Part shown: positions 1 to 64,000 of the stretch, piece by piece | Position numbering within the stretch: the first letter of the stretch is position 1 | Layout of the letters: each line of letters opens with the position of its first letter | DNA from: Escherichia phage Phi1 | Sequence record: EF437941 | Length of the DNA stretch: 64,000 nt | Strand: one strand, 5' to 3' | Position numbers and translations under genes: made by a program | The notes under the pieces: model-generated | Database searches by the model: none | Told to the model about the DNA's origin: nothing | Seen by the model: only the letters and a program-made list of their open reading frames with translations

Positions 1-770
1 AAACGGAACGTTGGCATGAATATGACATTCCCCCAGTCTTTCGGGCTAATCTCAACAAGTTTTGTTTTAATGTGTCCCGGTAGATATGCTTTGATCATGT
101 GATCACTTCCACGCATACCTTTTACATCGCTCCATTTGATTTTTAAGCGTGTTTTATTGCTCAAGGTAGGAGTAGATGCATATTGCTTTAAAAGTGCCTC
201 TAAAAACTGCTGACGGGCTTTAGGCGTTACATAGTGCAAGTTAAGACCCAACATTACAGTATTACCCGCCTTTGTCTTAGAATCACCCAGACAAATGATC
301 AGCGGGAAAACATCCCAATATGGCAAAGTGTCTTTATACTTCGCATCATACATAAAGGTATAGATTCGCCCTACTTGCGGTTTTACAATCTGGTGTCCCT
401 TTATTCCCGCTTTTATTGTTTTAGTAAACCACTCCTGTGATTTTTCTTTAGGGCGACTCTTTGATACAGCACGCATAGACGCACGAAAATCATTAATCAT
501 CATCATTGCGCGTTGCTGCTTATTGAGACCCTTTGCGCCTTTCCCTTTTAGTTTTTCAACTTCTATTGCTGTTTTAATTTCGCTGGGATAACGAGACATA
601 CTTTTAGTGAAAGTCGCATAGGCTATTCCCTTAGAATCTGCAAATGCTTTAGCTGTCATTCCTTTGGCTTTTGCTTTCGCAAATTCTACACCCAATTCGA
701 CCCACTGTTTAGACTTTCGTTTTTGGGGAGACGGCTTTTCGTCTTCGGTGATTATTTCAAATACGCTCAT
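1..770 (-). CDS. 2: DNA end protector protein gp2 (partial; C-terminus lies beyond the window start)
   Basis: Open - strand frame from ATG at 770..768 (RBS GAGGA upstream) to the window edge; sits downstream of gene 4 as in T4; not in ORF track because no stop in window. Confidence 0.55.
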   Translation of the reverse strand, partial: MSVFEIITEDEKPSPQKRKSKQWVELGVEFAKAKAKGMTAKAFADSKGIAYATFTKSMSRYPSEIKTAIEVEKLKGKGAKGLNKQQRAMMMINDFRASMRAVSKSRPKEKSQEWFTKTIKAGIKGHQIVKPQVGRIYTFMYDAKYKDTLPYWDVFPLIICLGDSKTKAGNTVMLGLNLHYVTPKARQQFLEALLKQYASTPTLSNKTRLKIKWSDVKGMRGSDHMIKAYLPGHIKTKLVEISPKDWGNVIFMPTFR

Positions 771-781
771 AATATTATCCT

Positions 782-1255
782 CTATTTGTTAAGCCCTTTA
801 AAGCCAAACACTTTCTTTAATGCATGTTCGGTTATGATCTTAAACTCCATGTTATGCTTTTGACATAATTTCACGGCAGCTAACCATTTTTCAGTATTTT
901 TTGTGTATGTCCATACTTCATGCATATATCGTTGCTTTGTCTTCGCGGTCATTCTTTTTGGCTTTTCCGGTGGCCTTGTCTCTTTAGCTGGTTTAACTTC
1001 CCATAAATGCTCCTTGCCATCATCAAACTTAACGTAAAAATCCATAAAGTATCTGTGTCTTTTTCCGTCTGTTGATGACTCATAAGGAATTACTACGGTC
1101 TCAGATCCCCATTTTGCAACTCTAGGATTGCGGTCTAGCCACTGCATGATCCATCTTTCCCAGCTTGAACGGTATGTGATCTTACGTATATCCCCTTTAT
1201 ACTTTTTCTTATTCTCAGGAACATACTTGCCCTTATAAGTGTTAGATCCTCCCAT
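782..1255 (-). CDS. 4: head completion protein gp4
   Basis: 157-aa ORF, ATG with RBS AAGGGTG; divergent from gene 53 across a short late-promoter region, as in T4. Confidence 0.65.
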   Translation of the reverse strand: MGGSNTYKGKYVPENKKKYKGDIRKITYRSSWERWIMQWLDRNPRVAKWGSETVVIPYESSTDGKRHRYFMDFYVKFDDGKEHLWEVKPAKETRPPEKPKRMTAKTKQRYMHEVWTYTKNTEKWLAAVKLCQKHNMEFKIITEHALKKVFGFKGLNK

Positions 1256-1270
1256 TTTAGCACCCTTTAT

Positions 1271-1278
1271 TATAAATA
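1271..1278 (+). promoter_or_regulatory. T4-type late promoter TATAAATA upstream of gene 53
   Basis: Exact TATAAATA 33 nt upstream of the gene 53 ATG. Confidence 0.6.
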
Positions 1279-1310
1279 CATAATACTATTTATCAATTGA
1301 GGGTGCTAAA

Positions 1311-1865
1311 ATGCTCTTTTCTTTCTTCCCTGCCATTGAATACAACGGCAAGATGATTACTGACATTGTGCGCAATTACCGCGCATATTTCAACGCAATA
1401 ATTTCTGATTATAACATACAAACATATTACATTCAAGGTAGTCCACGACCGGAACAAGTTGCATATGAAGTATACGGAAACCAACAACTTTACTGGATCT
1501 TGCTGATGCTTAATGACGTATACGATCCGTTTCATGACTGGATCACCGATCAAGAGACAGCATATGAATCAGCCGAACAGCGATATGCAAATGTAGGAGG
1601 AAATCAAGTATTATACCACGTTGATATTGACGGAAACAAGTATTGGAATCTTACCGAATATCCGAAAGGATCAAGCAATTGGTATGATAAAGGGGATATT
1701 CATCACCGTCATTTGCAGTTTCAGGGTGCATTATCGGCAGTAGACACACTGGAAGATGCGATCCTCCGTAATGAGGAACGACGCAAGATCAAGATCATAG
1801 ATCCTACACAAATTAAACAATTTATTAACGCATTCATTCGAGAAATGGAAAAGGCTGATGTGTAA
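1311..1865 (+). CDS. 53: baseplate wedge protein gp53
   Basis: 184 aa; YYIQGSPRPEQ and LYWILLMLND segments match my recollection of T4 gp53; synteny 53-5-6-7-8. Confidence 0.85.
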   Translation: MLFSFFPAIEYNGKMITDIVRNYRAYFNAIISDYNIQTYYIQGSPRPEQVAYEVYGNQQLYWILLMLNDVYDPFHDWITDQETAYESAEQRYANVGGNQVLYHVDIDGNKYWNLTEYPKGSSNWYDKGDIHHRHLQFQGALSAVDTLEDAILRNEERRKIKIIDPTQIKQFINAFIREMEKADV

Positions 1866-1876
1866 GGTGATTAATT

Positions 1877-3676
1877 ATGCTAATGTTTAATAACTCCGTT
1901 AAATGGTTTACCGGAATTGTAGAAAACAGGGAAGACCCATTAATGCTGGGGCGTGTTCAGGTTAGGATTCATGGTATACATCCCTCGCTATCCGCACACG
2001 GTGACATTCAAGGTCTTCCAACCGAAGATCTATTATGGATTACGCCAGTACAAGATATTACAAGCGCGGCGATCTCCGGTATAGGTCAAAGCCCTACTGG
2101 TATTGTTGAAGGTTCAATGGTATTTGGTTTGGCTTTAGATGAACGTTATTTAAACTGCGTTATTCTGGGTACTATTGCCGGACAATATACAGAGAAACCA
2201 CTCACTACAGAGGGTTTTTGCGACCCTTCTGGTGCATATCCTCGTTATATTGGTAATGATGTTAATATTCTTGCTCGTGGCGGTATTAACCCAGAAACCG
2301 GACAAACAACAAAACCTGATAGTGTCTATATTCGAGATGAAAACACTGGAGTTGCAGTAAATCCAGACGACGAGCCATTAGACCAAATTCCGGTTGATGA
2401 TAATCCTGATTTTACAATCGAAAAAATGCTGCGGGGCGATGAGGGATATCGCGAGAAATGGTATCTTGATTCAGAAGGATATCCGACAATAGGCATCGGG
2501 CATTTGATCATTTATAAGAAAACCAGTGATCTGGGTATTATCAATAATGAACTTTCTAAGCTGGTAGGGCGTGAAGTTACAAACGGAAGACTTACCGCCG
2601 AAGAAGTTAGTAAAGTATTTGCCGACGATATAGAAAAGACTCGTCGTGATATGCGCAAACATCCACGAATTGCACCTGTCTATAATAAATGTAATGCCTC
2701 ACGTCGTATGGCATTAGAAAATATGGCGTTTCAAATGGGTGTTGGTGGATTGGGTAAATTTAAGAATAGTCTTGCTGCGATGTTAGCGGAAGAATGGAAA
2801 CAAGCCTATGATGGATTACGTCAATCGGTATGGGCTAACCAAACTCCAGGACGCTCCAGCCGTGTTTCTAAAATTATTTTAACTGGTAACTTAGAATCAT
2901 ATGGCGTAATTGCTCCAAAGAAAGAGGAATCAATTTCTGATGATCCGCGAGCACGTTTGAGAAATGCCCGTATTGCTGCCTATAAGACGCAGAGAGCAGA
3001 AGAAGACCCAGAAGCACCGTTTACCCCACAAGACACACGAATCATGTTTAAAGAGCCTAAGAGTTCGTATTCCGCAAGGTATCCATATAACCATGTGTAC
3101 GAGTCAGAGAGCGGTCATATTATCGAGATTGATGATACTCCTTCTCATGAGCGATATCATCGTAAACATCCTTCGGGTACATTTGAAGAAACCAGACCGG
3201 ACGGAACGAGGGTAGAAAAGATTGAAGGTGATGATTATCTAATCGTTAAACAAGGCAGGAAAGTAAACGTTAAGGGTAATTTGCAAGTTGTTGTTGAAGG
3301 TGACGCGCAAGTTTATTATATGGGTAATGTGATGCAAACCGTTGATGGTAACGTCACTGAATTTATTCGTGGTAATGTTAATCAGACCGTTGAGGGTACA
3401 GCTAATATGCATGTTGTAGGTGATGTTACCGCTCAGCTTGACGCTAATTTAACGGCTAATGTCAAGGGTAATGCTGAATTAATGATCGAGGGTAACACTA
3501 CAGAGACAATTAAAGGTAACTATGATTTAACCGTTGAGGGTAATTTTAATATGACCGTCAATGGCACTAAATCAGATCAGGTTAATGGTGACTGGTCCCG
3601 TAATTGTGGTGCAAGCGTTAAAGATATTGCATCTGGTACAGTTAAAATTGATGGTAGCCGTATTGATCTTGGGTGA
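1877..3676 (+). CDS. 5: baseplate hub subunit and tail lysozyme gp5
   Basis: 599 aa; T4-lysozyme-like motif YLDSEGYPTIGIGH; C-terminal VxGxxxxx beta-helix repeats; synteny. Confidence 0.9.
   Translation: MLMFNNSVKWFTGIVENREDPLMLGRVQVRIHGIHPSLSAHGDIQGLPTEDLLWITPVQDITSAAISGIGQSPTGIVEGSMVFGLALDERYLNCVILGTIAGQYTEKPLTTEGFCDPSGAYPRYIGNDVNILARGGINPETGQTTKPDSVYIRDENTGVAVNPDDEPLDQIPVDDNPDFTIEKMLRGDEGYREKWYLDSEGYPTIGIGHLIIYKKTSDLGIINNELSKLVGREVTNGRLTAEEVSKVFADDIEKTRRDMRKHPRIAPVYNKCNASRRMALENMAFQMGVGGLGKFKNSLAAMLAEEWKQAYDGLRQSVWANQTPGRSSRVSKIILTGNLESYGVIAPKKEESISDDPRARLRNARIAAYKTQRAEEDPEAPFTPQDTRIMFKEPKSSYSARYPYNHVYESESGHIIEIDDTPSHERYHRKHPSGTFEETRPDGTRVEKIEGDDYLIVKQGRKVNVKGNLQVVVEGDAQVYYMGNVMQTVDGNVTEFIRGNVNQTVEGTANMHVVGDVTAQLDANLTANVKGNAELMIEGNTTETIKGNYDLTVEGNFNMTVNGTKSDQVNGDWSRNCGASVKDIASGTVKIDGSRIDLG
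3290..3640 (+). repeat. gp5 C-terminal beta-helix coding repeats
   Basis: Translated repeats of the form V-E/D-G-N-x-x-x-T/N (VEGDAQVYY, VDGNVTEF, VEGTANMH, VKGNAELM, IEGNTTET, VEGNFNMT, VNGTKSDQ). Confidence 0.8.
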
Positions 3677-3684
3677 GGTAACTA

Positions 3685-4251
3685 ATGGTTGAAATTCTTC
3701 CGATGAGTTCAAAATTGGAGGATATCAGCGAGCGAGAAATCTTTGAGGTGGTGTTCTCTTATAAAGCAACTCCACCAGATGCAAATACCACATACACGAT
3801 TAAAGAGTTTAAGATCAGCGAGTATCGCCCTAATAAGGGCGTTACCGTTGAAGAAACTAAAATATCTGGTGAGTATAGGGATAGTTTTTCGCTTGGCGCG
3901 GATTCTCTTAAATATATAACGAAAGATAGAATTAAAAAATCTGCCGGAAGTTTTGATGATTTACCAGATCCAACTACCGCAGATCTATATTATTTTAACG
4001 CTCCTACACGTCTACAGGAGGTTTATACTTATAAAGTAACCCTAACCTATATCCAATCTGTTTCAGAGTCTTCTGGTGGTTCTGGTGAAGGAAATAGTGG
4101 TGGTTCCAATAGCCGAGAGGGTGCTGGTGAAACTAATCCTCCTCCGGTAGTAACCGAACACACAATAGAGAAAGTTTATACTCAAACCGTTTTTGGAAAT
4201 TGGGATGTGTGGGCGCAGCAACTAAGAGATTATGTACATAGGGGTGTTTAA
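3685..4251 (+). CDS. hypothetical protein in the gp5.1/5.3 position
   Basis: 188-aa ORF with RBS GTGAGG; Gly/Ser-rich segment [17 protein letters not shown]; lies between genes 5 and 5.4. Confidence 0.5.
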
Positions 4252-4544
4252 TGGCTGGATTATCCTACGATAAAGCTAAAACTACAGGGCACGGAAACTA
4301 CCCACCTACTGTAATTAATGCAACTCAATCTAAGGTATTTGTTGAGGGTATCCCTGTATTAGTCGAAGGAGACCCAATTACACCACATACAAAAACAACA
4401 AAGCCTTATGATACACACGGGGGAACTACGGTCGCCAGTACCCCGAAAGTATTTGTTACCGGAAAGAAAGCAATTCAAATGGCAGATCGTATTAGCTGTG
4501 GCGATACCGTCGCTATGGCATCACCGAAGGTATTCATAAAATGA
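4251..4544 (+). CDS. 5.4: PAAR-repeat spike tip protein gp5.4
   Basis: 97 aa, same length as T4 gp5.4; coupled start/stop junctions with neighbours. Confidence 0.7.
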
Positions 4545-6445
4545 CAAAGCAAAAGATTACACAAATTCCTGATATTTTTAATGCTGCTACGTTTGATGAA
4601 ATTAAAAGCGCATTAACAGACTGGATGAGAAACCAGGAAGAATTTAAAGATTTTGATTTTAATGGTGCTGGTATTAACGTATTGATGGACTTGCTCGCAT
4701 ATAACACTCTGTATATTCAGCAATTCGCTAACGCCGCGCTATATGAATCTTTTATCAGAACGGCAATTAAGCGTAGTTCAGTTGTTCAAGCCGCGCAAGA
4801 TTTAGGATATTTGCCAGCAAGTAAAACTAGTGCATCGACTACAATTATGTTGCACGTAACACATCCGCGAAATCCGGCAAGTATTCGAATCCCACGAGGA
4901 ACTAAATTTATTGCAAGTGTGGATCGCCAGACGTCTTATCCGTTTGTGACTACCGAAGACGTTGTGAGCGTTTTAGGTTCAAATGGTTTATATACGCCTA
5001 TGCTTAAAGTCGCACAAGGTCGTATTGTTCGTACAGAAATGTTATTTGATCCGAAGAAACAAATTCTGATCCGCGATCCTGATATTGACCGCGCTCAGGT
5101 TAAATTGTGGGTAGACGGTGCTGAATGGAAAGACTGGACGCGAGAAAGCATTGTTAATGCAACTGGCGCTAGTAATATTTTCTATATGCGTGAAACCGTA
5201 GACGGTCATACAGAAATCTTCTTTGGTGAAGGTGAATCAACTTTATCTGCTGCTGGCGGGGCGCTGGAAGCAAATTATATTGGTGGACTTAAGCCGTCAA
5301 CTGGTGCTAATATTGTTATCGAATATATTAGCACTAAAGGCGCGGAAGCAAACGGTTCAGTTAATTTTACATATGCGGATACCCTTGCATCTATCTCTAT
5401 TGTTAAAATTATTGAGAATCCGACAAATGATCGTGATTATGTCGGTGCAGATGGTGGTGGTGACCCTGAATCAATCGAACGTATCCGTGAACTTGCTCCG
5501 GTAATGCGTGAATCTCAGCGTCGTTGTGTTACTGCTTCTGACTATGAGGCTTTTGTATCTAGCCGTTTTGGTAGTATTGTTCAGGCGGTACAATGTTTCA
5601 CCGACCGAGAAAAACCGGGTTATGCTTTTGTTGCTGTTAAGCCTAAATCTGGCTTGCGTTTGACAACTGTTCAAAAAGAAGATATGCGGGATTATCTGGC
5701 AAAATATAATCTTGCCCCTATCACGCCGAGCATCATTGACCCTAACTATCTGTATATTAAACAGAATATTAAAGTTTCCTATTCAATCAATGACTTGTCA
5801 GAATCAGAGCAGTGGTTGCGCGGTGCGGTTATTGATCAGATTGATGCATATTATACCGACGAAGTGGAAATTTTTAACCAGACCTTTAGTAAGTCTAAAA
5901 TGCTTGCTCGTATTGACAAAGCTGATGTATCTGTGATAGGTTCTAGTGCAGAAATAGAGATGGTGCGAGAGATCGACAACTTCTATAAAGCGCCTATGGC
6001 TGGAATCAAGTTTTTAAACCAGTATAAGAGCGGAATCAAGTCTAGTTCATTCAACTTCGAAAAGGACGACAAGCAATATCCGATCCATTATGTAAGTACA
6101 GAAATGAACAAAGAATCCGGTTTAGCTAAATTGCTGGTTGGACCTTTCCCTGTTGATTCTACAATCGCTTTACCGCACTATTCCGGCACTGATTTTGATA
6201 AAGAGGTTATCGACGGTGCGGACCTATACTTTGAGGTTGGAGAGGTTCAGCATTATGACGACCTTATTTCATGGGATCTGGGTAAACTGAATATCAATAG
6301 CGATCGCTTTACTGGTTCATATATTGAGTTGACAGCTAAACCGATTGCTGATAACATCTTTACTAAAGACGGTTCTTTGATCGTGTTTGAAAACGATCTC
6401 CGTCCTCAGTACACAACTATTAGTCTGGAGGCAATTGCTCAATGA
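4541..6445 (+). CDS. 6: baseplate wedge protein gp6
   Basis: 634 aa; overlapping junctions with 5.4 and 7; synteny. Confidence 0.85.
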
Positions 6446-9400
6446 TTAAAGCGCCTAGTGTAACTAGCTTGACAATAGAAAAATTGTCTGCTAATCAGGC
6501 GTATATCACATGGGATGACGTAGGCGAAAACTTCTTTTATTTTGTGGAGTTAGCCGAAACCAGAACACGAGACGGGGAGGTCATCCCCGTCGATGAGTTA
6601 AGCTGGGTAAACCTGGGATATACTGCCGAACAAAACTGGTTTGAGGATAAAAACCTTTTTCCAGAATATTATTACAAGTTTCGTGTAGCAGTAGCCGCAG
6701 AAGGATTTGAACAAAGTAAATGGGTTGAGACAGAAGAGTTTCAGACATTTAAAACAAACGCATATAATTTTTCTATGATGCGAGAGTTCAACCTTGCAAA
6801 CGAGTTTGTTAAGCAAAAGTTTACATATGATAATCGTGATTATATTAAATTCAATACTGATTTAATTCAAGCATCATTGATGAAGGAAGATTTTGTCTTT
6901 AGTCCTGAATATGCAAACATGACAAATATCTCAAACTACATTGTAGTTGATGAGAACTTTCATGAAATACAGGATCACATAGAAAAAGTTTGTACTGATA
7001 TAAACCGCACAATGTTAGCGGAAATGAACGGTGTTTTGTACCTTTTCGAACGGTTCCAGCCGATCGTGAAAGTGTCAAATGATAAAGGCCAATCATGGAA
7101 AGCATACAAGGCTTTTAATGATCGTGTAGGCAATCCGGTTTCCCGCACATGCGTTTATCAGTCTAAAACCACTACTTACGTTTTAGGATATGACCGAATC
7201 TTTTACGGACGACAAGCTAGCGATACTCGATGGATCGCGGACGATGTTCGATTTAGTGATGATACGATCACTTTTGCAAAGGTCGGTGACGAGAACGATT
7301 TAGGCTTTGACGTTGAGGTCTTTGGTGTATTTTCCAGATTAACAGGGGACACCACAAAATACGCCGAAGCTATGGCGTGCAGTGACGATTATTTGTGGGT
7401 TGGTGCTAAAGATGTTATTCGCCGGATTCGTCTTAAGAATACTCCAGTTGATACCGTACAGGGTTCTCCTACGTTTGGCGAAAAAATATTCGACCCTGAT
7501 GTTATCCGAGTAACAGGAAATGATAAAGCTGTCATTCAGAAAATGGATGTGATCGACGGTAAATTGCTTGTATTTGTTACGGGTGAAGTTAAACAGCGTT
7601 ATCAAGATCCAACTAAACCAGAAAACGTTGTTCCGTCAGATGATGCGGGTGTATACTTAATAGGGAGTGATGGTCTGTCTTTTCAGAGAGTATTTGGCAA
7701 CACTCCGCAGGAAAGGGAATATATTCAGCACGGGTTCAGTAATATGTCAACCAATGGTGATGAGGTGTTCATAAGCCATTATAATCATCACTTCGAAAGC
7801 ATTTTACCTGATCCAGAAACTGCCGCGAAATATGAATTAGGCGAAGCTGTGAAATATTCTCAGGAGCCAACTTATCTAACTGATAAGAAAATACATCAAA
7901 CTACTTTCAGAGCAAGTTATGATGATTTGCGTATTTGGGAGCTAGGACCGCAAGCGTATTATAATGAGGCTGATTATACATGGATGCGTCGAAACGGTGT
8001 CCGTGTGTGGATCACAAATGATAATCGCCCGTTGGTTGTTTATCCAGAGGTTATCTATACTCAAGAAGTTGATACATCTGGCATTCTTGACCAAAATAGG
8101 GTTAACCGAGAAGTTTATGATAAAGGGACCGTGACCTGTTATCTTAACAATGTTAAATTTGAAGGATTCAAACAATATGCATCCGGTGTAATGTTCCATA
8201 AAAACACAGGAGAGATCATTGGATTCTATCAATTTAATTATCGTGTTCGTGATCAGGTTGGTGTATATTGGAAACCTACAAATGTAGCATTTGTTGCTGA
8301 ATTGCAAAATCAGGTTCGAGAGGTTCCCTGGGTTCCGGTTCACTACGATCGAGAGCAAGACCCAGATTTGCGACCTTTACTGAATAAGATGACACCGGAT
8401 AGCTTTTTACTTGAGAACGAAAATTTCAGAAAATTCTCTGAATATTATCTGCAATTCTTAAGTGATGGTTCAGGAACATATTATAATAAACTAAAAAATC
8501 TGATTAAAAACAAATATCCACGCGAGCAAGATGCATATGAGTATCTTTGGTCAGAGATGAACAAACGAAACATATATGCAGATAAAAACAAGCGAGATGC
8601 GGTAGTAAGATTCTTTGAATCCCGCAAATCAGATTTTTATTCCACTAAGGGCGTGGAGGCTTCTTATAAGTTCTTGTTTAAGTTACTTTATAATGAAGAT
8701 GTGGAAATTGAGGTTGAATCACAAGCCGGACTAGAGTATGATATTGTTGTTAGTTCAACGAACATTGACGAGGATATCGTAGGTCGCACGATTTATACTC
8801 CAACCGGACGGGCTAACGTGACGTATCTTGAAAGGGAATATGAAGGTGGTCGCCTACGCTGGCGAGTAACCATTCATAACCTGATCGGGCGGTTCGAAGA
8901 AGGTCAAGTGATCAAATCAGAGAAAACAGCGTTTGAAGGGATGATCCTTGTTGGTGTACGTGGTAAAGAGTTGTTGAGTAGTTCAATCGACTATATCAAC
9001 CGCTCACGAAGCCAATACACCATGAAGATTAAAAGTGCATTGCCAGTTTCGCGCTATGCAAATGATGTAATGCGATTCGTTCATCCTGTCGGCTTTGGTT
9101 TTATCGGTGTTACCCTGCTTACGATGTTCATTAACAGCGGGTTGAGCATGAAGCACACCGAGACTATAATTCAATCTCTGAAAAATTATAAGTTTGACAG
9201 CGGATTGCCTAGCGTGTATCCTGATCGGGTGGCAGACCTTGACGTTGACGGAAACATTAAGAAAGACCCGCTTACCGGAAAAGCATTATATTTGACTTCA
9301 CCTTTAATTGGTGATGAATTTCCGGTTCCTCCTGAATATGATCAGGAGAACAGCGAATTGTTCCACGGACTTAAAGCAAGCGAACGAAGATTTGCAATGA

Positions 9401-9528
9401 GTCCACTGTTTGACCAGTCGGCGGTAACATTCTCTATGTTCCGTGAACTTGTAGATAAACGGTTGAAGGATAATATAGGGAATCCACGCGATCCGAAGAA
9501 TCCGACACAGAGGAAAATTAATGGCTAA
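6442..9528 (+). CDS. 7: baseplate wedge initiator gp7
   Basis: 1028 aa (T4 gp7 is about 1030 aa); synteny. Confidence 0.85.
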   Translation: MIKAPSVTSLTIEKLSANQAYITWDDVGENFFYFVELAETRTRDGEVIPVDELSWVNLGYTAEQNWFEDKNLFPEYYYKFRVAVAAEGFEQSKWVETEEFQTFKTNAYNFSMMREFNLANEFVKQKFTYDNRDYIKFNTDLIQASLMKEDFVFSPEYANMTNISNYIVVDENFHEIQDHIEKVCTDINRTMLAEMNGVLYLFERFQPIVKVSNDKGQSWKAYKAFNDRVGNPVSRTCVYQSKTTTYVLGYDRIFYGRQASDTRWIADDVRFSDDTITFAKVGDENDLGFDVEVFGVFSRLTGDTTKYAEAMACSDDYLWVGAKDVIRRIRLKNTPVDTVQGSPTFGEKIFDPDVIRVTGNDKAVIQKMDVIDGKLLVFVTGEVKQRYQDPTKPENVVPSDDAGVYLIGSDGLSFQRVFGNTPQEREYIQHGFSNMSTNGDEVFISHYNHHFESILPDPETAAKYELGEAVKYSQEPTYLTDKKIHQTTFRASYDDLRIWELGPQAYYNEADYTWMRRNGVRVWITNDNRPLVVYPEVIYTQEVDTSGILDQNRVNREVYDKGTVTCYLNNVKFEGFKQYASGVMFHKNTGEIIGFYQFNYRVRDQVGVYWKPTNVAFVAELQNQVREVPWVPVHYDREQDPDLRPLLNKMTPDSFLLENENFRKFSEYYLQFLSDGSGTYYNKLKNLIKNKYPREQDAYEYLWSEMNKRNIYADKNKRDAVVRFFESRKSDFYSTKGVEASYKFLFKLLYNEDVEIEVESQAGLEYDIVVSSTNIDEDIVGRTIYTPTGRANVTYLEREYEGGRLRWRVTIHNLIGRFEEGQVIKSEKTAFEGMILVGVRGKELLSSSIDYINRSRSQYTMKIKSALPVSRYANDVMRFVHPVGFGFIGVTLLTMFINSGLSMKHTETIIQSLKNYKFDSGLPSVYPDRVADLDVDGNIKKDPLTGKALYLTSPLIGDEFPVPPEYDQENSELFHGLKASERRFAMSPLFDQSAVTFSMFRELVDKRLKDNIGNPRDPKNPTQRKING

Positions 9529-10516
9529 TGAAAATAGTGTGATCTATCGCTCAATCATTACTAGTAAATTCAGAACGGAAAAACTTCTGAATTTCTATAA
9601 TTCTGTAGGCGATGGGGCAAATCAAATTACAATTTATGGAACGTTTGGACGTTCGGAGCCGTGGTCAGAAAACGAAAAAGAGGTGGGCTTTGCCCCACCT
9701 TATCCGACCGATTCAACGGCTGGTGTTGTTGACATGTGGACCCATATGATGGGGGCGGTTAAGATTAACAAATCACTTCTTGATGCGGTTATCCCTCGTA
9801 AAGATTGGGGTGATACCGGACAGGATAACCCGCGCACATTCTTTATCAATGACATTGTTGTTGTCAACTCAGCACCATATAACCGAACTGATGTTGGTAG
9901 CGGCTGGATGGTGTATCGCGTAACCGATGTTCCTGATCGCGGTTACTGCTCGATTTCAAGCATTGACGCTAAAGTAGAGTGTTTGAAGTTGGGCGGAAAG
10001 TGGACACCCACTCATGAATCAATTGCGCCACCTGTAGGAAAGGGCGATTCTATTGATATGGGTGATGGGTATCGTTGGGAATATCTGTACACAATTCCAC
10101 CTGATGCGGCGATCAACCGTTGCACCAATGAACATATTGTTGTTCCATTCCCGGATGAATTGAGACAAGATCCGGCGCGTTGGGGCTATGACAATGTGAT
10201 CACCTGGTATAATGACTATAATCTGCTTTATCGGCTGAAAGTAGTAACTTTGCGTTTTCAGGCTTATATGGACTCTGCGCAATTCCCAACTACCGCGTTA
10301 GTGGGTAATACTGGTTTCCGTCAGTTAAGCATTATCCTTAACCCATTGGAAAAGAAAGCACGCCCTAGCGATCCAGACGTTAAAGCGGTTCAAGATAAGT
10401 ACCGTCCGCAAGACTTAGAGCCACACTCAGGAGAAATGATCTACATGGAAAACCGACAACCTATCGTTCGGTCATTAGATCAAACAGAACTTGTTTCTGT
10501 ATTGTTTGAGTTCTAA
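9521..10516 (+). CDS. 8: baseplate wedge protein gp8
   Basis: 331 aa (T4 gp8 about 334 aa); synteny. Confidence 0.8.
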   Translation: MANENSVIYRSIITSKFRTEKLLNFYNSVGDGANQITIYGTFGRSEPWSENEKEVGFAPPYPTDSTAGVVDMWTHMMGAVKINKSLLDAVIPRKDWGDTGQDNPRTFFINDIVVVNSAPYNRTDVGSGWMVYRVTDVPDRGYCSISSIDAKVECLKLGGKWTPTHESIAPPVGKGDSIDMGDGYRWEYLYTIPPDAAINRCTNEHIVVPFPDELRQDPARWGYDNVITWYNDYNLLYRLKVVTLRFQAYMDSAQFPTTALVGNTGFRQLSIILNPLEKKARPSDPDVKAVQDKYRPQDLEPHSGEMIYMENRQPIVRSLDQTELVSVLFEF

Positions 10517-10530
10517 GTGTATGATTTAAA

Positions 10531-10557
10531 AGCCAATTCGAGAGAGTTGGCTTTTTC
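10531..10557 (+). terminator. rho-independent terminator after gene 8
   Basis: Hairpin AGCCAA-loop-TTGGCT followed by TTTTT. Confidence 0.6.
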
Positions 10558-10567
10558 TATTTTGGGT

Positions 10568-10597
10568 GTTTACAATCTTGTCTGGTAAAGGTATAAT
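10568..10597 (+). promoter_or_regulatory. sigma70-type (early) promoter for the methyltransferase island
   Basis: GTTTACA, 17-18 bp spacer, TATAAT; about 35 nt upstream of the 85-aa ORF. Confidence 0.6.
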
Positions 10598-10629
10598 GCT
10601 CACATCTAAACAACGGAGGAGGATAAATT

Positions 10630-10887
10630 ATGGCACGTCGTAAATTTACAGATAATTGTGAAGCAATTCAGGTATCCCCTTGCGGTTGGGATGTGATCGC
10701 GAACGGTGAAAAGATTGGAGAGATCATCGATCATACTCATTCATCACTAGCCGATTACACCGATGAACTATGGGAGGGTATCAACTTCATGAATGACACT
10801 AAACGATTCAAGACTATCGACGAAGCTATCTATTTTGTGTATAATCCAACTTTCGGTATGTGGGGAACTAGAAAATGGCACGCGTAA
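10630..10887 (+). CDS. hypothetical protein (85 aa)
   Basis: ATG with RBS GGAGGAGG; first gene of the island inserted between genes 8 and 9. Confidence 0.55.
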   Translation: MARRKFTDNCEAIQVSPCGWDVIANGEKIGEIIDHTHSSLADYTDELWEGINFMNDTKRFKTIDEAIYFVYNPTFGMWGTRKWHA

Positions 10888-11207
10888 ATATTAAATTGCA
10901 TTACACAATGAATAAAGCTAAGTTCCCAATGCAAAAGCATTACTATGGTCTACGTGCACAAGATCCCAAACTCTATGGTACTCATTGGTTTTGTAAACAT
11001 GATAACCAATGGCACACATACGAAGAAATGAACGAGATGATGAAACAGGGTATTGAATTTAGTTATTCTAACTATGACCATCGTATAACTTGCATTCGAA
11101 AATTGAAACGATGGATTCGTAAGAATCCGCAATTTAAAAACTTTGTGTTCTTTATGTCTCATGTTTATTTGGGACATAGCGTTACCGTCACAGCAAAGGT
11201 TAAATAA
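10875..11207 (+). CDS. hypothetical protein (110 aa)
   Basis: ATG overlapping the upstream ORF end; Cys/His-containing; no recognised motif. Confidence 0.5.
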   Translation: MARVNIKLHYTMNKAKFPMQKHYYGLRAQDPKLYGTHWFCKHDNQWHTYEEMNEMMKQGIEFSYSNYDHRITCIRKLKRWIRKNPQFKNFVFFMSHVYLGHSVTVTAKVK

Positions 11208-12046
11208 TGGCACGACTTTCTAAACAAGAACAAAAATTACATAACCGAGCAATGGAGTTGATTAATTCAGATCGTCCATTGACATATGAAGAAAAAGAAT
11301 TTTGCTATAATAACTATCATGGCGATGGGCTAGGTGGTTCCGGTGCATTCTTTACCCCAGAAGGGCTTGCATGGGATTTTACCATCGATGCACATTGCAC
11401 AGGAAAAGTATTAGATCTTTGTGCTGGGATCGGTCGCTTATCTTTTTGTATGTTACATCGTTGTAAGCCAGAAAAGATCGTATGCGTCGAACTCAATCCA
11501 GAATTTGCGCGGATTGGCAAGCGACTATTACCGGAGGCAGAATGGATCACCAGCGATGTATTCGAATTTGAGTCAAACGAAAAATTCGATGTGGTGATCA
11601 GCAATCCACCCTTCGGGAAAATCAATACAACCGACACAAAGGATGTATTTGAGTACACTGGCGGCGAATTTGAATTTAAGGTTATGACATTAGGCCAGAA
11701 GTTTGCCGATGTAGGTTATTTTATTGTTCCTTCTGGTTCCGCTGGTTTTGCCTATTCCGGCAGACCTTATTATGACGGGACCATGAAGTCTAATAAATAT
11801 CTAAAATGGAGCAAACAAACTGGTTTGGTGACTTATGCCGGATGTGGGATCGATACATCAATCTATCGCGATGAATGGCATAGTACCAACGTTTTAACAG
11901 AAGTGGTTGAGGTTCGGTATTACGAAAAAGAAGCCGTAGAAGCTCCTAAATCACGTCCTAACGAACAAATAGAAGAAAGTAAGGAGATTACCTTACCGAA
12001 ACAGGAAAGCGAGTCTGGGACGCTCTCAGATTTGTTTGACATTTAA
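11207..12046 (+). CDS. SAM-dependent methyltransferase, amino-MTase (NPPF) type, putative DNA N6-adenine methyltransferase
   Basis: Motif order FFTP (X) - VLDLCAGIG (I) - VISNPPFG (IV), typical of gamma-class amino-methyltransferases; 279 aa. Confidence 0.6.
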   Translation: MARLSKQEQKLHNRAMELINSDRPLTYEEKEFCYNNYHGDGLGGSGAFFTPEGLAWDFTIDAHCTGKVLDLCAGIGRLSFCMLHRCKPEKIVCVELNPEFARIGKRLLPEAEWITSDVFEFESNEKFDVVISNPPFGKINTTDTKDVFEYTGGEFEFKVMTLGQKFADVGYFIVPSGSAGFAYSGRPYYDGTMKSNKYLKWSKQTGLVTYAGCGIDTSIYRDEWHSTNVLTEVVEVRYYEKEAVEAPKSRPNEQIEESKEITLPKQESESGTLSDLFDI

Positions 12047-12051
12047 TTATA

Positions 12052-12077
12052 AGCCGTCCTTGTGGGCGGCTTTTTTG
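12052..12077 (+). terminator. rho-independent terminator after the methyltransferase
   Basis: Hairpin AGCCGTCC-loop-GGGCGGCT followed by TTTTTT. Confidence 0.6.
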
Positions 12078-12086
12078 TATGTATTT

Positions 12087-12094
12087 TATAAATA
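12087..12094 (+). promoter_or_regulatory. late promoter TATAAATA upstream of gene 9
   Basis: Exact TATAAATA 28 nt upstream of the gene 9 ATG. Confidence 0.6.
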
Positions 12095-12121
12095 ATACAT
12101 CATAACATGAGGAATTAAACA

Positions 12122-12976
12122 ATGGCACAAGTTCCAAAGAAAAGAATAGACACAGGTACTGTCGGCAATCCATCGACTGGCGATATCTTATATGATGGCG
12201 GTAATAAAATTAACGATAACTTTGATTCAATATATGACGCATTTGCTGATCAGCGGTTTAAAGACGTAGACCACGGCGTGGGAAGAATGGTTATTCATGC
12301 AACCGGATACTATCAGAAGCATCCACGTCAAAGCTACGCTGGTTCCGCTGTTGAGATTGGGAGTCTACACGATATCGATACAACTCAAGGCGCACTTATT
12401 GCTATTCTACCTAAAGCAAAGGTTGGCGAGGGTGTTGTATTCATAAATAGTAACGGTAGCCTTTCAACGACTACACCGCTCAATATTCGAACTCAAGCAG
12501 GTGATTCTATTAGCGGGTATTCCGGTGATGCTACAATAACACAACCATTTTCAAAAGTCACTGTTTGGTGTACTGCCGTTGAAGGTAGTCGCGTAACATG
12601 GCGATTGGGTATCGAAAGTATGTTTACCGATACAACAACGCCATTAGATAAAACAGTTAACGTAACTGGAGTAGCAACAAACGTTGCTATTGCCGCAAAA
12701 ACAGAATATGTTTCCATCAAATTATTAACTACCGCTAGCAATACATCCGGTTCAAAAATGCGTTCAAGTGAAACGCTACTGATGATTGATTCTAAAGCCG
12801 GAAAAGTTTATGCGACGGAATATGCAGTTTTGCAGAAGACAGAAGATGAACTATACACGGTTCGTTATTTCATCGGTTCCGGCGATAAAGTATATGCAGA
12901 GTATAAGGCTACTGGCGAAAATATTCGTTTAGCAGTTAAAGCCGTAGACACTATTAAAATCGGGGTTGCTACATGA
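12122..12976 (+). CDS. 9: baseplate wedge / long tail fibre connector gp9
   Basis: 284 aa; N-terminal KKRIDTGTVGNPSTGDILYDGGNKIN resembles T4 gp9; synteny. Confidence 0.85.
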   Translation: MAQVPKKRIDTGTVGNPSTGDILYDGGNKINDNFDSIYDAFADQRFKDVDHGVGRMVIHATGYYQKHPRQSYAGSAVEIGSLHDIDTTQGALIAILPKAKVGEGVVFINSNGSLSTTTPLNIRTQAGDSISGYSGDATITQPFSKVTVWCTAVEGSRVTWRLGIESMFTDTTTPLDKTVNVTGVATNVAIAAKTEYVSIKLLTTASNTSGSKMRSSETLLMIDSKAGKVYATEYAVLQKTEDELYTVRYFIGSGDKVYAEYKATGENIRLAVKAVDTIKIGVAT

Positions 12977-14775
12977 AACAATTAATTAATATCGGTAACG
13001 TTGTTGATGACGGTACAGGTGATTATCTAAGAAAAGGCGGTCAAAAGATTAATGACAACTTTTCTGAACTTTATACTAAGCTGGGGGATGGTGATATCCC
13101 TCATGCATCCGGCGCGTGGAAAACTCACACACAACCAGTATTAAAACCAAATTTTGGTGATGCATGGGCGATTAATACAACGAACAACGCTGTTTCTGTT
13201 GAATTACCTAAAGGAAGCGCGAGTGATTACAATAAAACAATTAAACTTCGTGATGTTTGGCGCTCATGGGCTGCACATAACGTAACATTGAAGCCAGCAC
13301 AAGGTGATACCATTAAGGGATCTCCAATCGACCGTGAGTTGTATAAAGATTTCATGGATGTTGAATTGGTTTATTGTGCGCCCGGACGTTGGGAATATGT
13401 CGAAAATAAACGAGTAGATACTATCACCACTTCCGATTTAAGCACAGTCGCTAAGGAAGTTTATATTGCAACCGAAGGACAAACAGACTTCCCTAATGTG
13501 TTTGGTTCCAATACTTACAATATTCGAAATGTTGAAGTGTATTATCGCGGTAACTTGCTTTATTATGGCAAGGATTTAACCGATGATTCTAACTATGGTT
13601 CAATCGGTGAAAACGGTGATATTGTTCCGCTGGACGGTAAAAGCATTAAATTACGCTTCCCTTGTTCGGCGGGTGATACCATTCAAATCATCACTTATAT
13701 GGACGGTATCGCATCCTTCCGGTCAAGCTATATTACTCATACAATCCGCGTTTATGAAACAGGAATGACCACTTTGGAATCCATCCCAGGTGAAGTTTGG
13801 GTTGGTGAACTAGCTAATAAGAAAGAATTTACTAATGCGGAATTAGGCGTAAGTAAGAGAGATCTTATTAATCCAAATTCATTTGAATTGCTGATCAACG
13901 GCACACAAATGATTAAAGCGGGTGATGCGGATTTACCTTCCTTTATTTGTGAAGGCGCTGACGGTGAAACAGAAGAAACTTGTGCACTTGCTGGCGGTCA
14001 ATGGGTGGAATCTGGGGAAGATTATTCATTGATGTTCGACGAAAACAGCGTGGTGACCGGTATTAAATTATCTAAAGCACTAGATAACCGAGACACTATC
14101 ACTATTCGCTGGTTTAATAATGATATCGGAACATTAATGGAATGGGACGGTGTAGGCGGTATTAAAGAAAAAGCAGATAAAATCTATCTTAATAACGAAG
14201 ATGAAGTTACGCTGACAAATCGAATTGAATATACCGATTTCCAGAATCCAAGCCAAGCAACTAAACGCCCAATGGAAGATTATACAGGTCGTGTGATGGA
14301 TATCTATTCCATATTCGATATTTTCTATCCTATAGGCACAATTTATGAAAATGCGCATAACCCAGCTAACCCAGCGACATATATGGGATTTGGTACATGG
14401 GTACGTTATGCAGAAAAAGAATTTTTAGTTGGTTGGTCTTCTGACGCAAGCGATCAAAACTTCGCACTAAACAACAACGATCTTGATACACATGGTCAAC
14501 CTACACACACCGCAGGGGGTAACGGTGGTGATGTTGCATACCAGATCAAGAAAAATATGATTCCTGAATTACAGAGCGACGATCGAGTTCTTGTAAAAGA
14601 TGATAACGGAAATATTATTATCGGTGGTTGTCAGGTAGACCCTGATGCAGTAGGTCCAGCGTTTACCAAATATCGCGAAGATAATATTAAAGTTAATCAG
14701 GGAAATACCGACCCGTCAATGATTGGTATTCTTCCCCCATACAGAACTGTCTATCGTTGGTTAAGGGTAGGTTAA
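12973..14775 (+). CDS. 10: baseplate wedge subunit and tail pin gp10
   Basis: 600 aa; N-terminus MKQLINIGNVVDDGTGDYLRKGG close to T4 gp10; synteny. Confidence 0.9.
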   Translation: MKQLINIGNVVDDGTGDYLRKGGQKINDNFSELYTKLGDGDIPHASGAWKTHTQPVLKPNFGDAWAINTTNNAVSVELPKGSASDYNKTIKLRDVWRSWAAHNVTLKPAQGDTIKGSPIDRELYKDFMDVELVYCAPGRWEYVENKRVDTITTSDLSTVAKEVYIATEGQTDFPNVFGSNTYNIRNVEVYYRGNLLYYGKDLTDDSNYGSIGENGDIVPLDGKSIKLRFPCSAGDTIQIITYMDGIASFRSSYITHTIRVYETGMTTLESIPGEVWVGELANKKEFTNAELGVSKRDLINPNSFELLINGTQMIKAGDADLPSFICEGADGETEETCALAGGQWVESGEDYSLMFDENSVVTGIKLSKALDNRDTITIRWFNNDIGTLMEWDGVGGIKEKADKIYLNNEDEVTLTNRIEYTDFQNPSQATKRPMEDYTGRVMDIYSIFDIFYPIGTIYENAHNPANPATYMGFGTWVRYAEKEFLVGWSSDASDQNFALNNNDLDTHGQPTHTAGGNGGDVAYQIKKNMIPELQSDDRVLVKDDNGNIIIGGCQVDPDAVGPAFTKYREDNIKVNQGNTDPSMIGILPPYRTVYRWLRVG

Positions 14776-14776
14776 T

Positions 14777-15421
14777 ATGATTTCGAAAACACGTTCAAAA
14801 GCTAGTGTATTTTCCAGCGATGCGGCGTTTATTTCATACGATCCAGGATCGAAAGATCCTGTTATCGGTGGTTCTCGTCCTATTGGTGGTGTTAATGTCG
14901 ATCAATCAAGAAAAGGTTCCTATGTAAGCAACGTTCAATCTGCAATTGATGACCTTTATTCATTGTCAATGATCCGAATTGGTGATGTGTTGGTTACAAC
15001 CAACTCAACTCCACCACAAGCCGCAGGACAGATTGAAACTCTGTCATTTTCTGGTTCTGTTAATAATCAGCATAATCCAGACGCAAACAAAGTATTAATT
15101 GATGTTTTGGGTTATCCATTTATTGTTGATGTTGGGTCTTCCGGCGTTTCTCTATGTGAGAAAGTAACGGAAAAATTTACCGAACTAATGAATAAAAACA
15201 TTATGTTCAAAGAAGTAAAAAGAAAAGGAAGTAGCAACGACCAATTAGAAATTCATTATATCGATTCTCTTGAACATCCACCAACCGATATTAGCAAGTA
15301 CGGAATTACAATCACAGGAAATGTTGATTCTCCTGCTCGTGTTGGTTATGGTTCATGGTCTCGAATGGGTACAGAAGAGAAATTTGGAACTACCCTATAT
15401 TATTTCAAACGTATTGCATAA
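14777..15421 (+). CDS. 11: baseplate wedge subunit gp11
   Basis: 214 aa (T4 gp11 about 219 aa); synteny. Confidence 0.8.
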   Translation: MISKTRSKASVFSSDAAFISYDPGSKDPVIGGSRPIGGVNVDQSRKGSYVSNVQSAIDDLYSLSMIRIGDVLVTTNSTPPQAAGQIETLSFSGSVNNQHNPDANKVLIDVLGYPFIVDVGSSGVSLCEKVTEKFTELMNKNIMFKEVKRKGSSNDQLEIHYIDSLEHPPTDISKYGITITGNVDSPARVGYGSWSRMGTEEKFGTTLYYFKRIA

Positions 15422-15432
15422 GGTGATGTATA

Positions 15433-16833
15433 ATGGCAAACAATACTATTAACCATGTAAAAGACGATGCTCAATACGTCAAGTTTAACCCTGTAAATGA
15501 TTGGCCTCAAAGCATTACCAACGTACAAGCGGCTTTAGCCGCTATTAATGGCTTTGCCGTAAATGGATTACCGGACGCTACGGAAGATACAGCCGGGATC
15601 GCTGCAATCGCAACTCAGGAAGAAGTAAACGACGGGACAGTAGACAATAAGATCGTGACTCCAAAAACACTGGCTGTTAAAATGTCACGTCCAGATGCTA
15701 CAAAAGAAGTAAAAGGCATTACCCGATTTGCCACGATGGAAGAATCGCTGCAAGAGAGCAACGAGAACATGGCAATCGGTCCAGACACACTAAACCATTA
15801 CTTCACCACTAAAAAGGCGTCAGAGAGCGTTCAGGGGACTATTAAGATATGTTCTCTTGAGGCGGCAAAGATTGGCAGTGATGACACAATGGCAGTAACA
15901 CCGAAAAAGATGCACACTGCCATTGCACAGATTGTACCGGGATTAATTCCAGATCAAAACACAGCAACCGAAAGCACACAGGGTTTAGTTCAGTTAGCAA
16001 CCAGTGCGCAAGTTTTACAAGGCCAGATTCGAGAAGGTTTTGCAATTAGTCCTTATGCATTTGCAAATGCTCGCGCCAATGAGAATCAGGCGGGTACTGT
16101 TAAGATCGCCAACCAGTCACAGATGAATGCTGGTTCAGATGATACTGTAGTTGTTTCTGCCAAGAAGTTTGCAAGCACTAAGGCAACAACGTCTCAATAC
16201 GGTATTGTTAAACTACGAGACACCGTAGGAAGTGAGGCTAACGCTGCACTATCAGCAAATGCTAAGGTTCTTCCTAGCACTGGCGGTACGGTAAGCGGAA
16301 ACGTCTATAAAGGTTCAAACTCAGACGGCAACCAGTTTGTTACTAAAAATGAATTAGCGAATCATGCAATGCCAATTGGTGGTATTATCCTTTCTGGATT
16401 CAATGCCGATCGAGGTGACTTTCTGATCTGTAATGGTCGTTCACTGAATAAAAATCAATATCCGCAATTATTTTCTGCGATTGGTTATACCTTTGGTGGT
16501 TCAGGTGACAATTTTAACATTCCTGATATGCGCGGTTTAGTTGCTCGTGGTTGCGATCATGGAAGAAACCTTGATCCAGGTCGTCGATTTGGTTCTTATC
16601 AAGAAGACGCAATGCAGAGAATCACTGGTAAATTCCCTGTAGCTGACCGCTGGCGCGGTTGGTATGGTGGCGCATTTACTGCACAGCGCGGTCAATGGAG
16701 CACGAACTATAAAAACGGTGGTGGTGATGATTGGGGTACTACTGTTAACTTTGACTCAGGAAGATCCGTAAGAACGGCTAACGAGACTCGCGTCAAGAGT
16801 CTGGCATTAAACTATATCATAAGGGTGCGCTAA
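15433..16833 (+). CDS. 12: short tail fibre protein gp12
   Basis: 466 aa; N-terminal region and C-terminal PDMRGLVARG / LNYIIRV resemble T4 gp12. Confidence 0.9.
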   Translation: MANNTINHVKDDAQYVKFNPVNDWPQSITNVQAALAAINGFAVNGLPDATEDTAGIAAIATQEEVNDGTVDNKIVTPKTLAVKMSRPDATKEVKGITRFATMEESLQESNENMAIGPDTLNHYFTTKKASESVQGTIKICSLEAAKIGSDDTMAVTPKKMHTAIAQIVPGLIPDQNTATESTQGLVQLATSAQVLQGQIREGFAISPYAFANARANENQAGTVKIANQSQMNAGSDDTVVVSAKKFASTKATTSQYGIVKLRDTVGSEANAALSANAKVLPSTGGTVSGNVYKGSNSDGNQFVTKNELANHAMPIGGIILSGFNADRGDFLICNGRSLNKNQYPQLFSAIGYTFGGSGDNFNIPDMRGLVARGCDHGRNLDPGRRFGSYQEDAMQRITGKFPVADRWRGWYGGAFTAQRGQWSTNYKNGGGDDWGTTVNFDSGRSVRTANETRVKSLALNYIIRVR

Positions 16834-18602
16834 TGATTGAACAATTAAACATCCACGAGATCCCACATGTTGACGGTGTACCAAGCGAAGGACAGCACCG
16901 TATTATTTGGATCAAGAATGGCGAATGTTTAAGCGCAGCAACGACACAGACTGGCAATGACGGGACGCTTAACCGCGCCCCGGTTGCAATTCAAGAAAAC
17001 GTTGCACGCGTAAACGAAAACGCAAAATCAACCGTCGCTAAAGTTAACGAGGTTGTAACGGCGGTTAACGATATTAAAACAACTTTAGGGGTAATTTCTG
17101 ACGGAAGTATCATTGATGTGGTTAACCAGACTGTCGCAAAAGTTGAATCCGTCGAAGAGAACTTAGGAGAAACAGCAAGAACTCTGCAAACAACGGTAGA
17201 CGCTGTATCAGAACTTAACATCAAGATTGGTGATCGCCCCGCTGCCGATCCGAGCACAAGAACAATCTATGATGACATTTCTTTCATCAAACAAGAAATG
17301 GGTTCTTATCCTAACTTTAATATCAATGGTTCCCCTGATGCTGGCAGTTCCGGTTCTGGCATCAAATACCGAGTTATTCAGAATACCGCAGCATTAAATG
17401 ACCACGGTCGCCGAATCGTTCAGCTTGAAAACGACTGGCAAGATTCTGACGTAGGCGAGTTAACAAGACAAGTTAACAAAATGCGCAGTGAGATCGGCGA
17501 CACGTCTCTTGCAACACAAGAAAATGTGTATGTTCGTCTCCGCACCAACGCAAGAAACATTGCTAACATATCAAACGAAGTTCTAGAAGTCAAGAAAGCA
17601 ATTTTGTTTGATTCAATCCCTGATATCGGGACTAAAGTCACTACTCTGGGAACTAATTATGAACTTCTAAACAATGATGTTAATGGTGTAGATTCTGGTA
17701 TTCGTCCTCGTCTTCTGGCTGTCGAGAATAAGATCGGAACGCCTCAATCGGCTGGAAGCATTGATTATCGATTAACCAACACAGAGCGAGAATTTTTAGA
17801 TCTTAAACAGGTTGTTGGTGTAAGCGGTGCTGACGGTTTGCGCGGTGAAGTTGTTCGACTTTCCAATGAGATTGGCACTGACAGCGATCGACATACTCTA
17901 GCCGGACGTCTTAAAGTTGTAGAAAACACTCAGGGTCGGTTAGAAGCAAGCGTACAGGACATGGAACAGATTGTAGGTGATCGCGAATCAGGTTTGACCG
18001 CTGGCGTTATTAAACTATCAAGTGATATCTATGGCGATGATGGTTCAGAAGATCCATTTACTCAGAAAGGCGTGATTAAAATCGTCAAAGAGCTACAAAC
18101 ATCTAACGGAAACAAAGTAGATGATGTACCTGATGACGGTTTCCATTATCTGCGTAAGCGCGGAGAATGGGTGCAAGTTGCATATGCTGCTGGAGCATTT
18201 AAAAATACCGCAGATATTACGGTTGAACTCGACGAACAGGATGTTTATAAACCGATTCCGCTTAACGACATGGCGGCAGAAGTTAATGCTCGTCAAATGG
18301 TGAAAAGTGAATCTGTTGTTACCGTTCAGGACAAAGGTTTATTCCGTTGTGTATTCCGTTGTGCTGTACAAGCTCAACATAATGCAACATTCATTGTTGC
18401 GATTTTCAAAAATGGACAGATGGTATATGAAGCGAAAAATGGTCATTACGGCACAGACGAATTGATCAGCTATTCTACCAGTGCTTTCCTAAATATTGAA
18501 AAGGGCGATCAAATTAACATCCGTATTAAGGGTGTATCTGTCGAAGCAGTAGCACAACCAGTACAAATTAAAGAGTTCCTCTTTGGGATTTCTCCGGTAT
18601 AA
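16833..18602 (+). CDS. wac: fibritin (whisker antigen control) with extra C-terminal C1q/TNF-like domain
   Basis: 589 aa; N-terminus VDGVPSEGQHRIIWIKNGE like T4 Wac; foldon-like GFHYLRKRGEWVQV followed by about 130 extra residues. Confidence 0.85.
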   Translation: MIEQLNIHEIPHVDGVPSEGQHRIIWIKNGECLSAATTQTGNDGTLNRAPVAIQENVARVNENAKSTVAKVNEVVTAVNDIKTTLGVISDGSIIDVVNQTVAKVESVEENLGETARTLQTTVDAVSELNIKIGDRPAADPSTRTIYDDISFIKQEMGSYPNFNINGSPDAGSSGSGIKYRVIQNTAALNDHGRRIVQLENDWQDSDVGELTRQVNKMRSEIGDTSLATQENVYVRLRTNARNIANISNEVLEVKKAILFDSIPDIGTKVTTLGTNYELLNNDVNGVDSGIRPRLLAVENKIGTPQSAGSIDYRLTNTEREFLDLKQVVGVSGADGLRGEVVRLSNEIGTDSDRHTLAGRLKVVENTQGRLEASVQDMEQIVGDRESGLTAGVIKLSSDIYGDDGSEDPFTQKGVIKIVKELQTSNGNKVDDVPDDGFHYLRKRGEWVQVAYAAGAFKNTADITVELDEQDVYKPIPLNDMAAEVNARQMVKSESVVTVQDKGLFRCVFRCAVQAQHNATFIVAIFKNGQMVYEAKNGHYGTDELISYSTSAFLNIEKGDQINIRIKGVSVEAVAQPVQIKEFLFGISPV

Positions 18603-18608
18603 GAAATT

Positions 18609-18632
18609 AAAGGGGCGTTAAGCCCCTTTTTC
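18609..18632 (+). terminator. rho-independent terminator after wac
   Basis: Hairpin AGGGGC-GTTAA-GCCCCT followed by TTTTT. Confidence 0.65.
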
Positions 18633-18647
18633 GTTATAGGTGATATT

Positions 18648-19580
18648 ATGTCAGGATATGTAACCAACAACCCAAGAGAATTAAAAGACGCTATTCTGCG
18701 TCGTTTAGGCGCACCAGTAATTAACGTAGAAGTAACAGAAGACCAGATTTACGATTGTATTCAGAGAGCATTAGAACTCTATGGGGAATATCATTTCGAT
18801 GGTGTGAATAAAGGATATAAAGTATTTCGTGTTAGTGCAGAGCAAGCGCAACATGGGGTATTTGATTTGAGCGATTCTGGAGTATTCGCAGTAACTAAAA
18901 TAATTCGAACAAACGTAGGTAGCGCGGCTACGATGGATGGCACTGCCGTTTATCCGTGGTTTACTGACTTTCTGTTGGGTTTAGCGGGTGTAAATGGAGG
19001 TTTAGGATCTGGCTGTAGTAAATTTTATGGTCCAAATGCAATGGGCGGTGATCTAGGATATTTCGAACAGCTTATGAGCTATCGAGCCACTATGCAAAAT
19101 ATGCTTAATCCTCTTCCCGATTACTGGTATAACAGCGCAAACGGACAACTTAAGATTACAGGAAACTTCCGAGAAGGTGATCTCATTGTTGTTGAATTAT
19201 ATGTTAAAAGCTATGTAGACGTTCCTGATATGATCGGCGCGGTTGCTGGTTATGCTCATGCTGGAGGATGTTCTACCGCTGGCGGGATTAGCGCCGTTTA
19301 TGATAATCCAACTGCTGGTTTAAGCGGGATTGTTGCTGGCATGGGACCAATCAGTGAGAACAAACAGGGCGCATATAATAACCGTTGGGTGAAAGATATG
19401 GCTACCGCCTTCACTAAGGAGGTTTGGGGGTCCATCATGGCTAAACATCAAGGTCTGCAATTACCCGGTGGTGTCACTGTTGATGGTATCCGAATCATTG
19501 AAGAAGCACGCGCCGACATTGAGAAATTGCGACAAGAACTAGAATTATTAGATCCTCCGTTCGGCATCCTCATGATTTGA
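18648..19580 (+). CDS. 13: neck protein gp13
   Basis: 310 aa (T4 gp13 about 309 aa); synteny. Confidence 0.8.
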
Positions 19581-19589
19581 TTAAATGTG

Positions 19590-19632
19590 TTGACTAATAT
19601 GTTCTCGTTAGTGTATGATCTGACGAGAACAT
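19590..19632 (+). promoter_or_regulatory. sigma70-like promoter inside a 10-bp inverted repeat, upstream of the GIY-YIG gene
   Basis: TTGACT, 18 bp, TATGAT; inverted repeat ATGTTCTCGT ... ACGAGAACAT brackets the -10 region. Confidence 0.5.
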
Positions 19633-19646
19633 AAAAGGAGAATCAT

Positions 19647-20231
19647 ATGGCATATTATTATCTATATCAAATAACAAATAATTTAAATGGGATGGTCTAT
19701 GTTGGTATGAGAACGTCCAAAAAACCAATAGAAAAGGATTCTTATTGGGGGAGCGGAAAACGAATTAAAAGAGCAATAAAAAAGTATGGAATAGAGAACT
19801 TCACAAAAACTATTCTTTCCACACACAACACGTTAGAAGAACTAGCTTTAGCAGAAAAAAAGATAGTGACTAAGGAATTTGTAGAAAGAGAAGATACATA
19901 TAATATTGCTCTGGGTGGAGTGAATAGAGGTTCTTTGTGGGATGACATGGACGAAGAAACCAAAAATGAAGCAAGAAGAAAAATATCTGAAAAAGCATCC
20001 AGTCGAAAAAGAGAATCTCACTCAGAAGAGACTAAAAATAAAATGAGTCAATCGGCAAAAAATAGAAATAGAGATTGGGAAAATTTTAAAGGCGCAAGAA
20101 AAATTATGGCAGAAGGTGTTCTATACTTAACCACTCAAGAATGTTGTAGAAAGTATGGGATATCAGCCGCTTCTATGAGGAAACGAGTAAAGTCAACCGC
20201 AGAAAAATGGAAGGAGTTTTATTATGTTTGA
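19647..20231 (+). CDS. GIY-YIG homing endonuclease (Seg-like)
   Basis: N-terminal [19 protein letters not shown] (GIY-YIG motif), conserved R and YGIENF block, NUMOD-like [10 protein letters not shown]; inserted between genes 13 and 14. Confidence 0.8.
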
Positions 20232-20964
20232 CTCTACATTATTTGCCAGATTGGAGTCACAGAAGGATTATGAGAACACTAGACAAACAGAAATTCTCAA
20301 TCCTTATGTGAATTTCAATTCACATACAAATACACAAACTCTAGCCGATATTATGGTTGCCGAGTCTATACAAATGCGCGGCGTCGAGATGTACTACATA
20401 CCGAGAGAATTTGTTAAACCTGATATGATATTTGGGGAGGATGTACAAAGCAAATTCACTAAGGCGTGGAAGTTTGCAGCGTACATAAATTCTTTCGATG
20501 GGTATGAGGGCGCTGGCAATTTCTTTCAATCTTTCGGTTATACCGCTAATGATGAATTAACCATAACCATAAATCCAAATTTATTCAAACATCAAGTAGA
20601 CAACAAAGAGCCTAAATCCGGCGATTTGTTTTACATTCCTATGAGCAACGATTTATTCGAAATCTCATACGTCGAGCCATATCAGCCGTTTTTTCAGGCT
20701 GGCAAAAATGCCATGCGTAAAATTATTGCAGAGAAATTCGTGTATAGCGGTGAGGAATTGCGACCAGAATTACAACGCAATGAGGGAATTAATGTTGATG
20801 AGTTTGCGGATCTGGACCTTGCACCAATCACTAATCTGGACGGGTTAACAGATATCAACTTAGATCAGTACAAAGAAGATAAGCAATTCAGAAGCGAAGG
20901 ACAAGATTTTATTGATCCGTTTGATCCTATTAATGGCAAGGGTTCACCTTTCGCCGATTTTTGA
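20224..20964 (+). CDS. 14: neck protein gp14
   Basis: 246 aa; synteny; start overlaps the end of the endonuclease gene. Confidence 0.8.
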
Positions 20965-20990
20965 TAAATACTCATAAACAAGGGGGTCAA

Positions 20991-21824
20991 ATGTTCGGTT
21001 GGCACTATAATTCGTCAATTAGACGGTATATTGTATTGCTGGGTAATTTATTCTCCGGCGTACAAATTAAAAGGGTGCGTAGCGACGGTGAGCGTTTTAT
21101 TAAAGTTCCTATCACCTACGCAAAGAAAGAAAAATTCATGATGAGTCTGGACAAATATAACAATATCTCAAGTGAGGAAGATGTAGCAAAGGTAGAAACT
21201 ATTTTACCGCGTATGTGTCTTTCTTTGATTGATATGACATACGCCCAGAACTTTAAAACAAATATTGCAAATAAGACAGTACCAAAATATACGGCTGATG
21301 GAATCAGGAGTGTGACACAATATAATCCTGTACCATATAAGTTTACCTTCGAGTTAGGGATTTATACGCGTAACGAAGATGATATGTTTCAGATAATTGA
21401 ACAGATTCTTCCTTACTTCCAGCCTCATTTTAACTGTAAGATTAAAGAACTACACGGTAATGATGTATGGATTGATCGAGATATTCAGGTCACAATTAGT
21501 TCTATTACTCCAGATGAACAGGTAGGCGAAGATAAGTTTTCTCGTCGTCGTCTTGAGTGGACCATTATGTTCGAATTTATCGGCTTTATATATCCTCCAG
21601 CTACCGACGTTAAGGGGGAAATTAGAACGATTTATCTTGATTTTCATGCCAATTCTCGTGAATTGAATCCTAGCGGTAATTTTGAATCAGTGGATCACGA
21701 GGTCGTTAAACGTGACGTCGAGCAAGAAGATTGGGACGGAACTATCAAAGAATCATATTCTAGTGATATTCCAATACCAGTTGCACCGACTCCACCGGGT
21801 CCACGTATTGTAAGAGAATTTTAA
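20991..21824 (+). CDS. 15: tail sheath stabiliser / tail completion protein gp15
   Basis: Start moved from the TTG in the ORF track to ATG at 20991 (RBS AAGGGGG); N-terminus MFGWHYNSSIRRY resembles T4 gp15. Confidence 0.85.
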   Translation: MFGWHYNSSIRRYIVLLGNLFSGVQIKRVRSDGERFIKVPITYAKKEKFMMSLDKYNNISSEEDVAKVETILPRMCLSLIDMTYAQNFKTNIANKTVPKYTADGIRSVTQYNPVPYKFTFELGIYTRNEDDMFQIIEQILPYFQPHFNCKIKELHGNDVWIDRDIQVTISSITPDEQVGEDKFSRRRLEWTIMFEFIGFIYPPATDVKGEIRTIYLDFHANSRELNPSGNFESVDHEVVKRDVEQEDWDGTIKESYSSDIPIPVAPTPPGPRIVREF

Positions 21825-21837
21825 GAGGTAATTTATT

Positions 21838-24158
<2,321 letters not shown>

Positions 24159-24189
24159 CGATAATGCATAAAAAGATGAGGAAATTCTA

Positions 24190-26190
24190 ATGACTCTATT
24201 ATCACCGGGTTTCGAAACGAAAGAAACTACTCTCTCCACTACCATTGTGCAATCTGCGACTGGTCGCGCGGCACTGGTAGGTAAATTCCAATGGGGTCCA
24301 GCTTTCCAGATTATTCAAGTAACTAATGAAGTTGAATTAGTTAATAAATTTGGTCAGCCGGATAATAACACCGCAGACTATTTCATGAGCGGGGCTAACT
24401 TCCTCCAGTACGGTAATGATCTGCGTGTTGTTCGTGTATTGAATAAAGAAAAAGCGAAAAACGCAACCGCACTGGCTGGTAACATCGAGTTTGAAATCAC
24501 AAACGAAGGTTCAAACTATGAAGTAGGCGATACCATCAAGATTAAACATAACCGTCAAGATATTGAAACGGCGGGTAAAGTAACTAAAGTTGATGGTGAT
24601 GGTAAAGTTAAGGGCGTATTTATCCCAACTGGTAAAATTATCGCTCACGCTAAAGCAATCGGTGTATATCCAGAACTTGATGGCGATTGGACGGCAGAGT
24701 TCACTTCTTCGTCGGGTAACGGTAGTGCGGCGCTGTCAGTAACGAAAATTGTTACTGATTCCGGTCTTCTGTTAACGGATCTGGAAACTTCCCGCGCCAA
24801 TATCACAAATCAAACTTTCTTGACTAAACTCCAGAAGTATGATATGCCAGCGGTAAGCGCGATCTATGCTGGTGAGATTGGCAACTCGCTGGAAGTTGAA
24901 ATTCTGGCACGTAGTGCGTTTAAGAACACTGCACCAGATCTGACCATGTATCCTTATGGTGGCGAGCGCACCGCAGCACGCAACCTGATTCCATATGCAC
25001 CGCAGAATGATAATCAATATGCATTTATTGTTCGTCGCGATGGTGTTGTGGTAGAATCCTATGTACTGTCTACTCTGAAAGGGGATAAAGACGTATATGG
25101 CAATTCTATCTACATGGACGACTTCTTTGGTCGTGGTTCTAGCCAGTACATCTATGCAACCGCTCAAGGGTGGGTAGATGGTTTCAGTGGTATTATCTCT
25201 CTTGCCGGTGGTGTTTCTGCTAACGAAGCAACGACTGGTGGAGTTGGTGCTGATCCGTTCATCGGTGCGATGATGCAAGGTTGGGGTCTGTTTGCTGAAC
25301 GAGAATCTATTCACGTAAACCTGTTGATCGCTGGTGCATGTGCTGGCGAAGGCGATGCGTTCTCTACCGTACAGAAACATGCTGTTTCCATCGGTGATGA
25401 GCGTCAGGATTGCTTAGTAATGGTTTCTCCGCCACGTAGCACTGTTGTTAATATTCCGGTGACTACTGCAATTGATAACCTGATTGCATGGCGCGAAGGT
25501 TCAGGAAACTATAATGAAAACAACATGAACATTAATACCACTTACGCGGTTATTGATGGTAACTACAAATATCAGTATGACAAATACAACGACGTAAACC
25601 GTTGGGTTCCGTTGGCTGCTGATATTGCTGGTTTGTGCGCTCGTACTGATGCTGTATCCCAGCCGTGGATGAGTCCGGCAGGTTATAACCGTGGTCAGAT
25701 CATGAACGTGGTTAAACTGGCAATTGAGCCTCGCAAGGCGCACCGCGATCGTCTGTATCAGGCTGCAATTAACCCGGTGATCGGTGCTGGTGGTGAAGGG
25801 TTTATCCTGATGGGTGATAAAACCGCTACGACTGTTCCTAGCCCGTTTGACCGCATTAACGTCCGTCGTCTGTTTAACATGCTGAAAAAGAATATCGGTG
25901 ATTCAAGCAAATACAAACTGTTTGAAAACAACGATAACTTTACTCGCGCTTCCTTCCGTATGGAGGTTTCGCAATATCTCAGCACGATTCGCTCTCTGGG
26001 TGGCATTTATGACTTCCGAGTACAATGCGACACCACGAATAACACGCCGGATGTAATTGATCGTAACGAATTTGTTGCTAGTATGTTCATCAAACCAGCA
26101 AAATCGATCAACTATATCATGCTCAATTTCACTGCTGTTGCAACTGGTTCTGATTTTGACGAAATTATCGGTCCAGTTAACCAGGCATAA
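24190..26190 (+). CDS. 18: tail sheath protein gp18
   Basis: 666 aa (T4 gp18 about 659 aa); synteny. Confidence 0.9.
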   Translation: MTLLSPGFETKETTLSTTIVQSATGRAALVGKFQWGPAFQIIQVTNEVELVNKFGQPDNNTADYFMSGANFLQYGNDLRVVRVLNKEKAKNATALAGNIEFEITNEGSNYEVGDTIKIKHNRQDIETAGKVTKVDGDGKVKGVFIPTGKIIAHAKAIGVYPELDGDWTAEFTSSSGNGSAALSVTKIVTDSGLLLTDLETSRANITNQTFLTKLQKYDMPAVSAIYAGEIGNSLEVEILARSAFKNTAPDLTMYPYGGERTAARNLIPYAPQNDNQYAFIVRRDGVVVESYVLSTLKGDKDVYGNSIYMDDFFGRGSSQYIYATAQGWVDGFSGIISLAGGVSANEATTGGVGADPFIGAMMQGWGLFAERESIHVNLLIAGACAGEGDAFSTVQKHAVSIGDERQDCLVMVSPPRSTVVNIPVTTAIDNLIAWREGSGNYNENNMNINTTYAVIDGNYKYQYDKYNDVNRWVPLAADIAGLCARTDAVSQPWMSPAGYNRGQIMNVVKLAIEPRKAHRDRLYQAAINPVIGAGGEGFILMGDKTATTVPSPFDRINVRRLFNMLKKNIGDSSKYKLFENNDNFTRASFRMEVSQYLSTIRSLGGIYDFRVQCDTTNNTPDVIDRNEFVASMFIKPAKSINYIMLNFTAVATGSDFDEIIGPVNQA

Positions 26191-26224
26191 TCAGTAAATT
26201 AGCATAGATTAAAAGTTAAATCAA

Positions 26225-26250
26225 GCGGGGAGAAAATCCCCGCTCTATTA
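26225..26250 (+). terminator. hairpin (putative terminator / RNA stability element) after gene 18
   Basis: GCGGGGA-GAAAA-TCCCCGC stem-loop, weak T-run. Confidence 0.4.
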
Positions 26251-26263
26251 AGGAATATCAATT

Positions 26264-26758
26264 ATGGCACTCGATTTGAATGATATTACACGCGGTTTCG
26301 AGTCTGGCGATTTTGCTCGTCCTAACCTGTTTGAAGTTGAGATCCCGTATCTGGGGCAAAACTTTAAGCTGATGTGTAAGGCTGCGACTGTCCCGGCTGC
26401 TACCGTAGAAAAAATTGCTATAGGCTATCAAAACCGTAAAATTAACATCGCTGGCGACCGTGTATACGACGACTGGACCATCACTGTATTCAACGATGAC
26501 GCACACAAGATCCGTGATGCTATCGTTGCATGGAGCGATCAGACACACGGCACTGGTTCGGCGATCACTGGTGCAACTCCTGCACAATATAAGAAACAAG
26601 CTATTGTTCGTCAACTTAACCGTAACACCGAATCAACTAGCGAAAAAACATTGTACGGTATTTTCCCTACCAACGTTGGTGAAGTAACCCTCGATTGGGA
26701 ACAAAACAACGAAGTTGAAACGTTTGAAGTTACTTTTGCTATCGATTGGGTAGAATAA
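26264..26758 (+). CDS. 19: tail tube protein gp19
   Basis: 164 aa (T4 gp19 163 aa); synteny. Confidence 0.9.
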   Translation: MALDLNDITRGFESGDFARPNLFEVEIPYLGQNFKLMCKAATVPAATVEKIAIGYQNRKINIAGDRVYDDWTITVFNDDAHKIRDAIVAWSDQTHGTGSAITGATPAQYKKQAIVRQLNRNTESTSEKTLYGIFPTNVGEVTLDWEQNNEVETFEVTFAIDWVE

Positions 26759-26770
26759 ATATATTATCAT

Positions 26771-26789
26771 GCGGGGAGAAGTTCCCCGC
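26771..26789 (+). terminator. hairpin after gene 19 (same family as the one after gene 18)
   Basis: GCGGGGAG-AAGT-TCCCCGC stem-loop; no clear T-run. Confidence 0.35.
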
Positions 26790-26816
26790 CTAATTTCTCC
26801 CAATTCGAGGTGAATA

Positions 26817-28382
26817 ATGTTTAGTAGATTAAAAATGCTTGCGCGTTGGGCTGATTTTGACAACGACAAATACGAAGAACAAATTAAAGATAAAGCAGAG
26901 TCTATCGCCGCACCTAAAAACAATGATGGTGCTACGGAAGTAGAAATTAATGATAATTTACCTGCTAGCGCGTGGAACTCTCTTACCCAGCAATTTTACA
27001 GCACCGACCAGAAAATCAGCACAACTAAGCAATTAGTTAACACATATCGCGGTTTGATGAATAACCATGAAGTCGAAAACGCTGTACAAAATATCGTTAA
27101 CGATGCGATTGTATTTGAAGAAGGTCATGAAGTTGTTTCATTAAATCTTGAGGCGACTGGCTTTAGTGAATCTGTAAAAGAGCGCATTCATGAAGAATTT
27201 AAAGATCTTTTAAACACTATCCAGTTTGATAGGCGCGGTCAGGATATGTTCCGTCGCTGGTATGTAGATTCGCGTATTTTCTTCCATAAGATCATCGGTA
27301 AAAATCCAAAAGATGGTATCGTAGAATTACGCCAGCTTGACCCACGTAATCTTGAATATGTTCGCGAGATCATTACAGAAGACACACCGGAAGGTAAAAT
27401 TTATAAAGCAACGAAAGAATATTTCATTTACACTGTAGGCAATAGCTCTTATTGCGCAGGTGGTCAAGTATTCTCTCCTAATAGTCGCGTTAAAATCCCG
27501 CGTAGTGCTATTACATACGCTCACAGCGGCTTGATGGATTGTGATGATAAATATATCATTGGTTATTTGCATCGGGCTGTTAAGCCAGCAAACCAGCTTA
27601 AATTGTTGGAAGACGCAATGGTCGTTTATCGTATCACGCGTGCACCGGAACGCCGAGTGTTCTTTATTGATACCGGAAACATGAACAACCGCAAGGCTGC
27701 ACAGCACATGAACTCAGTGGCACAGTCTTTTAAAAACCGCGTTGTTTATGATGCATCGACTGGTAAACTTAAAAACCAGCAAGCAAATCTATCAATGACA
27801 GAGGACTACTGGTTACAGCGTCGAGATGGTAAAGCAATCACCGACGTTACTACTTTACCCGGTGCATCCGGTATGAGTGATATCGATGATATTCGCTACT
27901 TTAACCGTAAATTGTATGAAGCGTTGCGTGTACCATTGTCACGCAGTAATCTCTCCGATGCTAATATGGTGATCGGTGGTGACGGTTCAGAAATTACTCG
28001 CGATGAGTTGGAATTTTCGAAATTCATTAGAACTCGGCAATCACAGTTTTCGGAAGTATTGCGCGATCCTCTGAAATATAATCTGATTCTCAAAAATGTA
28101 ATTACGGAAGATGATTGGGATCGTGAAATAAATAATATCAAGGTGGTTTTCCATCGGGACTCTTACTATACAGAAGTTAAAGACGCGGAAATTTTAGAAC
28201 GTCGAATCGGTCTAATCGAACGTATTACACCTTACATTGGTAAATATTTCTCTAACCAGACAGTGATGCGTGACATTCTGAAATATACCGATGACCAGAT
28301 GGACACCGAGAAGAAACAGATCGAAGAAGAAGCGAACGATCCGCGCTTTAAACAAACTCCCGATGAAATAGAGGATTTTTAA
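26817..28382 (+). CDS. 20: portal vertex protein gp20
   Basis: 521 aa (T4 gp20 about 524 aa); synteny. Confidence 0.9.
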   Translation: MFSRLKMLARWADFDNDKYEEQIKDKAESIAAPKNNDGATEVEINDNLPASAWNSLTQQFYSTDQKISTTKQLVNTYRGLMNNHEVENAVQNIVNDAIVFEEGHEVVSLNLEATGFSESVKERIHEEFKDLLNTIQFDRRGQDMFRRWYVDSRIFFHKIIGKNPKDGIVELRQLDPRNLEYVREIITEDTPEGKIYKATKEYFIYTVGNSSYCAGGQVFSPNSRVKIPRSAITYAHSGLMDCDDKYIIGYLHRAVKPANQLKLLEDAMVVYRITRAPERRVFFIDTGNMNNRKAAQHMNSVAQSFKNRVVYDASTGKLKNQQANLSMTEDYWLQRRDGKAITDVTTLPGASGMSDIDDIRYFNRKLYEALRVPLSRSNLSDANMVIGGDGSEITRDELEFSKFIRTRQSQFSEVLRDPLKYNLILKNVITEDDWDREINNIKVVFHRDSYYTEVKDAEILERRIGLIERITPYIGKYFSNQTVMRDILKYTDDQMDTEKKQIEEEANDPRFKQTPDEIEDF

Positions 28383-28622
28383 ATGAAACAATTTATCGAA
28401 GCAATTAAAACTCGCGATCTAACGCTGATCGAAAAAGAATTTGATAAGATCATGGAGGCTAAAAAAGCCCAGATCATCGAATCTCAGCGTGTCGAAATCG
28501 CATCCAGTATCATGATCGAAGGTGAAGAAGAAAAAGACCGCGATGATGAAGATATGGAAGATGAGGACGACGAAGACGAAGATCGCAAAGACGATAAAAA
28601 AGACAAAGAAGACGACGAATAA
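28383..28622 (+). CDS. 67: prohead core protein gp67
   Basis: 79 aa with strongly acidic C-terminus (DEDMEDEDDEDEDRKDD); position 20-67-68-21. Confidence 0.7.
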   Translation: MKQFIEAIKTRDLTLIEKEFDKIMEAKKAQIIESQRVEIASSIMIEGEEEKDRDDEDMEDEDDEDEDRKDDKKDKEDDE

Positions 28623-28634
28623 TAGGAAGCCAAC

Positions 28635-29042
28635 ATGATTAAAGATTTTACTCCTAAAGCTGACTTAGAAACTTTTCTGCCGGAAGCACAGGAAAAATTG
28701 GACATGTTGGCTATGTTTGAGTCAGAAGAACTATTGAAAATCGTTGAAGGTATCTCCGAGGATGAGCCGGAACTGGCGGTAGCAATGCTGTCTATCATCG
28801 ACGGAATTACTGTAAATGAAGCAATGGTTAAACATGTAAACGCACGCGGGGAAGTTGCACGTAAGAAAGATCGCAAAACCCGTGAGCGTAATGCTTACAT
28901 GACTACTGGCCTAAGCAAAGCTAAACGCCGTCAAATTGCCCGTCGTGCTGCAAAAACCAAACGTGCAAATCCATCTATCGAACGTCATGCGGAACGTAAG
29001 CGCAAAAAAGCAATGCGTAAACGTAAGGCGTTAGGATTATAA
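28635..29042 (+). CDS. 68: prohead core protein gp68
   Basis: 135 aa, basic C-terminus; synteny. Confidence 0.7.
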   Translation: MIKDFTPKADLETFLPEAQEKLDMLAMFESEELLKIVEGISEDEPELAVAMLSIIDGITVNEAMVKHVNARGEVARKKDRKTRERNAYMTTGLSKAKRRQIARRAAKTKRANPSIERHAERKRKKAMRKRKALGL

Positions 29043-29053
29043 CAGGAAACAAC

Positions 29054-29749
29054 ATGGAAAAGAACGAATTACTGATCGAACAATGGGGCGTTCCTTGTGC
29101 TCGCGGTAGTTCGTCATTGCTTGAATCATTTGATGATAAGGCTACAGGAAATCTCTATATTCAAGGGATTTTCCTGCAAGCCGAAACAGTAAACCGTAAT
29201 AAACGCTGGTATCCTCGCAGTGTTCTAGAAAATGCGGTTACTAAATACATACATGAACAAGTTGAGACACATCAAGCTCTAGGCGAACTTAATCACCCAG
29301 CAAGAGCAATGCCAGATCCATCTAATGCTTGCATCATAATTGAAAAATTATGGTGGGAAGGTAATAACGTGATGGGTAAAGCCCGTGTTATTGAAGGGGA
29401 TAAAGGCGCAGGTGATAAACTTGCTGCACTGATTCGCGCTGGCTGGATTCCTGGCGTTTCATCCCGTGGATTGGGTCGTTTGAAAGACTCAGGTCGCGGA
29501 TACAATATTGTACAGGAAGGTTTTGTGTTGACGGTTGGTGTTGATGTTGTATGGGGTCCGAGCGCACCAGATGCGTGGGTAACTCCGGTGGTTGAGTCAA
29601 CGGATAGCGATTCTAGCGCGTCAGACGCACCAGAAAGCGATAAAACCGAAAAAGTGACTAACCCTACAGCCTCACAACAAAACATCGTAGAATCGAATAA
29701 TAGCGCGTTTATGGCGCTCGCAGAAGCGTTATCTAAACGCTATAAATAA
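29054..29749 (+). CDS. 21: prohead core scaffold protein and protease gp21
   Basis: 231 aa; synteny between 68 and 22. Confidence 0.8.
   Translation: MEKNELLIEQWGVPCARGSSSLLESFDDKATGNLYIQGIFLQAETVNRNKRWYPRSVLENAVTKYIHEQVETHQALGELNHPARAMPDPSNACIIIEKLWWEGNNVMGKARVIEGDKGAGDKLAALIRAGWIPGVSSRGLGRLKDSGRGYNIVQEGFVLTVGVDVVWGPSAPDAWVTPVVESTDSDSSASDAPESDKTEKVTNPTASQQNIVESNNSAFMALAEALSKRYK
29741..29748 (+). promoter_or_regulatory. late promoter TATAAATA upstream of gene 22
   Basis: Exact TATAAATA overlapping the gene 21 stop. Confidence 0.55.
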
Positions 29750-29780
29750 TAACGTCGTTATCAACAAGAAGGTTATAACC

Positions 29781-30575
29781 ATGCTTAAAGAAATGCTGCT
29801 CGAAGAAGCAAAACAGATCACCGTAGACGTTGCTCTCGATGACCTGTTTGAATCCGTCGAACTGTCGCCGGAAGTAAAAGAAAATTTTGGTACTATCTAC
29901 GCTCAGGCGGTAAAAGCTAATGCTGTTGCTCTGGCAGAAAGCCACATTGAAAAAATCGCCGCTAAAGCCGATGAACTGGTAGAATCAAAGGTCGAAGAAG
30001 CACGCACCGAGATTGAAACCAAACTGTACGAAGATGCAGATAAATTCCTGAATCACTTAGGCGCTAAATGGCTGGCAGAAAATAAAGAAGCCGTTACCCG
30101 TAATATTAAAGCGGATCTGTGCGAATCCCTGATTGGTTCTCTGAAAGATGTTTTCGTTACTCACAATGTTGTAGTACCGGAAGAATCTGTAGACGTTGTT
30201 GCTGAACTTGACGAAGCACTCAAAGAAGAAAAAGAAAAAACCTCTGAACTCTTTGATGCCAAACTGCAACTTGAAAGCGAAATTCGTGGCATGAAGCGCG
30301 AACAAGCGATCAATGAAAGCACTCGTGATCTTTCCGATACTCAGAAAGAAAAAGTAACCGCGCTGATTGAAGGTCTGGAATATAGCGAAACTTTCGATAA
30401 GAAATTAACTGCAATTGTCGAAATGGTTGCTAAGAAAGAAGACAAACAAGCGAAGATTGAAGAATCACTAAATACTGATGCCGACAAGCTGAATGTTATT
30501 GCAGAAAATGTCGAAAAATCAGATAAAAAGGCAACTGTAGATTCCGGCGTATCCCGCTACCTGAATTTCATCTAA
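29781..30575 (+). CDS. 22: prohead core scaffold protein gp22
   Basis: 264 aa, acidic coiled-coil-like composition; synteny. Confidence 0.8.
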   Translation: MLKEMLLEEAKQITVDVALDDLFESVELSPEVKENFGTIYAQAVKANAVALAESHIEKIAAKADELVESKVEEARTEIETKLYEDADKFLNHLGAKWLAENKEAVTRNIKADLCESLIGSLKDVFVTHNVVVPEESVDVVAELDEALKEEKEKTSELFDAKLQLESEIRGMKREQAINESTRDLSDTQKEKVTALIEGLEYSETFDKKLTAIVEMVAKKEDKQAKIEESLNTDADKLNVIAENVEKSDKKATVDSGVSRYLNFI

Positions 30576-30593
30576 TGTAATTCAAATCTACTT

Positions 30594-30601
30594 TATAAAT
30601 A
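30594..30601 (+). promoter_or_regulatory. late promoter TATAAATA upstream of gene 23
   Basis: Exact TATAAATA 33 nt upstream of the gene 23 ATG. Confidence 0.65.
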
Positions 30602-30634
30602 CTTTAGGTTAACAACAAACAAGGTTTAAAGAAC

Positions 30635-32221
30635 ATGAAAACTACCAAAGAACTGATGGAAAAATGGTCCCCGCTGCTGGAGAACGAAAAACTGCCGGAA
30701 ATCGCAACTGCGTCTAAGCAGAAACTGGTTGCTAAAATTCTGGAATCTCAGGAAGCGGATTTTGCTGTAGACCCGATCTATAAGGATGAAAAAGTTGTTG
30801 AAGCATTCGGTGGCTTTATCGCAGAAGCCGAAGTTGCTGGCGACCACGGTTATGACGCATCTCAGATCGCGGCTGGTCAGACTACCGGTGCAATCACCAA
30901 CGTAGGTCCGGCTGTTATCGGTATGGTTCGCCGTGCTATCCCTAACCTGATCGCATTTGATATTTGTGGTGTTCAGCCGATGAGCACTCCGACTAGCCAG
31001 ATCTTTGCAATCCGTTCTGTATACGGTCCTAACCCGCTGGCGTCTCAGGCTAAAGAAGCATTCCATCCGATGTATGCACCTGATGCGTTCCATAGCTCTC
31101 TTGCTGCTAAAGGTGCAGCTGTAGGTTCTCCGACCGGGACTCCGTTTGCTAAACTGGCAATCGGTACTCAGATTGAAGCGGGTGATATTGTACATCACAC
31201 CTTCGCAGAAACTGGCATTGCGTATCTGCAAAACGTTACCGCAGAACAAGTAACCCCGACCAAAGCTGGCAGCGAGTCCGAAGATGAAGTTGTCATGAAG
31301 CTGATGGAAGAAGGTAAACTGGCTGAAATCGCTTTCGGTATGGCGACTTCCATTGCCGAAATTCAGGAAGGCTTTAACGGTTCCAGCAATAACCCGTGGG
31401 CTGAAATGTCAATGCGTATTGACAAACAGGTTGTTGAAGCGAAATCTCGCCAACTGAAAGCCCGTTACTCTATCGAAGTTGCGCAGGATCTGCGTGCTGT
31501 ACACGGTATGGATGCTGACGCTGAACTGAATGCTATCCTGGCTAACGAAGTTCTGCTTGAAATCAACCGTGAAATCGTTGACGTCATCAACTTTACCGCT
31601 CAGGTTGGTAAGACTGGTATGACTCAGACCGTTGGTTCTAAAGCTGGTGTATTTGACCTGCAAGACCCGATCGATACTCGCGGTGCTCGTTGGGCTGGTG
31701 AATCCTTCAAATCTCTGATCTACCAGATCGACAAAGAAGCTGCTGAAATCGCTCGTCAGACTGGTCGCGGTGCTGGTAACTTTGTTATCGCTTCCCGTAA
31801 CGTTGTAAACATTCTTGCTTCTGCTGATCAGGGTATCAGTCTTGCTATGCAGGGTGCTGCAAAAGGTCTGAATACCGACACCACTAAAGCTGTGTTCGCT
31901 GGTGTTCTGGCTGGTAAGTACAAAGTGTTCATCGACCAGTATGCTCGTCAAGACTACTTCACCGTAGGTTACAAAGGCGACAACGAAATGGATGCTGGTA
32001 TCTACTATGCTCCGTATGTTGCTCTGACTCCGCTGCGTGCAACTGACCCGCAGTCTTTCCACCCGGTTCTGGGCTTCAAGACTCGCTATGGCATCGGTAT
32101 TAACCCGTTTGCAGACAGCAAATCCCAGGCACCGTCCGCTCGCATCACCTCCGGTATGTTGAGCAAAGACAGCGTAGGTAAAAACGCATACTTCCGTCGT
32201 GTATGGGTTAAAGGTTGCTAA
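30635..32221 (+). CDS. 23: major capsid protein gp23
   Basis: 528 aa; codon usage typical of a highly expressed gene; synteny. Confidence 0.95.
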   Translation: MKTTKELMEKWSPLLENEKLPEIATASKQKLVAKILESQEADFAVDPIYKDEKVVEAFGGFIAEAEVAGDHGYDASQIAAGQTTGAITNVGPAVIGMVRRAIPNLIAFDICGVQPMSTPTSQIFAIRSVYGPNPLASQAKEAFHPMYAPDAFHSSLAAKGAAVGSPTGTPFAKLAIGTQIEAGDIVHHTFAETGIAYLQNVTAEQVTPTKAGSESEDEVVMKLMEEGKLAEIAFGMATSIAEIQEGFNGSSNNPWAEMSMRIDKQVVEAKSRQLKARYSIEVAQDLRAVHGMDADAELNAILANEVLLEINREIVDVINFTAQVGKTGMTQTVGSKAGVFDLQDPIDTRGARWAGESFKSLIYQIDKEAAEIARQTGRGAGNFVIASRNVVNILASADQGISLAMQGAAKGLNTDTTKAVFAGVLAGKYKVFIDQYARQDYFTVGYKGDNEMDAGIYYAPYVALTPLRATDPQSFHPVLGFKTRYGIGINPFADSKSQAPSARITSGMLSKDSVGKNAYFRRVWVKGC

Positions 32222-32305
32222 TATAAGACATTCCTGAAAACTCCGGTCGGGTGCAATACCCGACTTATCATAAACCTTATGACAGTGTAAAGTGTTAATT
32301 CCAAA

Positions 32306-32335
32306 GGGAAGACTCGAAAGGGTCTTCCCTTTTTG
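32306..32335 (+). terminator. rho-independent terminator downstream of gene 23
   Basis: Hairpin GGGAAGAC-TCGAAAG-GTCTTCCC followed by TTTTT. Confidence 0.7.
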
Positions 32336-32350
32336 CGTATTATATCCCGT

Positions 32351-32358
32351 TATAAATA
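32351..32358 (+). promoter_or_regulatory. late promoter TATAAATA in the 23-24 intergenic region
   Basis: Exact TATAAATA. Confidence 0.45.
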
Positions 32359-32528
32359 AGGTTGCAAGCCTATATTCTACTGGGAGCGAAAATAGATACA
32401 CACAACAAAGACAGGAAGATGCAGAACATCGGTGGCTATGATATGTGTGATTGCTTTTGATGCTGGATTTATTAAAACACAACAAACAATTTCACCAATT
32501 TTCGTAGTAACTGCATGGCAAAGGACCA

Positions 32529-32666
32529 ATGAATGAAATGAGCGTTCATGTTGATATTGGGTCGGATAGATTTGGTAGATATACAGATCTGGTGTATGTC
32601 GACCTTGTTATGGCATTCCAGCGTGACGCTAGCGGTAATTTTTGGTTTTGGTACGCTGTTCCCTGA
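32529..32666 (+). CDS. small hypothetical ORF (45 aa)
   Basis: ATG-initiated 45-codon ORF with weak RBS in the 23-24 intergenic region; could be non-coding. Confidence 0.2.
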   Translation: MNEMSVHVDIGSDRFGRYTDLVYVDLVMAFQRDASGNFWFWYAVP

Positions 32667-32698
32667 ATTAACCCAAAATTCTCCATAAGGAGGAATGC

Positions 32699-32851
32699 AT
32701 GAGTAAGAAAGAAAACAGCTATGTTATGACTCGTAAGGAATACAACGAATTGATGTTAGCATTAGCTTATGCAATTATTCGTTCTGATCATGCAATTAAT
32801 ATGGTAAACAAAGTTAACCGTAGCGTTGATAATGTTTCTAGGAAGAAGTAA
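32699..32851 (+). CDS. small hypothetical protein (50 aa)
   Basis: ATG with strong RBS AAGGAGGA; followed by a hairpin terminator; below the ORF-track length cut-off. Confidence 0.4.
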   Translation: MSKKENSYVMTRKEYNELMLALAYAIIRSDHAINMVNKVNRSVDNVSRKK

Positions 32852-32860
32852 GTTTATTTT

Positions 32861-32888
32861 GGAATCCTTCGGATTCCTTTTTCTTTTT
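32861..32888 (+). terminator. rho-independent terminator
   Basis: Hairpin GGAATCC-TTC-GGATTCC followed by a T-rich run. Confidence 0.6.
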
Positions 32889-32889
32889 G

Positions 32890-32897
32890 TATAAATA
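32890..32897 (+). promoter_or_regulatory. late promoter TATAAATA upstream of gene 24
   Basis: Exact TATAAATA 37 nt upstream of the proposed gene 24 ATG. Confidence 0.6.
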
Positions 32898-32934
32898 TGA
32901 TATATCCATTAAGGCAAATACAGGATTCATAAAC

Positions 32935-34176
32935 ATGACTCATATTTTTACTGAACTGTTGCGGGAATCTACTTCCTCAGTAGCTAACCAGACAGCGCGA
33001 CCGCAACTATTATCATTAACTCGCGCGGTAAACAACCTGATTTTCTCTGATCTGGTAGCGATCCAGCCAACGGATCAACCAGTATCTGCATTGTACGGCC
33101 TACGTTATCTTAATCATGATGGTCAGATGACTTTCCGAACTGCTGCAACCTACGGTGGAGCGGTTGGTGATCGCACAGAGATTGAAGAGTTTTCAAAAGA
33201 AAAATCTTATGACGAAGGCGCACTATTCAAATCAGGCGATGTTGTATACGAAGTTGTGACCGCTGGTACAGTCGGTGAAGATGCCGCAACTCCAGAAGCT
33301 GCGATCTTTAAAGGCGTAATGACAAACAAAATTCGTTTCTATAGCGATTGTGCATCGGTAGAATACTTTGAAGATAAAAACACCGAAATTGCGTCTACCT
33401 CTATGCAGTTTGACAAGTGGCAAGTTAATGTAGGTTCTCGTAAACTGAAAACCTCGTTCACCACTGAATTAATGCAGGATCTTGAGGCAAGCCAAATCAA
33501 CTCTGAAAACTCTGTAATTGATCTTCTGGCTACTGTTGCTTCCGAAGAGATCAACAAAGATATTATTCAGAAGTTGATCACTGTATCATCTCGCTATAAA
33601 ATTAAAGGGATCACCCCTGATGGCGTACTTTCTCTCGTTAGCGTTCAGGATGCACCAACACAAGCGCGTGAACTTTACCGCTATGCTTGCGAGATGAGCA
33701 ATCAAATGTTGCGGACTTCCTCCTTTGCTGGTACATACGTTTTGGCGTCTTCTCGCGTGGTTGGCCTCCTGCAATCTTCCGGTTGGATGGAAGAAACCGA
33801 CAATGCTCTAAGCGAAGGTCGTCTACGTTGCGGTCTGGAAGTGTACGCAGACACGACAACACCTTTCGATTATATGCTCGTTGGTTGTAAGCACATGATC
33901 GGTGATATGGAGAGTGTAGGTTCTCTGTTCTACTCCCCATATACAGAAGCCGACGGCGCTGGCGCGTATAAGAGTGTAATTGACCCTAATAGCTTCCAGC
34001 ATCATGTAGCTATTATGAATCGTTATTCACTCTCTGTCAACCCATACACATCAAAAGTTGATCAGGAAGAACACCAGGTCATCAAGGGTGACGATTGGGG
34101 TAAAATGGCTGGACGTTCAGAAATGTCCTACATTTTAGGAATCGAACTGCCACCGCTTGAGATTGACAACGCTTAA
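32935..34176 (+). CDS. 24: head vertex protein gp24
   Basis: Start moved from the track TTG (32887) to ATG at 32935; N-terminus ...ELLREST... resembles T4 gp24. Confidence 0.85.
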   Translation: MTHIFTELLRESTSSVANQTARPQLLSLTRAVNNLIFSDLVAIQPTDQPVSALYGLRYLNHDGQMTFRTAATYGGAVGDRTEIEEFSKEKSYDEGALFKSGDVVYEVVTAGTVGEDAATPEAAIFKGVMTNKIRFYSDCASVEYFEDKNTEIASTSMQFDKWQVNVGSRKLKTSFTTELMQDLEASQINSENSVIDLLATVASEEINKDIIQKLITVSSRYKIKGITPDGVLSLVSVQDAPTQARELYRYACEMSNQMLRTSSFAGTYVLASSRVVGLLQSSGWMEETDNALSEGRLRCGLEVYADTTTPFDYMLVGCKHMIGDMESVGSLFYSPYTEADGAGAYKSVIDPNSFQHHVAIMNRYSLSVNPYTSKVDQEEHQVIKGDDWGKMAGRSEMSYILGIELPPLEIDNA

Positions 34177-34764
34177 CTAAATATCTAACCAAGACAAGTC
34201 AGATCCGCCCAAGATTTTTTCGACGGCGGATCTATTTTCTTGATGATATAAGTTAAAACATGGTATCCCATGTCTACGGGCAACATAAACAGCAATTCGA
34301 GTTCCTCCCGAAACGATTCCATTAACTTCTTTCGCCCAGAATATCACACAATCTACAGGATCATCAAGTGTCTCACCTAAGACTTGAGCAACATTTCTAG
34401 AAAACAGATTTTGCATGTATAACGGTATAGAACGAGGATTATCATAAACGTGTTCTAATTCATCCATCGCCAGATTTTTTTGTTCTAAGGTTTGCCATGC
34501 AATCACATCATGACCGTTATGCTTGTGGTCATAAAACTTCCAATTTGGAATGAAAATTTTTCTATAATCTGGATCGTAATACTTCATGAAAGCATTGTCC
34601 ATACCGTAAGCCCCTCCAGAATGCGCTACAACGCGATTTTCTGACAATACCCTCCCAATGGTACTAGCCATTATCAAAATGTCGCTAGGCGCTTTTCTAG
34701 AGCCGATTAAAGCACATCTACGAAGTGGTTTTACTCCAAATAGATCTTGTAACTGGTCAAACAT
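34177..34764 (-). CDS. DprA/Smf-like SLOG-family Rossmann-fold protein
   Basis: 195 aa; GSRKAP...VVAHSGGAYGMDNAF resembles the GSR...SGGAxGxD signature of DprA/SLOG proteins; RBS GGAGGA; stop codon abuts the gene 24 stop. Confidence 0.5.
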   Translation of the reverse strand: MFDQLQDLFGVKPLRRCALIGSRKAPSDILIMASTIGRVLSENRVVAHSGGAYGMDNAFMKYYDPDYRKIFIPNWKFYDHKHNGHDVIAWQTLEQKNLAMDELEHVYDNPRSIPLYMQNLFSRNVAQVLGETLDDPVDCVIFWAKEVNGIVSGGTRIAVYVARRHGIPCFNLYHQENRSAVEKILGGSDLSWLDI

Positions 34765-34916
34765 AATATTTCCTCCATAGAAAGCAATATCATACTACAA
34801 GTTAATAACAAATACAAGTATCCGCGTAGCGGAAGCGAGCACAGCGAGCAATAAAACACTTCCAGTAATTGATTAATAAATGTTCGAAACAAATTTTTAT
34901 TATTCTATAAGATAAG

Positions 34917-34942
34917 TCTTCGTTTTGATCATAATTTAATCA
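34917..34942. repeat. 26-bp direct repeat, copy A
   Basis: TCTTCGTTTTGATCATAATTTAATCA; identical copy 149 bp away in an ORF-free region. Confidence 0.8.
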
Positions 34943-35065
34943 TACATGTAAAAACTACACAAAAGGATATCGCTTCGCGAACTCCTACGGAGTATAACAT
35001 TTGTGTTACAATATGTAGTGATTAATAATTAACCAAAGATACATTTTCTATGTTCTAAAGATCTT

Positions 35066-35091
35066 TCTTCGTTTTGATCATAATTTAATCA
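35066..35091. repeat. 26-bp direct repeat, copy B
   Basis: Identical to copy A; on the + strand copy B reads TTGATC, 17 bp, TATTAA (promoter-like). Confidence 0.8.
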
Positions 35092-35143
35092 AACAGTATT
35101 AATATTGTGCACATGTAAACTAAAATTATGTTAATAACAGATA

Positions 35144-35169
35144 CAAAAAAGCCGCCCCAAAGGACGGCT
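35144..35169 (-). terminator. rho-independent terminator (- strand) after the 145-aa gene
   Basis: On the - strand: AGCCGTCC-TTTG-GGGCGGCT followed by TTTTTT. Confidence 0.65.
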
Positions 35170-35177
35170 AATGTTAA

Positions 35178-35615
35178 TTATTTGTTGATAACGATCTGAT
35201 TTCGGCGAATGGTAACATTACTCTTAGAGATGATCAGATCATCCGGCACTACGTTAGTTTTGTATGGTTGGAAGCGAACAAGCATCTGATTGCGTTTAGA
35301 CCCTTCCTTAATCTTGATTTCCATCTGGATATTGTTGCCTACGTGAGCAACCGCAATTTCACCTTTATTCTCATAGACCCACTTGCTGGTAACGTCTCCA
35401 GCAAAAGCCTTAATAACTTGCAATGCTTCGTCGTATGCGGTAGAGCTGTGAACTTTCAGAAGGCCAGCCGTAGCAAGACGTGAGCAGGTGATCGCCGGAG
35501 ATTGCCAAACATCAACATTAATTTGCTCAATCAGAGTAACACCGCCCTGATCAACTGCTTTAAATGCTTCGAACATTGCCTTTTTCATTGCTACGTGGTT
35601 TTTACGGAATTTCAT
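35178..35615 (-). CDS. hypothetical protein (145 aa)
   Basis: ATG with RBS GAGGTGA; no recognised motif. Confidence 0.55.
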   Translation of the reverse strand: MKFRKNHVAMKKAMFEAFKAVDQGGVTLIEQINVDVWQSPAITCSRLATAGLLKVHSSTAYDEALQVIKAFAGDVTSKWVYENKGEIAVAHVGNNIQMEIKIKEGSKRNQMLVRFQPYKTNVVPDDLIISKSNVTIRRNQIVINK

Positions 35616-35661
35616 AATTAGTCACCTCTATTGATTAGTTATTCAGAATATTAATTACAAA

Positions 35662-35937
35662 TCAGGACATTGCCCGTTTGAATGCGTCCATTATAACAGT
35701 GTTATTTGGCTTGTCAACACGTTTTTGAACTTTATTTTTAAATTTTTTGTTGATGTGGTGTTTACGATAAACAACCTTTTCACGGTTGGCGTAAGCCTCG
35801 CGTGCGTCTTTTACCATCAACCATGCCTTAGCCGCATCTTGTCCGCTGATCCCGCCAATCTTCTTAGCAATATCAACAAAATTAAGACCGTGGTCTTCGC
35901 GTAGCATGTAAACCATTAACGCTGTTTTCTTGTCCAT
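35662..35937 (-). CDS. putative helix-turn-helix DNA-binding protein (91 aa)
   Basis: Internal ATG of the 127-aa track ORF that overlaps the stop of the upstream membrane-protein ORF; HTH-like segment ALMVYMLREDHGLNFVDIAKKIGGISGQDAAKAW. Confidence 0.4.
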   Translation of the reverse strand: MDKKTALMVYMLREDHGLNFVDIAKKIGGISGQDAAKAWLMVKDAREAYANREKVVYRKHHINKKFKNKVQKRVDKPNNTVIMDAFKRAMS

Positions 35938-36134
35938 CACTTCGCCCCATTGACGATTAACAGGATAGTGATCAGCACCGGAAACTGGATCATGATAGTG
36001 CCAATAAACCGGATAAATGCATTTTCTGACTTCCACACATGACATGCGACTAGCTGATAGACCATCGTTGAAACCAGAACTAGGATATAAACCGAAAGCG
36101 GTGTAACTTCGATTAGTCGGGAAATCTCATTCAT
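35937..36134 (-). CDS. small membrane protein (65 aa, two predicted TM helices)
   Basis: ATG with RBS GAGGTGA; two hydrophobic stretches; stop overlaps the start of the next ORF. Confidence 0.45.
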   Translation of the reverse strand: MNEISRLIEVTPLSVYILVLVSTMVYQLVACHVWKSENAFIRFIGTIMIQFPVLITILLIVNGAK

Positions 36135-36261
36135 ACTTCACCTCATACATTCATAAACACAACAACGAATAATACAGTAACAGTTATCAACGCCATTTTC
36201 AACCCCATATTCATAATATTTTCTTCGCCTCACTATGGACAATAGCATGTCGATGCGTGCC

Positions 36262-36289
36262 ATTATAGGCATCTAAATCGCTCTGTCAA
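36262..36289 (-). promoter_or_regulatory. consensus sigma70 promoter (- strand)
   Basis: On the - strand: TTGACA, 16 bp, TATAAT; drives the membrane-protein/HTH pair through a roughly 120-nt leader. Confidence 0.6.
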
Positions 36290-36293
36290 GCAC

Positions 36294-36324
36294 AAAAACA
36301 AAAAAGCCACCCCGAAGGATGGCT
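36294..36324 (-). terminator. rho-independent terminator (- strand) after hoc
   Basis: On the - strand: AGCCATCC-TTCG-GGGTGGCT followed by TTTTTTGTTTTT. Confidence 0.65.
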
Positions 36325-36335
36325 GATAGATTTCA

Positions 36336-37550
36336 TTAAGCAGGATGCGTTTCACGAATGCGTAGAACTCGCTCTAACGTCTCTCGGTCCAGTTTATGTA
36401 ACTCTTTGGAATGATACATGAAACCATTGCGAGATTCCATGCAAGTGCAATCACTATATTTTTCTTCCGCTGCCGCGATTGTCTCCAGATCTTTGGCGTA
36501 CTTGCTGGTTGAATAAACTTCTCGATCACGCCACTCTAACCCAGCCTCATTGAATTTAACAATCTCGTCAAATACCCACCATCCAATGTAGATAAATGAA
36601 GTTTTGCGCCACGGGATCGGGTGTACGTAACGAAACATTTTAACAACTTCCATTGAACATTTTCGGCTTGTACTTGCTGCAACTTCTACTGTTTCATCTT
36701 CGATCTGTTGATATAGTTTAGCAACACACCAGAATTTGGCTGTGTCATCGTAAGTAACACTCTCTTTGAACAGATGACCGTCTGGCATGATAGAAAATCC
36801 TTCCAGTGCTTCGCCGACCTCACTACCGATTAGAGTCGGTGACGGTTGCCCTTCGCGCTGCAAATACCAGTTATATTTGATCGTCAAATTAGGCATACCG
36901 CTAGAATCGCCTACAATGTCCTCTGACACAACATAATTAAGTGATATCTCATTACCTAGTGCCACGGTCTTTGATTCCACCACATCCTGATCTACGTTCA
37001 TTGTTGCCAGCATGATTTTAGTCGATGCGCTAGCGGCTGAATCTTCCGACTCACCCCACACTTTTACAGTATACAAGCCGTTTTTATCTGCTGTAAATTC
37101 TCGGATTGTAATATCCTGTTTTGTGTCTATAACGTCTTCGCCCTTACTCCAACTATAATGTAGTTCATAGTCGTCTGCTGGAGTCTTCCCACCAGAAAAT
37201 TTTACTGTTGCATGTAATTCTACGTCTTTTTGTGATGATACGTAAAAATGCTGCGGTTCGGTGATATTTACGATTAATTCAGCTTCTTCCATGAGGAAAA
37301 CTTCAGATTCTACTGATTCCGTCGTATCGGTATCTTGTACCGTTACTTTATAGCTACCCGCATTTTCACTTGTTGCGTCTGCTACAGTTAGCGTAGCTGT
37401 GTTATTTTCATGCGGTTGGTCGTCTTTTGTCCATGTATATGTCAAATTGCTGGGTAATGGTTCGTCACCCGCTACAGTCGCCGTTAAGGTGAAACCATCT
37501 CCAGCAAGAAAACATCTTTTGTTAGATTGTATTGATACTGTGAAAGCCAT
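36336..37550 (-). CDS. hoc: highly immunogenic outer capsid protein Hoc (Ig-like domains)
   Basis: 404 aa; C-terminal YVHPIPWRKTSFIYIGWWVFDEI...ESRNGFMYH closely resembles the T4 Hoc capsid-binding C-terminus. Confidence 0.8.
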   Translation of the reverse strand: MAFTVSIQSNKRCFLAGDGFTLTATVAGDEPLPSNLTYTWTKDDQPHENNTATLTVADATSENAGSYKVTVQDTDTTESVESEVFLMEEAELIVNITEPQHFYVSSQKDVELHATVKFSGGKTPADDYELHYSWSKGEDVIDTKQDITIREFTADKNGLYTVKVWGESEDSAASASTKIMLATMNVDQDVVESKTVALGNEISLNYVVSEDIVGDSSGMPNLTIKYNWYLQREGQPSPTLIGSEVGEALEGFSIMPDGHLFKESVTYDDTAKFWCVAKLYQQIEDETVEVAASTSRKCSMEVVKMFRYVHPIPWRKTSFIYIGWWVFDEIVKFNEAGLEWRDREVYSTSKYAKDLETIAAAEEKYSDCTCMESRNGFMYHSKELHKLDRETLERVLRIRETHPA

Positions 37551-37645
37551 ATAAAGCCACTCCCATCGAAAATCCGAATTTAATTAATTGAAATAGTTGA
37601 TTGTCATCAACCAGATAACCATTGCGAGATTCCAATACATGAGTA

Positions 37646-37810
37646 TTAGAATAGTGATGCAACGAGGCCGAAATAGTATCGATCTCGTCTGGGTATTTGT
37701 TCTGCTATAAAGTCTGCTGTACTAACAACAATCTTTAACAGAAGTGGATGACCAACGGAGCCATAAACCGGATCTTCTGTTTGATGTAATACATTGATTT
37801 TGTTAGACAT
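37646..37810 (-). CDS. hypothetical protein (54 aa)
   Basis: Start set to the ATG with RBS AGAGGA (track lists a longer 62-aa ORF). Confidence 0.35.
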   Translation of the reverse strand: MSNKINVLHQTEDPVYGSVGHPLLLKIVVSTADFIAEQIPRRDRYYFGLVASLF

Positions 37811-37890
37811 GTAGTATCCTCTTTTTAATTGCATAACGGAACTACAATTAAAATTATAACAAATATTTCACAACTTTTATCACCCAAAAA

Positions 37891-38616
37891 TTACTTGAGT
37901 GTGTGGAATTGGCTATGTTTAGTCTCTCGCACCTTGACAGACCCATCGCGTTTGATATAATAGATCAGTGACTTGAGGGTGTCGTGTACATACGCGTGCG
38001 GGAAACGCTCTGGATACTTCTTCCAATCTGGAGTATTAACGATCCAGTCGAAAATCCACCACGGGCAGGAGTAGTAACCACGACCGCCACCGATCAAACA
38101 AATGGTCGGACGGAAACCAGTAAGATCGCAAAATGAATCAGTGTCATGTGCTGGGGAACGATGTTCTGCTTCGTCAGAGAAAATGTTTGCTACCGGAGAT
38201 TTCACTTTAACTTCCGGTGCTTCTTCAACATCTGACTTAACTTCTTCGACCACTTGTTCAACTGCTGGAGATTCTTCTTTTGTTTCTTCAATGACGATCT
38301 CAGGTTCTTTCATTGCTTCACCCAGAGACGGATCAACTTCGTCAAATACTACTTTATCATCTGCGGTATCTGCTGCCAGAATAAGATCGTTAATACTGGT
38401 TCCTTCTGCCGGAGTTTCTTCTTCCATTTCGGAAGCCAGTTTAGTTAATTCGGTTTCTACGAACTCGATCATGTTCTCTAGCGAGAGCGTCTTTTTGACC
38501 TTTATATCAAATTGTTTTGCGTAGTCCGCTAATTCTGTTTTAGCTGTTTTCTGTGCTTCTTTGTCGTCGGACGCCGCAATAGCGCGGAGTTCTTCGAAAT
38601 ATTCTTTATCAAACAT
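37891..38616 (-). CDS. Inh-like protein (tentative), acidic N-terminal region and Cys-containing C-terminal domain
   Basis: 241 aa; RBS AGGAGA; sits between hoc and uvsW where T4 has inh; identity rests on position only. Confidence 0.4.
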   Translation of the reverse strand: MFDKEYFEELRAIAASDDKEAQKTAKTELADYAKQFDIKVKKTLSLENMIEFVETELTKLASEMEEETPAEGTSINDLILAADTADDKVVFDEVDPSLGEAMKEPEIVIEETKEESPAVEQVVEEVKSDVEEAPEVKVKSPVANIFSDEAEHRSPAHDTDSFCDLTGFRPTICLIGGGRGYYSCPWWIFDWIVNTPDWKKYPERFPHAYVHDTLKSLIYYIKRDGSVKVRETKHSQFHTLK

Positions 38617-38643
38617 GTTATTCTCCTGATTGGGGGGTGTTTG

Positions 38644-38651
38644 TATAAATA
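38644..38651 (+). promoter_or_regulatory. late promoter TATAAATA upstream of uvsW
   Basis: Exact TATAAATA 36 nt upstream of the uvsW ATG. Confidence 0.55.
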
Positions 38652-38687
38652 TTTGTATACTGTATTTATTGAGTGAGGCTATTCGCT

Positions 38688-40190
38688 ATGCAAGATATTA
38701 AAATTCACTTTCTGAACTACTCTCATGTTCAAATTGAATGTAGCGATTCAATTTTATTAGAAATGCGAGATTATTTTAGTTTTGAAGTCGAGGGAGCGCG
38801 GTTTCAAAAAAGATTTAAGTATGGTGGATGGGATGGGCGTATTCGTCTTTTAGATTACAACGGAAAGCTGCCAATCGGCCTAACTAAAACCGTGGGAATC
38901 TTCGCTAAAAATATGGGCTATAGCGTATGGGTAGATCCTCGCTTATTCGAAAAAGAACAAGTTACAGAAGAAGAAATTACAAAATGGTGTAATGACTTAG
39001 AATTATATTCCGGTGCTAACAGGATCACCCCTCATTGGTATCAATCAAAGGCCGTCTTTGAAGGTATTCATCATAAACGCCGTATGTTAGTTTTGCCTAC
39101 GTCCGCTGGTAAATCTGCGATTGCTTGTATGTTGTCTCGTTGGTACTTAGAGAATTACGAAGGGAAAGTGTTGATCATCGTTCCTACCACGTCGCTAGTG
39201 CTGCAAATGCGTGATGACTTTGTTGATTATCGCCAGTTTCCTTATGAAGCAATTCATACTATCATGAGCGGTACTAGTAAACACGTAGGTGATCGCCTGA
39301 TCGTTGTTAGTACGTGGCAATCTGCATGTAAACAACCTCGTGAGTGGTTCCAACAATTCGGGATGGTTATTGTTGACGAATGTCACAAAGCCACTGCTAA
39401 AAACCTGCTAAACATCGTTACTGATATGGATCATTGCCAATTTAAGATCGGCATGACTGGTTCCCCTCGTGACGGGAAAGCTAACATGATGCAGTATGTC
39501 GGGCTTTTCGGTGATATTTCTAAGATCGTGAGTATTGACCGCCTGATGGAAGAAGGGCAGGTGACAAAACTGAAAATTAACTGTCTTTTCCTTCGTTATA
39601 CCGATGAGGAATGTAGCGCGGTTAAGGGGCGAGAATATGCGGAAGAGATCAAGTATATTACGTCTAACCCACGACGAAATAAGTTTGCTTGTAATTTGGC
39701 GCTAAAACTCGCTAAGAAGGGAGAAAACGTATTCCTGATGTTCCGCAATACTAAGCACGGAAAACTTATGTATGATGCGTTACAGAAGGTACACGACAAG
39801 GTTTATTATATTGACGGTGGAGTTAAGACAGAAGAACGTGATGAATTTAAGAAAATGGCGGAGGGTGACACCGGGATCATTTGTGTTGCGTCTTATGGTG
39901 TGTTCTCTACTGGTGTTTCAATTAAGAATTTGCACCATGTTATTTTCGGTCATCCAGTGAAGGAATCAACTATCGTTCGTCAGAGTATCGGTCGTGCATT
40001 GCGTAAACATGGTTCGAAAGACATTGCAACGGTCTGGGATCTTATAGATCATCTGGCGGTGAAGACAAAGAGCAAGAATGCTAAGAAACAGTTTAGTCAC
40101 CTTAATTATGCTCTTAAACATGCCCTTGAAAGAATAAAAATTTACAACACCGACCGATTCGAATATGTCACGAAAACCATCGAGATATAA
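38688..40190 (+). CDS. uvsW: UvsW DNA/RNA helicase
   Basis: Start moved from the track GTG to ATG at 38688 (MQDIKIHF... like T4 MDIKVHF); Walker A LVLPTSAGKS, DExH-like VIVDECHKA. Confidence 0.9.
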   Translation: MQDIKIHFLNYSHVQIECSDSILLEMRDYFSFEVEGARFQKRFKYGGWDGRIRLLDYNGKLPIGLTKTVGIFAKNMGYSVWVDPRLFEKEQVTEEEITKWCNDLELYSGANRITPHWYQSKAVFEGIHHKRRMLVLPTSAGKSAIACMLSRWYLENYEGKVLIIVPTTSLVLQMRDDFVDYRQFPYEAIHTIMSGTSKHVGDRLIVVSTWQSACKQPREWFQQFGMVIVDECHKATAKNLLNIVTDMDHCQFKIGMTGSPRDGKANMMQYVGLFGDISKIVSIDRLMEEGQVTKLKINCLFLRYTDEECSAVKGREYAEEIKYITSNPRRNKFACNLALKLAKKGENVFLMFRNTKHGKLMYDALQKVHDKVYYIDGGVKTEERDEFKKMAEGDTGIICVASYGVFSTGVSIKNLHHVIFGHPVKESTIVRQSIGRALRKHGSKDIATVWDLIDHLAVKTKSKNAKKQFSHLNYALKHALERIKIYNTDRFEYVTKTIEI

Positions 40191-40233
40191 TAAATAGGGG
40201 CTTTAATGCCCCTCTATTCTACGGAGATTACAA

Positions 40234-40470
40234 ATGATTAGCTTTAAACGTTTTTTGGTTGAGGCCGCTATTGACGGTTTCATGCGTAAGATTTATTCTT
40301 GTAATACTATCGAGGGATTAAATGAACTTGAGGCATATTATGAGAAGCGCAAGAAAGAAACAGAATTGAAACCTGCTGATGATATTTCGATCCGTGATGC
40401 CATCGCTGGACGCCGTAAGCAATTGGAAGCGGACAACGAGCCAGAAGAGGAGCCGGAAGAGGATTTTTAA
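40234..40470 (+). CDS. uvsW.1: UvsW.1-like small acidic protein
   Basis: 78 aa directly after uvsW with RBS; acidic C-terminus. Confidence 0.65.
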   Translation: MISFKRFLVEAAIDGFMRKIYSCNTIEGLNELEAYYEKRKKETELKPADDISIRDAIAGRRKQLEADNEPEEEPEEDF

Positions 40471-40473
40471 GAT

Positions 40474-40500
40474 ATAAAAAAGCCCCATCAATGATGGGGC
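40474..40500 (-). terminator. hairpin terminator between convergent genes
   Basis: GCCCCATCA-ATG-ATGGGGC stem-loop flanked by an A-run on + (T-run on -). Confidence 0.55.
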
Positions 40501-40533
40501 AAAATAAACCAATTAAAATCGGTTATCAACAAA

Positions 40534-40710
40534 TTACATTAACAGCATTGTTTGCTCTACGAGTTGTTCTTGTTCTTCGCCGTTCGCATCTTCACTAATC
40601 GAACGTTCTGTTACTAGCTGTAAGCAGTAGCCAGTGTGAACAACGCCGTTTTCTGTCTGGACTGATAACGCATCCTCGACAGGTTGTTTACAACAAATAC
40701 AGATTTTCAT
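40534..40710 (-). CDS. small Cys-rich protein (58 aa), uvsY.-2 position
   Basis: ATG with RBS AGGAGG; CICC...C Zn-ribbon-like spacing; below the ORF-track cut-off. Confidence 0.5.
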   Translation of the reverse strand: MKICICCKQPVEDALSVQTENGVVHTGYCLQLVTERSISEDANGEEQEQLVEQTMLLM

Positions 40711-40731
40711 AAAAATTCCTCCTGCATGTAT

Positions 40732-41139
40732 TTAGCGACCAGATTCCAACATACGCAATTCTATAGCATTCTTGATCGCAAAGCCACGAGATTTAACGAT
40801 ATCAAGTGCGCGACCAGCAAAATCCATTACCATCTGGTAATATGCAATTTTTGTATCAAGCGGTAAGATCTCGTCGTCTGCTGCCATGACAACTTTCAAT
40901 TCTGATTTCTCATATTCAGCACGACACCAGTCATCACTACGGTTAGTGTAAAAGTCAAGACGATTTTTCATAGCCTTTTTCTTTTTAGCCTCAAGTGCAA
41001 TCGTCTCTCTTTTCGCCTCGCTGTAAATCCTTAACCACTTTGAGTATACTACCGGATTATTCAGCGCCTCCCATTGCAACTTAGTCGCATCGATCTTCAT
41101 GTCAGCTTCTAATTGTTCTTTCAAATCGTTTAGGTCCAT
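40732..41139 (-). CDS. uvsY: UvsY recombination mediator
   Basis: 135 aa; YSKWL and C-terminal KSRGFAIKN resemble T4 UvsY. Confidence 0.85.
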   Translation of the reverse strand: MDLNDLKEQLEADMKIDATKLQWEALNNPVVYSKWLRIYSEAKRETIALEAKKKKAMKNRLDFYTNRSDDWCRAEYEKSELKVVMAADDEILPLDTKIAYYQMVMDFAGRALDIVKSRGFAIKNAIELRMLESGR

Positions 41140-41186
41140 AATATCCCCTTATTCACACTAAGACCTATATCATATCACACACAAAA

Positions 41187-41573
41187 TCACTTTGCAAGTC
41201 TTATGCGTAGTTGTTCAAGATCATCTGGGTTATCTATTACTGAAAAGTAGATTGATACTATGATTGAGTTATCGTCGTACTGCGGAGTTACTTCTACTGT
41301 CAGGTTTCGGACCCGTGGTTCATAGTTTCGGATCGCCTCATTGATGTTTTTTGATAAGGTATCCACTGTCAGTGGGTTCATGTTCTCAAACAGTGATTTA
41401 TTGAGATCGCATCCAAACAGTGGATCAAATGGACGAGACCCCTTGCGAGTAGTCACGATCAGTAGAATAGAATCTTTAACCGCTTTAATACCTATGTTCT
41501 TTTTAACGTCGTTATTCCACGATCTGGATATATTGAGATCCAAATCAGTATACATCTGATTAATAGTTGCCAT
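41187..41573 (-). CDS. 25: baseplate wedge protein gp25
   Basis: Start moved to ATG at 41573 (RBS GAGGT); TTRKGSRPFDP.FGCDL and FSVIDNPDD match T4 gp25. Confidence 0.9.
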   Translation of the reverse strand: MATINQMYTDLDLNISRSWNNDVKKNIGIKAVKDSILLIVTTRKGSRPFDPLFGCDLNKSLFENMNPLTVDTLSKNINEAIRNYEPRVRNLTVEVTPQYDDNSIIVSIYFSVIDNPDDLEQLRIRLAK

Positions 41574-41581
41574 GTTATACC

Positions 41582-42211
41582 TCAAAGAATTTTAAGGAAA
41601 CTGGATAGACCTGATAATGAATATACACCAGATTCCCCGCATTCGCACTTGATCGGTACTGCCAGCGTGATTTGATTTCTTGTTAGCTCGTCGATCACTT
41701 CTTCCACTTTATCCGTGGTAAGCATATCCAGCACGCGGTCAAAGTCCTGTGCGTTCAGGTCGTCTATATTGAATTGTTGATCGCCGATCACGATATATTC
41801 GATACATGCAATTACCATCTGCATAATATCAACATCTTCTGTAAACTTAGGTTGACGAAACTTGATTTTTACTTGTCCTAAGTCCAGAATATACGGTTCA
41901 ACTTCTGGTATCTGTGTGCGTGAAACATCAAGAGAATATACTTTCTCTTTATTGCATACACCACACACCCAAGTAGCATCAATTTTCATCTTATTGAGGC
42001 TGTGACACCATAAGAGAAGAAAAAGATATTCTGCTTCGCATTTCTCTAGCTCTAATGCATTGATCCCCGTACATTCATGTATGATCTCTATAACAACCTC
42101 TGACAGCTTGCCAGTCTCTTTTGCTGCTACCAGTTTTTGAAATTCGCCGAAGGTGAAAGCACGGGCGTGTATCAACTTTTCGCCTAATTGGATCTTGAAA
42201 AAGTATTGCAT
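41582..42211 (-). CDS. 26: baseplate hub protein gp26
   Basis: 209 aa; synteny 25-26-51. Confidence 0.75.
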   Translation of the reverse strand: MQYFFKIQLGEKLIHARAFTFGEFQKLVAAKETGKLSEVVIEIIHECTGINALELEKCEAEYLFLLLWCHSLNKMKIDATWVCGVCNKEKVYSLDVSRTQIPEVEPYILDLGQVKIKFRQPKFTEDVDIMQMVIACIEYIVIGDQQFNIDDLNAQDFDRVLDMLTTDKVEEVIDELTRNQITLAVPIKCECGESGVYSLSGLSSFLKIL

Positions 42212-42253
42212 AATAAAACACCCTTTATAAACACATAGAATTATTTAGTATTT

Positions 42254-42261
42254 TATAAATA
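42254..42261 (+). promoter_or_regulatory. late promoter TATAAATA upstream of gene 51
   Basis: Exact TATAAATA 21 nt upstream of the gene 51 ATG, in the divergent 26/51 region. Confidence 0.55.
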
Positions 42262-42281
42262 CCCGAAAGGGGGATTATACC

Positions 42282-43052
42282 ATGAATATTATCCGAATAA
42301 AACTACCGGAAGGTGTGCAGAGATTTAAACCATTCACGGTAAAAGATTATAGAGATTTCCTTCTGGTGTCAACCGAAATTAAGATGAATCCAGAAGAAGA
42401 ACAAACGATTCTTGATGAGCTATTAGAAGAAATATATCCAGACGTAGATCCGGCATTTCGTGAATATATTTTCCTGAATGTCTTTACTAGTTCAATTGGT
42501 AAAACTAAAATACCTCTTTGTTTTACTTGCCCGACTTGCAACAAAGAAAGAAAAATGTTGCTTAACTTACAGGTTGAAGCACTAAAACCAATCGTTCTAG
42601 AGGCCGCAGGGCTTAAAATAACTTTCCGGTATGTTAAACCATCAACCGACTATGCAAAAACGTTTCTGGATGCGATAGAGCGTGTATCTGATGGTATTAA
42701 TGATTATCTATGGACTGAATTGCCGGAAGAAGTTAGAGAACAGGTTATCGATTCAATCTCATTTGCTGAATTTGAAGAAGTTGTTAAGCAGATGCACACA
42801 ATCAAGATCGAACAAAAGATATCTTGTTGTGAAAGTCATGACCTGAAATACATAGGTCTTCTTCCATTATTCAAATTGTTGTTGAATCCAGATGAGTTAT
42901 TCATCTTTTATCGAATAAACCATCTATTGGCAAAATCAAATTATTCTATCAGTGATCTTATGGATATGTTACCGGTCGAGAGAAACATTGCACTGACACT
43001 GGTCGAGAAAGACGTAAAAGAGGCAAATAATGCAAAGAACGGGGTTTCCTAA
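42282..43052 (+). CDS. 51: baseplate hub assembly catalyst gp51
   Basis: 256 aa; divergent from gene 26 as in T4. Confidence 0.75.
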   Translation: MNIIRIKLPEGVQRFKPFTVKDYRDFLLVSTEIKMNPEEEQTILDELLEEIYPDVDPAFREYIFLNVFTSSIGKTKIPLCFTCPTCNKERKMLLNLQVEALKPIVLEAAGLKITFRYVKPSTDYAKTFLDAIERVSDGINDYLWTELPEEVREQVIDSISFAEFEEVVKQMHTIKIEQKISCCESHDLKYIGLLPLFKLLLNPDELFIFYRINHLLAKSNYSISDLMDMLPVERNIALTLVEKDVKEANNAKNGVS

Positions 43053-44139
43053 TGTCTCAATAAAACTTTATCAGGATTATGAGGCATTTCTAAATCATCG
43101 CTTTATAGAATTGGGTGCTACCTTTGTTACAATGACTCTGCGTGATTCGATTCGTGGGGTGAACGAAGGATTGTTGCAATTCTATGATAATAAGGCGATG
43201 CATACAAAATTAAACGGGAGAGAGATCATTCAGATTTCGCTATCCACTGCTAATACAGATGAAGTGTTTAACCGAATCTATGGTATCTCTCATAGTAATG
43301 TAACAATTGACCAAAAATCCGACAACATTTTAACATTCCAGTTAAAGAGCTATCACGAAACACTAAACCTTAAATTTTCTCGCTCATTGACAAATAACGC
43401 TGTTAATAACGTAACTAGCATGATTGATGCCATCTATAAGGAAGTTCCTTTATGGAAACCTACTATAAAGGGTGATAACGTTGTTATTCCTCGTTGTCCG
43501 TGGGTTAGTACCATAAATGACTATATGGATTTTGTGAGGGCATACGGGCAAAGCGTAGAAACAGAGTCTTTCGTGTATTGCTGGGAAGATTTTGATGGTA
43601 TAACGATCGCTGGACACGATACAATATTAAAAAATGAGCCAATACCAGCTATAATCTGTGAGCCTAGACTCATGGGGCAATTTATTGATATGTCGCCTAA
43701 TCTGATGGTTTTTAATTTCGAGTGGCAGACTAAGAGCAATGCTAAAGTTAAAAATTCATTTAGCAATGTGACATACACAACTATTGATTTTGTTACTAAG
43801 CAGTATAATAAAATTATTGTTGGTAATGGTGATAATATTGCACACTTTGCTCATGGTGGCGCTTATGGCGATTTAACTTATAAGAATGCGTTTTTGGAAG
43901 GATCTAAACTTGCCACAATAGAACAATATGATTCATATGCTACCGCCGTGTGTCACGGTAATTTTTCGTTGCGCCCCGGTATGGTTATTCGATTCTTTGA
44001 TGAGAAGCAACAAGCACGCAATGATTTTATTGTTGACGAAGTGGTGCATGAAATTAGCCGAGAGCAATCATTAACTCACCTGTATATGATCGGTAACAGC
44101 GAAGAATTACAGGAAGTCAAATTTGAAGGTAAGATATAA
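43030..44139 (+). CDS. 27: baseplate hub protein gp27
   Basis: 369 aa; N-terminus MQRTGFPNVSIKL...MTLRDS resembles T4 gp27. Confidence 0.85.
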   Translation: MQRTGFPNVSIKLYQDYEAFLNHRFIELGATFVTMTLRDSIRGVNEGLLQFYDNKAMHTKLNGREIIQISLSTANTDEVFNRIYGISHSNVTIDQKSDNILTFQLKSYHETLNLKFSRSLTNNAVNNVTSMIDAIYKEVPLWKPTIKGDNVVIPRCPWVSTINDYMDFVRAYGQSVETESFVYCWEDFDGITIAGHDTILKNEPIPAIICEPRLMGQFIDMSPNLMVFNFEWQTKSNAKVKNSFSNVTYTTIDFVTKQYNKIIVGNGDNIAHFAHGGAYGDLTYKNAFLEGSKLATIEQYDSYATAVCHGNFSLRPGMVIRFFDEKQQARNDFIVDEVVHEISREQSLTHLYMIGNSEELQEVKFEGKI

Positions 44140-44657
44140 TGACAGAAACTAAACCTATGTTAAAATTTGTTGTTCCTGTAAAAAAATTAGAGATAAACGG
44201 GAAACATATCAAGATCCCAAAAATGGGGATTAAGCAACATCGATTATTAAAAGATGTTCGTAGCTGTGATGAAACATTAAAGATTCTTCTTGATTCAATC
44301 TGTCCTGGGTTAAACGCTGCCGAGTCTGAATTGGTTATGCTTAACCTTTGTGCGTTTAATGGTAAGTGTCTGGAAGAAAAAGATGGTCTTAAGCTGTCTG
44401 ATGTGTATATTTGTACAGAGACTGAATTTACTTTAAATGGTAAAGTCTTTAAATTTAAAAATCCAATGTACACTTCTGACCCCATTATCGATGACGCTGA
44501 TTTCTTGAGTCATCATTATCACGATCCTAGTGTAGACTTCCATGATTTCCCAGCTTTTATTATGGATTGGGCTACAGGATTAAGAAAAACTATTGCGCTG
44601 GATACACCGGAAGGTACTATCTATGGTGGAATTAACATATTGGATCGCCTATCATGA
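44139..44657 (+). CDS. 28: baseplate hub distal subunit gp28
   Basis: 172 aa (T4 gp28 about 177 aa); synteny. Confidence 0.75.
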   Translation: MTETKPMLKFVVPVKKLEINGKHIKIPKMGIKQHRLLKDVRSCDETLKILLDSICPGLNAAESELVMLNLCAFNGKCLEEKDGLKLSDVYICTETEFTLNGKVFKFKNPMYTSDPIIDDADFLSHHYHDPSVDFHDFPAFIMDWATGLRKTIALDTPEGTIYGGINILDRLS

Positions 44658-46387
44658 ATGACGCATTAACATCATTTCGCGGGATGCGCAAGGAAGCGGA
44701 AGAAAACCCGATTGATAAACTTAACAAATTAGATAAACTTGATTCTATTGATAATTTGCAAGCCGCTACCGAATTGGTGGCGGAGACAGTAGAACAAAAA
44801 TCTAATGAAGTTGTTGGTGCGGTCGAGGATAACACCGCAGCCAATGAATTGACGGCAGAAAATACACAATCTACCGCTGGCAATACCAAAAAAACTTATG
44901 AAGAATTGCAAAAACTCAATAATTTCTCTTCTCAGATGAATGAGAAATTACGTGGTTTTGGTGTTATGATGGAACGTAGATTTGGTGTTGTCAGTAAAAT
45001 GGCTAGCGGTATTGGTGCGATTGAAGAAGCACTGAAAAAACCGGAACAACCGCAAACAATGCCATCACCTCAGCCAGTTTTGCCTACTGTACCGGAACAG
45101 CCTAATAATGACAACTATCAAGGTCTTCCAAAGAAAAAACCGGATGTTGATGACCGAAAGAAAAAGAACGCCGCAGATAAGCGTAATGCCGATTCTATGG
45201 AAAATCTTCTTAAAGTTGTTCGTGGAGGATTTAAAGAAACCATAGGTATCTCTAATAAGGTCTTAGGGATGTTATTTAAGATCACCTTGACCGCTATGGC
45301 AGAAGCCGCAAAATGGGGTGCTATTTTGATGGGTATTGTTTTTGTCATTGATACCCTGATGGTTCATTTCAGATATTGGAGTGATTTATTCGAAACAAAA
45401 TTCAATGAATTTATGGATAAGGCCGGAGGATGGGCTGGTCCTATTAGCGATATTTTAACTACTGTTCGTCAGGTTCGAGATTATTGGTCTAAAGGAGAAT
45501 ATAAAGAATTAATTAAATCGCTGGTTATGGGTATTGGTGATGCATTCTATAAAACCTTTATCCAACTTGATCGAATTATCACTACTGGTATTGCTAAAAT
45601 TCTTCGTATGATCCCTGGTATGGGTGATTATGCCGATAAGTTAGAATACGGTGCTTTAAAGTCTGCTGTCGCTCAAGGCTATACGCCAAATGAAAGAGAA
45701 CTCGAATTAATGGATAAGGTCGAGTCTGAACATGAAGAAGACAAATATGGAGAGCGTACTGGTTGGACCGGAAAAGCCCGTGACATTGGCGAAGCTATTG
45801 GGGATTCTATTAAGGATAAAGTTAACGAAGGTCTTGTTAGTCTGGGCTGGAGAGATCAAAAGGATGTTGACGCAGAGAAACGACAAGAAGAATTAAAACG
45901 CGGGGAATATAAGTCTGTTTCTGCTGAACAACGATCTGCTAGTCGTAAACTTAGAATTAAAAGCGAGGGCGCGATCAATAATATTAATGAAGTTATGGAG
46001 AATTTGAGCGGTGACTATGACAAAGAAAGAATGGGAGAGTTGAAAAAGGATATTGATGTTTACCGTGAGCAAGTTCAAGATCCTACATTAGTTGAAAGTG
46101 ATCGTTCTCAGTTAGAGCGTCTTATTGAAAAATTTGATGAGATGTATGCTGATAAAACTAATGGTGTGGTTCCAACTAATCCTGTTCCTGCAACTGAAAC
46201 GGAAACAGCAAAACAAGCGGAACGTACTGAACAAATGCAGAAACAAGCTGCAATCCAGCAACAAACGACAAATCAGACCTCAAACGTAAATAATACACAA
46301 ATTGTAACAAACAATAGAACTGTTAAACAGGGTGCACCAACAACTAGAATTGATGCCCCCGGTACAATTAATATGGGGAACTTTTAA
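44654..46387 (+). CDS. 29: baseplate hub / tail length determinator gp29
   Basis: 577 aa (T4 gp29 about 590 aa); synteny. Confidence 0.8.
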   Translation: MNDALTSFRGMRKEAEENPIDKLNKLDKLDSIDNLQAATELVAETVEQKSNEVVGAVEDNTAANELTAENTQSTAGNTKKTYEELQKLNNFSSQMNEKLRGFGVMMERRFGVVSKMASGIGAIEEALKKPEQPQTMPSPQPVLPTVPEQPNNDNYQGLPKKKPDVDDRKKKNAADKRNADSMENLLKVVRGGFKETIGISNKVLGMLFKITLTAMAEAAKWGAILMGIVFVIDTLMVHFRYWSDLFETKFNEFMDKAGGWAGPISDILTTVRQVRDYWSKGEYKELIKSLVMGIGDAFYKTFIQLDRIITTGIAKILRMIPGMGDYADKLEYGALKSAVAQGYTPNERELELMDKVESEHEEDKYGERTGWTGKARDIGEAIGDSIKDKVNEGLVSLGWRDQKDVDAEKRQEELKRGEYKSVSAEQRSASRKLRIKSEGAINNINEVMENLSGDYDKERMGELKKDIDVYREQVQDPTLVESDRSQLERLIEKFDEMYADKTNGVVPTNPVPATETETAKQAERTEQMQKQAAIQQQTTNQTSNVNNTQIVTNNRTVKQGAPTTRIDAPGTINMGNF

Positions 46388-47445
46388 TGAAAATTAGTGT
46401 TATCAATGATGCCGTTGATAGCTTTAAAGCGGGGGTTAAAACCTCCGCTGGTTTTACCTCAAAAAATAAAGGGAAAACATTAACCGCTCAATTCCCCGCT
46501 GAACGTGCTAGCGGTAATGATGCTAGCGGTTATTATATCAACGACTTATATAATAATGGTCTGTTATTCACTGCATACGATTATACATCTCGTACTACTG
46601 GATCGTTGCGTGATTTCAGGAAAAAGAAAAATGTTGCTAGCGGTTTTGGCGGTAGCGTTAATATCGCTGGTTTTGATTTAAATTTGGGAGGGAGAAATGC
46701 TGCATTTGATCGAGAGGCAATTGCTAATATTCTTCTTCCTCGTAGTCAATCTGACGTTGACGCTGCTAGCCATAAGTTTAATGATGTTGGTGAATCTGTC
46801 ATTTCTCGCGGCGGTGGTACTTTAGGCGGTGCTCTTTCTAATATGGCATCTACTGCCGTTTTTGGTGGTATCGAAAGTATTACTGGTGGATACCTTGCCG
46901 ATCACGGTGAACAGATTTATAATACTGCGCGAAGCATGTATGCGGGTGCTGACGCACGAACTAAAAACTACGTATGGCATTTAACCCCACGTAGTATTGA
47001 AGACCTTCGCAATATTCTGATCATATACGAAACGTTTTTAGAATTGTCTTATGGATCTAGTGGTATTTCCAGCACCGCAAAAGAATTAAAAGCGGAAGTT
47101 GATGCGTGGTATAAAAATACACTATTGAGAAAATCCACCCCAGAGGAAGCGAAGAGAAATGATACTCTGTTTGAAGGGATCACCGATTTTCTATCAAACG
47201 CAATTACTGTATCTAACCCGACAATATGGATGATCTCTAACTTCGGTAAGCGTACATCGTTTGAAGGGCGTAGCGATGCATTTGGCCCCGCTCAGATCTC
47301 AAGTGTACGTCTGGACAAGTCGCCTGATGGTAAGTTTAATGGCCTTGCTATTTCTCCTAACTTGCCTAGTACATTTGTTCTTGAAGTATCATTTAGAGAG
47401 ATCTTGACACTTTCCCGTGGTACTATATTTGGGAGTGCGGTATAA
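46387..47445 (+). CDS. 48: baseplate tail tube cap gp48
   Basis: 352 aa; synteny. Confidence 0.8.
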   Translation: MKISVINDAVDSFKAGVKTSAGFTSKNKGKTLTAQFPAERASGNDASGYYINDLYNNGLLFTAYDYTSRTTGSLRDFRKKKNVASGFGGSVNIAGFDLNLGGRNAAFDREAIANILLPRSQSDVDAASHKFNDVGESVISRGGGTLGGALSNMASTAVFGGIESITGGYLADHGEQIYNTARSMYAGADARTKNYVWHLTPRSIEDLRNILIIYETFLELSYGSSGISSTAKELKAEVDAWYKNTLLRKSTPEEAKRNDTLFEGITDFLSNAITVSNPTIWMISNFGKRTSFEGRSDAFGPAQISSVRLDKSPDGKFNGLAISPNLPSTFVLEVSFREILTLSRGTIFGSAV

Positions 47446-48377
47446 TGTTTGATTTAAATGATTTTAACGAACAAGCCGCTAACCTTGACTTTCAGCGATC
47501 CAACTTATTCAGCGTGGCATTTGCCACCACTCCAAGTAATAAGACACAAGCGATCCTAGAAAGTATGGGCGGGGCGGTATATGATATTATACCAAATGCA
47601 TTAAATGACTATTTCGGGATTACTCGTGGTGATTATACTGACGCATTAACAAATCTTGCTGTACAGGGTGTTAGGCGTGCTGTTGATTCATCCGGTGTCA
47701 AAAAGTATCTTTTAGGTGCAATGTCATCCCGCGTAGTTCAATCTCTTCTGGGGCAATTTGATGTTGGTACATATGCGCTTGACTGGTTCAATATGGCATA
47801 TAAGACAAGCGGTCTTCTGGTGTATGCTGTTAAGGTTCCAGAAAACAGATTGAATTATGAAATGGACCGTAACCACAATGCGCCAAACATTCGAATTACC
47901 GGACGTGATTTTGATCCGCTTGTGTTGAGCTTTAGAATGGACTCTAGCGCATCAAACTATAGAGCAATGCAAGATTGGGTTAACTCAGTAGAAGACCCCG
48001 TCACAGGGCTTCGTGCGCTTCCTGTTGACGTTGAAGCGGATATTCAGGTCAACTTACATAACCGAATGGGAGTCCCTCACACGATCATGATGTTTAATGG
48101 TTGTGTTCCTGTTGGTGTGAGTGCACCGGAATTAACCTATGAAAACAACAACGAAATTACAACATTCGATGTTGTTTTTGCGTATAGGACTATGCAAACT
48201 GGTGCTGTAGGAGAGCAAGCCGCGCGAGAATGGATTGAGGATAAGGCAATAAACGCAATAACAAACACTTTCGGCAATAATTTACTTGATAGTGGGTTAT
48301 CTGCTGCTGGTAATGCTTTATCGCGTCTAAATGGCGTTGGTGGGCGTGTGGTGAATACTGTCACCAACTGGTTCTAA
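47445..48377 (+). CDS. 54: baseplate tail tube initiator gp54
   Basis: 310 aa; synteny. Confidence 0.8.
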   Translation: MFDLNDFNEQAANLDFQRSNLFSVAFATTPSNKTQAILESMGGAVYDIIPNALNDYFGITRGDYTDALTNLAVQGVRRAVDSSGVKKYLLGAMSSRVVQSLLGQFDVGTYALDWFNMAYKTSGLLVYAVKVPENRLNYEMDRNHNAPNIRITGRDFDPLVLSFRMDSSASNYRAMQDWVNSVEDPVTGLRALPVDVEADIQVNLHNRMGVPHTIMMFNGCVPVGVSAPELTYENNNEITTFDVVFAYRTMQTGAVGEQAAREWIEDKAINAITNTFGNNLLDSGLSAAGNALSRLNGVGGRVVNTVTNWF

Positions 48378-48384
48378 TAAGCGA

Positions 48385-48410
48385 AAGGCGGGGATAATCC
48401 CCGCCTTTTT
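48385..48410. terminator. bidirectional hairpin terminator between gene 54 and the lipoprotein gene
   Basis: AAAGGCGGGGA-TAAT-CCCCGCCTTT stem-loop with A/T runs on both sides. Confidence 0.7.
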
Positions 48411-48894
48411 ATTTTGCTAAATCATTGCAATATTTTAGTGCCTTAGTTTGAAATTCTGCGCTGTTAAGTTCTTCATAACGGTCATAATCACCGTTTAATG
48501 CTGCCTTTCTTGCTTCTTGCTCTATCTGCATGTCAGACATGATAATACAGCGATCCCGCGCTTTCATCTTCTCAAGTTGTATAGACTCTTCTTTCTGCTT
48601 GCGCAATTCTTCTTGACGCTTCTTTTCTTCTTGTGCTTTCTCTTCCCGCGCTTCTTTGATTGCATCCTTGAACATCTGCGTTTGTGGTGCTAAACCAACT
48701 TTAACGCGATCCACGTCTCGACGTTCCATTTTAGAAATAAAGCATGATTCGATCTGATCATCACTTGCATATGCTGCTTTACATTCACGAAGCAAGAAAA
48801 CCGGATCTGATTTAGCATTCATCATAGCTTCCATGTTGGCACAACCAGTAAGCATGAATGCAGCCGCAAGACCAATCAGTTTAATCATTTTCAT
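48409..48894 (-). CDS. putative lipoprotein (signal peptide plus lipobox LTGC)
   Basis: N-terminus MKMIKLIGLAAAFMLTGC; Lys/Glu-rich coiled-coil-like middle; start overlaps the stop of the upstream ADP-ribosyltransferase gene. Confidence 0.6.
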   Translation of the reverse strand: MKMIKLIGLAAAFMLTGCANMEAMMNAKSDPVFLLRECKAAYASDDQIESCFISKMERRDVDRVKVGLAPQTQMFKDAIKEAREEKAQEEKKRQEELRKQKEESIQLEKMKARDRCIIMSDMQIEQEARKAALNGDYDRYEELNSAEFQTKALKYCNDLAK

Positions 48895-49715
48895 TTAGTC
48901 ACCTCACCGAAAATTGTAAATTGTCTACGATTCTCATCGCCGAAAGATTCTACTACGTCGTTTACCTTGACGCAAGTCCCGCGCGGTAAAATTACTTCAC
49001 ATTCGCAAGGGTTCCATGCAATTGACCCAACAACAAAACCTTTATGATCTTTTACGTCAATTACCCATGATACATTACAAGAATGTTGCATCTTTCCGGT
49101 CATGGATTCATATCGATTCTCACAATAAAGGCTAGTGCTATTTGAAAGCCAGCCTCCAAAGATGATCGGTGTCATGCTGGTCGATACAAAGTTTTTAAAG
49201 GTAAACTCCTTATCTTCAATAATACGCTCTATTGTCTGAATGTCAAGATGTTGACCGCGATAAAGAGTACCGTTTAACTTTTCGGTTTTATCCATGACAC
49301 AATCCATCAAATCAACAATCTCTGATATCTCATCGGTCATGTCTTCTTCCCCTAAGAGAGCACCATTTACCCATTCGTATTGTTCAGACACATAATCACA
49401 GATTGCATTATATTCTGCTGGGGTTATGTTGTTATGTTTGTAATGTTTGAATACATTATCTCCAAAGTCTTCGGAGTGTACTTCATACATCACATTAATG
49501 ATTTTCTTGACAAATCCATAATCTTGTGTCTCACGCTCAAGGAAGCGGATAACCTTCACATAATCATCAAAGTTAATCTGATCGCTGATCATCTCAGTGA
49601 TCATGTAACCATTAATCCCCTCAATGTCATATGTTTCGATGTAATTATCCATACGTTCCATCATTGATTCGCGTGATTCTTCTGAAAGACGAAAATCCTG
49701 TAATTTCTTGAACAT
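48891..49715 (-). CDS. ADP-ribosyltransferase, Alt-like paralogue (274 aa)
   Basis: R-S-E motifs LYRGQH / FKNFVSTSMTPIIFGGW / ECEVILPRG parallel to those of Alt; RBS GGAGG. Confidence 0.7.
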   Translation of the reverse strand: MFKKLQDFRLSEESRESMMERMDNYIETYDIEGINGYMITEMISDQINFDDYVKVIRFLERETQDYGFVKKIINVMYEVHSEDFGDNVFKHYKHNNITPAEYNAICDYVSEQYEWVNGALLGEEDMTDEISEIVDLMDCVMDKTEKLNGTLYRGQHLDIQTIERIIEDKEFTFKNFVSTSMTPIIFGGWLSNSTSLYCENRYESMTGKMQHSCNVSWVIDVKDHKGFVVGSIAWNPCECEVILPRGTCVKVNDVVESFGDENRRQFTIFGEVTK

Positions 49716-49793
49716 TTTAAACCTCCCATATAACAGAAAACGGGGCTAGTATAAAACTAGTCCCCGTTTGAGTCAACCATTATTTCTTAAAAA

Positions 49794-51845
49794 TTACATT
49801 TTAAATTTATCTGGCATTGCGTCTACAGATACCAGATCAGCGATAAGCTGACGTAGAGTTGCCTTATCTGCTTTCTTACGTTCGGTTTTAGCTTCGCTAA
49901 TGAAGCTGGAGAAAGACAGGTCAGAAGCAGGTTTAACAACACCTTCACGGATGAATGCATCACCGTCCGCGATCATCTCACCAGATTCTTGTAATGCTGC
50001 CAGTTCACTTTTGTTCATAATATGTGCCTCAATGTAATAAGTTTCTTGTGAATCCGTAGATGCCGTAGCACGAGTTACCGTATCAAAGGATAACACAACA
50101 CCGCGAGGAAGTAAAATCTCGCATTCTTTGTAAGCAAATGCTTTGTTACCTACTGGCAATACAGGGATGTTTTCCGCGCCAGCAATGGAGAAAGCAACAT
50201 TAGCGCCACCTTCACCGCGAGATCCAGCCATAGAATCTACCCCAGCAACGGCACTAGCCACGTTTGCATTCCAGCCGCCAAAAATGTTAGGTGCAAGGGA
50301 AGTGCTCACGTAGTTTTTAAAGTAAAACGCTTTTTGCTTACGTGCAGTTTCCCACATTTGAGACCGGAAGTCCATACCACGATACAGAATAGTACCCGGA
50401 TCAAGTTTAACGCCATAGTTAGAGAAGGCATTATCCAGTGCATCGCACATCTTGACCAATTCTTCTGGATCTGCGATTCCCTCAAACTCTTCCAGCTTGC
50501 GATCAGTTAGGAAGTTGTTCATATTGATGTATGCTGCATCGGCATATTCGCTCAACACAAAACCTTCCGCGCCCGGCAGATCAAGATCAATATCTGCCAT
50601 CATTTCACCCATGTTGCTAGCAATTGCTTCAAACATACCGGACGCAACATTACGAAGGGCATCGGTTTTAATCTGGGTGATATGACTACGCAGCATTTCA
50701 GCTTTTACATCTGCTGGCATAGACTGGTCTACTCGATCCATTGCCAGGGCGGTGATCTTGTTTTCGAATACTTCCTCGCTCATGATTTCTTTTAAGCGTT
50801 TGATTGATGCTGCGATAACTTCCGCAGACAACGGATCATATTGATCCTGAACTTTTACCAGTTCGCTTACTGCGTATTTTGCATCGGCTTCGCTTTCAAA
50901 AATAGTACGCATGAAACCATAGCGAGTGATAATATCACTTGTCCAGTCATTCAGAGAACGGGCGGTTGAACGTTCTAAGGCTTGACGGTCAATCAGAGTA
51001 TTAAACTGTTTCTTAGGTTCTGCTTCGGTGATATCTTCTTCCGGTTTAAGATTAATTTTTTCTGGATGATTCACATAGTCGCTGTTATAGGTCGCTTGAG
51101 TTTTCAGCATTTCTTCTTTAGTCAAACGAGATTTAGCCGCTACGCGTTGTTCCGCTTCCGCGTTTCGTTCTTCTTCTGACACAAGACTAGCCGCATATGC
51201 CTCATCTTTAGTCAGAGATTCACCAGTAGCCTTAGATACCCAGCGATCACCTAAATCACTTTCTACTTTAGTGAACAAGGATTCATCAAGTTTAATCCCT
51301 TTAATCTTATCAATCGCCATCCCGCGACGCTTGACAACAACTAAAGCGATCTTTTTGCTGGTCATTACTTCCTGCTGGAATACTTCAAACTTCGGTGTAC
51401 GACGCACCAAACGCTCTATAACGCGCTTAACCAGTTCGGTCTTACCTTTCATGCGGGATACGTTAAAACGGAACATAACAGCGTCTAATTGCGCTTTACG
51501 GGCTGTTTCCATAACCACATCAAACGCACTTGCCATAACTGCAATCGGGTTATCGCCTAGACCATTTTTAAGCTGTACAATACGACCGCTTTTGTTCATT
51601 TCGCACAGTACAACATGTGCGGTCTTGTCACCCATACGAATGATTTTAGGTGTTTTGTTGGTGAAGTTACAAAGACGGACAATCACATCTTTATCGCGTG
51701 TCTGTACTGCAAAAAGCTGTTTAGGATTCTGCTTCGGCTTTAAGCACTGTACCGGAGCAATACTGCCAAAGTTTTCTTCCTCTTCCGTCAACAGCCATTT
51801 CTCGAAAGATTCAATCATTAGATCGTCGATTTCTAAGTTAAACAT
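49794..51845 (-). CDS. alt: ADP-ribosyltransferase Alt
   Basis: 683 aa (T4 Alt 682 aa); LYRGMD / FKNYVSTSLAPNIFGGW / ECEILLPRG; position after gene 54. Confidence 0.85.
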   Translation of the reverse strand: MFNLEIDDLMIESFEKWLLTEEEENFGSIAPVQCLKPKQNPKQLFAVQTRDKDVIVRLCNFTNKTPKIIRMGDKTAHVVLCEMNKSGRIVQLKNGLGDNPIAVMASAFDVVMETARKAQLDAVMFRFNVSRMKGKTELVKRVIERLVRRTPKFEVFQQEVMTSKKIALVVVKRRGMAIDKIKGIKLDESLFTKVESDLGDRWVSKATGESLTKDEAYAASLVSEEERNAEAEQRVAAKSRLTKEEMLKTQATYNSDYVNHPEKINLKPEEDITEAEPKKQFNTLIDRQALERSTARSLNDWTSDIITRYGFMRTIFESEADAKYAVSELVKVQDQYDPLSAEVIAASIKRLKEIMSEEVFENKITALAMDRVDQSMPADVKAEMLRSHITQIKTDALRNVASGMFEAIASNMGEMMADIDLDLPGAEGFVLSEYADAAYINMNNFLTDRKLEEFEGIADPEELVKMCDALDNAFSNYGVKLDPGTILYRGMDFRSQMWETARKQKAFYFKNYVSTSLAPNIFGGWNANVASAVAGVDSMAGSRGEGGANVAFSIAGAENIPVLPVGNKAFAYKECEILLPRGVVLSFDTVTRATASTDSQETYYIEAHIMNKSELAALQESGEMIADGDAFIREGVVKPASDLSFSSFISEAKTERKKADKATLRQLIADLVSVDAMPDKFKM

Positions 51846-51878
51846 TTTATATCCTCTAGTTGATAACCTATAAACCTA

Positions 51879-51886
51879 TATTTATG
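51879..51886 (-). promoter_or_regulatory. possible late promoter variant CATAAATA upstream of alt
   Basis: One mismatch from TATAAATA on the - strand, about 35 nt upstream of the alt ATG. Confidence 0.3.
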
Positions 51887-51912
51887 AAAAAGGGGCTTAA
51901 CGCCCCCCTTTT
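51887..51912. terminator. bidirectional hairpin terminator
   Basis: AAAAA-GGGGC-TTAAC-GCCCC-CCTTTT. Confidence 0.6.
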
Positions 51913-51913
51913 A

Positions 51914-52126
51914 TTATAATGCACCATCGAGCAATTGCTCTAAGGTGTATCCTGAATAGTCTTTTTCAATCAGGGTATATTTTCCTACTCGTTTAATACA
52001 ACCGCGCATTTCAACGTATTCTGCGTAGTTGATGGTACGAGTTGTTCCATCTTCCAGTAATGCAGTACCGATTTCGTTAATGCGGTCATAAGTTACGTCG
52101 GTAATGATGATTTCGATGTTAGCCAT
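51914..52126 (-). CDS. hypothetical early protein (70 aa)
   Basis: ATG with RBS AAGGAG; begins MANIE like the 83-aa ORF at 54252..54503. Confidence 0.5.
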   Translation of the reverse strand: MANIEIIITDVTYDRINEIGTALLEDGTTRTINYAEYVEMRGCIKRVGKYTLIEKDYSGYTLEQLLDGAL

Positions 52127-52201
52127 TTGATACTCCTTAGTAGTTCGTTTCGGTATGGGTGTATTATGATATACACCCTCTGTTATGTCAACAACTTTTT
52201 A
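52127..52201 (-). promoter_or_regulatory. early promoter cassette 1
   Basis: On the - strand: A-run, TTGACA, 17 bp, CATAAT, conserved leader CCGAAACGA, RBS. Confidence 0.6.
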
Positions 52202-52378
52202 GAACATTTTTGAAATTAATTTTGCTTTGATTTCGCAGAGAACACCTAAAGATTTCTCGTCACCCGCTTTTGCTGCTTCTGATTGCATTTTTGAAATGGC
52301 TTCAATGTCAGTGCAATTATAAGCCGCTTGAACTTTAGCGATTGCGATGATTGCCGATTCGATGGTTAAGTGTTTCAT
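52202..52378 (-). CDS. hypothetical early protein (58 aa)
   Basis: ATG with RBS AGGAGA; below the ORF-track cut-off. Confidence 0.45.
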
Positions 52379-52447
52379 GTTTGATTCTCCTTTCGTTTCG
52401 GTATGTGTGTATTATGGGGGATCACCGATCCCCCTGTCAACAACTTT
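52379..52447 (-). promoter_or_regulatory. early promoter cassette 2 (GATC palindrome in spacer)
   Basis: TTGACA, spacer GGGGGATCGGTGATCCCCC, CATAAT, conserved leader. Confidence 0.6.
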
Positions 52448-52966
52448 TTAGTTATTTTTTAATTGCTCATCTTGCAATAGGGAAATCACATGCTGGCGAT
52501 GTTCTTCCGATTGAGGGACACCGAAAAAGTTTGTTTTGTAGAAATACTCTAATCGGTCTTCTCGTGTGCTCTCTTCCATCATGATCGCGGGTAGTCCGAG
52601 ATTTCGGAAACGTCGCTTTTCTGCTGGCGTAAAATCACTGTAATACAGCATAGAATCATCGTTACCAGCAATGCTAAACTCATCATTCATGAAGGAGAAT
52701 ATTGCGTTTAAACGCTGTTTACCGTCCACGATTTCGATCTCATAGCGAGAGCCATCATCAATCTTAGCCATTGCGATAGCACCAACCGGAAAATCATTAA
52801 TCAGGTTTTCGATAAACATACGTTTGTTTTCGGTGTCCCATACCAAAGGACGCTGATAATCTGGGTTCATGTTGATATAGCCATCTTCTAACCACGCCTC
52901 ATAAACAGAGATGACAAAGTTTTTAGTATTGGTATAGTAACGGCGTTTAGGCGTTAAACGGTTCAT
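52448..52966 (-). CDS. DUF262 / ParB-like nuclease-NTPase domain protein
   Basis: Start set to ATG at 52966 (RBS AGGAGA); PDYQRPLVW ... FIENLINDFPVGAI ... IVDGKQRLNAI matches the DUF262 signature (pFQR..W / DGQQR). Confidence 0.65.
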   Translation of the reverse strand: MNRLTPKRRYYTNTKNFVISVYEAWLEDGYINMNPDYQRPLVWDTENKRMFIENLINDFPVGAIAMAKIDDGSRYEIEIVDGKQRLNAIFSFMNDEFSIAGNDDSMLYYSDFTPAEKRRFRNLGLPAIMMEESTREDRLEYFYKTNFFGVPQSEEHRQHVISLLQDEQLKNN

Positions 52967-52967
52967 G

Positions 52968-53300
52968 TTATAGTCTCCTGAATGGATCATCACGTAAATC
53001 AATATCTTTTAAGAACTCATCCCATGAATGGCGGATATTGTTCTTAATTCTCCAGATAAGCGCAGGGATTGAACGCTCTCCCATCTGGAAGTAAGGATCA
53101 TATGATCCGTATGCCCAATATGCTACTACAATTCCACAATCAGCGCAATAATATTCTATTTCACTTGCTGGCGACCAAAGTCCATCAATATGATCGGTGA
53201 TCCTGCTTTCGATGTTATGGCTATGGCAATCAGGGCAACGGATGCAATGACCTTGTTTATCGTAATTTGACGTTAGCGAATACTTAAACAATCTCATCAT
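52968..53300 (-). CDS. Zn-ribbon protein (110 aa)
   Basis: CIRCPDCHSH ... YCADCG Cys/His clusters; translationally coupled to neighbours. Confidence 0.5.
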   Translation of the reverse strand: MMRLFKYSLTSNYDKQGHCIRCPDCHSHNIESRITDHIDGLWSPASEIEYYCADCGIVVAYWAYGSYDPYFQMGERSIPALIWRIKNNIRHSWDEFLKDIDLRDDPFRRL

Positions 53301-54013
53301 AGATCCTTATTGGCTTCAAATACTGCCTTTGCGAATCCTCGCGGGGTAAGTGACCTGATAGTCTTTGTTCTGGTTCCTTTCCCGCCTAGCTTAGAATGCT
53401 GTTTACTGTACCCTTTATTAATATGCAACGGTTTCTTTTCTGGCATTATAAAGCCTTGTCCGGTCCATAAGCAAGTCTTTTTCGGGTACATATCACGGGC
53501 GGCAATATACTCAGGAAACGTAGGATGTTTATCATCTTCCGGCAAATAACCGCCATATTCCCACGGATGGAACATGTAATCAGGCTTACGCCACATACTA
53601 GAGATAACGCTTACAGGATTCTCTATCATGTAGGGAACTCCTAGCCATTCACCCAAATAAGCGGTTATTTTAGCTGCCCGTACATCATGAACTTGAATCA
53701 ATGGTCCTTGTTCTCGTTTCTTTCGTTCAAAGTGTGCAGCGCCACTAACAGCTAAATTGGTGCACGGTGGGAATGCAAATATAATATCCGGTTTCCCCCA
53801 TTCAAGGTCCATTGCTCTTTCCAGCCAGTTCAAATCAATCCAGGTGTTTACATAAGTAATGTTTGGATGTTCAAATCTGGTATTATACTTTTTGTATGTA
53901 CCGTGGTCGGCGTCATCCGCATTAAAGCAGACTACCTTATGACCTGCTTTAGCCCATTCTAGCCCCATTATCCCCGATCCGTCAAAGTTGCAGAATATTA
54001 ATTTTTGTTTCAT
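53297..54013 (-). CDS. C5-cytosine methyltransferase-like protein (truncated, 238 aa)
   Basis: Motif I FCNFDGSGIMGLEWAKAG (FxGxGG), motif IV FAFPPCTNLAVSG (PC), motif VI MIENPVS (ENV-like), C-terminal SLTPRGFAKAV; no obvious target-recognition domain. Confidence 0.55.
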   Translation of the reverse strand: MKQKLIFCNFDGSGIMGLEWAKAGHKVVCFNADDADHGTYKKYNTRFEHPNITYVNTWIDLNWLERAMDLEWGKPDIIFAFPPCTNLAVSGAAHFERKKREQGPLIQVHDVRAAKITAYLGEWLGVPYMIENPVSVISSMWRKPDYMFHPWEYGGYLPEDDKHPTFPEYIAARDMYPKKTCLWTGQGFIMPEKKPLHINKGYSKQHSKLGGKGTRTKTIRSLTPRGFAKAVFEANKDL

Positions 54014-54255
54014 ATACGACCCTTTAACCCAGCACAGATTTTAGTCGGTTCTTTACCGTGCCACATTAAGTAAAGTCCGTTAATGCGACCTTGTTTTGTG
54101 TGTGATTCTTTTCTGATCTTCTTATAGTGTCGTGCTTCCTCAACTGATTGTTTAGAATACCAATCATAAAGGAAGAGGCACAAAGGCCAACCATTAGCGG
54201 CCTTAATGCAGTTATTAAGAAATTCCTTATTGCGTTTAATTAATTTTCTTTTCAC
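54010..54255 (-). CDS. hypothetical protein (81 aa)
   Basis: GTG start overlapping the upstream stop; coding status less certain. Confidence 0.4.
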   Translation of the reverse strand: MKRKLIKRNKEFLNNCIKAANGWPLCLFLYDWYSKQSVEEARHYKKIRKESHTKQGRINGLYLMWHGKEPTKICAGLKGRI

Positions 54256-54503
54256 GCTGCCCCCATTGGTTTGATAGTAACAGAATCTAAAAGACCTTTG
54301 TTAGCCAGTTCGCGGCAAGTTTTCAGATCCGTAACTTCCCAGCCAGCCGCAATCAGGTTATCGATGAGGCTGTTAGCTACTTCCTCGCTCATGAAAGAGC
54401 ACTGTTTGCCGATGGTGTAGCGCACACGATGTAATTTCAGTTTACGGAAGCCTTTAACGTTCAGGTCTTTAGCGATTTTCTTTGCGGTTTCGATGTTAGC
54501 CAT
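54252..54503 (-). CDS. hypothetical protein (83 aa), first gene of the operon
   Basis: ATG directly downstream of early promoter cassette 3. Confidence 0.5.
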   Translation of the reverse strand: MANIETAKKIAKDLNVKGFRKLKLHRVRYTIGKQCSFMSEEVANSLIDNLIAAGWEVTDLKTCRELANKGLLDSVTIKPMGAA

Positions 54504-54587
54504 TGTTTGATTCTCCTAAGTGGTATCTCGTTTCGATGGTTGTATTGTAGGGGGAGTTATCCTCCCCTGTCAACACTTTTTATAAAA
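54504..54587 (-). promoter_or_regulatory. early promoter cassette 3
   Basis: TTGACA, palindromic spacer GGGGAGGATAACTCCCCC, conserved leader and RBS. Confidence 0.55.
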
Positions 54588-54755
54588 TTATTTGTTAATT
54601 TCTGGTGCGTTGCTAGGATAGTAACCTTCTTTAACTCCGAGGTATTTCGCAACCATCCCTACAATCTTCTGTGCTACTACAATGTCAAATTTCAGATAAT
54701 CTTCGCCGTGGGTTTCAATGATATATGCTTCACATGCTGCTTTAGTCTCGAACAT
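54588..54755 (-). CDS. hypothetical protein (55 aa), copy 1 of a duplicated gene
   Basis: MFETKAACEAYIIETHGEDYLKFDIVVAQKIVGMVAKYLGVKEGYYPSNAPEINK; paralogue at 57863..58030. Confidence 0.55.
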   Translation of the reverse strand: MFETKAACEAYIIETHGEDYLKFDIVVAQKIVGMVAKYLGVKEGYYPSNAPEINK

Positions 54756-54831
54756 TTTGATTCTCCTATTTCGTTTCGGTATGTGTGTAGTATAGGGGAT
54801 CTCCCGACCCCCGTCAACAACTTTTTTAAAA
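54756..54831 (-). promoter_or_regulatory. early promoter cassette 4
   Basis: TTGACG, spacer GGGGTCGGGAGATCCCC, conserved leader. Confidence 0.55.
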
Positions 54832-55113
54832 TTATTCGTGATTAGTTTCGATGTTGTGCATTTTGCACCAGTTCAACCAATCACCCATATCTTGATAGTT
54901 GATGCTTTTATCTGCTGCCATCGTTTTTGTCTTGATACCCATATGTGCGTTATGAGTAAGCATTTTTACAGTGAACTCAATTTTATCGCCTTTAGCTTTA
55001 ACATCAACCAGTTTGGTCCACTGGCTACCAGCGCCGCGAATGTTCATACCAACGATGTTTCCGATGTATGCTTCTTTGTTTTTCAGGATTTCGGTTGCTT
55101 TGATGAATTTCAT
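54832..55113 (-). CDS. hypothetical early protein (93 aa)
   Basis: ATG with RBS GGAGAA. Confidence 0.5.
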   Translation of the reverse strand: MKFIKATEILKNKEAYIGNIVGMNIRGAGSQWTKLVDVKAKGDKIEFTVKMLTHNAHMGIKTKTMAADKSINYQDMGDWLNWCKMHNIETNHE

Positions 55114-55183
55114 TTTTGATTCTCCAGTTCGTTTCGGTATGGGTGTATTATGCTATGTTCTTACTTTGGTGTCAACAACTTTT
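55114..55183 (-). promoter_or_regulatory. early promoter cassette 5
   Basis: TTGACA, 17-19 bp, CATAAT, conserved leader. Confidence 0.55.
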
Positions 55184-55453
55184 TTAGATATTTTCAGAAA
55201 TAAATTTTAAAACTTGACGTAAATGTTTCTCATCTTTGATAGTCGCCGGAAGTTCTTCTTTTACTTCCTGTGCAAGATAGATATTTCCGTTCCAAGTGAA
55301 AGATCCGTCTTTGTTTACGCGATAGCTGAACATCCACTCGCAATCATTTTCGATTTCATATACACACAGAAGGGTGTAATCGTTAAAGCTATTGATTTCA
55401 AGGTCGAAGCCGTGACGTTTTGCAAAGTTGGTAGTGGTTTTAGTCAGTGCCAT
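55184..55453 (-). CDS. hypothetical early protein (89 aa)
   Basis: ATG with conserved leader and RBS. Confidence 0.5.
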   Translation of the reverse strand: MALTKTTTNFAKRHGFDLEINSFNDYTLLCVYEIENDCEWMFSYRVNKDGSFTWNGNIYLAQEVKEELPATIKDEKHLRQVLKFISENI

Positions 55454-55545
55454 TGTTTGATTCTCCTAAGTGGTATCTCGTTTCGATGGGTGTATTATGC
55501 TATAGGTCGGATCTGGTGTCAATTCTTTTTTTAAAATTTTATGCA
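55454..55545 (-). promoter_or_regulatory. early promoter cassette 6
   Basis: TTGACA variant with conserved leader. Confidence 0.5.
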
Positions 55546-55572
55546 ATAAAAAAGCCGACGCTAAGGTCGGCT
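55546..55572 (-). terminator. rho-independent terminator (- strand)
   Basis: On the - strand: AGCCGACC-TTAGC-GTCGGCT followed by TTTTTTATT. Confidence 0.65.
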
Positions 55573-55579
55573 AATAAAA

Positions 55580-55888
55580 TCATTTAGACAAATAATCATT
55601 CAGTGCAATCCGGTCGGCGTATGCTGGTGTTACGTCAATCGCAATCACTTTAACGCGTGCTTTCTTGCGACCTGGGTTTTCACGTAACCAGTGCTCATGA
55701 CCGTGAACATTTTTATACTGCGATGCTTCTTCGAAGGTACGGATCGGACCTGGGTAATCAGCGTAAAGGATCTCTAGATCTTCGGTGATGTAAAAATATA
55801 CATCATAATTACTGTTCTCTAGTTTAAGCAGAGACTTTCGGAACATTGGGAGATTTTCGCGGGTAAATTCAAAGATATTATCTTTCAT
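55580..55888 (-). CDS. HxHW-motif small protein (102 aa), family member
   Basis: HGHEHW ... VIAIDVTPAYAD. Confidence 0.55.
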   Translation of the reverse strand: MKDNIFEFTRENLPMFRKSLLKLENSNYDVYFYITEDLEILYADYPGPIRTFEEASQYKNVHGHEHWLRENPGRKKARVKVIAIDVTPAYADRIALNDYLSK

Positions 55889-55938
55889 AGTATTATCCTC
55901 AATAGTTGGATGAGAAGGGGCGTTAACGCCCCCATATA

Positions 55939-56226
55939 TTAAAACAGTCCTTCATGTACACCGTAGTAGAGTTCGTCGCTGATAATTTCATTAATGCGAC
56001 GGTGTGCATATTCCTGATTTGCGAAGTTGTCAGCAAGTTCTACTTTAGTTTCGCCGTCATGAGTCCATTTAGTGATAACTTTACCATCTGCAAATTTGAA
56101 GTTGAACTCTTTAGCTACTGCATCGCGTACCAGACGTGCAAACTTATTGTTGCGGATTGCATTGTCGGTTTCGTGTGAAGCGTGAGCAAATTTGTTAACT
56201 TTCAGAGTGATAGTGATGTATGCCAT
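55939..56226 (-). CDS. hypothetical early protein (95 aa)
   Basis: Shares the AKEFN.K segment with the ORF at 59265..59576. Confidence 0.5.
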   Translation of the reverse strand: MAYITITLKVNKFAHASHETDNAIRNNKFARLVRDAVAKEFNFKFADGKVITKWTHDGETKVELADNFANQEYAHRRINEIISDELYYGVHEGLF

Positions 56227-56307
56227 AATTTGATTCTCCTAGTTAGAAAGTGTATCTCGTTTTGATGGGGATATTATGCTATATCCCCGATCCGGTGTCA
56301 ACACTTT
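56227..56307 (-). promoter_or_regulatory. early promoter cassette 7
   Basis: TTGACA, spacer with GATC, conserved leader. Confidence 0.55.
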
Positions 56308-56586
56308 TTATAAAATAATTTTTTGATATTTTTCTATGATGTTCGTGTAAGTCACATCAACCGCTAGCACCGTTGCTTCGAATCCACCGTTTAGCCAATG
56401 GCTATGATCATGGTCGTGAAAGAAACCTAGACCAGTACGAAGACCTTCTTTATATTCTGCGCGTACATTCAGTTTGTCGTCGATAAACAGATAAAACCAT
56501 GAATTTTTACTAGGATTGATGATACAACCTTTCAGATTAGGGAGAATATCACGACTAAGAATAAACTTATCACCTACTTTGAACAT
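56308..56586 (-). CDS. HxHW-motif small protein (92 aa)
   Basis: Start set to ATG at 56586 (RBS GAGGA); HDHDHSHW ... VLAVDV. Confidence 0.55.
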   Translation of the reverse strand: MFKVGDKFILSRDILPNLKGCIINPSKNSWFYLFIDDKLNVRAEYKEGLRTGLGFFHDHDHSHWLNGGFEATVLAVDVTYTNIIEKYQKIIL

Positions 56587-56590
56587 AATA

Positions 56591-56911
56591 TTAGTCCTCA
56601 CTTATAAGGTCAAACCAATTGTTTTTCGCATAATGCTTAATGCGTGCTTGATCTGCTTCCGCTGGTGATAGATTCCATGCAACCACTACAACTTCTGACG
56701 CATCGTCATCCGTTTCTGATACCCAATGATTGTGATTCATACAGTTATTTGCTATCGAGTGAGCAAATGATTTCATCACTGGAGACGTATAATCATAGTA
56801 ACGGATTTTCAGATTTTCATCAACATACAAATAGATCGTATAAGGTTTATATTCAGTAACCAGTAACAGACAGTTACGCAATTCTGGGAAAATCTTTTTA
56901 GTTAATTTCAT
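56591..56911 (-). CDS. HxHW-motif small protein (106 aa)
   Basis: NHNHW ... SPAEAD. Confidence 0.5.
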   Translation of the reverse strand: MKLTKKIFPELRNCLLLVTEYKPYTIYLYVDENLKIRYYDYTSPVMKSFAHSIANNCMNHNHWVSETDDDASEVVVVAWNLSPAEADQARIKHYAKNNWFDLISED

Positions 56912-57113
56912 ATTCTAGTTCTCCGTAATACACGGTAATCCATTTTTCTTCATACTTTGTATCTTTCCAACACACAATACCGTTTACTGTGCAATCTTTG
57001 GAATTGACGAATGATTCATATTGTTCCGCATCTTCCATCATTTCATGAGCGGTCTTTTCATCGAATATATCGCAGATCGCTTTATATGCTCGATAATCTT
57101 TAAATTTGCTCAT
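56898..57113 (-). CDS. hypothetical protein (71 aa), tandem paralogue B
   Basis: Start set to ATG at 57113; MSKFKDYRAYKAI... Confidence 0.5.
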   Translation of the reverse strand: MSKFKDYRAYKAICDIFDEKTAHEMMEDAEQYESFVNSKDCTVNGIVCWKDTKYEEKWITVYYGELEYEIN

Positions 57114-57115
57114 AA

Positions 57116-57325
57116 TTAACACCACTCAAGAGTTTTTGAAAACACATCTATCCATTGTTGAGTATATGCGGTTTCTTTCCATGATACAATACCAGTCGAA
57201 TAATGGTTTTTGTTTCCAGAAAAGGACGGGCATTTTGATGCATCTTCCATCATCTTTTCGGCGAACTCTGGTTCGTATACTCGCAAGATCTGTTGATATG
57301 CTTTATAATCTTTAAACTTACTCAT
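57116..57325 (-). CDS. hypothetical protein (69 aa), tandem paralogue A
   Basis: MSKFKDYKAYQQI...; similar to the adjacent 71-aa ORF. Confidence 0.5.
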   Translation of the reverse strand: MSKFKDYKAYQQILRVYEPEFAEKMMEDASKCPSFSGNKNHYSTGIVSWKETAYTQQWIDVFSKTLEWC

Positions 57326-57606
57326 AACAACACCACCGATACATCGTAATCATTCGCGGCCTTATCGGCTTCTTCAACCGACATAATACCTTCTGCGACA
57401 ATTGGCATAGGGTGATCGTGATTCCACCAATGGTCATGTATATCAATTTCAGTTTTGCCGGAAAATGAATCATGTTTGACGTTTTTCACTTTATACCCGA
57501 TGTGACCGTCGTGGTCAATAAAGATATAGTTTCCGAAAATCGGTGTCTGTAAAATCATACCGAAAAATTTTTCTTTGTTGTTCGGGTCGAGTGTAATCAT
57601 TTTCAT
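57322..57606 (-). CDS. HxHW-motif small protein (94 aa)
   Basis: HDHWWNHDH ... EEADKAANDY. Confidence 0.55.
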   Translation of the reverse strand: MKMITLDPNNKEKFFGMILQTPIFGNYIFIDHDGHIGYKVKNVKHDSFSGKTEIDIHDHWWNHDHPMPIVAEGIMSVEEADKAANDYDVSVVLL

Positions 57607-57618
57607 AATATATTCCTC

Positions 57619-57798
57619 TTAGAAAGGGATGGTCATTTCTTGAGCTTGTACATTCTCATTAGGATTAAACTTAATCCAACCGATATTGTCTACCAGCATA
57701 TGCACATTTTTATCATATCCTACGTGAGTAGTCAACACTAAATGTGATTTACCTTCAACGATGATTTCCATGTACTTCTGAACTTCGATAGCTTTCAT
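57619..57798 (-). CDS. hypothetical protein (59 aa)
   Basis: ATG with RBS GGAGAA immediately downstream of promoter cassette 8; below the ORF-track cut-off. Confidence 0.4.
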   Translation of the reverse strand: MKAIEVQKYMEIIVEGKSHLVLTTHVGYDKNVHMLVDNIGWIKFNPNENVQAQEMTIPF

Positions 57799-57862
57799 TT
57801 TGATTCTCCGTTTGTTGTCTTGATGGGAGTATCTTACTACTCCCTTTAATCATTGTCAACTA
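57799..57862 (-). promoter_or_regulatory. early promoter cassette 8
   Basis: TTGACA, 17 bp, TAAGAT. Confidence 0.5.
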
Positions 57863-58030
57863 TTATTTGTTAATTTCCGGTGCGTTGCTTGGATAGTAAC
57901 CTTCTTTAACACCCAGATATTTTGCAACCATTCCGGTGATCTTCTGTGCTACTACGATATCGAATTTCAGGTAGTCTTCACCGTGGGTTGCTACAAAGTA
58001 TGCTTCGCATTCTGCTTTAGTCTGGAACAT
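57863..58030 (-). CDS. hypothetical protein (55 aa), copy 2 of a duplicated gene
   Basis: Start set to the internal ATG at 58030; MFQTKAECEAYFVATHGEDYLKFDIVVAQKITGMVAKYLGVKEGYYPSNAPEINK. Confidence 0.55.
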   Translation of the reverse strand: MFQTKAECEAYFVATHGEDYLKFDIVVAQKITGMVAKYLGVKEGYYPSNAPEINK

Positions 58031-58100
58031 TTTGATTCTCCTATATCTCGTTGGTATGTGTGTAGTATAGGGGATCGGTGATCCCCTGTCAACAACTTTT
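58031..58100 (-). promoter_or_regulatory. early promoter cassette 9 (GATC palindrome)
   Basis: TTGACA, spacer GGGGATCACCGATCCCC, conserved leader. Confidence 0.6.
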
Positions 58101-58409
58101 TTATTCTTCATCTTCATTTTTATCTTTATATGCGTACTTCATAAATTTGTCTGCTACTTTGTCCGCGTTTTCAGGTTCTACGTCTGACGCTAGGACAACA
58201 GCTAGTTCGGTTTTGTCGTTTCCATCATACCAATGATTATGAGTGTCGTTTTCTTCGATATAAAACGAATCATTTGGAGTTGTGCGACAATATACGTCTA
58301 AATTCCCATCGATATAAAAGATCCAATCCGAATACAAAATGATTGCGTTAGCCAGATTTTTATTGTCTCTTACAAAAGGTTCCGCGACAAATAGCTTAGT
58401 TTGTTCCAT
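58101..58409 (-). CDS. HxHW-motif small protein (102 aa)
   Basis: Start set to ATG at 58409 (RBS GAGGA); THNHW ... AVVLASDVEPENAD. Confidence 0.5.
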   Translation of the reverse strand: MEQTKLFVAEPFVRDNKNLANAIILYSDWIFYIDGNLDVYCRTTPNDSFYIEENDTHNHWYDGNDKTELAVVLASDVEPENADKVADKFMKYAYKDKNEDEE

Positions 58410-58425
58410 AATATTTTCCTCAAAA

Positions 58426-58617
58426 TTATACAGCTTCGTAAACTTCCCAATGTTCAGCGCCAACACGCTTAACGAAAAGGTTTTCTTTGATGTTATTCAT
58501 AAACGTCTGGATGGATTTAATGCGGTTGGAAGGTTTCCAGTCTTCGTTGGCATTGCGATGATACATAATAACATTACCAGTTCGCTTATATTCAGCAACC
58601 ATTTTAAGACCACACAT
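58426..58617 (-). CDS. hypothetical protein (63 aa)
   Basis: ATG with RBS GAGGA. Confidence 0.45.
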   Translation of the reverse strand: MCGLKMVAEYKRTGNVIMYHRNANEDWKPSNRIKSIQTFMNNIKENLFVKRVGAEHWEVYEAV

Positions 58618-58674
58618 AATATTATCCTCAATTTGTGGGAGAGTATTACCCCTCCCAATGATTGTTATGTTATA

Positions 58675-58995
58675 TCACACAAAATGGCGTGTCAATGCTT
58701 CTTTTGCGGTTCCGCTAAGACTTTCGATCTCGCCTGGCATAACATCAACCGCCAGAACTTCTACAACATCCTCGGACCCTAACCAGTGAGTATGGCCTTT
58801 GTAGAACTTGATAACCAGACTACCTTCCTCATCCCATTTAACACTATCGCTAGCCCACCACACATCACCGTCGATAAAGTTGATGTAAAGCACACTACGC
58901 CACATTGAATTAATTACTTTCAATACTGCGCCTTTCATCTCTTCCACGGTATGGTCTTCCATTTTGAAGACCTCACCTACCTGAACTTTTGCCAT
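58675..58995 (-). CDS. HxHW-motif small protein (106 aa)
   Basis: GHTHW ... VLAVDVMPGE. Confidence 0.55.
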   Translation of the reverse strand: MAKVQVGEVFKMEDHTVEEMKGAVLKVINSMWRSVLYINFIDGDVWWASDSVKWDEEGSLVIKFYKGHTHWLGSEDVVEVLAVDVMPGEIESLSGTAKEALTRHFV

Positions 58996-59012
58996 TTAGT
59001 CACCTCTCTTTA

Positions 59013-59192
59013 TTACATAACAATCACGCCAGCCGTTGAAAGTTGATGTTTCAACTGAGCATTTTCTGCTACCGTCAAATCAATGATTTCTTGTGACGCT
59101 GCAATCATATATCCATTGGTGATATTGTTTTGCATCAGTTCAATGGTTTCTTCGTTGTAGCGGATTTTAGCGATGATTTCGTTGAAGTTCAT
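59013..59192 (-). CDS. hypothetical protein (59 aa)
   Basis: ATG with RBS AGGAGA downstream of promoter cassette 10; below the ORF-track cut-off. Confidence 0.4.
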   Translation of the reverse strand: MNFNEIIAKIRYNEETIELMQNNITNGYMIAASQEIIDLTVAENAQLKHQLSTAGVIVM

Positions 59193-59264
59193 GATTGATT
59201 CTCCTAGTTCGTTTCGGTATGTGTGTATTATAGGGGATCTCCCGATCCCCTGTCAACAACTTTT
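59193..59264 (-). promoter_or_regulatory. early promoter cassette 10 (GATC palindrome)
   Basis: TTGACA, spacer GGGGATCGGGAGATCCCC, conserved leader. Confidence 0.6.
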
Positions 59265-59576
59265 TTAAAGTTTTTCCATGATAACGGTCATAATTACATC
59301 TTCTGCGCGAGCGGTCAGATTATCAGCGTCAGCATGTGGGCGGTTGGTTGTTACAGAGATAACACCGTTGCGCACTGGTTTGATATTGATATCAAGATGA
59401 TCCGCGAAACGTTCGCCAGTTACAGAATGAATTTTGGTGTTAAATTCTTTTGCCAGTGCCTTGCGAACTTCACGAATCAGGGTAGCGTTTTTCAGTTGGT
59501 TCTCCGCGCTCATGGTCTTCTGGGTGTTCATGGTTCCGTCGAAGTCAATCATTGGCAGCGTTACGATGTATTTCAT
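59265..59576 (-). CDS. hypothetical early protein (103 aa)
   Basis: ATG with conserved leader and RBS. Confidence 0.5.
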   Translation of the reverse strand: MKYIVTLPMIDFDGTMNTQKTMSAENQLKNATLIREVRKALAKEFNTKIHSVTGERFADHLDINIKPVRNGVISVTTNRPHADADNLTARAEDVIMTVIMEKL

Positions 59577-59663
59577 TTTTGATTCTCCGTTTAAGAAAGT
59601 GTGTTTCGTTTTGATGTGTGTATTATAAGGGGATCACCGATCCCCTGTCAACAACTTTTTGAA
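59577..59663 (-). promoter_or_regulatory. early promoter cassette 11 (GATC palindrome)
   Basis: TTGACA, spacer GGGGATCGGTGATCCCC, conserved leader. Confidence 0.6.
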
Positions 59664-60140
59664 TTATTTTTCTTGATGCTCGCGCTCGTACTTTTCGAAA
59701 TAAAATTCTACTGGCTGATCGTGGATTGAAAGCAAGCCAAAGCGTTTAGCCGCTCGCAATCCCATATTGCGCTGAATGTACTTCTGGAAGTTCTCGCGTA
59801 TACACTTACGCCAGGATTCTAAGCCCATACAGCTTTTATAAAGATTGCATTGCACACACGCCGGATTCATGTTATCAAGTATATCATGCTCCGGTTTATG
59901 CATTCCTACAACCTTATACTTCCACGATCCATCATCATTACGAGCAATTCGTCCATTTTCATCATAGACTACCTTTGAGCGTCGTAATACTGGTTTGATG
60001 TGGTCTGCGTGCCAGCGATCCCCTAGTTCCTCGCCACAATAGGCACAACGTCCACCATATTTCATTTTCAGGATCTGGCGTTGCTCTTTCTTTGACAATT
60101 TTTTAGGTTTAGGGGCTTTCGCCCCTTCATTATCACACAT
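59664..60140 (-). CDS. HNH endonuclease
   Basis: CAYCGEELGDRWHADHIKP plus NMNPACVQCNLYK (HNH motif with paired Cys clusters); start overlaps the ligase gene end. Confidence 0.75.
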   Translation of the reverse strand: MCDNEGAKAPKPKKLSKKEQRQILKMKYGGRCAYCGEELGDRWHADHIKPVLRRSKVVYDENGRIARNDDGSWKYKVVGMHKPEHDILDNMNPACVQCNLYKSCMGLESWRKCIRENFQKYIQRNMGLRAAKRFGLLSIHDQPVEFYFEKYEREHQEK

Positions 60141-61629
60141 CGAATACCTCTTTTACTGTATTTGCAGTGGTCTTGTCGTAGCGAATACGTTTGATGATCG
60201 GGAGAAATAAAGAGAACTCCGGTTCATCTTCTTTACGTGATTTGCTTCGAATGTACCCGTTGCATGTCATCTCAATGACTTTTCCGACCAGGTTATGCCG
60301 TTCAGCCCATAACATTTCTCGGTCAAGATCATTTCGACGATCGAACGGAATTACACGTTCAATACCATCATCACATTTTTCGGTTGTGGTGTCAGTCAAT
60401 CCCGATCCGGTGTTAGTCATCATTCGTCCGCACGCACTACGGACAGTAAAACCGCCCACCTTATTAGGATCTTTACTATGCGGATATACATCAACAATTT
60501 CCGCGTCGAAGTCAATCACTTCTTTAAATTTAACCTGATCTTTACTGCGACGATCTTCAAATACACCATGTAAATTTTTAAGGATAATACCTTCTAATCC
60601 CATGTTTACATAGCGATGATATACTTCGCGAGCTTCATCGAGATTGTTAACTACGGTATTTTCGATTATCTGAACACGAGGATCGTTAAGTTCTTCAACA
60701 ATCTGTTTTAGTTCCTCAAATCGATCTTTATACTGCTTCGTTGCTTTCTCGTTACCGTAGTACACATCACGGTCGATAACATCCCAGACAGTGTAAACAA
60801 TACATTGGGCTTCTTCTTTTGGAATAGTTCCTTTCAGTGATTTGTTGAGGATACCATTTCCGGTCTGACGATCTGCAACAACGGATTCTTTCACTGCTTC
60901 CGTTACTGGCGTTAATGGCATTTCCTCTTCTTCAAATATCCATGACAGAGTACCATCATAAACGCTCTCAACGAAGTTCTGCGCTGGTGTTTGCGAAAGG
61001 GTAGGCATATATACCAATTCGCCATCTAGAACAATTCCACGGCCTCGTAAACGCTCTAAAACCGCAAACAAATCATCAAGCCCTTGATAGGTATTACCTG
61101 AGCGGGTATAGATTGCTAATGTTTCCCCGTCAATATCAGCCATCCCACGAGCGCCATCGCTTTTAAGTTGTGCATACGCCGGATACTTGATATTAGCAAT
61201 AGTCTTGTCAGAACATGACGATGCAAGGTGGCACGGCTGCTGGGGGATCAGTTTCTTCCATACCTTGTTTGCAGTGGTAGCGGAACAACCGCATTCCAGG
61301 TCACGATTCAGGACCATCATTGCAACTTTAGCATCATCCTCTGACAAGCAAGTCAGAGTATCGGTAACTAGCTGTAATGCTGCATTACCAGTTACTTGAC
61401 GCGTGGCAAGTTTATTTTTAAAGACCTGTAATGCACCGGATAAAGACAATACAGACGAATAACGCGATGGTTTATCGTATTTCTTTACGCCAAACGTAAC
61501 CTGTTTGCAATATGCCAGATAAAAGCATTCTTTCAGCGTTTCATTGCTCGCGGATTCTTTCAGAATCTTTTCTTTCAGCGATGTTTTGTCTGTTGCTGCA
61601 AGCTGATTAATGATATTAAGAATTGACAT
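60133..61629 (-). CDS. 30: ATP-dependent DNA ligase gp30
   Basis: Start set to ATG at 61629 (RBS GAGGTGA); adenylation motif KSDGAR; overall resemblance to T4 ligase. Confidence 0.9.
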   Translation of the reverse strand: MSILNIINQLAATDKTSLKEKILKESASNETLKECFYLAYCKQVTFGVKKYDKPSRYSSVLSLSGALQVFKNKLATRQVTGNAALQLVTDTLTCLSEDDAKVAMMVLNRDLECGCSATTANKVWKKLIPQQPCHLASSCSDKTIANIKYPAYAQLKSDGARGMADIDGETLAIYTRSGNTYQGLDDLFAVLERLRGRGIVLDGELVYMPTLSQTPAQNFVESVYDGTLSWIFEEEEMPLTPVTEAVKESVVADRQTGNGILNKSLKGTIPKEEAQCIVYTVWDVIDRDVYYGNEKATKQYKDRFEELKQIVEELNDPRVQIIENTVVNNLDEAREVYHRYVNMGLEGIILKNLHGVFEDRRSKDQVKFKEVIDFDAEIVDVYPHSKDPNKVGGFTVRSACGRMMTNTGSGLTDTTTEKCDDGIERVIPFDRRNDLDREMLWAERHNLVGKVIEMTCNGYIRSKSRKEDEPEFSLFLPIIKRIRYDKTTANTVKEVFDV

Positions 61630-62095
61630 TTTCACCTCGTTTTGTTAAACGTTCACGAATATCATTGAGGATACTACAAAATTCCGATTCAGTCAATATA
61701 GTCTTTAACGGATCAGTTCCACCTATACTATGACGCAATTTCTTATTTCCGGTAGCGAGTAATGCTTTACAAAATTCTGGGTTATTCCGTGCCATCGTAA
61801 CAAATGCCAGATGTACCAGTCTGTAATAATGCTCACTCATTCGATGAATCGGGCGACCCTGAAAATATAACATGTGATTCTCTATCTTTTCGGTCCTTCC
61901 GGTTCTTTTTGCTTTGCCACCGTGCATCAAAAAGATTTCTCTTTGTCTCTGAGGGTTCTTAAATCTTAGCCCCTGTAAAAATCCTTCTGTGCTGTTAATA
62001 TCGCAACCAAATAGACGGAATGGTCTTTTATTGAAATTACTCAATTCACCCGATGGATAAGGTCCACCCGCATAGATATCAATTTCAGAAGTCAT
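61616..62095 (-). CDS. possible NADAR/YbiA-like (DUF1768) protein
   Basis: Loose matches to YbiA-like motifs: GELSNF, STEGFLQGLRF, ALLATGNKKL; 159 aa; overlaps the ligase start by 14 nt. Confidence 0.45.
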   Translation of the reverse strand: MTSEIDIYAGGPYPSGELSNFNKRPFRLFGCDINSTEGFLQGLRFKNPQRQREIFLMHGGKAKRTGRTEKIENHMLYFQGRPIHRMSEHYYRLVHLAFVTMARNNPEFCKALLATGNKKLRHSIGGTDPLKTILTESEFCSILNDIRERLTKRGENVNS

Positions 62096-62249
62096 TGAAA
62101 CTAATCTCGCTAATCAGAGAGAACGGATCATAATCGTCACTAGGAATATCGATAGTAATCGAGTGAGGGTTTACCCATACACCAAACTGGTCTTCTTCGG
62201 TGAATACTTCGGTATGGATTTCGTGGATGTTTACATTCATAGTTTTCAT
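62085..62249 (-). CDS. hypothetical protein (54 aa)
   Basis: ATG with RBS AAGGAA; end overlaps the NADAR-like gene start; below the ORF-track cut-off. Confidence 0.35.
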   Translation of the reverse strand: MKTMNVNIHEIHTEVFTEEDQFGVWVNPHSITIDIPSDDYDPFSLISEISFNDF

Positions 62250-62332
62250 AATAAAATTCCTTAATAATCAATAACTTACAAAATCATATAGCCAAAATAT
62301 AGGCGGGATTATTACCCGCCGTTTAAAAATCA

Positions 62333-62656
62333 TTAACCGTAAACTACCACAATATTCTGTTTGTGCGTTACAGTCCATTTCAGGTCGATCTCTTCTTCCT
62401 TCTTAACGCCGTTAATAACGTCTGGATGAGGAACTTTATTCATCTTTCCATGTGGCAGTAAAACAGTTTTACCCAGCAATTCTTTATCTACCGTCTCGCC
62501 AATATCAATAATCTTACCTACCAGCGGAATCTCACCCATAGTGCGCTTTTGCTCAATAATGATCCCCATAGAGCTTTTTACTTCGGTCCCTGCGCTTTCT
62601 GCTTTAGCTTCGATAATTACATAATCACCAAGTGCTTTAGGAGTTTTAACGGTCAT
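62333..62656 (-). CDS. 31: GroES-like co-chaperonin gp31
   Basis: 107 aa; GDYVII and NKVPHP segments resemble T4 gp31; position between ligase and cd. Confidence 0.7.
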   Translation of the reverse strand: MTVKTPKALGDYVIIEAKAESAGTEVKSSMGIIIEQKRTMGEIPLVGKIIDIGETVDKELLGKTVLLPHGKMNKVPHPDVINGVKKEEEIDLKWTVTHKQNIVVVYG

Positions 62657-62697
62657 AATTTTATTACCTCTTCAAATCAATACAGTTTAATGATGAA

Positions 62698-63018
62698 TTA
62701 TTTATAAATTTCGACGATCTGCGCTGGAGTCAGCCCGTCTACATTAATCAGACTATCAAGCCCAAAACTACGGAAACCTTCAACTGCAATTTCATATACT
62801 GGCAAAGATGTTTCTGATTCTTTACGCGGTTTTTCGACATTAGGAACTAACCACTTTTCGTATGTTTCGAAAGGCATCAGTGCCGGATCTCGCGTGGCGA
62901 TCATCTCGCGGACAGTACCATCTTTCTTAGTAAACTGCAAAGAGTGAGTACCGACCGAAAACATTTTCTTTAGTGCTTCACGAAGTGCGATATTATCAAT
63001 TTGTTCAGTCATTATCAA
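62698..63018 (-). CDS. hypothetical protein (106 aa)
   Basis: ORF overlapping the cd 3' end; no recognised motif. Confidence 0.45.
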   Translation of the reverse strand: MIMTEQIDNIALREALKKMFSVGTHSLQFTKKDGTVREMIATRDPALMPFETYEKWLVPNVEKPRKESETSLPVYEIAVEGFRSFGLDSLINVDGLTPAQIVEIYK

Positions 63019-63511
63019 TACCCTTCAAATCAGTCAATAATTCTTTTGGAATACGAGTGATCGTAATATCTGCATTGTTCAGAATATCAGCCCAATCACG
63101 CCCACCATTTCGATCATATGTGTCGCAATAATATAGATGTTTAATTCCACTGTTTGCAATTGCTTTAGCGCAATCTGGACATGGTGAAGCAGTACACCAC
63201 ATACTAGCGCCTTCAATCGATACACCGCTACGGGCAGCAAACAAAATAGCATTTAATTCAGCGTGGATCTCGTTTTTCTGTGACCATGCACTATGCTCTG
63301 GTCGTTTTTCTGGGATCATTTTGCCTTCATCATCCAGCCAACCGCTTTTATGTGCATGACAGCTACAATTTACTTGCCCTGCTGGAGTGCCGTTAAATCC
63401 AGTAGAAATAATTCGCCCGTCTTTTTCGATTAGTGCTCCTACCTTCCACGAAACACATTTAGAGTTCTTTGCGATTAGATAGGCGATCTGCATGTAAGTT
63501 TGTGACAACAT
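63005..63511 (-). CDS. cd: dCMP deaminase
   Basis: Zn-binding deaminase motifs HAELNAI and PCPDCAKAI; 168 aa. Confidence 0.9.
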   Translation of the reverse strand: MLSQTYMQIAYLIAKNSKCVSWKVGALIEKDGRIISTGFNGTPAGQVNCSCHAHKSGWLDDEGKMIPEKRPEHSAWSQKNEIHAELNAILFAARSGVSIEGASMWCTASPCPDCAKAIANSGIKHLYYCDTYDRNGGRDWADILNNADITITRIPKELLTDLKGIDND

Positions 63512-63532
63512 AATATAATCCTCACATATTAA

Positions 63533-63736
63533 TTAACCGTATACGCGAAAGTATTCTACTGATCCGTCGCTATACTGTTTTACATTGAATGTATTCACAC
63601 CATGATTATTTCTCATGATGACATATACACTGCGACGTTCATCGCTAAACGGCATAACTGGCGCTGGTTCAATATCAACACTAAAACCACGTTTAGCAAG
63701 TGCTTCGCCTAATTGCTTGAGTTTATCGGTAAACAT
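63533..63736 (-). CDS. hypothetical protein (67 aa)
   Basis: ATG overlapping the stop of the upstream pseT. Confidence 0.45.
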   Translation of the reverse strand: MFTDKLKQLGEALAKRGFSVDIEPAPVMPFSDERRSVYVIMRNNHGVNTFNVKQYSDGSVEYFRVYG

Positions 63737-64000
63737 TAAAAGTCTCCGTAGTTAACCTGAAAACATTCTACACCAATTGAGCGGTACATGTCAACCACTT
63801 GATCACGGTCATCTACTGCCAAAACAACATGATAACGCGGTGCAATTTCAGAGAAGAAAATCTCTTTCTTCACTTCATGATCAGGACGACGATCATTAGT
63901 TTCACGTTGAAAGTGATCACTAGGTTCAATACCCTGTTCACGCAACCATTGCAGAGTATCTTCTTCGCAAACATCCTCACGTCCTGAGCATGTAATGATA
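63736..64000 (-). CDS. pseT: polynucleotide kinase/phosphatase PseT (partial; 3' end only, start beyond window)
   Basis: C-terminus ...EIFFSEIAPRYHVVLAVDDRDQVVDMYRSIGVECFQVNYGDF resembles the T4 Pnk phosphatase-domain C-terminus; frame open to the window edge. Confidence 0.75.
   Translation of the reverse strand, partial: IITCSGREDVCEEDTLQWLREQGIEPSDHFQRETNDRRPDHEVKKEIFFSEIAPRYHVVLAVDDRDQVVDMYRSIGVECFQVNYGDF

Follow-up and report, generated by a model that had tools for sequence, protein, structure and literature searches.

A PeSL-type early unit between baseplate genes 8 and 9 of Krischvirus phages encodes an orphan methyltransferase with a putative gp45 clamp-binding tail

Why does a methyltransferase (MTase) gene with early-type signals of its own reside within the late baseplate cluster of a T4-like phage? 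The question is raised by the region between genes 8 and 9 of Escherichia phage Phi1, a Krischvirus (RB49-like) genome of which a stretch of 64 kb was analyzed (EF437941; hereafter the window, to which all coordinates refer; all features described lie on the + strand). The left border is the upstream late gene 8, encoding a baseplate wedge subunit (9521-10516; Pfam Phage-Gp8, 2.2e-143; phrog_977), and the right border is gene 9, encoding the baseplate wedge tail-fibre connector (12122-12976; Pfam T4_gp9_10_N, 1.4e-40; phrog_967). Gene 8 is followed by a hairpin terminator (10528-10555) that consists of a 12-bp stem and a T-run, is annotated as a terminator in GEC-3S, and has a predicted folding energy of -15.6 kcal/mol (z -4.8), with equally good folds in 0 of 200 shuffles. 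This hairpin lies just upstream of position 10561, where a sequence-only reading of the window had the island begin. The -35 element of a sigma70 early-type promoter (10568-10597) follows 13 nt after the end of the terminator; the promoter combines GTTTACA (10568-10574), a 17-nt spacer and TATAAT (10592-10597), matches the consensus at 11 of 12 positions (TTTACA-17-TATAAT), is the only exact occurrence of GTTTAC-N17-19-TATAAT in the 64-kb window (0.05 expected), and is annotated, along with its -35 and -10 elements, in GEC-3S as well.

Downstream of the promoter, a Shine-Dalgarno sequence that can be read off directly, GGAGGAGGA (10615-10623), precedes the ATG of ORF1 at 10630. ORF1 (10630-10887; phrog_16603) is an accessory gene for an acidic protein of 85 aa, ORF2 (10875-11207; phrog_12630) encodes a basic protein of 110 aa with conserved Cys and His residues, and the MTase ORF (279 aa) occupies positions 11207-12046 in the ORF list; the stop and start codons overlap between neighbours throughout the trio. 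An intrinsic terminator (12051-12078; a 9-bp stem with 6 GC pairs, then a T-run; folding energy -15.9, z -4.6, for the hairpin at 12051-12072), likewise annotated in GEC-3S, would close the early unit. The next signal, overlooked in the sequence-only reading, is a T4-type late promoter, TATAAATA (12087-12094), located 28 nt ahead of the start codon of gene 9 and apparently serving gene 9 onwards; the window contains 10 copies of this sequence, 9 of them on the late (+) strand. All the elements that the earlier reading had placed between the two baseplate genes, namely the terminators, the promoter, the three ORFs and the MTase motifs, are present, and genes 8 and 9 are adjacent elsewhere, as it had stated for T4, with a gap of 63 bp in Tequatrovirus wV7 and of 9-11 bp in Pseudotevenvirus, Slopekvirus and one Aeromonas phage. 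With its own sigma70 promoter and terminators, the island looks like an autonomous early-type unit insulated within the late baseplate cluster.

Units of this kind have been described in RB49 and phi1 as PeSLs (promoter-early stem-loops), in which a stem-loop lies by or overlaps a strong sigma70-like promoter, downstream of which come a Shine-Dalgarno sequence and the start codon of an ORFan (PMC2839356; PMC4122927), with a subclass in which the stem-loop is upstream of the -35 element (PMC2839356). The island, itself from an RB49-like phage, has a strong intergenic promoter of the sigma70-consensus type, a stable stem-loop that adjoins this promoter upstream of the -35, and, after the promoter, the Shine-Dalgarno sequence and start codon of ORF1, itself an ORFan. 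Rare PeSLs occur within virion modules, where they are described as keeping transcription from spilling over into late genes, and the reporter assays of promoter and terminator activity concern other PeSLs only (PMC2839356). Neither the 8/9 locus nor the MTase is mentioned in these two papers (PMC2839356, PMC4122927). Taking the signals together with the protein analysis below, we consider it reasonably probable that the island is an early unit of the published PeSL type, fixed at the 8/9 junction in Krischvirus and its nearest relatives, and that its payload is an orphan DNA adenine MTase tethered to the sliding clamp gp45.

The catalytic domain (residues 1-240; 11207-11926) contains motifs X, I and IV in the gamma-class order that the sequence-only reading had recognized: GAFFTP (residues 46-51; 11342-11359), VLDLCAGIGRLS (residues 68-79; 11408-11443) and NPPF (residues 133-136; 11603-11614). 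G46-P51, N133, P134 and F136 do not vary across 35 diverse homologues, and P135 hardly does; this invariance of GAFFTP, the AdoMet loop and NPPF indicates an active enzyme. The modelled fold is that of a class I Rossmann methyltransferase closest to adenine-N6 enzymes, an assignment that does not by itself separate DNA from RNA substrates because the rRNA m6A enzymes METTL5, PH1948, Erm and KsgA are among the top neighbours in structure and sequence. In the same model, the protein forms one domain of some 240 residues followed by a disordered tail, with no separate target-recognition domain. Searching the PDB by sequence, whether with the protein alone or with a profile of its family, gave marginal matches only, the best (E 4e-4 to 1e-3) being PH1948 and RsmC. 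The family comprises 1048 clusters at 50% identity and is spread over mobile elements that include virulent phages and prophages; domain fusions of its long members are mostly uninformative, one containing an N6_N4 DNA methylase fragment and one reaching the N6_Mtase threshold.

Profile searches bear on the strongest rival explanation, in which the protein would be an RNA enzyme (rRNA or tRNA m6A or m2G) or a protein enzyme (HemK-like, glutamine) engaged in takeover of host translation. Such a role is implied by several GenBank annotations, 'release factor glutamine methyltransferase' (in several Krischvirus records) and 'similar to rRNA guanine-N2-methyltransferase' (the RsmC note in the RB49 record); the best Pfam match is to MTS, a small-domain family to which RsmC, RsmD and HemK belong, the best NCBIfam matches are to PrmC and RsmC, and m2G and glutamine MTases share the NPPF motif. 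The sequence-only reading had left the choice between an N6-adenine DNA enzyme and a HemK or RNA enzyme to HMM classification, and here the NCBIfam scores all fall 5-10 times under the family cutoffs, with 37.6 bits against 199.1 for HemK/PrmC (TIGR03534; match limited to residues 64-137) and 29.2 against 295 for RsmC, the 16S rRNA m2G1207 enzyme (NF007023). Motif X and the Eco57I (29 bits, above the cutoff of 25.3) and N6_Mtase (16.7 bits, below the cutoff of 20.4) Pfam matches instead resemble DNA gamma-class enzymes. Furthermore, the MTase gene is found next to replication genes: in other T4-like genera it lies between the helicase gene 41 and the primase gene 61, and elsewhere its neighbours also include lambda O/P and SSB. 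Finally, a DNA-clamp-binding tail would make no sense on an RNA or protein MTase, yet, as described below, the family is strongly enriched in such tails.

The chemistry of TB34 DNA speaks for the RNA or protein alternative. Modified nucleosides were undetected in DNA of Krischvirus TB34 by HPLC/MS, a result that counts against dense methylation, from a study that focused on cytosine derivatives and in which the Dam-type m6A expected from a dam gene was also unreported (PMC13390438). Krischvirus SAP has been reported in one paper to carry an unexplained cytosine modification, which TB34 lacks; an amino-methyltransferase offers no obvious explanation for it. On balance, a translation-directed enzyme appears unlikely, the names 'release factor glutamine methyltransferase' and 'prmC' are not supported, and the protein is most likely an orphan gamma-class amino-methyltransferase acting as a DNA N6-adenine enzyme, so that an orphan DNA MTase is the best reading of its role.

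The more specific part of the proposal concerns the C-terminus. The catalytic domain is followed by an acidic/polar linker (residues 241-271; 11927-12019) that is predicted to be disordered (pLDDT <50 over residues 246-273) and varies among homologues in length and sequence, and the protein then ends in TLSDLFDI (12020-12046, stop codon included), which we regard as a putative gp45 sliding-clamp-binding epitope. The MTase terminates in ...ESGTLSDLFDI and the DNA polymerase gp43 of RB49 in ...KVASLTDLFDI, so that 6 of the 8 final residues, including the last five, are identical at the extreme C-terminus of both proteins. At the DNA level, the identity between the two 3' ends covers only 12 nt, before which D and L are encoded by different synonymous codons; the match is thus held at the protein level, and a recent DNA transfer from the end of the gp43 gene to that of the MTase gene was rejected. 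The RB49 gp43 tail aligns with YEKKASLFDMFDF of RB69 gp43, the peptide that was crystallized in complex with the clamp. In gp43, gp55 and gp33, the C-terminus is a clamp epitope that can be exchanged among the three proteins and is attached through a divergent unstructured linker (PMC2988020), and the MTase has both features, a hydrophobic and acidic epitope at its very end and a divergent linker of low pLDDT in front of it. A census of the tail motif among 415 ORFs retrieved gp43, gp55 (SLDQFYEIEN at its end) and the MTase only.

A likeness of this length could be coincidental or non-functional, in which case the protein would be an ordinary, untethered orphan DNA MTase. Not only is the tail just 8 residues long, but it is absent from the closest prophage homologues (53-61% identical), so that the enzyme can do without tethering, and in other T4-like genera the resemblance to gp43 is loose: in Slopekvirus and Pseudotevenvirus the MTase ends in DLFTFTIE and gp43 in SLNDLFGDW, with the DLF core alone in common, and in a Morganella phage the MTase tail is wholly unlike that of its gp43. 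Against coincidence stand the 6/8 identity at the C-terminus behind a disordered linker, as in gp55 and gp33, and the restriction of the motif, among the 415 ORFs, to known clamp ligands besides the MTase. Moreover, canonical beta-clamp motifs turn up repeatedly and independently among the tailed relatives. When the strict motif Q[LIVMF]x[LIVM]F was sought in the last 12 residues of family representatives, it was found in 19 of the 95 with a C-terminal extension, whereas shuffled tails yielded 0.11 on average and 2 at most; the looser xLF occurred in 44 of the 95 against 2.2 expected, and the strict motif was absent from all 51 untailed representatives and from the catalytic domains. One tailed relative, which ends in ...QQLDLFGEAA, is encoded directly 3' of lambda-type O/P replication genes. 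The window MTase itself lacks the Q and has a phage-type motif in place of the bacterial QhxhF. The tail appears to have been swapped to fit the clamp of the respective element, being of the beta type (QLxLF) in lambdoid and other elements and of the gp43 type in T4-like phages, and we regard an untethered enzyme as quite unlikely.

A functional tail could also make the protein chiefly a competitor or regulator of the clamp, for example by early titration of gp45 from the polymerase or the late RNA polymerase, with catalysis being secondary. Indeed, gp43, gp55 and gp33 compete for common sites on gp45 (PMC2988020), SocB is an example of a clamp-binding toxin (PMC9690074), and the MTase gene is behind a strong early promoter; yet the catalytic motifs are invariant across the 35 homologues, tailless homologues are common, and there is no sign of toxicity, which makes this explanation very improbable.

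Krischvirus-type gp8 was found in 57 records, all of which carry the island and the MTase; no empty 8/9 junction was seen among them, and no intact three-gene unit was seen at other loci or in other phages. Together with the signals annotated in GEC-3S and the agreement with a published PeSL cassette, this shows that the island is not a recent insertion. It is missing from the 8/9 junction in four other T4-like genera, including the T4 group (Tequatrovirus wV7). In metagenomic relatives with gp8 88% and 80% identical, the junction contains a hairpin, a TTGACA promoter, the MTase, a terminator and TATAAATA without ORF1 and ORF2, and, more generally, relatives more distant than the Krischvirus records have there the MTase by itself or with an unrelated 154-aa ORF, and TATAAATA is at the equivalent position in L023 and L025. 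A transfer of the whole trio as one unit was considered and rejected, the ORFs upstream of the MTase in KP15 and Morganella Mm5 being not homologous to ORF1 and ORF2.

The two small genes have their own distribution. ORF1 was found in Krischvirus and a few Vequintavirus (69-70% identity) only and is frameshifted in RB49 by an 11-nt deletion. ORF2 comes in two alleles within Krischvirus (99% and 73%), is 58-60% identical to its counterparts in rV5-like phages, and coincides with a drop in DNA identity to RB49 to 61%, from 99-100% in the flanks. In a search of 5.8 billion proteins, ORF2 retrieved the Krischvirus alleles only, and its AF2 model is poor (pLDDT 60.7). Neither protein has a Pfam or NCBIfam match, and their PHROGs families carry no functional assignment. 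In rV5-like phages, ORF1 and ORF2 are present without any MTase. These genes look like dispensable or exchangeable early accessory genes shared with rV5-like phages, and the island, on this comparative evidence, is a composite of a stable MTase and exchangeable ORF1/ORF2 add-ons rather than the single three-gene unit that the earlier reading had assumed. That reading's recently acquired, self-contained mobile anti-restriction cassette is scarcely tenable: absence from the junction in four other genera, PeSL-type borders of a kind known for shuffling (PMC2839356) and the mosaic patch across ORF1/ORF2 would suit it, but fixation in 57 of 57 Krischvirus records makes the island core content at the genus level, which that reading had itself named as speaking against it, the MTase persists at the junction in relatives without ORF1/ORF2, which travel separately, and the sequence and ORF list reveal no flanking repeats, integrase or homing endonuclease. 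The start ATGGCACG is, as had been noted, shared by all three genes, and the window holds 5 copies against 1.4 expected (reached in 1 of 100 shuffles); it remains a weak curiosity because 8 of the 71 long ORFs in the window start with ATGGCA, and as a signature of a cassette or mobile element it is weakened also by the conservation of MA[RK] across the MTase family. As a whole, the earlier interpretation is partly supported.

Under the favored reading, a clamp-tethered DNA MTase in a PeSL-type unit, the upstream hairpin would halt transcripts from genes 6-8, the sigma70 promoter would place ORF1, ORF2 and the MTase on one translationally coupled message early in infection, and the second terminator would close this unit before the late promoter restarts gene 9. 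The MTase would then dock via TLSDLFDI onto gp45 clamps loaded on phage DNA and methylate newly replicated, cytosine-unmodified phage DNA during replication, with protection from host restriction as the probable benefit. The anatomy, the conservation, the fold class, the identity of the tail and the enrichment of clamp motifs in the family are observations; that the enzyme binds the clamp, acts on DNA and serves this purpose is what we infer from the sequence, and in this sense it probably methylates DNA as it is carried along on the replication clamp. We counted against it the separate dam gene already present in RB49 (RB49p063), the lack of a target-recognition domain, and the loose tails in Slopekvirus, Pseudotevenvirus and the Morganella phage.

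The island itself is known, being annotated already in all RB49-like coliphages with the same signals in GEC-3S, and is ordinary and explained by PeSLs; the new point is the tail that the MTase shares with the phage's own DNA polymerase. Our literature searches recovered no characterized Krischvirus methyltransferase, no description, in the searchable papers, of a clamp-tethered one, and no link between a prokaryotic or phage MTase and a clamp. The tail offers a concrete mechanism for an uncharacterized family, bears on DNA protection or marking in T4-like phages without hypermodified cytosine and, if the binding is real, would extend the gp45 'toolbelt' by a new ligand. A further-reaching and doubtful proposition is that the family is the first prokaryotic counterpart of the DNMT1-PCNA pair, its gp45-matched tail providing a replisome-specific 'self' mark that replaces hydroxymethylcytosine. 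If so, the Krischvirus tail would fit the phage gp45 and not the beta clamp of the host, methylation would be confined to DNA made by the phage replisome, and the mark would shield progeny DNA of these cytosine-unmodified T4-like phages from restriction and spare it from the nucleases that the phage itself directs at host DNA (RB49 encodes denA/EndoII).

Compared with known systems, the island shares with PeSL cassettes the terminator stem-loop, the strong sigma70-like promoter, the ORFan and the phage genus (Arbiol et al. 2010; Comeau et al. 2014), but is fixed between close relatives, with shuffling in the ORF1/ORF2 portion only. Unlike the gamma-class N6-adenine DNA MTases (M.TaqI, M.BseCI, HsdM, Eco57I/MmeI), the phage enzyme has neither a C-terminal target-recognition domain nor a partner S or R subunit, and its similarity to M.TaqI is marginal (E 0.02). 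With METTL5 and PH1948 it shares 16-25% identity in the core only; it lacks a TRMT112-type partner and has as extras an N-terminal helical segment, a C-terminal subdomain and the clamp-type tail. T4 Dam, an alpha-class GATC enzyme, is also a phage-encoded orphan adenine MTase of T4-like phages but belongs to another class and is another gene. The closest parallel for the tail is with the T4-family gp45 ligands gp43, gp55 and gp33 (KKASLFDMFDF in RB69), which likewise bear a C-terminal hydrophobic/acidic peptide on a variable unstructured linker; the MTase tail is near-identical to that of the cognate gp43, whereas its carrier is a methyltransferase rather than a polymerase or transcription factor and its binding is a prediction. 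Bacterial beta-clamp binders (QL[S/D]LF) correspond to the C-terminal Q-h-x-h-F of the MTase relatives and not to the window MTase. In eukaryotes, DNMT1 carries out replication-coupled maintenance methylation through a PIP box that binds PCNA. Here, too, a short motif that binds the clamp would bring a DNA MTase to freshly replicated DNA, which suggests that replication-coupled, clamp-tethered DNA methylation may also have evolved in phages; the fold classes (C5-cytosine versus amino-methyltransferase), the motifs and the clamps are all unrelated, so that the resemblance is one of analogy, not homology.

The window belongs to a Krischvirus (RB49-like, T4-type) coliphage, and its positions 9500-13000 are 96-98.7% identical to the records of kaaroe, Cognac, RB49, JSE, GEC-3S and about 50 more. 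Here, the securely identified baseplate genes 8 (9521-10516) and 9 (12122-12976), both on the plus strand, flank an early unit in which the hairpin, sigma70 promoter, three ORFs and second terminator proposed in the sequence-only reading were all found, on that same strand. A hairpin (10528-10555; 12-bp stem, then a T-run; dG -15.6 kcal/mol, z -4.8) precedes a near-consensus sigma70 promoter (10568-10597; GTTTACA, 17 nt, TATAAT; 11/12) and a strong Shine-Dalgarno sequence between that promoter and the ORFs; ORF1 (85 aa), ORF2 (110 aa) and the methyltransferase (279 aa) follow with overlapping stops and starts, up to the second intrinsic terminator (12051-12072; dG -15.9, z -4.6). Missing from that list was a plus-strand T4-type late promoter, TATAAATA, at 12087-12094, 28 nt upstream of the gene 9 ATG; nine of the ten copies of this motif in the window lie on the late-gene strand. 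The shared start ATGGCACG does open all three ORFs, but its significance is weak: because ATGGCA opens 8 of the 71 long ORFs of the window and MA[RK] is conserved throughout the methyltransferase family, it is a minor curiosity, probably a start-context preference.

Elsewhere, genes 8 and 9 are indeed directly adjacent, with a gap of 9-63 bp in Tequatrovirus wV7, Pseudotevenvirus IME-CF2, Slopekvirus phiEap-3 and an Aeromonas phage, so the 1.6 kb is lineage-specific. It did not arrive recently: 57 records carry gp8 of the Krischvirus type at an identity of 95% or more, 57 carry the island, and 57 carry the methyltransferase at 90% or more. The depositors of GEC-3S annotated a terminator, a promoter (-35/-10), three hypothetical CDS and a terminator at the same spot. 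The hairpin and early promoter fit the promoter-early stem-loop (PeSL) cassette published for RB49 and phi1; a few PeSLs sit within virion modules beside genes of unknown function, where their stem-loops would block spill-over between early ORFans and late virion genes (PMC2839356). The text of that paper does not mention the gp8/gp9 island or its methyltransferase. Public records and papers already contain the island with its signals and the idea of the PeSL.

At 36262-36330 (minus strand), the hairpin GCCATCCTTCGGGGTGGC with a T-run is directly followed by a 12/12 TTGACA-16-TATAAT promoter, with the layout of the same PeSL subclass as at 10528-10597, in otherwise late surroundings; additional 12/12 promoters lie at 35717-35690 (minus) and 37934-37961 (plus). 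Positions 49200-59700 (minus) carry a dense run of strong early promoters (~49246, 52191, 52440, 54573, 55175, 55522, 56301, 58092, 59256 and 59651) with the common upstream context AAAAAGTTGTTGACA[GC]G ... [TC]ATAAT, and the minus strand of ~49-60 kb has the appearance of a hyperplastic region in which PeSLs and small early ORFs abound.

The make-up of the island is composite. In two metagenomic relatives (gp8 88% and 80% identical, methyltransferase ~57-65%), the gp8/gp9 junction also houses the methyltransferase, in one (L023/L024) with no ORF upstream and in the other (L025) with an unrelated 154-aa ORF; both relatives retain the hairpin and a TTGACA promoter 3' of gene 8 and the terminator and TATAAATA 5' of gene 9. 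The DNA of the window and RB49 is 99-100% identical within gp8, within gp9 and over most of the methyltransferase gene, and identity drops to 61-93% across 10700-11300. ORF1 (10630-10887) is frameshifted in RB49 by an 11-nt deletion (window 10777-10787) and annotated there as two CDS, RB49p140 and RB49p141 (4127-4373 of the RB49 piece L001), so that it is either dispensable or affected by a reference error. ORF2 (10875-11207) has two alleles within Krischvirus (~99% and ~73%). ORF1 with ORF2, or ORF2 alone, recur at 58-70% identity in early regions of rV5-like Vequintavirus genomes (FV3 piece L010, 3501-4075; FFH2 piece L011, 3501-3830), with no methyltransferase nearby. The occurrence of both ORFs in unrelated lineages of E. 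coli myoviruses, together with the greater proximity of the RB49 ORF2 allele to the rV5-like protein (69.7% vs 60.0% for the window allele), points to exchange between Krischvirus (Straboviridae) and rV5-like Vequintavirus. Thus, as the relatives' junctions and the pattern of alleles, mosaicism and frameshift indicate, the methyltransferase with its regulatory frame forms the old and stable part of the island, to which ORF1 and ORF2 are add-ons that can be exchanged and, probably, dispensed with. The conserved C40, H42, H47, H69 and C73 of ORF2 could be metal ligands. In L023, a gene whose product has a TnsA-like endonuclease N-terminal domain (228-710) lies on the opposite strand in the gp2-gp53 interval of the baseplate region.

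The methyltransferase has the gamma-class order suggested earlier, X (GAFFTP), I (VLDLCAGIGRLS) and IV (NPPF), with the motif X and IV residues invariant or near-invariant among 35 homologues. It matches Pfam MTS (1e-9) and Eco57I (1e-6) and PHROGs phrog_3820, 'DNA methyltransferase' (1e-117). HMM classification speaks against the HemK/PrmC alternative, the PrmC model of the GenBank name scoring 37.6 bits vs a cutoff of 199.1; RsmC, another GenBank name, fails likewise (29.2 vs 295). The AlphaFold model is confident over residues 1-240 (mean pLDDT 84.6, pTM 0.80), and the predicted fold by itself leaves the substrate unsettled. In Pseudotevenvirus, Slopekvirus and a Morganella phage, homologues with 44-50% identity occupy the slot flanked by the helicase gene (41) and the primase gene (61); others were found in jumbo, Aeromonas and Sinorhizobium phages. 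The RB49 41/61 interval (L018, 11585-12628) holds dc1, dc2 and 61.1 without a methyltransferase homologue, so the family sits in plastic slots that differ between genera. The nearest homologues outside the clade with the gp8/gp9 location (53-61%, ~238 aa) are tailless and lie at the ends of enterobacterial prophages or prophage remnants; those in Citrobacter and Enterobacter chromosomes (L012-L017; 53-55%) are the last gene there, adjoining the chromosomal junction, and the exact Citrobacter freundii protein occurs in 887 contigs and 1645 blocks of the collection. No restriction gene adjoins the homologues in the examined phage and prophage loci, and the family is therefore orphan.

Past residue 240, the methyltransferase is disordered in the model (pLDDT < 50 at 246-273); among homologues, this linker varies in length and sequence and the short terminal motif is retained. 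The C-terminus, ...ESGTLSDLFDI-COOH, matches that of RB49 gp43, the phage DNA polymerase (...KVASLTDLFDI-COOH), in 6 of the last 8 residues, including the final five. D and L are encoded by different synonymous codons (GAT TTG vs GAC CTG), so the match is kept at the protein level, and a recent DNA copy of the gp43 end is excluded. The RB49 gp43 tail aligns with that of RB69 gp43, ...YEKKASLFDMFDF, the last 11 residues of which have been co-crystallised on the RB69 clamp. The interchangeable C-terminal clamp epitopes of gp43, gp55 and gp33 likewise follow divergent, unstructured linkers (PMC2988020). Among 415 ORFs (the window and 87 kb of RB49), only gp43, gp55 and the methyltransferase carry the tail motif. 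The relatives with the same junction end in TLDFVDFSEI and SLSMFDI; Slopekvirus and Pseudotevenvirus show a looser match (...DLFTFTIE vs gp43 ...SLNDLFGDW), and the Morganella phage tail does not match its gp43.

An exhaustive profile search yielded 1048 family clusters at 50% identity. Among the best 150 of the 1048 representatives, the last 12 residues contain the strict beta-clamp motif Q[LIVMF]x[LIVM]F in 19 of the 95 proteins with a C-terminal extension, compared with 0.11 in shuffled tails (at most 2 in 1000) and 0 of 51 untailed proteins; for xLF, the counts are 44/95, 2.2 (maximum 7) and 2/51. The strict motif is absent from the representatives' catalytic domains. Such tails (...QLSLFDAA, ...QLTLF, ...QLALF, ...QLDLFGGAR) correspond to the accepted C-terminal beta-clamp-binding motif QL(S/D)LF (PMC9690074). 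One member, in a lambdoid contig (L026, Logan SRR18336524, 8001-8768; ...QQLDLFGEAA; ...EEQQLDLFGEAA), lies in the nin region directly after lambda-type O and P replication genes, and another adjoins an SSB gene. Given this enrichment, these replication-gene neighbours and the gp43-like Krischvirus tail, the tail type appears to track the clamp that the element uses, host beta in lambdoid and other elements and, for phages with their own gp45 clamp, a gp43-type tail.

We consider it rather probable that the methyltransferase is an early-expressed orphan DNA adenine methyltransferase that would methylate newly made DNA while docked onto the gp45 clamps that are loaded on phage DNA. Against DNA methylation stand the RNA m6A enzymes among the nearest folds, the lack of a distinct recognition domain and the HPLC/MS analysis of Krischvirus TB34, a study aimed at cytosine derivatives in which no modified nucleosides were seen and Dam-type m6A was not reported, although RB49 encodes dam (PMC13390438); against tethering stand the tailless homologues. 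Since TB34 DNA has canonical cytosines (PMC13390438), restriction protection would be the most economical purpose of clamp-docked methylation; more speculatively, tethering to the phage's own clamp might label only phage-replicated DNA as self. Krischvirus SAP, 99.96% identical to TB34, reportedly differs from it completely in cytosine modification, containing glucosyl-hmC-type bases that TB34 lacks, a difference left unexplained in that study, with no biosynthetic genes identified (PMC13390438); it is not obvious that an amino-methyltransferase like that of the island accounts for it.

In the literature searched, we found neither a characterisation of this family nor a methyltransferase of bacteria or phages described as carrying a motif for clamp binding. 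The computational signal for a clamp-tethered methyltransferase is strong and the predicted interaction directly testable; the sole link between a methyltransferase and a clamp in a review of clamps is that of eukaryotic Dnmt1 with PCNA (PMC9690074).

Follow-up and report, generated by a model that had tools for sequence, protein, structure and literature searches.

What caps the neck whiskers of an RB49-like phage, and what would such a cap be doing there? The question is raised by the fibritin gene (wac) of Escherichia phage Phi1. T4 fibritin stops 7 residues past its foldon hairpin, whereas the Phi1 protein adds 140 residues that are predicted to form a globular domain. A preliminary description of this DNA had read the extension as a C1q/TNF-like domain that would put a trimeric ligand-binding head, possibly an auxiliary adhesin or environmental sensor, on the whisker tips. 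Here we follow up that proposal in a 64,000-nucleotide stretch of Phi1 DNA (record EF437941; hereafter the window), which belongs to a T4-type coliphage of the RB49-like (Krischvirus) group.

The open reading frames of the window run gene 12 - wac - gene 13, the order annotated in RB49 and JSE (Table 1), and the wac product matches PHROG 1056 'fibritin neck whisker' with an E-value of 4.9e-186. At the nucleotide level, wac is 99.4% identical to its counterpart in GEC-3S and 99.0% identical to that of RB49. The stop codon of gene 12 overlaps the start codon of wac in a TAATG at window positions 16831-16835, an arrangement that suggests that translation of the whisker gene is coupled to that of the short-tail-fibre gene. 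On the other side, the GC hairpin in the gap before gene 13 has a perfect 8-bp stem and a terminator-like score on either strand.

Table 1. Features of the wac locus of Phi1 (window positions; aa, residues of the wac product)
Feature	Position	Strand	Basis
Gene 12 (short tail fibre)	15433..16833	+	Pfam Collar E 1.6e-16; RB49 annotation
wac (fibritin, neck whisker, RB49 type), CDS	16833..18602	+	1770-nt ORF, 589 aa, no internal stop
N-terminal collar-attachment domain, aa 1-50	16833..16982	+	Alignment with 1ox3/2ibl (T4 fibritin N-terminus), E about 5e-15
Segmented coiled-coil shaft, aa 51-428	16983..18116	+	Collinear with T4 fibritin shaft
Foldon-like beta-hairpin segment, aa 429-449	18117..18179	+	Pfam Fibritin_C profile positions 70-92/93; T4 foldon alignment
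N-terminal segment of predicted knob, aa 450-489, presumed strands A/A'/B'	18180..18299	+	Pfam BclA_C alignment from domain residue 8
Predicted jelly-roll core of C1q/TNF-like knob, aa 490-589, strands B-H	18300..18599	+	
Terminator-like GC hairpin AAAGGGGC-GTTAA-GCCCCTTT with T-rich tail, wac/gene 13 gap	18609..18629	+	Consensus scan, sequence
Gene 13 (neck protein)	18648..19580	+	Synteny with RB49 and JSE annotations

Up to the foldon, the protein is a T4-type fibritin (Wac) by every mark: homology of the N-terminus and shaft, a Fibritin_C match above threshold and a position between genes 12 and 13. In a phmmer search of the PDB, residues 6-431 are collinear with T4 fibritin (2bsg/3j2o; E about 3e-49; aa 7-431 against 5-435 in the alignment that defines the shaft), and Pfam Fibritin_C (PF07921) spans residues 368-451 with 105.4 bits (E 1.7e-30), far above its curated cut-off of 21. 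The T4 foldon in 2bsg (residues 456-480) pairs with residues 425-449 and the foldon chains 1rfo and 4ncv with residues 429-449, and the core motif of the foldon, GFHYLRKRGEWVQV, occupies residues 436-449 (nt 18138-18179). Thus Phi1 shares with T4 fibritin (2bsg, 1aa0, foldon 1rfo) the collar-binding N-terminus, the segmented coiled coil and the foldon hairpin; attachment to the collar is the published role of the N-terminal domain of fibritin (PMC3797505). Within the shaft, residues 59-108 (window about 17007-17156) also match the Pfam family Bflower_2, the '5-fold beta-flower protein', below its cut-off of 38 bits (20.4 bits, E 4.8e-4), and this match is probably spurious.

After V449 the frame stays open for another 140 residues (nt 18180-18599) before it meets a stop, so that the foldon-like segment followed by a C-terminal extension, put earlier at about 130 residues, is confirmed. 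The junction between the two has no linker (…EWVQV-AYAAGAFKNTADITV…). The extension could have been absent as protein. Instead, wac is exactly 589 codons long and free of indels in all seven Krischvirus genes compared, and across these genes the extension has a dN/dS of 0.07-0.22, which denotes purifying selection. Its amino acid identity to the window's version is 74-97%, against 75-100% for the remainder of the protein, and its first part (aa 450-489) is the most variable, at 68-97% among Krischviruses. Because of this constant length and these dN/dS values, comparison of the genes indicates that the extension is a conserved, translated part of fibritin and no chance open frame.

The existence of the extension is not in itself new. 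RB49 gpwac is the same protein (589 aa in both, with the domain 97% identical in amino acids), which makes the Phi1 fibritin RB49-type, and 'RB49-type' fibritin with an expanded C-terminal domain had already been classified (Letarov et al. 2005; Letarov & Krisch 2013, PMC3797505). In the searchable literature we found nothing that ties fibritin to a C1q, TNF-like or jelly-roll head, and no fold for the RB49-type domain. While the extension has been known since 2005, the assignment of a predicted fold to it may be new.

How widely does this domain occur? By tblastn, we found the extension in 56 Krischvirus records, where it invariably forms the end of wac; the fibritin of Serratia phage WSPA (Muldoonvirus) likewise ends in a version of it, with 27% identity. 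An exhaustive HMMER search of 1.84 billion representative proteins gave seven matches, which contain two true clusters: Krischvirus itself and a 591-aa fibritin from an uncultured lineage (P0007, 28% identity). The other five are repeat proteins whose scores were inflated by repetition and which are no homologues: P0004 and P0009 carry NHL-type repeats, P0005 and P0008 are giants made of tandem repeat units and P0006 is of low complexity. With them we dropped the idea of a tandem-repeat monomeric module. A scan of IMG/VR detected no loci beyond Krischvirus-like ones. Word-indexed protein searches yielded only two 110-aa fragments and one seeming relative that terminates at the foldon (P0010; contig L007, ENA ERZ27268015 k141_11135, 1064-1888); the alignment available for structure prediction is therefore shallow. 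The contig of P0010 proved to be an inverted-repeat assembly chimera with an Illumina adaptor end, so its early stop is an artefact. In the sequence collections searched, the domain is thus confined to fibritins, namely those of Krischvirus plus two rare lineages.

Does the extension have the jelly-roll fold that had been proposed for it? Profile searches point that way at scores below the curated cut-offs. BclA_C (PF18573) scores 20.8 bits on the extension (E 3.8e-4, cut-off 38), with its 128-position profile aligned from position 4 to 114, and 7/8 of the family members match it; C1q (PF00386), matched by 3/8 members, comes up with an E-value of 0.011 (16.4 bits, cut-off 23.7). Of the two families named in the preliminary description, C1q is therefore recovered below its gathering threshold, and the TNF ligand family (PF00229) gives no sequence-profile match in the extension. 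Since the scores lie under both curated thresholds, membership of C1q or BclA_C by homology is not established. When compared by hhalign with the gC1q domain of adiponectin (sequence checked against PDB 4dou/6u66), the extension scores a probability of only 15% (P 0.0018), with C1q strands C, D and F/G in correct register: GLFRC pairs with GLYYF, VAIFKNG with VSLFKKD and SAFLNIEKGDQINIRIKG with GSVLLHLEVGDQVWLQVYG. In fact, the three motifs singled out earlier (GLFRCVFRCAV, aa 502-512; FIVAIFKNGQMVYEAK, aa 520-535; SAFLNIEKGDQINIRIKG, aa 550-567), which like the foldon motif were all located where they had been placed, fall in register on C1q strands B/C, D/E and F/G.

Structure prediction carries the argument further. 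We computed two AF2 models, both monomeric, from alignments of 5-6 sequences, with mean pLDDT values of 64-66. Model 1, of the 140-residue domain alone (5-row alignment, mean pLDDT 66, pTM 0.62), predicts a beta-sandwich of eight strands and one short helix, with pLDDT 75-84 for its residues 41-140 and below 50 for its residues 1-32. Model 2, which covers aa 395-589, predicts the same strands and shows the foldon hairpin at low pLDDT; the first part of the knob (aa 450-489), which stays below 50 in model 1, partly reaches 65-86 here. When model 2 was compared with the PDB by Foldseek, gC1q heads filled nearly all of the top 40 places, led by collagen X NC1 (3.1e-6) and followed by C1QL1-3, adiponectin, Cbln1, CTRP5 and Caprin-2. 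Against BFVD, the matches were phage tail fibres, 'C1q domain containing' proteins and collagen-repeat proteins. TNF/C1q-superfamily proteins came out on top for both models and with two search programs; the predicted knob also resembles BclA (1wck/3twi), and its modelled topology is that of the ten-strand jelly-roll of TNF type. The extension is thus predicted to be a C1q/TNF jelly-roll, a claim that prediction supports at the level of the fold. This part of the preliminary description stands, carried by two models, two search programs and the register of the motifs, while the sequence thresholds for C1q and BclA_C were both missed.

Could a shallow alignment have misled AlphaFold, so that in reality the extension is a monomeric Ig-like, CBM-like or other module and no C1q/TNF head at all? 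The mean pLDDT and the five or six alignment rows would allow it, and a search of the family profile against PDB sequences yielded nothing better than noise, with ribosomal L15 and, at E 0.06, Ig domains of NCAM. Such a modelling artefact is nevertheless very improbable, because the two models and the two search programs agree on one superfamily, and so do the separate, near full-length sequence matches to two of its Pfam families. We also considered a self-cleaving intramolecular chaperone of the S74 type and rejected it: Peptidase_S74 has no Pfam match in the wac product, and the predicted fold is all-beta.

Two further BFVD models look like the knob, both of small proteins that stand alone in other T4-like phages: A0A192YAF6 (141 aa) from Morganella phage MP1, which is annotated 'fibritin neck whiskers', and A0A1J0MHA5 (159 aa) from Klebsiella phage KPV15. 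C1q/TNF-like modules may, on the evidence of such models, occur at other fibritin loci also.

How would such a domain sit on the whisker, and what would it do? The trimers of C1q/TNF heads have their chain termini at the base, an arrangement that suits a head placed atop a trimeric stalk. Three copies of the knob would be packed around the fibre axis, because the knob follows the trimeric foldon without a linker; RB49 fibritin, moreover, has been published as trimeric. We envision that the last 140 residues fold as a C1q/TNF-like (BclA_C-like) jelly-roll, three copies of which form a globular knob capping each whisker, and that this knob serves as C-terminal registration point and folding nucleus for the trimeric coiled coil. 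In fact, gC1q/NC1 heads and the C-terminal domain of BclA nucleate the folding of their own collagen-like stalks. Published biochemistry, in the account of the 2013 review, speaks for a similar task in RB49-type fibritin: the foldon motif alone suffices for trimerisation only in T4 and JS98 fibritins and is insufficient in RB49, where trimerisation and folding require the expanded C-terminal domain according to the authors' own summary (PMC3797505).

Lying at the far end of the whisker, the knob would in addition be a docking surface, and its likeliest partner would be the long tail fibres of the phage itself. The C-terminal part of T4 fibritin touches the long tail fibre in the vicinity of the knee, where it aids attachment and keeps the fibres retracted (PMC3797505). 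It has been remarked in print that the C-terminus of RB49 Wac is unrelated to that of T4 and that fibre handling is possibly different. We infer the identity of the ligand from the pattern of conservation: the phage's own fibres fit better than a variable host receptor because the knob is free of indels and under steady purifying selection. A trimeric C1q/TNF-like knob that nucleates whisker folding and docks, probably, the long tail fibres of the phage is in our estimate a slightly better than even proposition.

Comparison with known systems places the knob among familiar devices. The gC1q heads (C1q, adiponectin, Cbln1, collagen VIII/X NC1; PF00386) and BclA (PF18573) sit on collagen stalks, whereas Phi1 has no collagen-like Gly-X-Y stalk upstream of its knob and uses an alpha-helical coiled coil plus foldon instead; identity to these relatives is only 10-18%, in keeping with the two sub-threshold Pfam scores. 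The tail-needle knob of Sf6/HS1 has the same architecture, a trimeric alpha-helical coiled coil with a TNF-like homotrimeric tip, the trimer being presumed in Phi1, and that knob does not determine host specificity (PMC3741392). TNF/C1q-like tips also occur on the short tail fibre of A-1(L) (CBD, 8ke9) and the tail fibre of A4 (9k09), both of cyanophages, on PRD1 P5 (1yq5) and on the central spike knob of phi812 (9eul). All of these belong to tail or vertex fibres that contact the host, whereas the Phi1 knob is on the neck whisker, a structure whose known role in T4 is the handling of the phage's own tail fibres. Other fibritins follow the same principle of an exchangeable head on a conserved N-terminus and shaft, with an Ig-like end in RB43, a tail-fibre-like end plus chaperone in Aeh1 and an SGNH hydrolase in Acinetobacter phages. 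The folds of these heads are unrelated to that of the knob, and the RB49 type differs in retaining the foldon and placing its head after it.

The heads of RB43 and of the Acinetobacter phages suit the host surface, and because of them a host-binding role for the knob stays plausible. The trimeric knob might be an auxiliary adhesin or lectin for a glycan such as LPS core, O antigen or capsule, with the six whiskers providing weak, reversible pre-adsorption or sensing the cell surface. Letarov and Krisch propose adhesin-like roles for some fibritin variants, and tail-fibre tips and lectins are found among the structural neighbours of the predicted knob. We nonetheless consider this rather doubtful. 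Unlike receptor binders of the gp37/gp38 type, the knob is free of indels, lacks hypervariable loops and keeps a dN/dS within the low range given above. No binding motif is recognisable in it, and the residues that are invariant across its three lineages are turn and core positions. Moreover, host-range differences between RB49-like phages and selected host-range mutants map to gp38 alone (PMC9569957). The more specific idea that each whisker tip is a trimeric C1q-like lectin for a conserved glycan of the host envelope, giving a second, neck-borne, low-affinity means of attachment or sensing beside gp38 and gp12, strikes us as unlikely. If true, it would help to explain the broad host range of RB49-like phages and how they cope with O-antigen layers, and bacterial viruses would then have their own counterpart of C1q-type pattern recognition. 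A 2026 preprint on receptor prediction reports that k-mers of the fibritin gene are predictive of LPS sugar; we set this aside, the simplest cause being linkage to the adjacent gene 12, and the supplements of that preprint contain nothing on fibritin.

At the other extreme, the knob might have no ligand whatsoever and be a purely structural cap that nucleates or stabilises the coiled coil, with fibre contact taking place elsewhere on the shaft. BclA and the NC1 heads of collagen X/VIII, which are primarily trimerisation nuclei, are among its top structural matches, and the sole experimental statement at hand concerns folding and trimerisation (PMC3797505). Yet in T4 a foldon of 27 residues performs this task, and a foldon is kept here; moreover, in comparison with JSE-type phages the knob has about double the dN/dS of the shaft (0.19 vs 0.08). 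That 140 residues have been kept under purifying selection in three lineages although the foldon is retained suggests an added function, and we regard a cap without a ligand as quite improbable. The knob that both nucleates folding and docks the tail fibres is the reading we retain.

Since TNF/C1q-like knobs on trimeric phage fibres are already well known (Sf6/HS1, PRD1 P5, cyanophages), the Phi1 whisker would represent no new kind of system. It would add the case of a C1q/TNF-type head that caps an alpha-helical coiled coil from behind a foldon, which is relevant wherever protein engineers use foldon-type trimerisation tags, and it agrees with the view of fibritin as a shaft bearing exchangeable heads. 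The predicted fold turns an "unrelated C-terminal moiety" into a testable trimeric C1q/TNF-type knob with mutable surfaces, in phages that are broad-host-range candidates for phage therapy.

The recent history of the knob can be followed in part. Its GC content of 0.402 is near the window mean of 0.407, so the knob bears no sign of recent import, and we dropped a recent foreign origin as unsupported. In comparison with JSE-type phages, dS is about 0.86 for the knob (18180-18599) and about 1.7 for the rest of wac (16833-18179), with similar dN; this pattern, which underlies the dN/dS of 0.19 against 0.08, may stem from recombination in the past that made the 3' ends alike, or else from a more relaxed constraint on the knob. 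The wac of Escherichia phage Ec_Makalu_002 (L011/L005; region corresponding to window about 18300-18700) is a recombinant: it is 97-100% window-like until about window nt 18300 and then 100% JSE-like past the stop and into gene 13, with the breakpoint inside the knob, at the boundary between its N-terminal segment and its jelly-roll core. Further downstream, the gap between genes 13 and 14 holds a 194-aa ORF on the plus strand (window 19647-20231) that resembles GIY-YIG homing endonucleases of the SegE type (Pfam SegE_GIY-YIG, E 9.5e-7; I-TevI DNA-binding domain, E 6.6e-4), with a GC content of 0.337 against 0.407 for the window. In RB49 and JSE gene 14 directly follows gene 13 with no SegE-like ORF between them, and for this reason the ORF looks, from its sequence and setting, like a mobile insertion.

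Follow-up and report, generated by a model that had tools for sequence, protein, structure and literature searches.

A segC-like homing endonuclease cassette of phage phi1 with a PeSL-type promoter and a putative late intercistronic RNA hairpin

We analyzed a 64,000-nt stretch of the Escherichia phage Phi1 genome (EF437941; hereafter the window), focusing on the junction of neck genes 13 and 14. Taken as a whole, this locus is probably a segC-like homing cassette of phi1 (Krischvirus, RB49 group) that combines an endonuclease gene with a PeSL-type promoter and with an RNA hairpin that would lie between cistrons in late transcripts. The gene and the type of its control element are already known: the gene is annotated (phi1 segC) and was named in print in 2010, as one of seven phi1-specific genes absent from RB49 (Arbiol et al. 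2010, PMC2839356), and its control element is of the published PeSL class. The features discussed below are collected in Table 1.

Table 1. Features at the gene 13/14 junction of phi1 (positions are those of the window).
Feature	Position	Strand	Basis
Gene 13, neck protein, 310 aa	18648-19580	+	ORF list; annotated homologues in ECD7/RB49
HEG cassette proper, in place of 34 nt of RB49-type spacer	19583-20223	+	junction comparison with RB49 and pEJ01
-35 hexamer TTGACT, within block GTGTTGAC	19590-19595	+	promoter scan
5' stem arm TATGTTCTCGTTAG, in promoter spacer	19598-19611	+	RNA fold, repeat finder, E26 covariation
-10 hexamer TATGAT, inside 8-nt loop (19612-19619)	19614-19619	+	promoter scan, RNA fold
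3' stem arm CTGACGAGAACATA, spanning expected start site	19620-19633	+	RNA fold
Endonuclease Shine-Dalgarno block AGGAGAATCA	19636-19645	+	10-mer count
segC-like GIY-YIG homing endonuclease gene, 194 aa	19647-20231	+	ORF list, domain searches, structure model
Gene 14 Shine-Dalgarno AAGGAG, within endonuclease CDS, 7 nt 5' of gp14 ATG	20211-20216	+	sequence
Gene 14, neck protein, 246 aa	20224-20964	+	Pfam T4_neck-protein 1.2e-101
Divergent tract, gp14 nt 7-450 (444 nt)	20230-20673	+	comparison with RB49

The GIY-YIG open reading frame is intact, with gene 13 upstream and gene 14 downstream, and its 194-aa product is a 100% match to the phi1 SegC homing endonuclease ABR24660.1. The protein scores 29.5 bits against Pfam SegE_GIY-YIG (gathering cut-off 25) and matches PHROG 314 ('homing endonuclease') at 1e-45. 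The Pfam scan also returned a sub-threshold match to the I-TevI DNA-binding domain, and the C-terminal 80 residues align with the structure of that domain, 1i3j (E 0.0015). An AF2 model, computed with 37 relatives as input, has pLDDT > 93 for residues 1-90 and strands at residues 3-11, 17-24, and 52-60; its best PDB matches are to the I-TevI catalytic domain (1mk0/1ln0, probability 1.00, TM (target) 0.61-0.63). The GIY-YIG motifs read YLY (5-7) ... YVG (18-20). Residues Y5, Y7, Y18, G20, R22, E70, and N86 are invariant in an alignment of five Seg proteins; among the 37 relatives no change is seen at Y7, G20, E70, or N86, and Y18 is nearly invariant. Both the motifs and the three-stranded sheet of the GIY-YIG superfamily are present, the former in the sequence and the latter in the model. 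The predicted domain plan consists of (i) a catalytic domain at about residues 1-95, (ii) a linker with one NUMOD3-like helix, and (iii) a C-terminal helix-turn-helix of the I-TevI type. The open reading frame and the catalytic residues are intact in every member of the 194-aa cluster. Judged by sequence and model, the protein appears to be an intact Seg-type enzyme of I-TevI-like architecture, and the Pfam, PHROG, and AF2/PDB evidence bears out the preliminary description, which had called the gene a free-standing Seg-type GIY-YIG endonuclease between genes 13 and 14. T4 SegC is 35% identical to it over 97% of the protein; at this level the label 'SegC' is to be read from the sequence as an annotation transfer, not as orthology.

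The boundaries of the insertion follow from comparison with phages that have an empty junction. The 3' end of gene 13 is identical to that of RB49 as far as the insertion, and the first difference comes after TGA-TT. From there, 641 nt in phi1 replace 34 of the 36 nt of the native 13/14 spacer. The empty spacer of the RB49 type, TT-TATTGGGGGAGTATTCCCCCATTTGGAGTAACAT, has no promoter and holds a small G/C hairpin and the gp14 Shine-Dalgarno (SD) sequence. Both the GGGGGAGTATTCCCCC hairpin and this SD are lost in phi1, where a new gp14 SD comes from the cassette's own 3' coding end. The end of the endonuclease gene overlaps the start of gene 14, as described earlier; the overlap between the endonuclease stop and the gp14 ATG is 8 nt, with the sequence ATGTTTGA. 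The cassette of phage E26 has the same 3' end, ...EKWKEFYYV*, again overlapping gp14. Embedding of the gp14 signals in the endonuclease gene would favor retention of that gene. The + strand contains no TATAAATA from 12087 to 24151, so that genes 14-17, having none of their own in this interval, depend on transcriptional read-through. Separately, we observed a similar hairpin at the wac/13 junction (18609-18629).

The 66-nt spacer 5' of the endonuclease gene contains a predicted promoter, TTGACT-18-TATGAT, that agrees with the sigma-70 consensus at 10 of 12 positions, and a perfect 10-bp repeat, ATGTTCTCGT/ACGAGAACAT (19599-19608 / 19623-19632). The promoter had been described as bracketed by this repeat. 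The promoter and the repeat are indeed there, but folding and the repeat finder extend the stem to 14 bp, with one T.G (G.U) pair and an 8-nt loop, and it is the -10 alone that lies in the loop, with the -35 outside. The stem core has a folding energy of about -20.6 kcal/mol. Neither the stem nor the promoter is significant alone: in the whole window there are 9 perfect 10-bp hairpin repeats (2.35 expected) and 2 hairpins of the 14-bp/1-mismatch class (0.275 expected), and promoter-like matches between 16 and 24 kb are at the level of chance (21 against 22.2 expected). Together, stem and promoter appear credible through their intergenic context, the sequence blocks shared with PeSLs, and their conservation in E26. 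An Rfam scan of 19000-20500 with E values up to 1 matched no family.

This layout has a direct consequence for which RNAs can fold. From the usual distance of 6-8 nt past the -10, the start site is expected at about 19626-19627. Because this position is inside the 3' arm, promoter-proximal RNA cannot form the hairpin, and RNA starting at 19626 is predicted to be unstructured (-4.4 kcal/mol, z +0.86). In the reading that we prefer, host RNA polymerase would use the PeSL-type promoter early, starting within the 3' arm, and the early transcripts, with an unstructured leader and a PeSL-type SD, would be translated, so that the endonuclease would be made early. The 14-bp hairpin would form only in late transcripts reading through from gene 13, at 18 nt past the gp13 stop, roughly where the native spacer hairpin stood. 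Folding of the read-through RNA had been suggested in the preliminary description; the part of that suggestion that stands is the restriction of the hairpin to read-through RNA, whereas occlusion of the ribosome-binding site (RBS) is not conserved, as detailed below. From its position and from the replacement of the native hairpin, we infer that the stem may have an intercistronic role in late RNA, acting as a barrier, a stabilizer, or a mild attenuator and not as a mask of the RBS. It would take over from the native 13/14 hairpin while letting through the transcription on which genes 14-17, lacking their own late promoter, depend. An intrinsic terminator was considered and rejected: the sequence past the stem is AAAAGGAG and lacks a U-tract, a terminator scan was empty, and genes 14-17 lack a TATAAATA of their own.

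We then compared the leader across phages that carry the cassette. It is the same in phi1, ECD7, and kvi, and in phiS the stretch from stem to SD is longer by one A. The sole divergent copy is that of E26, with the promoter TTTACA-17-TATAAT, the -10 again in the loop, and a stem ATCCGTTCTCG...CGAGAACGGAT of -21 kcal/mol. The covariation alignment comprised three sequences and 13 pairs and represents two lineages, phi1 and E26. Eight of the 13 pairs never vary, three changed on both sides (A-U to C-G, U-A to C-G, and A-U to U-A), one changed to U.G, and one is a U.G kept in both lineages. Paired cells amount to 97%, against 31-51% in slid controls, and the observed covariation score was reached by 25 of 500 shuffles. 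These values suggest modest covariation support for the stem in two lineages, and the repeat to which the preliminary description had drawn attention is kept, with compensatory changes, in the only divergent relative of the cassette. The G.U pairs on the sense strand favor a structure of the RNA, or of the sense single strand, over a symmetric duplex site, as far as sequence can indicate. Relatives of the protein at 49-99% identity were absent among 5.8 billion proteins. A search of IMG/VR with the pattern GTTCTCG...CGAGAAC...GGAG was discarded as too loose, its 120 matches being due to chance and all lacking a promoter in the loop; when TATRAT was required there, the ECD7 copy alone was returned, and no further stem variants turned up in IMG/VR. 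Among the leaders of 52 Seg homologues surveyed in IMG/VR, 14 had z below -2, and RBS-adjacent hairpins were common, often with a late promoter inside.

One alternative assigns the hairpin a translational function: in late read-through RNA, the hairpin and its flanking pairings would block ribosomes, and the endonuclease would come from early transcripts only. We regard this as unlikely. The geometry of a promoter within a hairpin is as in I-TevI, I-TevII, I-TevIII, segB, and mobE (Edgell et al. 2010, PMC2988022), and many of the Seg homologues in IMG/VR have an RBS-adjacent hairpin with a promoter. The minimum free energy (MFE) structure of the RNA 19570-19670 (-27.5 kcal/mol, z -3.5) also includes weak outer helices reaching the SD and the spacer between SD and AUG, and the gene's own transcript is unstructured. 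By constrained partition functions, opening the SD-AUG region of phi1 costs 6.55 kcal/mol in read-through RNA and 4.15 kcal/mol in the own transcript (+2.4). In E26, however, the difference has the opposite sign (4.37 in read-through RNA and 6.86 in the own transcript, -2.5). The conserved stem, moreover, stops short of AGGAG (19636-19640), which starts 2 nt past the stem and is excluded from it; apart from a few flanking pairs, the centroid structure of 19570-19670 is reduced to the core stem; and the outer pairings are not conserved. The nearest analogue, seg43(25) of Aeromonas phage 25, is itself left open in the literature (PMC2988022). The occlusion of the RBS proposed in the preliminary description is thus not supported, with AGGAG outside the stem and small differences in opening cost that are opposed in the two phages. 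We are similarly doubtful of the fuller version, a temporal gate mirroring I-TevI in which the late hairpin both silences the gene and replaces the native 13/14 intercistronic hairpin. If such a gate did exist, insertion into an essential late operon would be selectively neutral, and the keeping of a hairpin in two cassettes that are 45% identical would mark it as a requirement for invading late operons.

The control element can be compared with a class described from the same phages. [quoted passage not shown] The authors' list contains 52 PeSLs for phi1. In the window, a canonical PeSL array is found on the - strand at about 52-60 kb, with the arrangement AAAAAGTTGTTGACA-GGGGATC...GATCCCC-TATAAT...AGGAGAATCAAAATG. 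The segC leader has the -35 block GTGTTGAC in common with this array. The window contains 9 copies of the 10-mer AGGAGAATCA, with 0.18 expected, and 7 of the 9 are in the array. Like a PeSL, the segC element has an intergenic sigma-70-like predicted promoter, the SD AGGAGAATCA with an ATG next to it, and a stem spanning the spacer, the -10, and +1. The poly-G/poly-C stem with a terminator or attenuator function is missing: the stem is GTTCTCG-based, and there is no U-tract. By these sequence features, the segC promoter and stem-loop would fit the PeSL class, in the subclass 'overlapping the -10'.

The distribution of the gene among relatives points to mobility. The DNA is 98-98.6% identical to the krischviruses ECD7, kvi, and phiS, where the ORF is annotated as segC or homing endonuclease and the protein is 99-99.5% identical. 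These three and phi1 are the carriers of segC; RB49, pEJ01, and more than 30 other krischviruses among those listed have the empty 36-nt spacer, and their 13-14 span without insert is 1710 nt. Comparison of the 13/14 junction among relatives had been named earlier as a way to define the insertion, and it bore fruit, with most relatives lacking the gene and signatures of mobility in the flanks. Other Seg genes occupy the same or the adjacent junction: (i) E26 has a relative of about 298 aa at 13/14 with the same leader design, the two cassettes being about 45% identical; (ii) phages of the Makalu_002/KFS-EC type have a 271-aa Seg at 13/14, with the native hairpin left in place; (iii) JSE-type phages have a Seg of 42% identity at the 14/15 junction; and (iv) Aeromonas phage PX29 has a Seg gene between 13 and 14 without such a PeSL. 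Among the four carriers, the cassette shows 1-4 differences in 651 nt, and a gp13-gp14 query of 2317 nt that includes the cassette shows 98.0-98.6% identity (1.4-2.0% divergence) in the same phages, which suggests that the cassette is slightly less diverged than its flanks.

The 5' part of gene 14 carries a second trace. The stretch gp14 nt 7-450 has 110 differences (24%) between phi1 and RB49, the affected codons being 75 synonymous and 16 non-synonymous, and in the remaining 291 nt of gp14 there are 2 differences. For gp14 nt 1-122, the three other segC-carrying phages are the only ones with an allele 100% identical to that of phi1, and all other krischviruses are at 75-81%. In pEJ01, which is Seg-less, gp14 is of the RB49 type at first and becomes phi1-type between nt 135 and 141; in Makalu_002 the switch to the phi1 type falls between nt 321 and 334. 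The phi1-type tracts of both phages have a common right end at nt 450. We interpreted the gp14 tract as DNA that was probably imported with the endonuclease gene by co-conversion and that probably contains or abuts the target. From the nested, one-sided mosaic in gp14, which is as expected from break-repair co-conversion, we infer a putative cleavage site in or next to gp14. In relatives that lack a Seg gene, the endonuclease would cut the spacer or the 5' portion of gene 14, and repair would then carry over both the endonuclease gene and the adjoining gp14 tract, as for T4 SegF/SegG. Alternatively, the tract could have arisen by ordinary recombination in which the endonuclease had no part. 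Presence or absence at one site and the comparative signature of co-converted flanking markers, both of which characterize a Seg-type homing gene, are found together here, and segC mobility is supported at the level of sequence comparison.

The PeSL class itself suggests another route of movement, in which the promoter-stem-loop and the ORF were shuffled by PeSL recombination, a mechanism suggested earlier for ORFans, and the endonuclease was irrelevant or inactive. The upstream element is of the PeSL class, mini-circles in phi1 and RB49 form from PeSL-flanked ORFs, and a G5/C5 stem-loop of the PeSL type is present at the native site. Nevertheless, we consider this route improbable: the 3' end of the cassette has no second PeSL and is fused to the gp14 start, and the native spacer is without a promoter. 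The long one-sided gp14 tract and the nested tracts of pEJ01 and Makalu_002 are a signature of break-repair co-conversion. In addition, none of the 194-aa members has lost the ORF or a catalytic residue, and PX29 is an example of a phage that has a Seg gene at 13/14 but no such PeSL. We therefore retain homing by the endonuclease as the preferred reading of the mobility.

Very improbable, finally, is a DNA operator, also raised in the preliminary description, in which a repressor dimer, or the endonuclease acting on its own gene, would recognize the palindrome across the -10 and the start. The repeat is ideally placed for repression, covering the spacer, the -10, and +1, and I-TevI provides both a precedent for autorepression and a counterpart of the DNA-binding domain in this protein, but (i) binding of the I-TevI type is monomeric and to homing-site-like sequence, (ii) the best match of 19581-19646 to the RB49 empty site, a stand-in for the target, is 13/20 and is equaled by 255 of 300 shuffles, which places it at chance level, (iii) U.G pairs, one of them kept across lineages, are A.C mismatches on the other strand and make for imperfect duplex half-sites, and (iv) the arms change by compensation and are not conserved, which is more in keeping with a structure than with a recognition sequence.

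Having a promoter inside a hairpin is a textbook trait of T-even homing endonuclease genes. The general design of a hairpin with a promoter is not new, given that RBS-adjacent hairpins are common among Seg-homologue leaders, and the significance of the present analysis is little beyond bookkeeping. The locus illustrates how homing endonucleases compete for one site in nature, with three different Seg genes at 13/14 and a fourth at 14/15, another at 13/14 in an Aeromonas phage, and nested co-conversion tracts with one common end. The gp14 genes of RB49 or pEJ01 are concrete substrates for mapping the target of a Seg enzyme.

Among known systems, phi1 segC resembles T4 SegC and the Seg family in its domain plan and length, its intergenic position, its co-orientation with the neighboring genes, and its sporadic occurrence among close relatives. 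T4 segC, at 5.1/5.3, has been described as a cassette with no promoter, whereas the phi1 gene is located at 13/14 and has its own predicted promoter. For SegF and SegG of T4, marker exclusion and co-conversion from a distant cleavage site are documented (cited in PMC2988022). The likeness to phi1 is in the one-sided donor tract that extends from the endonuclease gene into an essential neighbor gene; the difference is that in phi1 the cleavage site and the exclusion are deduced from comparative sequence only. With I-TevI, the phi1 protein shares the catalytic fold and a related C-terminal DNA-binding domain, and the two genes share a promoter inside a hairpin such that only read-through RNA folds, which in phi1 holds for the expected start site. 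In contrast to I-TevI, which is intron-encoded (td) and has a late promoter, the phi1 gene is free-standing with an early sigma-70-type promoter; its hairpin excludes the RBS, which in control of the I-TevI type is sequestered, and no zinc finger is evident in the phi1 protein. The hairpin of seg43(25) in Aeromonas phage 25 is similar by description, being very stable, just 5' of the RBS, and not sequestering it (PMC2988022), but that gene belongs to a different phage group and is inserted inside a split gene 43.

The closest comparison for the control element is with the PeSLs of phi1 and RB49 (PMC2839356; Comeau et al. 2014, PMC4122927). The segC stem is 14 bp long, A/T-richer, and GTTCTCG-based, whereas PeSLs are typically GGGG...CCCC. 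PeSL211/210 were shown to be terminators; without a U-rich tail, the segC stem is unlikely to be one. The segC element precedes a homing endonuclease gene in the virion module, where PeSLs are rare, whereas PeSLs precede ORFan genes in the hyperplastic region. What the segC element has in common with them, in the same phage, is an early promoter directly 3' of the upstream stop codon, G.T pairs on the sense strand, and an SD and start codon that follow immediately.

Genes of the Seg type (free-standing GIY-YIG homing endonucleases) have repeatedly landed at the junctions of neck genes, and occupy such junctions in both JSE-type krischviruses and an Angelvirus, Aeromonas phage PX29 (see table). 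No hairpin was found 5' of the Seg-type gene of the JSE-type phages.

No late promoter was found ahead of gene 13, and late transcription apparently reads through the intercistronic hairpins of the wac/gene 13 operon. Between genes 13 and 18, the sole near-consensus late promoter candidate is GATAAATA, which departs from the late promoter TATAAATA at a single position. An antisense promoter-like match over the opening codons of the segC-like endonuclease gene, which lies between genes 13 and 14, is oriented toward that gene's hairpin and gene 13, and is probably due to chance.

Promoter-early stem-loops (PeSLs), a published class of phi1/RB49 elements, occur elsewhere in the window. At least 10 canonical PeSLs, each 5' of small ORFs, are arrayed on the minus strand of a hyperplastic region of the type described for phi1/RB49. 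A PeSL-like unit also lies within the structural gene block.

Features discussed in the text, with coordinates in the window or in the named phage sequence
Feature	Sequence	Position	Strand	Details
Seg-type gene	JSE (L006)	2501-3256		Between genes 14 and 15
Seg-type gene	Aeromonas phage PX29 (L135)	2021-2704		Between genes 13 and 14
Annotated "hypothetical protein"	E26 (L003)	2456-3391
Canonical PeSL layout	Window	52000-60000	-	AAAAAGTTGTTGACA + GGGGATC…GATCCCC stem + TATAAT/CATAAT + …AGGAGAATCAAAATG
PeSL-like unit	Window	10528-10600	+	Terminator-like hairpin AAAAGCCAATTC…GAGTTGGCTTTT, then TTTACA-17-TATAAT, then SD/ATG
Strong terminator-like hairpin	Window	18609-18629		AAAGGGGCGTTAAGCCCCTTT + TTCGTT; wac/gene 13 spacer
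Late promoter candidate	Window	20963-20970		14/15 spacer
Antisense promoter-like match	Window	19642-19670	-	TTGATA-17-TATGAT, 10/12
gp17, 1824 nt	Window	22332-24155
gp17, 2817 nt	ECD7 (L001)	5184-
gp17, 2817 nt	Makalu_002 (L004)	5447-
gp17, 2817 nt	kvi (L136)	5186-

The large terminase gp17 varies in annotated length, with RB49 sharing the shorter form of the window. The longer form of ECD7, kvi and Makalu_002 reflects an insertion of ~330 aa, absent from the window, which may represent an intein or the fusion of a mobile element.

In E26, which has a Seg relative at the 13/14 junction, the annotated start of the "hypothetical protein" falls within the promoter/hairpin; the true start is likely the ATG at 2495 (MNHYVYKITN…), with TAGGAG just 5' of it. 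The divergent flank of the E26 cassette comprises approximately the last 400 nt of gene 13 and not gene 14, and lies on the opposite side from that of phi1, where gene 14 is the divergent flank.

Follow-up and report, generated by a model that had tools for sequence, protein, structure and literature searches.

A stand-alone DprA-type SLOG protein facing gene 24 in an RB49-like phage, and a predicted terminator inside its coding sequence

The window analyzed here is the whole 64,000-nucleotide stretch taken from Escherichia phage Phi1 (sequence record EF437941). According to its nucleotide and protein identity to relatives, it belongs to Krischvirus, i.e., to the RB49-like T4-type coliphages. 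We studied a minus-strand gene of this window and refer to its product as the SLOG protein (Table 1). Over the 1.9 kb surrounding the gene, the identity to Enterobacteria phage GEC-3S is 99.9%, and this region has matches in 57 related records; the counterpart of the protein in Krischvirus RB49 shows 100% identity. The same ORF is named “DprA-like DNA recombination-mediator protein” in the RefSeq annotation of GEC-3S, where the gene order is the head vertex protein gene (gene 24), the SLOG ORF, and a run of small ORFs toward hoc and inh. The start of gene 24 annotated in GEC-3S is an internal ATG, approximately 48 nt downstream of the mechanical TTG start.

The original prediction, made from the letters and a list of reading frames, described a 195-aa protein whose stop codon abuts the stop of gene 24 on the opposite strand. 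Both statements agree with our reading. The ORF begins with an ATG that has GGAGG 7 nt upstream of it, and the TAA of gene 24 (34174..34176) is followed with no spacer by CTA (34177..34179), the reverse complement of the TAG of the ORF. This junction of TAA and CTA is kept in the Krischvirus relatives L008-L010. In the more distant L096 (50% identity) a spacer of 25 nt lies between the two stop codons and contains a separate GC hairpin.

Table 1. Coordinates of the SLOG gene, its motifs and the neighboring features in the window
Feature	Position	Strand	Basis or remark
SLOG CDS, stand-alone DprA-like, 195 aa, ATG start	34177..34764 (TAG stop included)	-	ORF read
Ribosome-binding site GGAGG (Shine-Dalgarno), ATG 7 nt away	34772..34776	-	direct sequence reading
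G21-S22-R23, first DprA signature motif (G-S/T/A-R)	34696..34704	-	invariant in alignment A2
S49-G-G-A-Y-G-M-D56, glycine-rich SLOG loop/helix motif	34597..34620	-	aligns with H. pylori DprA SGGALGVD
L120-F-S-R123-N124-V-A-Q127, second DprA motif (F/L/Y-x-x-R-N/D) and family-specific Gln	34384..34407	-	
G153-G154-T155-R-I-A158, second glycine motif	34291..34308	-	position of the LOG Glu is Ala
Hairpin, 9-bp GC-rich stem and 15-nt loop, within the codons for SLOG R-S-A...G-G-S	34201..34233	+	
U-rich tail ATTTTCTT after the stem, gene 24 sense strand	34234..34241	+	direct reading
Gene 24, capsid vertex protein, convergent neighbor	32887..34176	+	ORF list and GEC-3S annotation
Upstream non-coding region, 413 nt, between the SLOG gene and the terminator of the preceding ORF	34765..35177	-	
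Terminator-like stem of the preceding ORF	35150..35169		terminator scan
gp30.3-type NADAR gene, adjoins DNA ligase	61616..62095		PF08010, E 1e-38

The upstream non-coding region presumably carries a putative promoter of the SLOG gene itself. The promoter scanner reported no convincing promoter for this gene. A weak candidate, TTGTAT-17-TATGAT, was found by eye. An Rfam scan of positions 34000..35700 returned sub-threshold noise and no family.

A hairpin within the SLOG coding sequence, also proposed originally, was confirmed as a strong fold. The arm AGATCCGCC at 34201..34209 pairs with GGCGGATCT at 34225..34233, six of the nine pairs being GC, and ATTTTCTT follows (tail AUUUUCUU). The 96-nt region of the hairpin has a minimum free energy of -29.8 kcal/mol versus -11.2 +/- 2.6 for shuffled sequences (z -7.25; 0 of 200 shuffles were as stable). 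In L010, whose protein is 87% identical, the arms are identical to those of the window, while changes are seen in the loop and flanks and in the eight C-terminal residues of the protein. In L093 and L095 (57-59% identity) the arms are GGAACCGCC and GGCGGTTCT. There a U:A pair is replaced by A:U, which on the coding strand amounts to a Ser-to-Thr replacement in one arm and a synonymous Gly change in the other. The closing pair A:U becomes G:U on the sense strand of gene 24; on the opposite strand this change would give an A:C mismatch. U-tracts are found downstream of the stem in L093 (TATTTTTA) and L095 (GTTTTTTT) too. Taken together, four distinct sequences keep the 9-bp helix 100% paired and show one compensatory pair, compared with a pairing of 30-59% in slid registers; the support from covariation is thus a single compensatory event with thin statistics.

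Both the direction of the G:U change and the U-tract suggest that the hairpin terminates gene 24 transcripts. The features expected of a rho-independent terminator, namely a GC-rich stem-loop, a U-tract on the sense strand and conserved pairing, are all found. A simple terminator scanner, which expects loops of 3-8 nt, missed the hairpin because of its 15-nt loop. These observations support the hairpin as a predicted intrinsic terminator of gene 24 transcripts that is located inside the coding sequence of the SLOG gene. In the Krischvirus lineage and in the nearer L093 and L095, the predicted terminator lies within the C-terminal coding region (R-S/T-A ... G-G-S). Late gene 24, which is convergent with the SLOG gene, would then have its intrinsic terminator in the 3' coding end of the latter.

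The product of the gene is a stand-alone SLOG (Rossmannoid) domain of the DprA type and a member of PHROG 768, a very large family of phage proteins. Residues 15-187 of the protein match positions 4-181 of the 191 positions of this profile (E 1.2e-60, 205 bits). The Pfam DprA profile (PF02481) gave 22.3 bits, below its cut-off of 29.6, over residues 15-60 only, and TIGR00732 gave 14.4 versus a cut-off of 191; an NCBIfam search of the protein returned nothing useful. Among 32 family members, 28 have a Pfam DprA match (best E 4.6e-6) and none matches the Pfam LOG (PF03641), YpsA or YAcAr families. A tblastn search found homologues in 1353 of about 50,700 phage records. Their hosts include Klebsiella, Pseudomonas, Escherichia, Aeromonas, Vibrio, Acinetobacter and Rhizobium, and one homologue is from a Thermus phage. 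An exhaustive profile search found 6308 clusters at 50% identity, of which 2161 had E values below 1e-30. The family is visible with profile and exhaustive searches; a word-indexed protein search with the single sequence found only six relatives.

An AlphaFold2 model of the monomer built from an alignment of 32 sequences (mean pLDDT 93.9) has a three-layer alpha/beta Rossmannoid fold like that of the solved SLOG members. Its best structural match is DprA, on which 131-132 of the 195 residues superpose. In the database of predicted viral structures (BFVD) the model matches phage proteins that form a tight group (E 1e-7 to 1e-13, TM 0.6-0.8). The viral YspA/YAcAr SLOG proteins stand clearly apart from this group, with E of about 1e-3 as against 1e-7 or lower, and TM of about 0.45 to the model. 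Neither a profile match nor a close structural match to YpsA/YAcAr (PF06908, PF10686) was found. The DprA/SLOG-like Rossmann domain that had been proposed is therefore upheld by PHROG 768, by the Pfam DprA matches of the relatives and by the modeled fold. The comparison of profiles and structures with DprA, LOG and SLOG families, which had been suggested as a check, places DprA nearest and gives no match to LOG.

The GSR ... SGGAxGxD pattern on which the domain had been recognized is present and is invariant or nearly invariant among 146 family members. Residues G21 and R23 are conserved in 100% of these sequences and S22 in 95%; S49, G50, A52, G54 and D56 are conserved in 97-100%. The first motif corresponds to Gly50-Arg52 of H. 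pylori DprA (HpDprA), and its arginine is the “switch” arginine of the pocket; the second signature motif corresponds to Phe140-Asn144 (PMC3950713). In the phage family, the second motif has R123 in 100%, N124 in 97% and L120 in 84% of the 146 sequences, and the adjoining Q127 in 99%. The second glycine motif reads V-S-G-G-T-R-I-A, with G153, G154 and T155 in 100% and A158 in 97%. The DprA domain of H. pylori binds ssDNA with one base inserted into a small conserved pocket, and two motifs were proposed to separate DprA from LOG, which has PGGxGTxxE (Wang et al., PMC3950713).

The alignment thus indicates that the base-binding pocket of DprA is kept in the phage family and that the catalytic apparatus of LOG is absent from it. 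Since the DprA pocket is kept and the LOG Glu is missing, a hydrolase of the LOG type is unlikely. The base that is predicted to be bound may belong either to a strand or to a free nucleotide. The Rossmann-fold domain of bacterial DprA/Smf (PF02481; 3MAJ, 4LJK/4LJR, 3UQZ) and the phage protein have in common the order of secondary structures, both signature motifs of the ssDNA pocket, and the SGGAxGxD and SG..TA-like glycine motifs. However, the phage protein scores below the Pfam and TIGRFAM cut-offs, lacks the SAM and DML1/winged-helix domains, and has a different insert at residues ~60 to 115. Q127 and the G-G-T loop are specific to the phage family, whose member studied here comes from lytic phages rather than from competence regulons.

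The original prediction placed the gene at the position where T4 has rnlB. The part that concerns T4 holds: the consecutive T4 accessions NP_049789 (gp24) and NP_049790 (Rnl2), cited in the annotation of phage Mineola, put rnlB next to gene 24, and T4 has no SLOG gene at this position. However, the SLOG gene is not a replacement of rnlB, because in relatives it sits between rnlB and gene 24. An rnlB-SLOG pair facing gene 24 is shared by several other T4-like genera. In Jiaodavirus Mineola and Karamvirus fGh-Ecl04 the SLOG gene lies immediately 3' of a T4-type Rnl2 gene with a stop/start overlap, and is convergent with gene 24. In Pseudotevenvirus IME-CF2 the pair is relocated to the vicinity of a NAMPT gene and is still joined. 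Rnl2 is encoded directly upstream in 11 of 80 IMG/VR loci, which correspond to 7 of 60 lineages at 90% identity, and the overlap is usually 1-22 nt. Judging by this gene arrangement, other T4-like genera have translational coupling between the genes of RNA ligase 2 and the SLOG protein.

Krischvirus RB49 has rnlA and pseT. A tblastn search with two Rnl2 proteins found no Rnl2 in the 413-nt gap, in the whole window or in the RB49 genome, and the idea that the gap is a decayed rnlB was rejected. In other phage groups, the SLOG gene is surrounded by varied early-type genes. For example, an ATP-dependent DNA ligase gene is located about 1.4 kb from it in LSL4. Other neighbors include GapR-like, PTH2-like and GMP reductase genes, a Dda-like helicase (4 loci), and NAMPT (L023, L026 and IME-CF2). 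In seven further loci, Macro, NADAR, DUF4326 or NAMPT genes are found within 6 kb of the domain.

Fusions of the domain, which we consider more informative than its gene neighbors, were surveyed by scanning 20 longer proteins found among the best 150 representatives. NADAR is fused in eight proteins, including P0032, P0033, P0041, P0084, P0137, P0158 and P0162, and this architecture recurs. DUF4326 is fused in four (P0066, P0078, P0147, P0158) and Macro in two (P0119, P0158). Two fusion proteins have extra YAcAr and LDcluster4 SLOG domains, two have DUF7831, and one is a RecJ exonuclease with the SLOG domain at its C-terminus. The giant domain-containing ORFs of L028, L036, L072 and L080, in which there are almost no Pfam domains, were left out; they may come from recoded genomes or be artefacts of simple ORF calling. 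The window itself encodes a NADAR protein of the gp30.3 type (Table 1), and a Macro protein is encoded separately elsewhere in the RB49 genome. T4 gp30.3 (AdfN), like other NADARs, takes ADP-ribose off guanine in DNA and counters the defence by DarTG1, and Macro domains of the DarG type do the same for thymine; the demonstrated substrates of both are ADP-ribosylated bases in ssDNA (PMC11825919, PMC11125620).

Fusions of phage SLOG domains to Macro, NADAR and DUF4326 were reported in a survey of viral NAD+/ADP-ribose systems, which also noted sporadic SLOG fusions to nucleic-acid enzymes and, as a prediction, assigned to the viral SLOGs the sensing or cleavage of soluble signals similar to cADPR (Iyer et al. 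2022, PMC9503650). The viral SLOGs of that survey resemble the phage family in being stand-alone proteins of medium and large caudoviruses and in having the same three kinds of fusion; co-occurrence of SLOG with Macro, NADAR and DUF4326 is described there too. They were mostly assigned to a YpsA-like clade, whereas the phage family is nearest to DprA in both sequence and structure. Public sources thus already contain the gene, its name as DprA-like, its assignment to SLOG and, as a prediction only, the hypothesis of an ADP-ribose ligand. The present work makes three small additions: the coupled Rnl2-SLOG pair of several T4-like genera that is absent in Krischvirus, the mapping of the DprA pocket motifs across the phage family, and the evidence for a gene 24 terminator within the SLOG coding sequence.

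We tentatively favor, as the likeliest of the readings although slightly less likely than not, the reading that the SLOG protein is an accessory of nucleic-acid repair or counter-defence that grips a strand or a nucleotide. The small pocket of DprA, formed by the G-S-R loop, the L-x-x-R-N helix and the G-G-T loop, would be kept. The protein would then be a binder, not of the LOG type, that grips a base or nucleotide of a single-stranded nucleic acid; the gripped base is possibly ADP-ribosylated or otherwise damaged. Such a binder would serve the repair or counter-defence enzymes of the phage. In other lineages, the partner enzymes would be encoded adjacently (RNA ligase 2) or fused (NADAR, Macro, DUF4326, RecJ). 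In the RB49-like phage the NADAR (gp30.3/AdfN type) and Macro partners would be products of separate genes, and Rnl2 is absent. A role in strand binding is suggested by the DprA pocket, the missing LOG Glu and the association with Rnl2, RecJ and helicase. The fusions with NADAR, Macro and DUF4326 argue for a connection with ADP-ribose. Both lines of evidence would be reconciled if the pocket reads a single-strand base amid ADP-ribosylated or broken DNA or RNA.

Several observations count against this strand-gripping reading. The protein is mildly acidic (pI 6.4, with a family median of 8.4). The adjacency to Rnl2 is confined to T4-like phages and may be largely inherited synteny, and the other gene contexts are mostly heterogeneous. 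Finally, the fusions with NADAR, Macro and DUF4326 are equally compatible with a soluble ligand derived from ADP-ribose.

A narrower form of the same reading is doubtful as it stands and is proposed with more reserve. The SLOG protein would be a base-flipping reader of ssDNA or RNA that acts together with the gp30.3/AdfN NADAR and Macro proteins, and with Rnl2 in other T4-like genera, in finding and repairing ADP-ribosylated or nicked nucleic acid. It would be the missing specificity subunit of counter-defence against DarT-type toxins or nuclease effectors like Avs3. The NADAR, Macro and RecJ fusions would in that case be a “Rosetta stone” for the partnership of a base reader with repair enzymes. 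If the pocket reads damaged strands, RNA ligase 2, whose biological role is to our knowledge still unsettled, would gain a partner. If it reads damaged or ADP-ribosylated single strands, this could bear on the specificity of phage NADAR in vivo, a question not settled by the AdfN study. The family is very abundant, and its name is confident yet purely homology-based. For specialists it is a large uncharacterized part of the phage toolkit for repair and counter-defence; for annotators it is ordinary. As for the window, the outcome is mostly a correct annotation and a tidy example of a terminator inside the coding sequence of a convergent gene.

The original prediction suggested that the protein may bind or process a signaling nucleotide. 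In a fuller form, it would be a sensor, sponge or degrader of a soluble molecule derived from NAD+ or ADP-ribose (cADPR isomers, His-ADPR, ADPr>P, ADPr-1''P) that is produced by host immunity or RNA repair, and thus a member of a new class of anti-signaling proteins. We regard this as a serious possibility that is nonetheless rather unlikely. Fusion partners of the domain are NADAR, Macro, DUF4326 and other SLOG domains. The domain also co-occurs with genes of a Macro protein and of the gp30.3 NADAR in the RB49 genome, and is adjoined by NAMPT in the three loci listed above; besides, such ligands have been predicted in print for viral SLOG domains (PMC9503650). However, the closest relative is DprA and not ThsA (11% identity) or YpsA/YAcAr, to which there are no Pfam matches and, for YAcAr, a TM of only about 0.45. 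The residues conserved in the pocket serve in DprA to hold a DNA base, and NADAR and the DarG-type Macro have been demonstrated to act on ADP-ribose linked to DNA. The literature that we searched contains no sponge or anti-Thoeris activity for a protein with this fold, nor any experimentally tested phage SLOG, anti-Thoeris or anti-ShosTA protein that has it.

The RefSeq and PHROG name suggests instead a classical recombination mediator, a DprA-like dimer that coats ssDNA and loads host RecA or phage UvsX. DprA is indeed the best structural match, a Dda-like helicase gene adjoins in four loci, and phage DprA/Smf has been suggested to be an extra ssDNA-binding protein (Iyer et al., PMC7824862). 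This role is nevertheless improbable: the phage already encodes UvsY, UvsW and gp32, the SAM and C-terminal domains of DprA are missing, ~60 of the 195 residues fail to superpose on DprA, and the associations with NADAR, Macro, DUF4326 and Rnl2 would be left unexplained. We consider still less probable a phosphoribohydrolase similar to LOG, with AMP or another nucleotide as its substrate. This activity was proposed in silico for ORF83, a phage protein annotated as Smf/DprA that inhibits type III Avs (EVADES preprint, 10.1101/2025.06.06.658234); the anti-Avs source is Gao et al. 2022, as described in that preprint. R123 and T155 of the SLOG protein match the active-site Arg and Thr of LOG. Going by its description in the preprint, ORF83 is, like members of the phage family, a small phage SLOG with an R-N dyad, a conserved Thr and homologues fused to DUF4326. 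However, the spacing from R-N to T in ORF83 is by that description 22-23 residues versus 32 here, LOG and not DprA is reported as its best match in structure, and the Marseillevirus-type relatives linked to it match our model weakly (E 1e-3, TM 0.46). Moreover, the catalytic Glu in the PGGxGTxxE of LOG/PpnN-type phosphoribohydrolases (PF03641) is replaced by Ala158 in 97% of the members with no acidic residue nearby, and the Pfam LOG profile matches neither the SLOG protein nor any of the 32 members scanned. Least probable of all, in our view, is an antitoxin mimic that replaces the DprA-like ShosA or PsyrA and so disarms abortive infection by ShosTA or PsyrTA. ShosA, the antitoxin of ShosTA, forms a DprA-like dimer and depends on ssDNA binding and on contact with RecA (PMC12961424). 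There are weak PADLOC matches to PsyrA (E 4e-5) and ShosA (E 3.5e-4), but they span only the first 45 residues. The identity to ShosA (PDB 8ZVA) is 14%, which is below that to ordinary DprA. The phage protein has no N-terminal extension and lacks the SAM domain and the extra alpha14 helix that ShosA needs for stability and dimerization. ShosA is encoded by the host beside a PRTase toxin, whereas the SLOG gene has no toxin partner, its neighbors being gene 24 and small phage ORFs. The phage family is also far more widespread than the hosts bearing ShosTA would explain.

SLOG domains of the type found in the window protein are joined to NADAR as fusions in other organisms. A gp30.3/AdfN-type NADAR gene is carried by the window phage itself, directly downstream of the ORF for DNA ligase (60133-61635); other work has shown that this family reverses guanine ADP-ribosylation and counters DarTG1 (PMC11825919, PMC11125620). 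A Macro-domain protein is encoded in the RB49 genome, outside the window (see the table). Thus SLOG, NADAR and Macro are three separate genes in Krischvirus.

Features around the SLOG gene and its separately encoded partners (window coordinates, except for the RB49 locus L091)
Feature	Position	Strand	Details
gp30.3/AdfN-type phage NADAR ORF	61616-62095	-	PF08010, E 1e-38
Macro-domain protein	L091:29043-29498		151 aa; PF01661, E 6e-7
Non-coding gap	34765-35177		413 nt; upstream of SLOG gene
38-nt direct repeat	34909-34946 and 35058-35095		Within gap; 89% identical, 149 nt apart
17-nt repeat	34801-34817 and 35130-35146		Within gap
145-aa ORF	35178-35615	-	Upstream of SLOG gene; conservation limited to Krischvirus-like contigs
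DUF2774 protein ORF	35662-36045	-	Upstream of SLOG gene; DUF2774, E 1e-28

No RNA ligase 2 homologue was detectable by tblastn (E <= 0.01) anywhere in the RB49 genome; the related phage GEC-3S has rnlA and pseT. The SLOG ORF is labelled "putative RNA ligase" in one GenBank record (vB_EcoM_Skers), which is probably a positional annotation error.

In L096, a relative with 50% identity, the stop codons of the SLOG gene and gene 24 are separated by 25 nt (L096:4565-4589). This spacer is filled by a separate GC-rich hairpin, GGGGGCGAATGCCCCC, and the hairpin within the SLOG coding sequence is absent, which suggests that the terminator position moved between lineages.

The gap on the upstream side of the SLOG gene varies from 412 to 574 nt among Krischvirus relatives. 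In the window phage an exact 25-mer occurs in it twice, against zero expected by chance. Both copies of the 38-nt repeat contain ATGATCAAAACGAAG, the start of a tiny ORF (MIKTK...), and each copy of the 17-nt repeat is preceded by a hairpin. The 145-aa protein encoded next to the gap has no Pfam match. DUF2774 genes lie between hoc and the SLOG gene also in the T4-like phages Mineola and fGh-Ecl04 and in the relatives L093 and L096.

Several IMG/VR loci (L028, L036, L072/L073 and L080) have very long ORFs (988-3056 aa) that enclose the SLOG match. Pfam domains are nearly absent from these ORFs, the sole exception being a sub-threshold match to 2OG-Fe(II) oxygenase. They could be polyvalent proteins, or the genomes could have a reassigned stop codon.

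The mechanically predicted ORF of gene 24 begins at a TTG codon 48 nt upstream (window 32887-32934) of the ATG annotated in GEC-3S, giving a protein of 429 aa versus 413 aa from the ATG.
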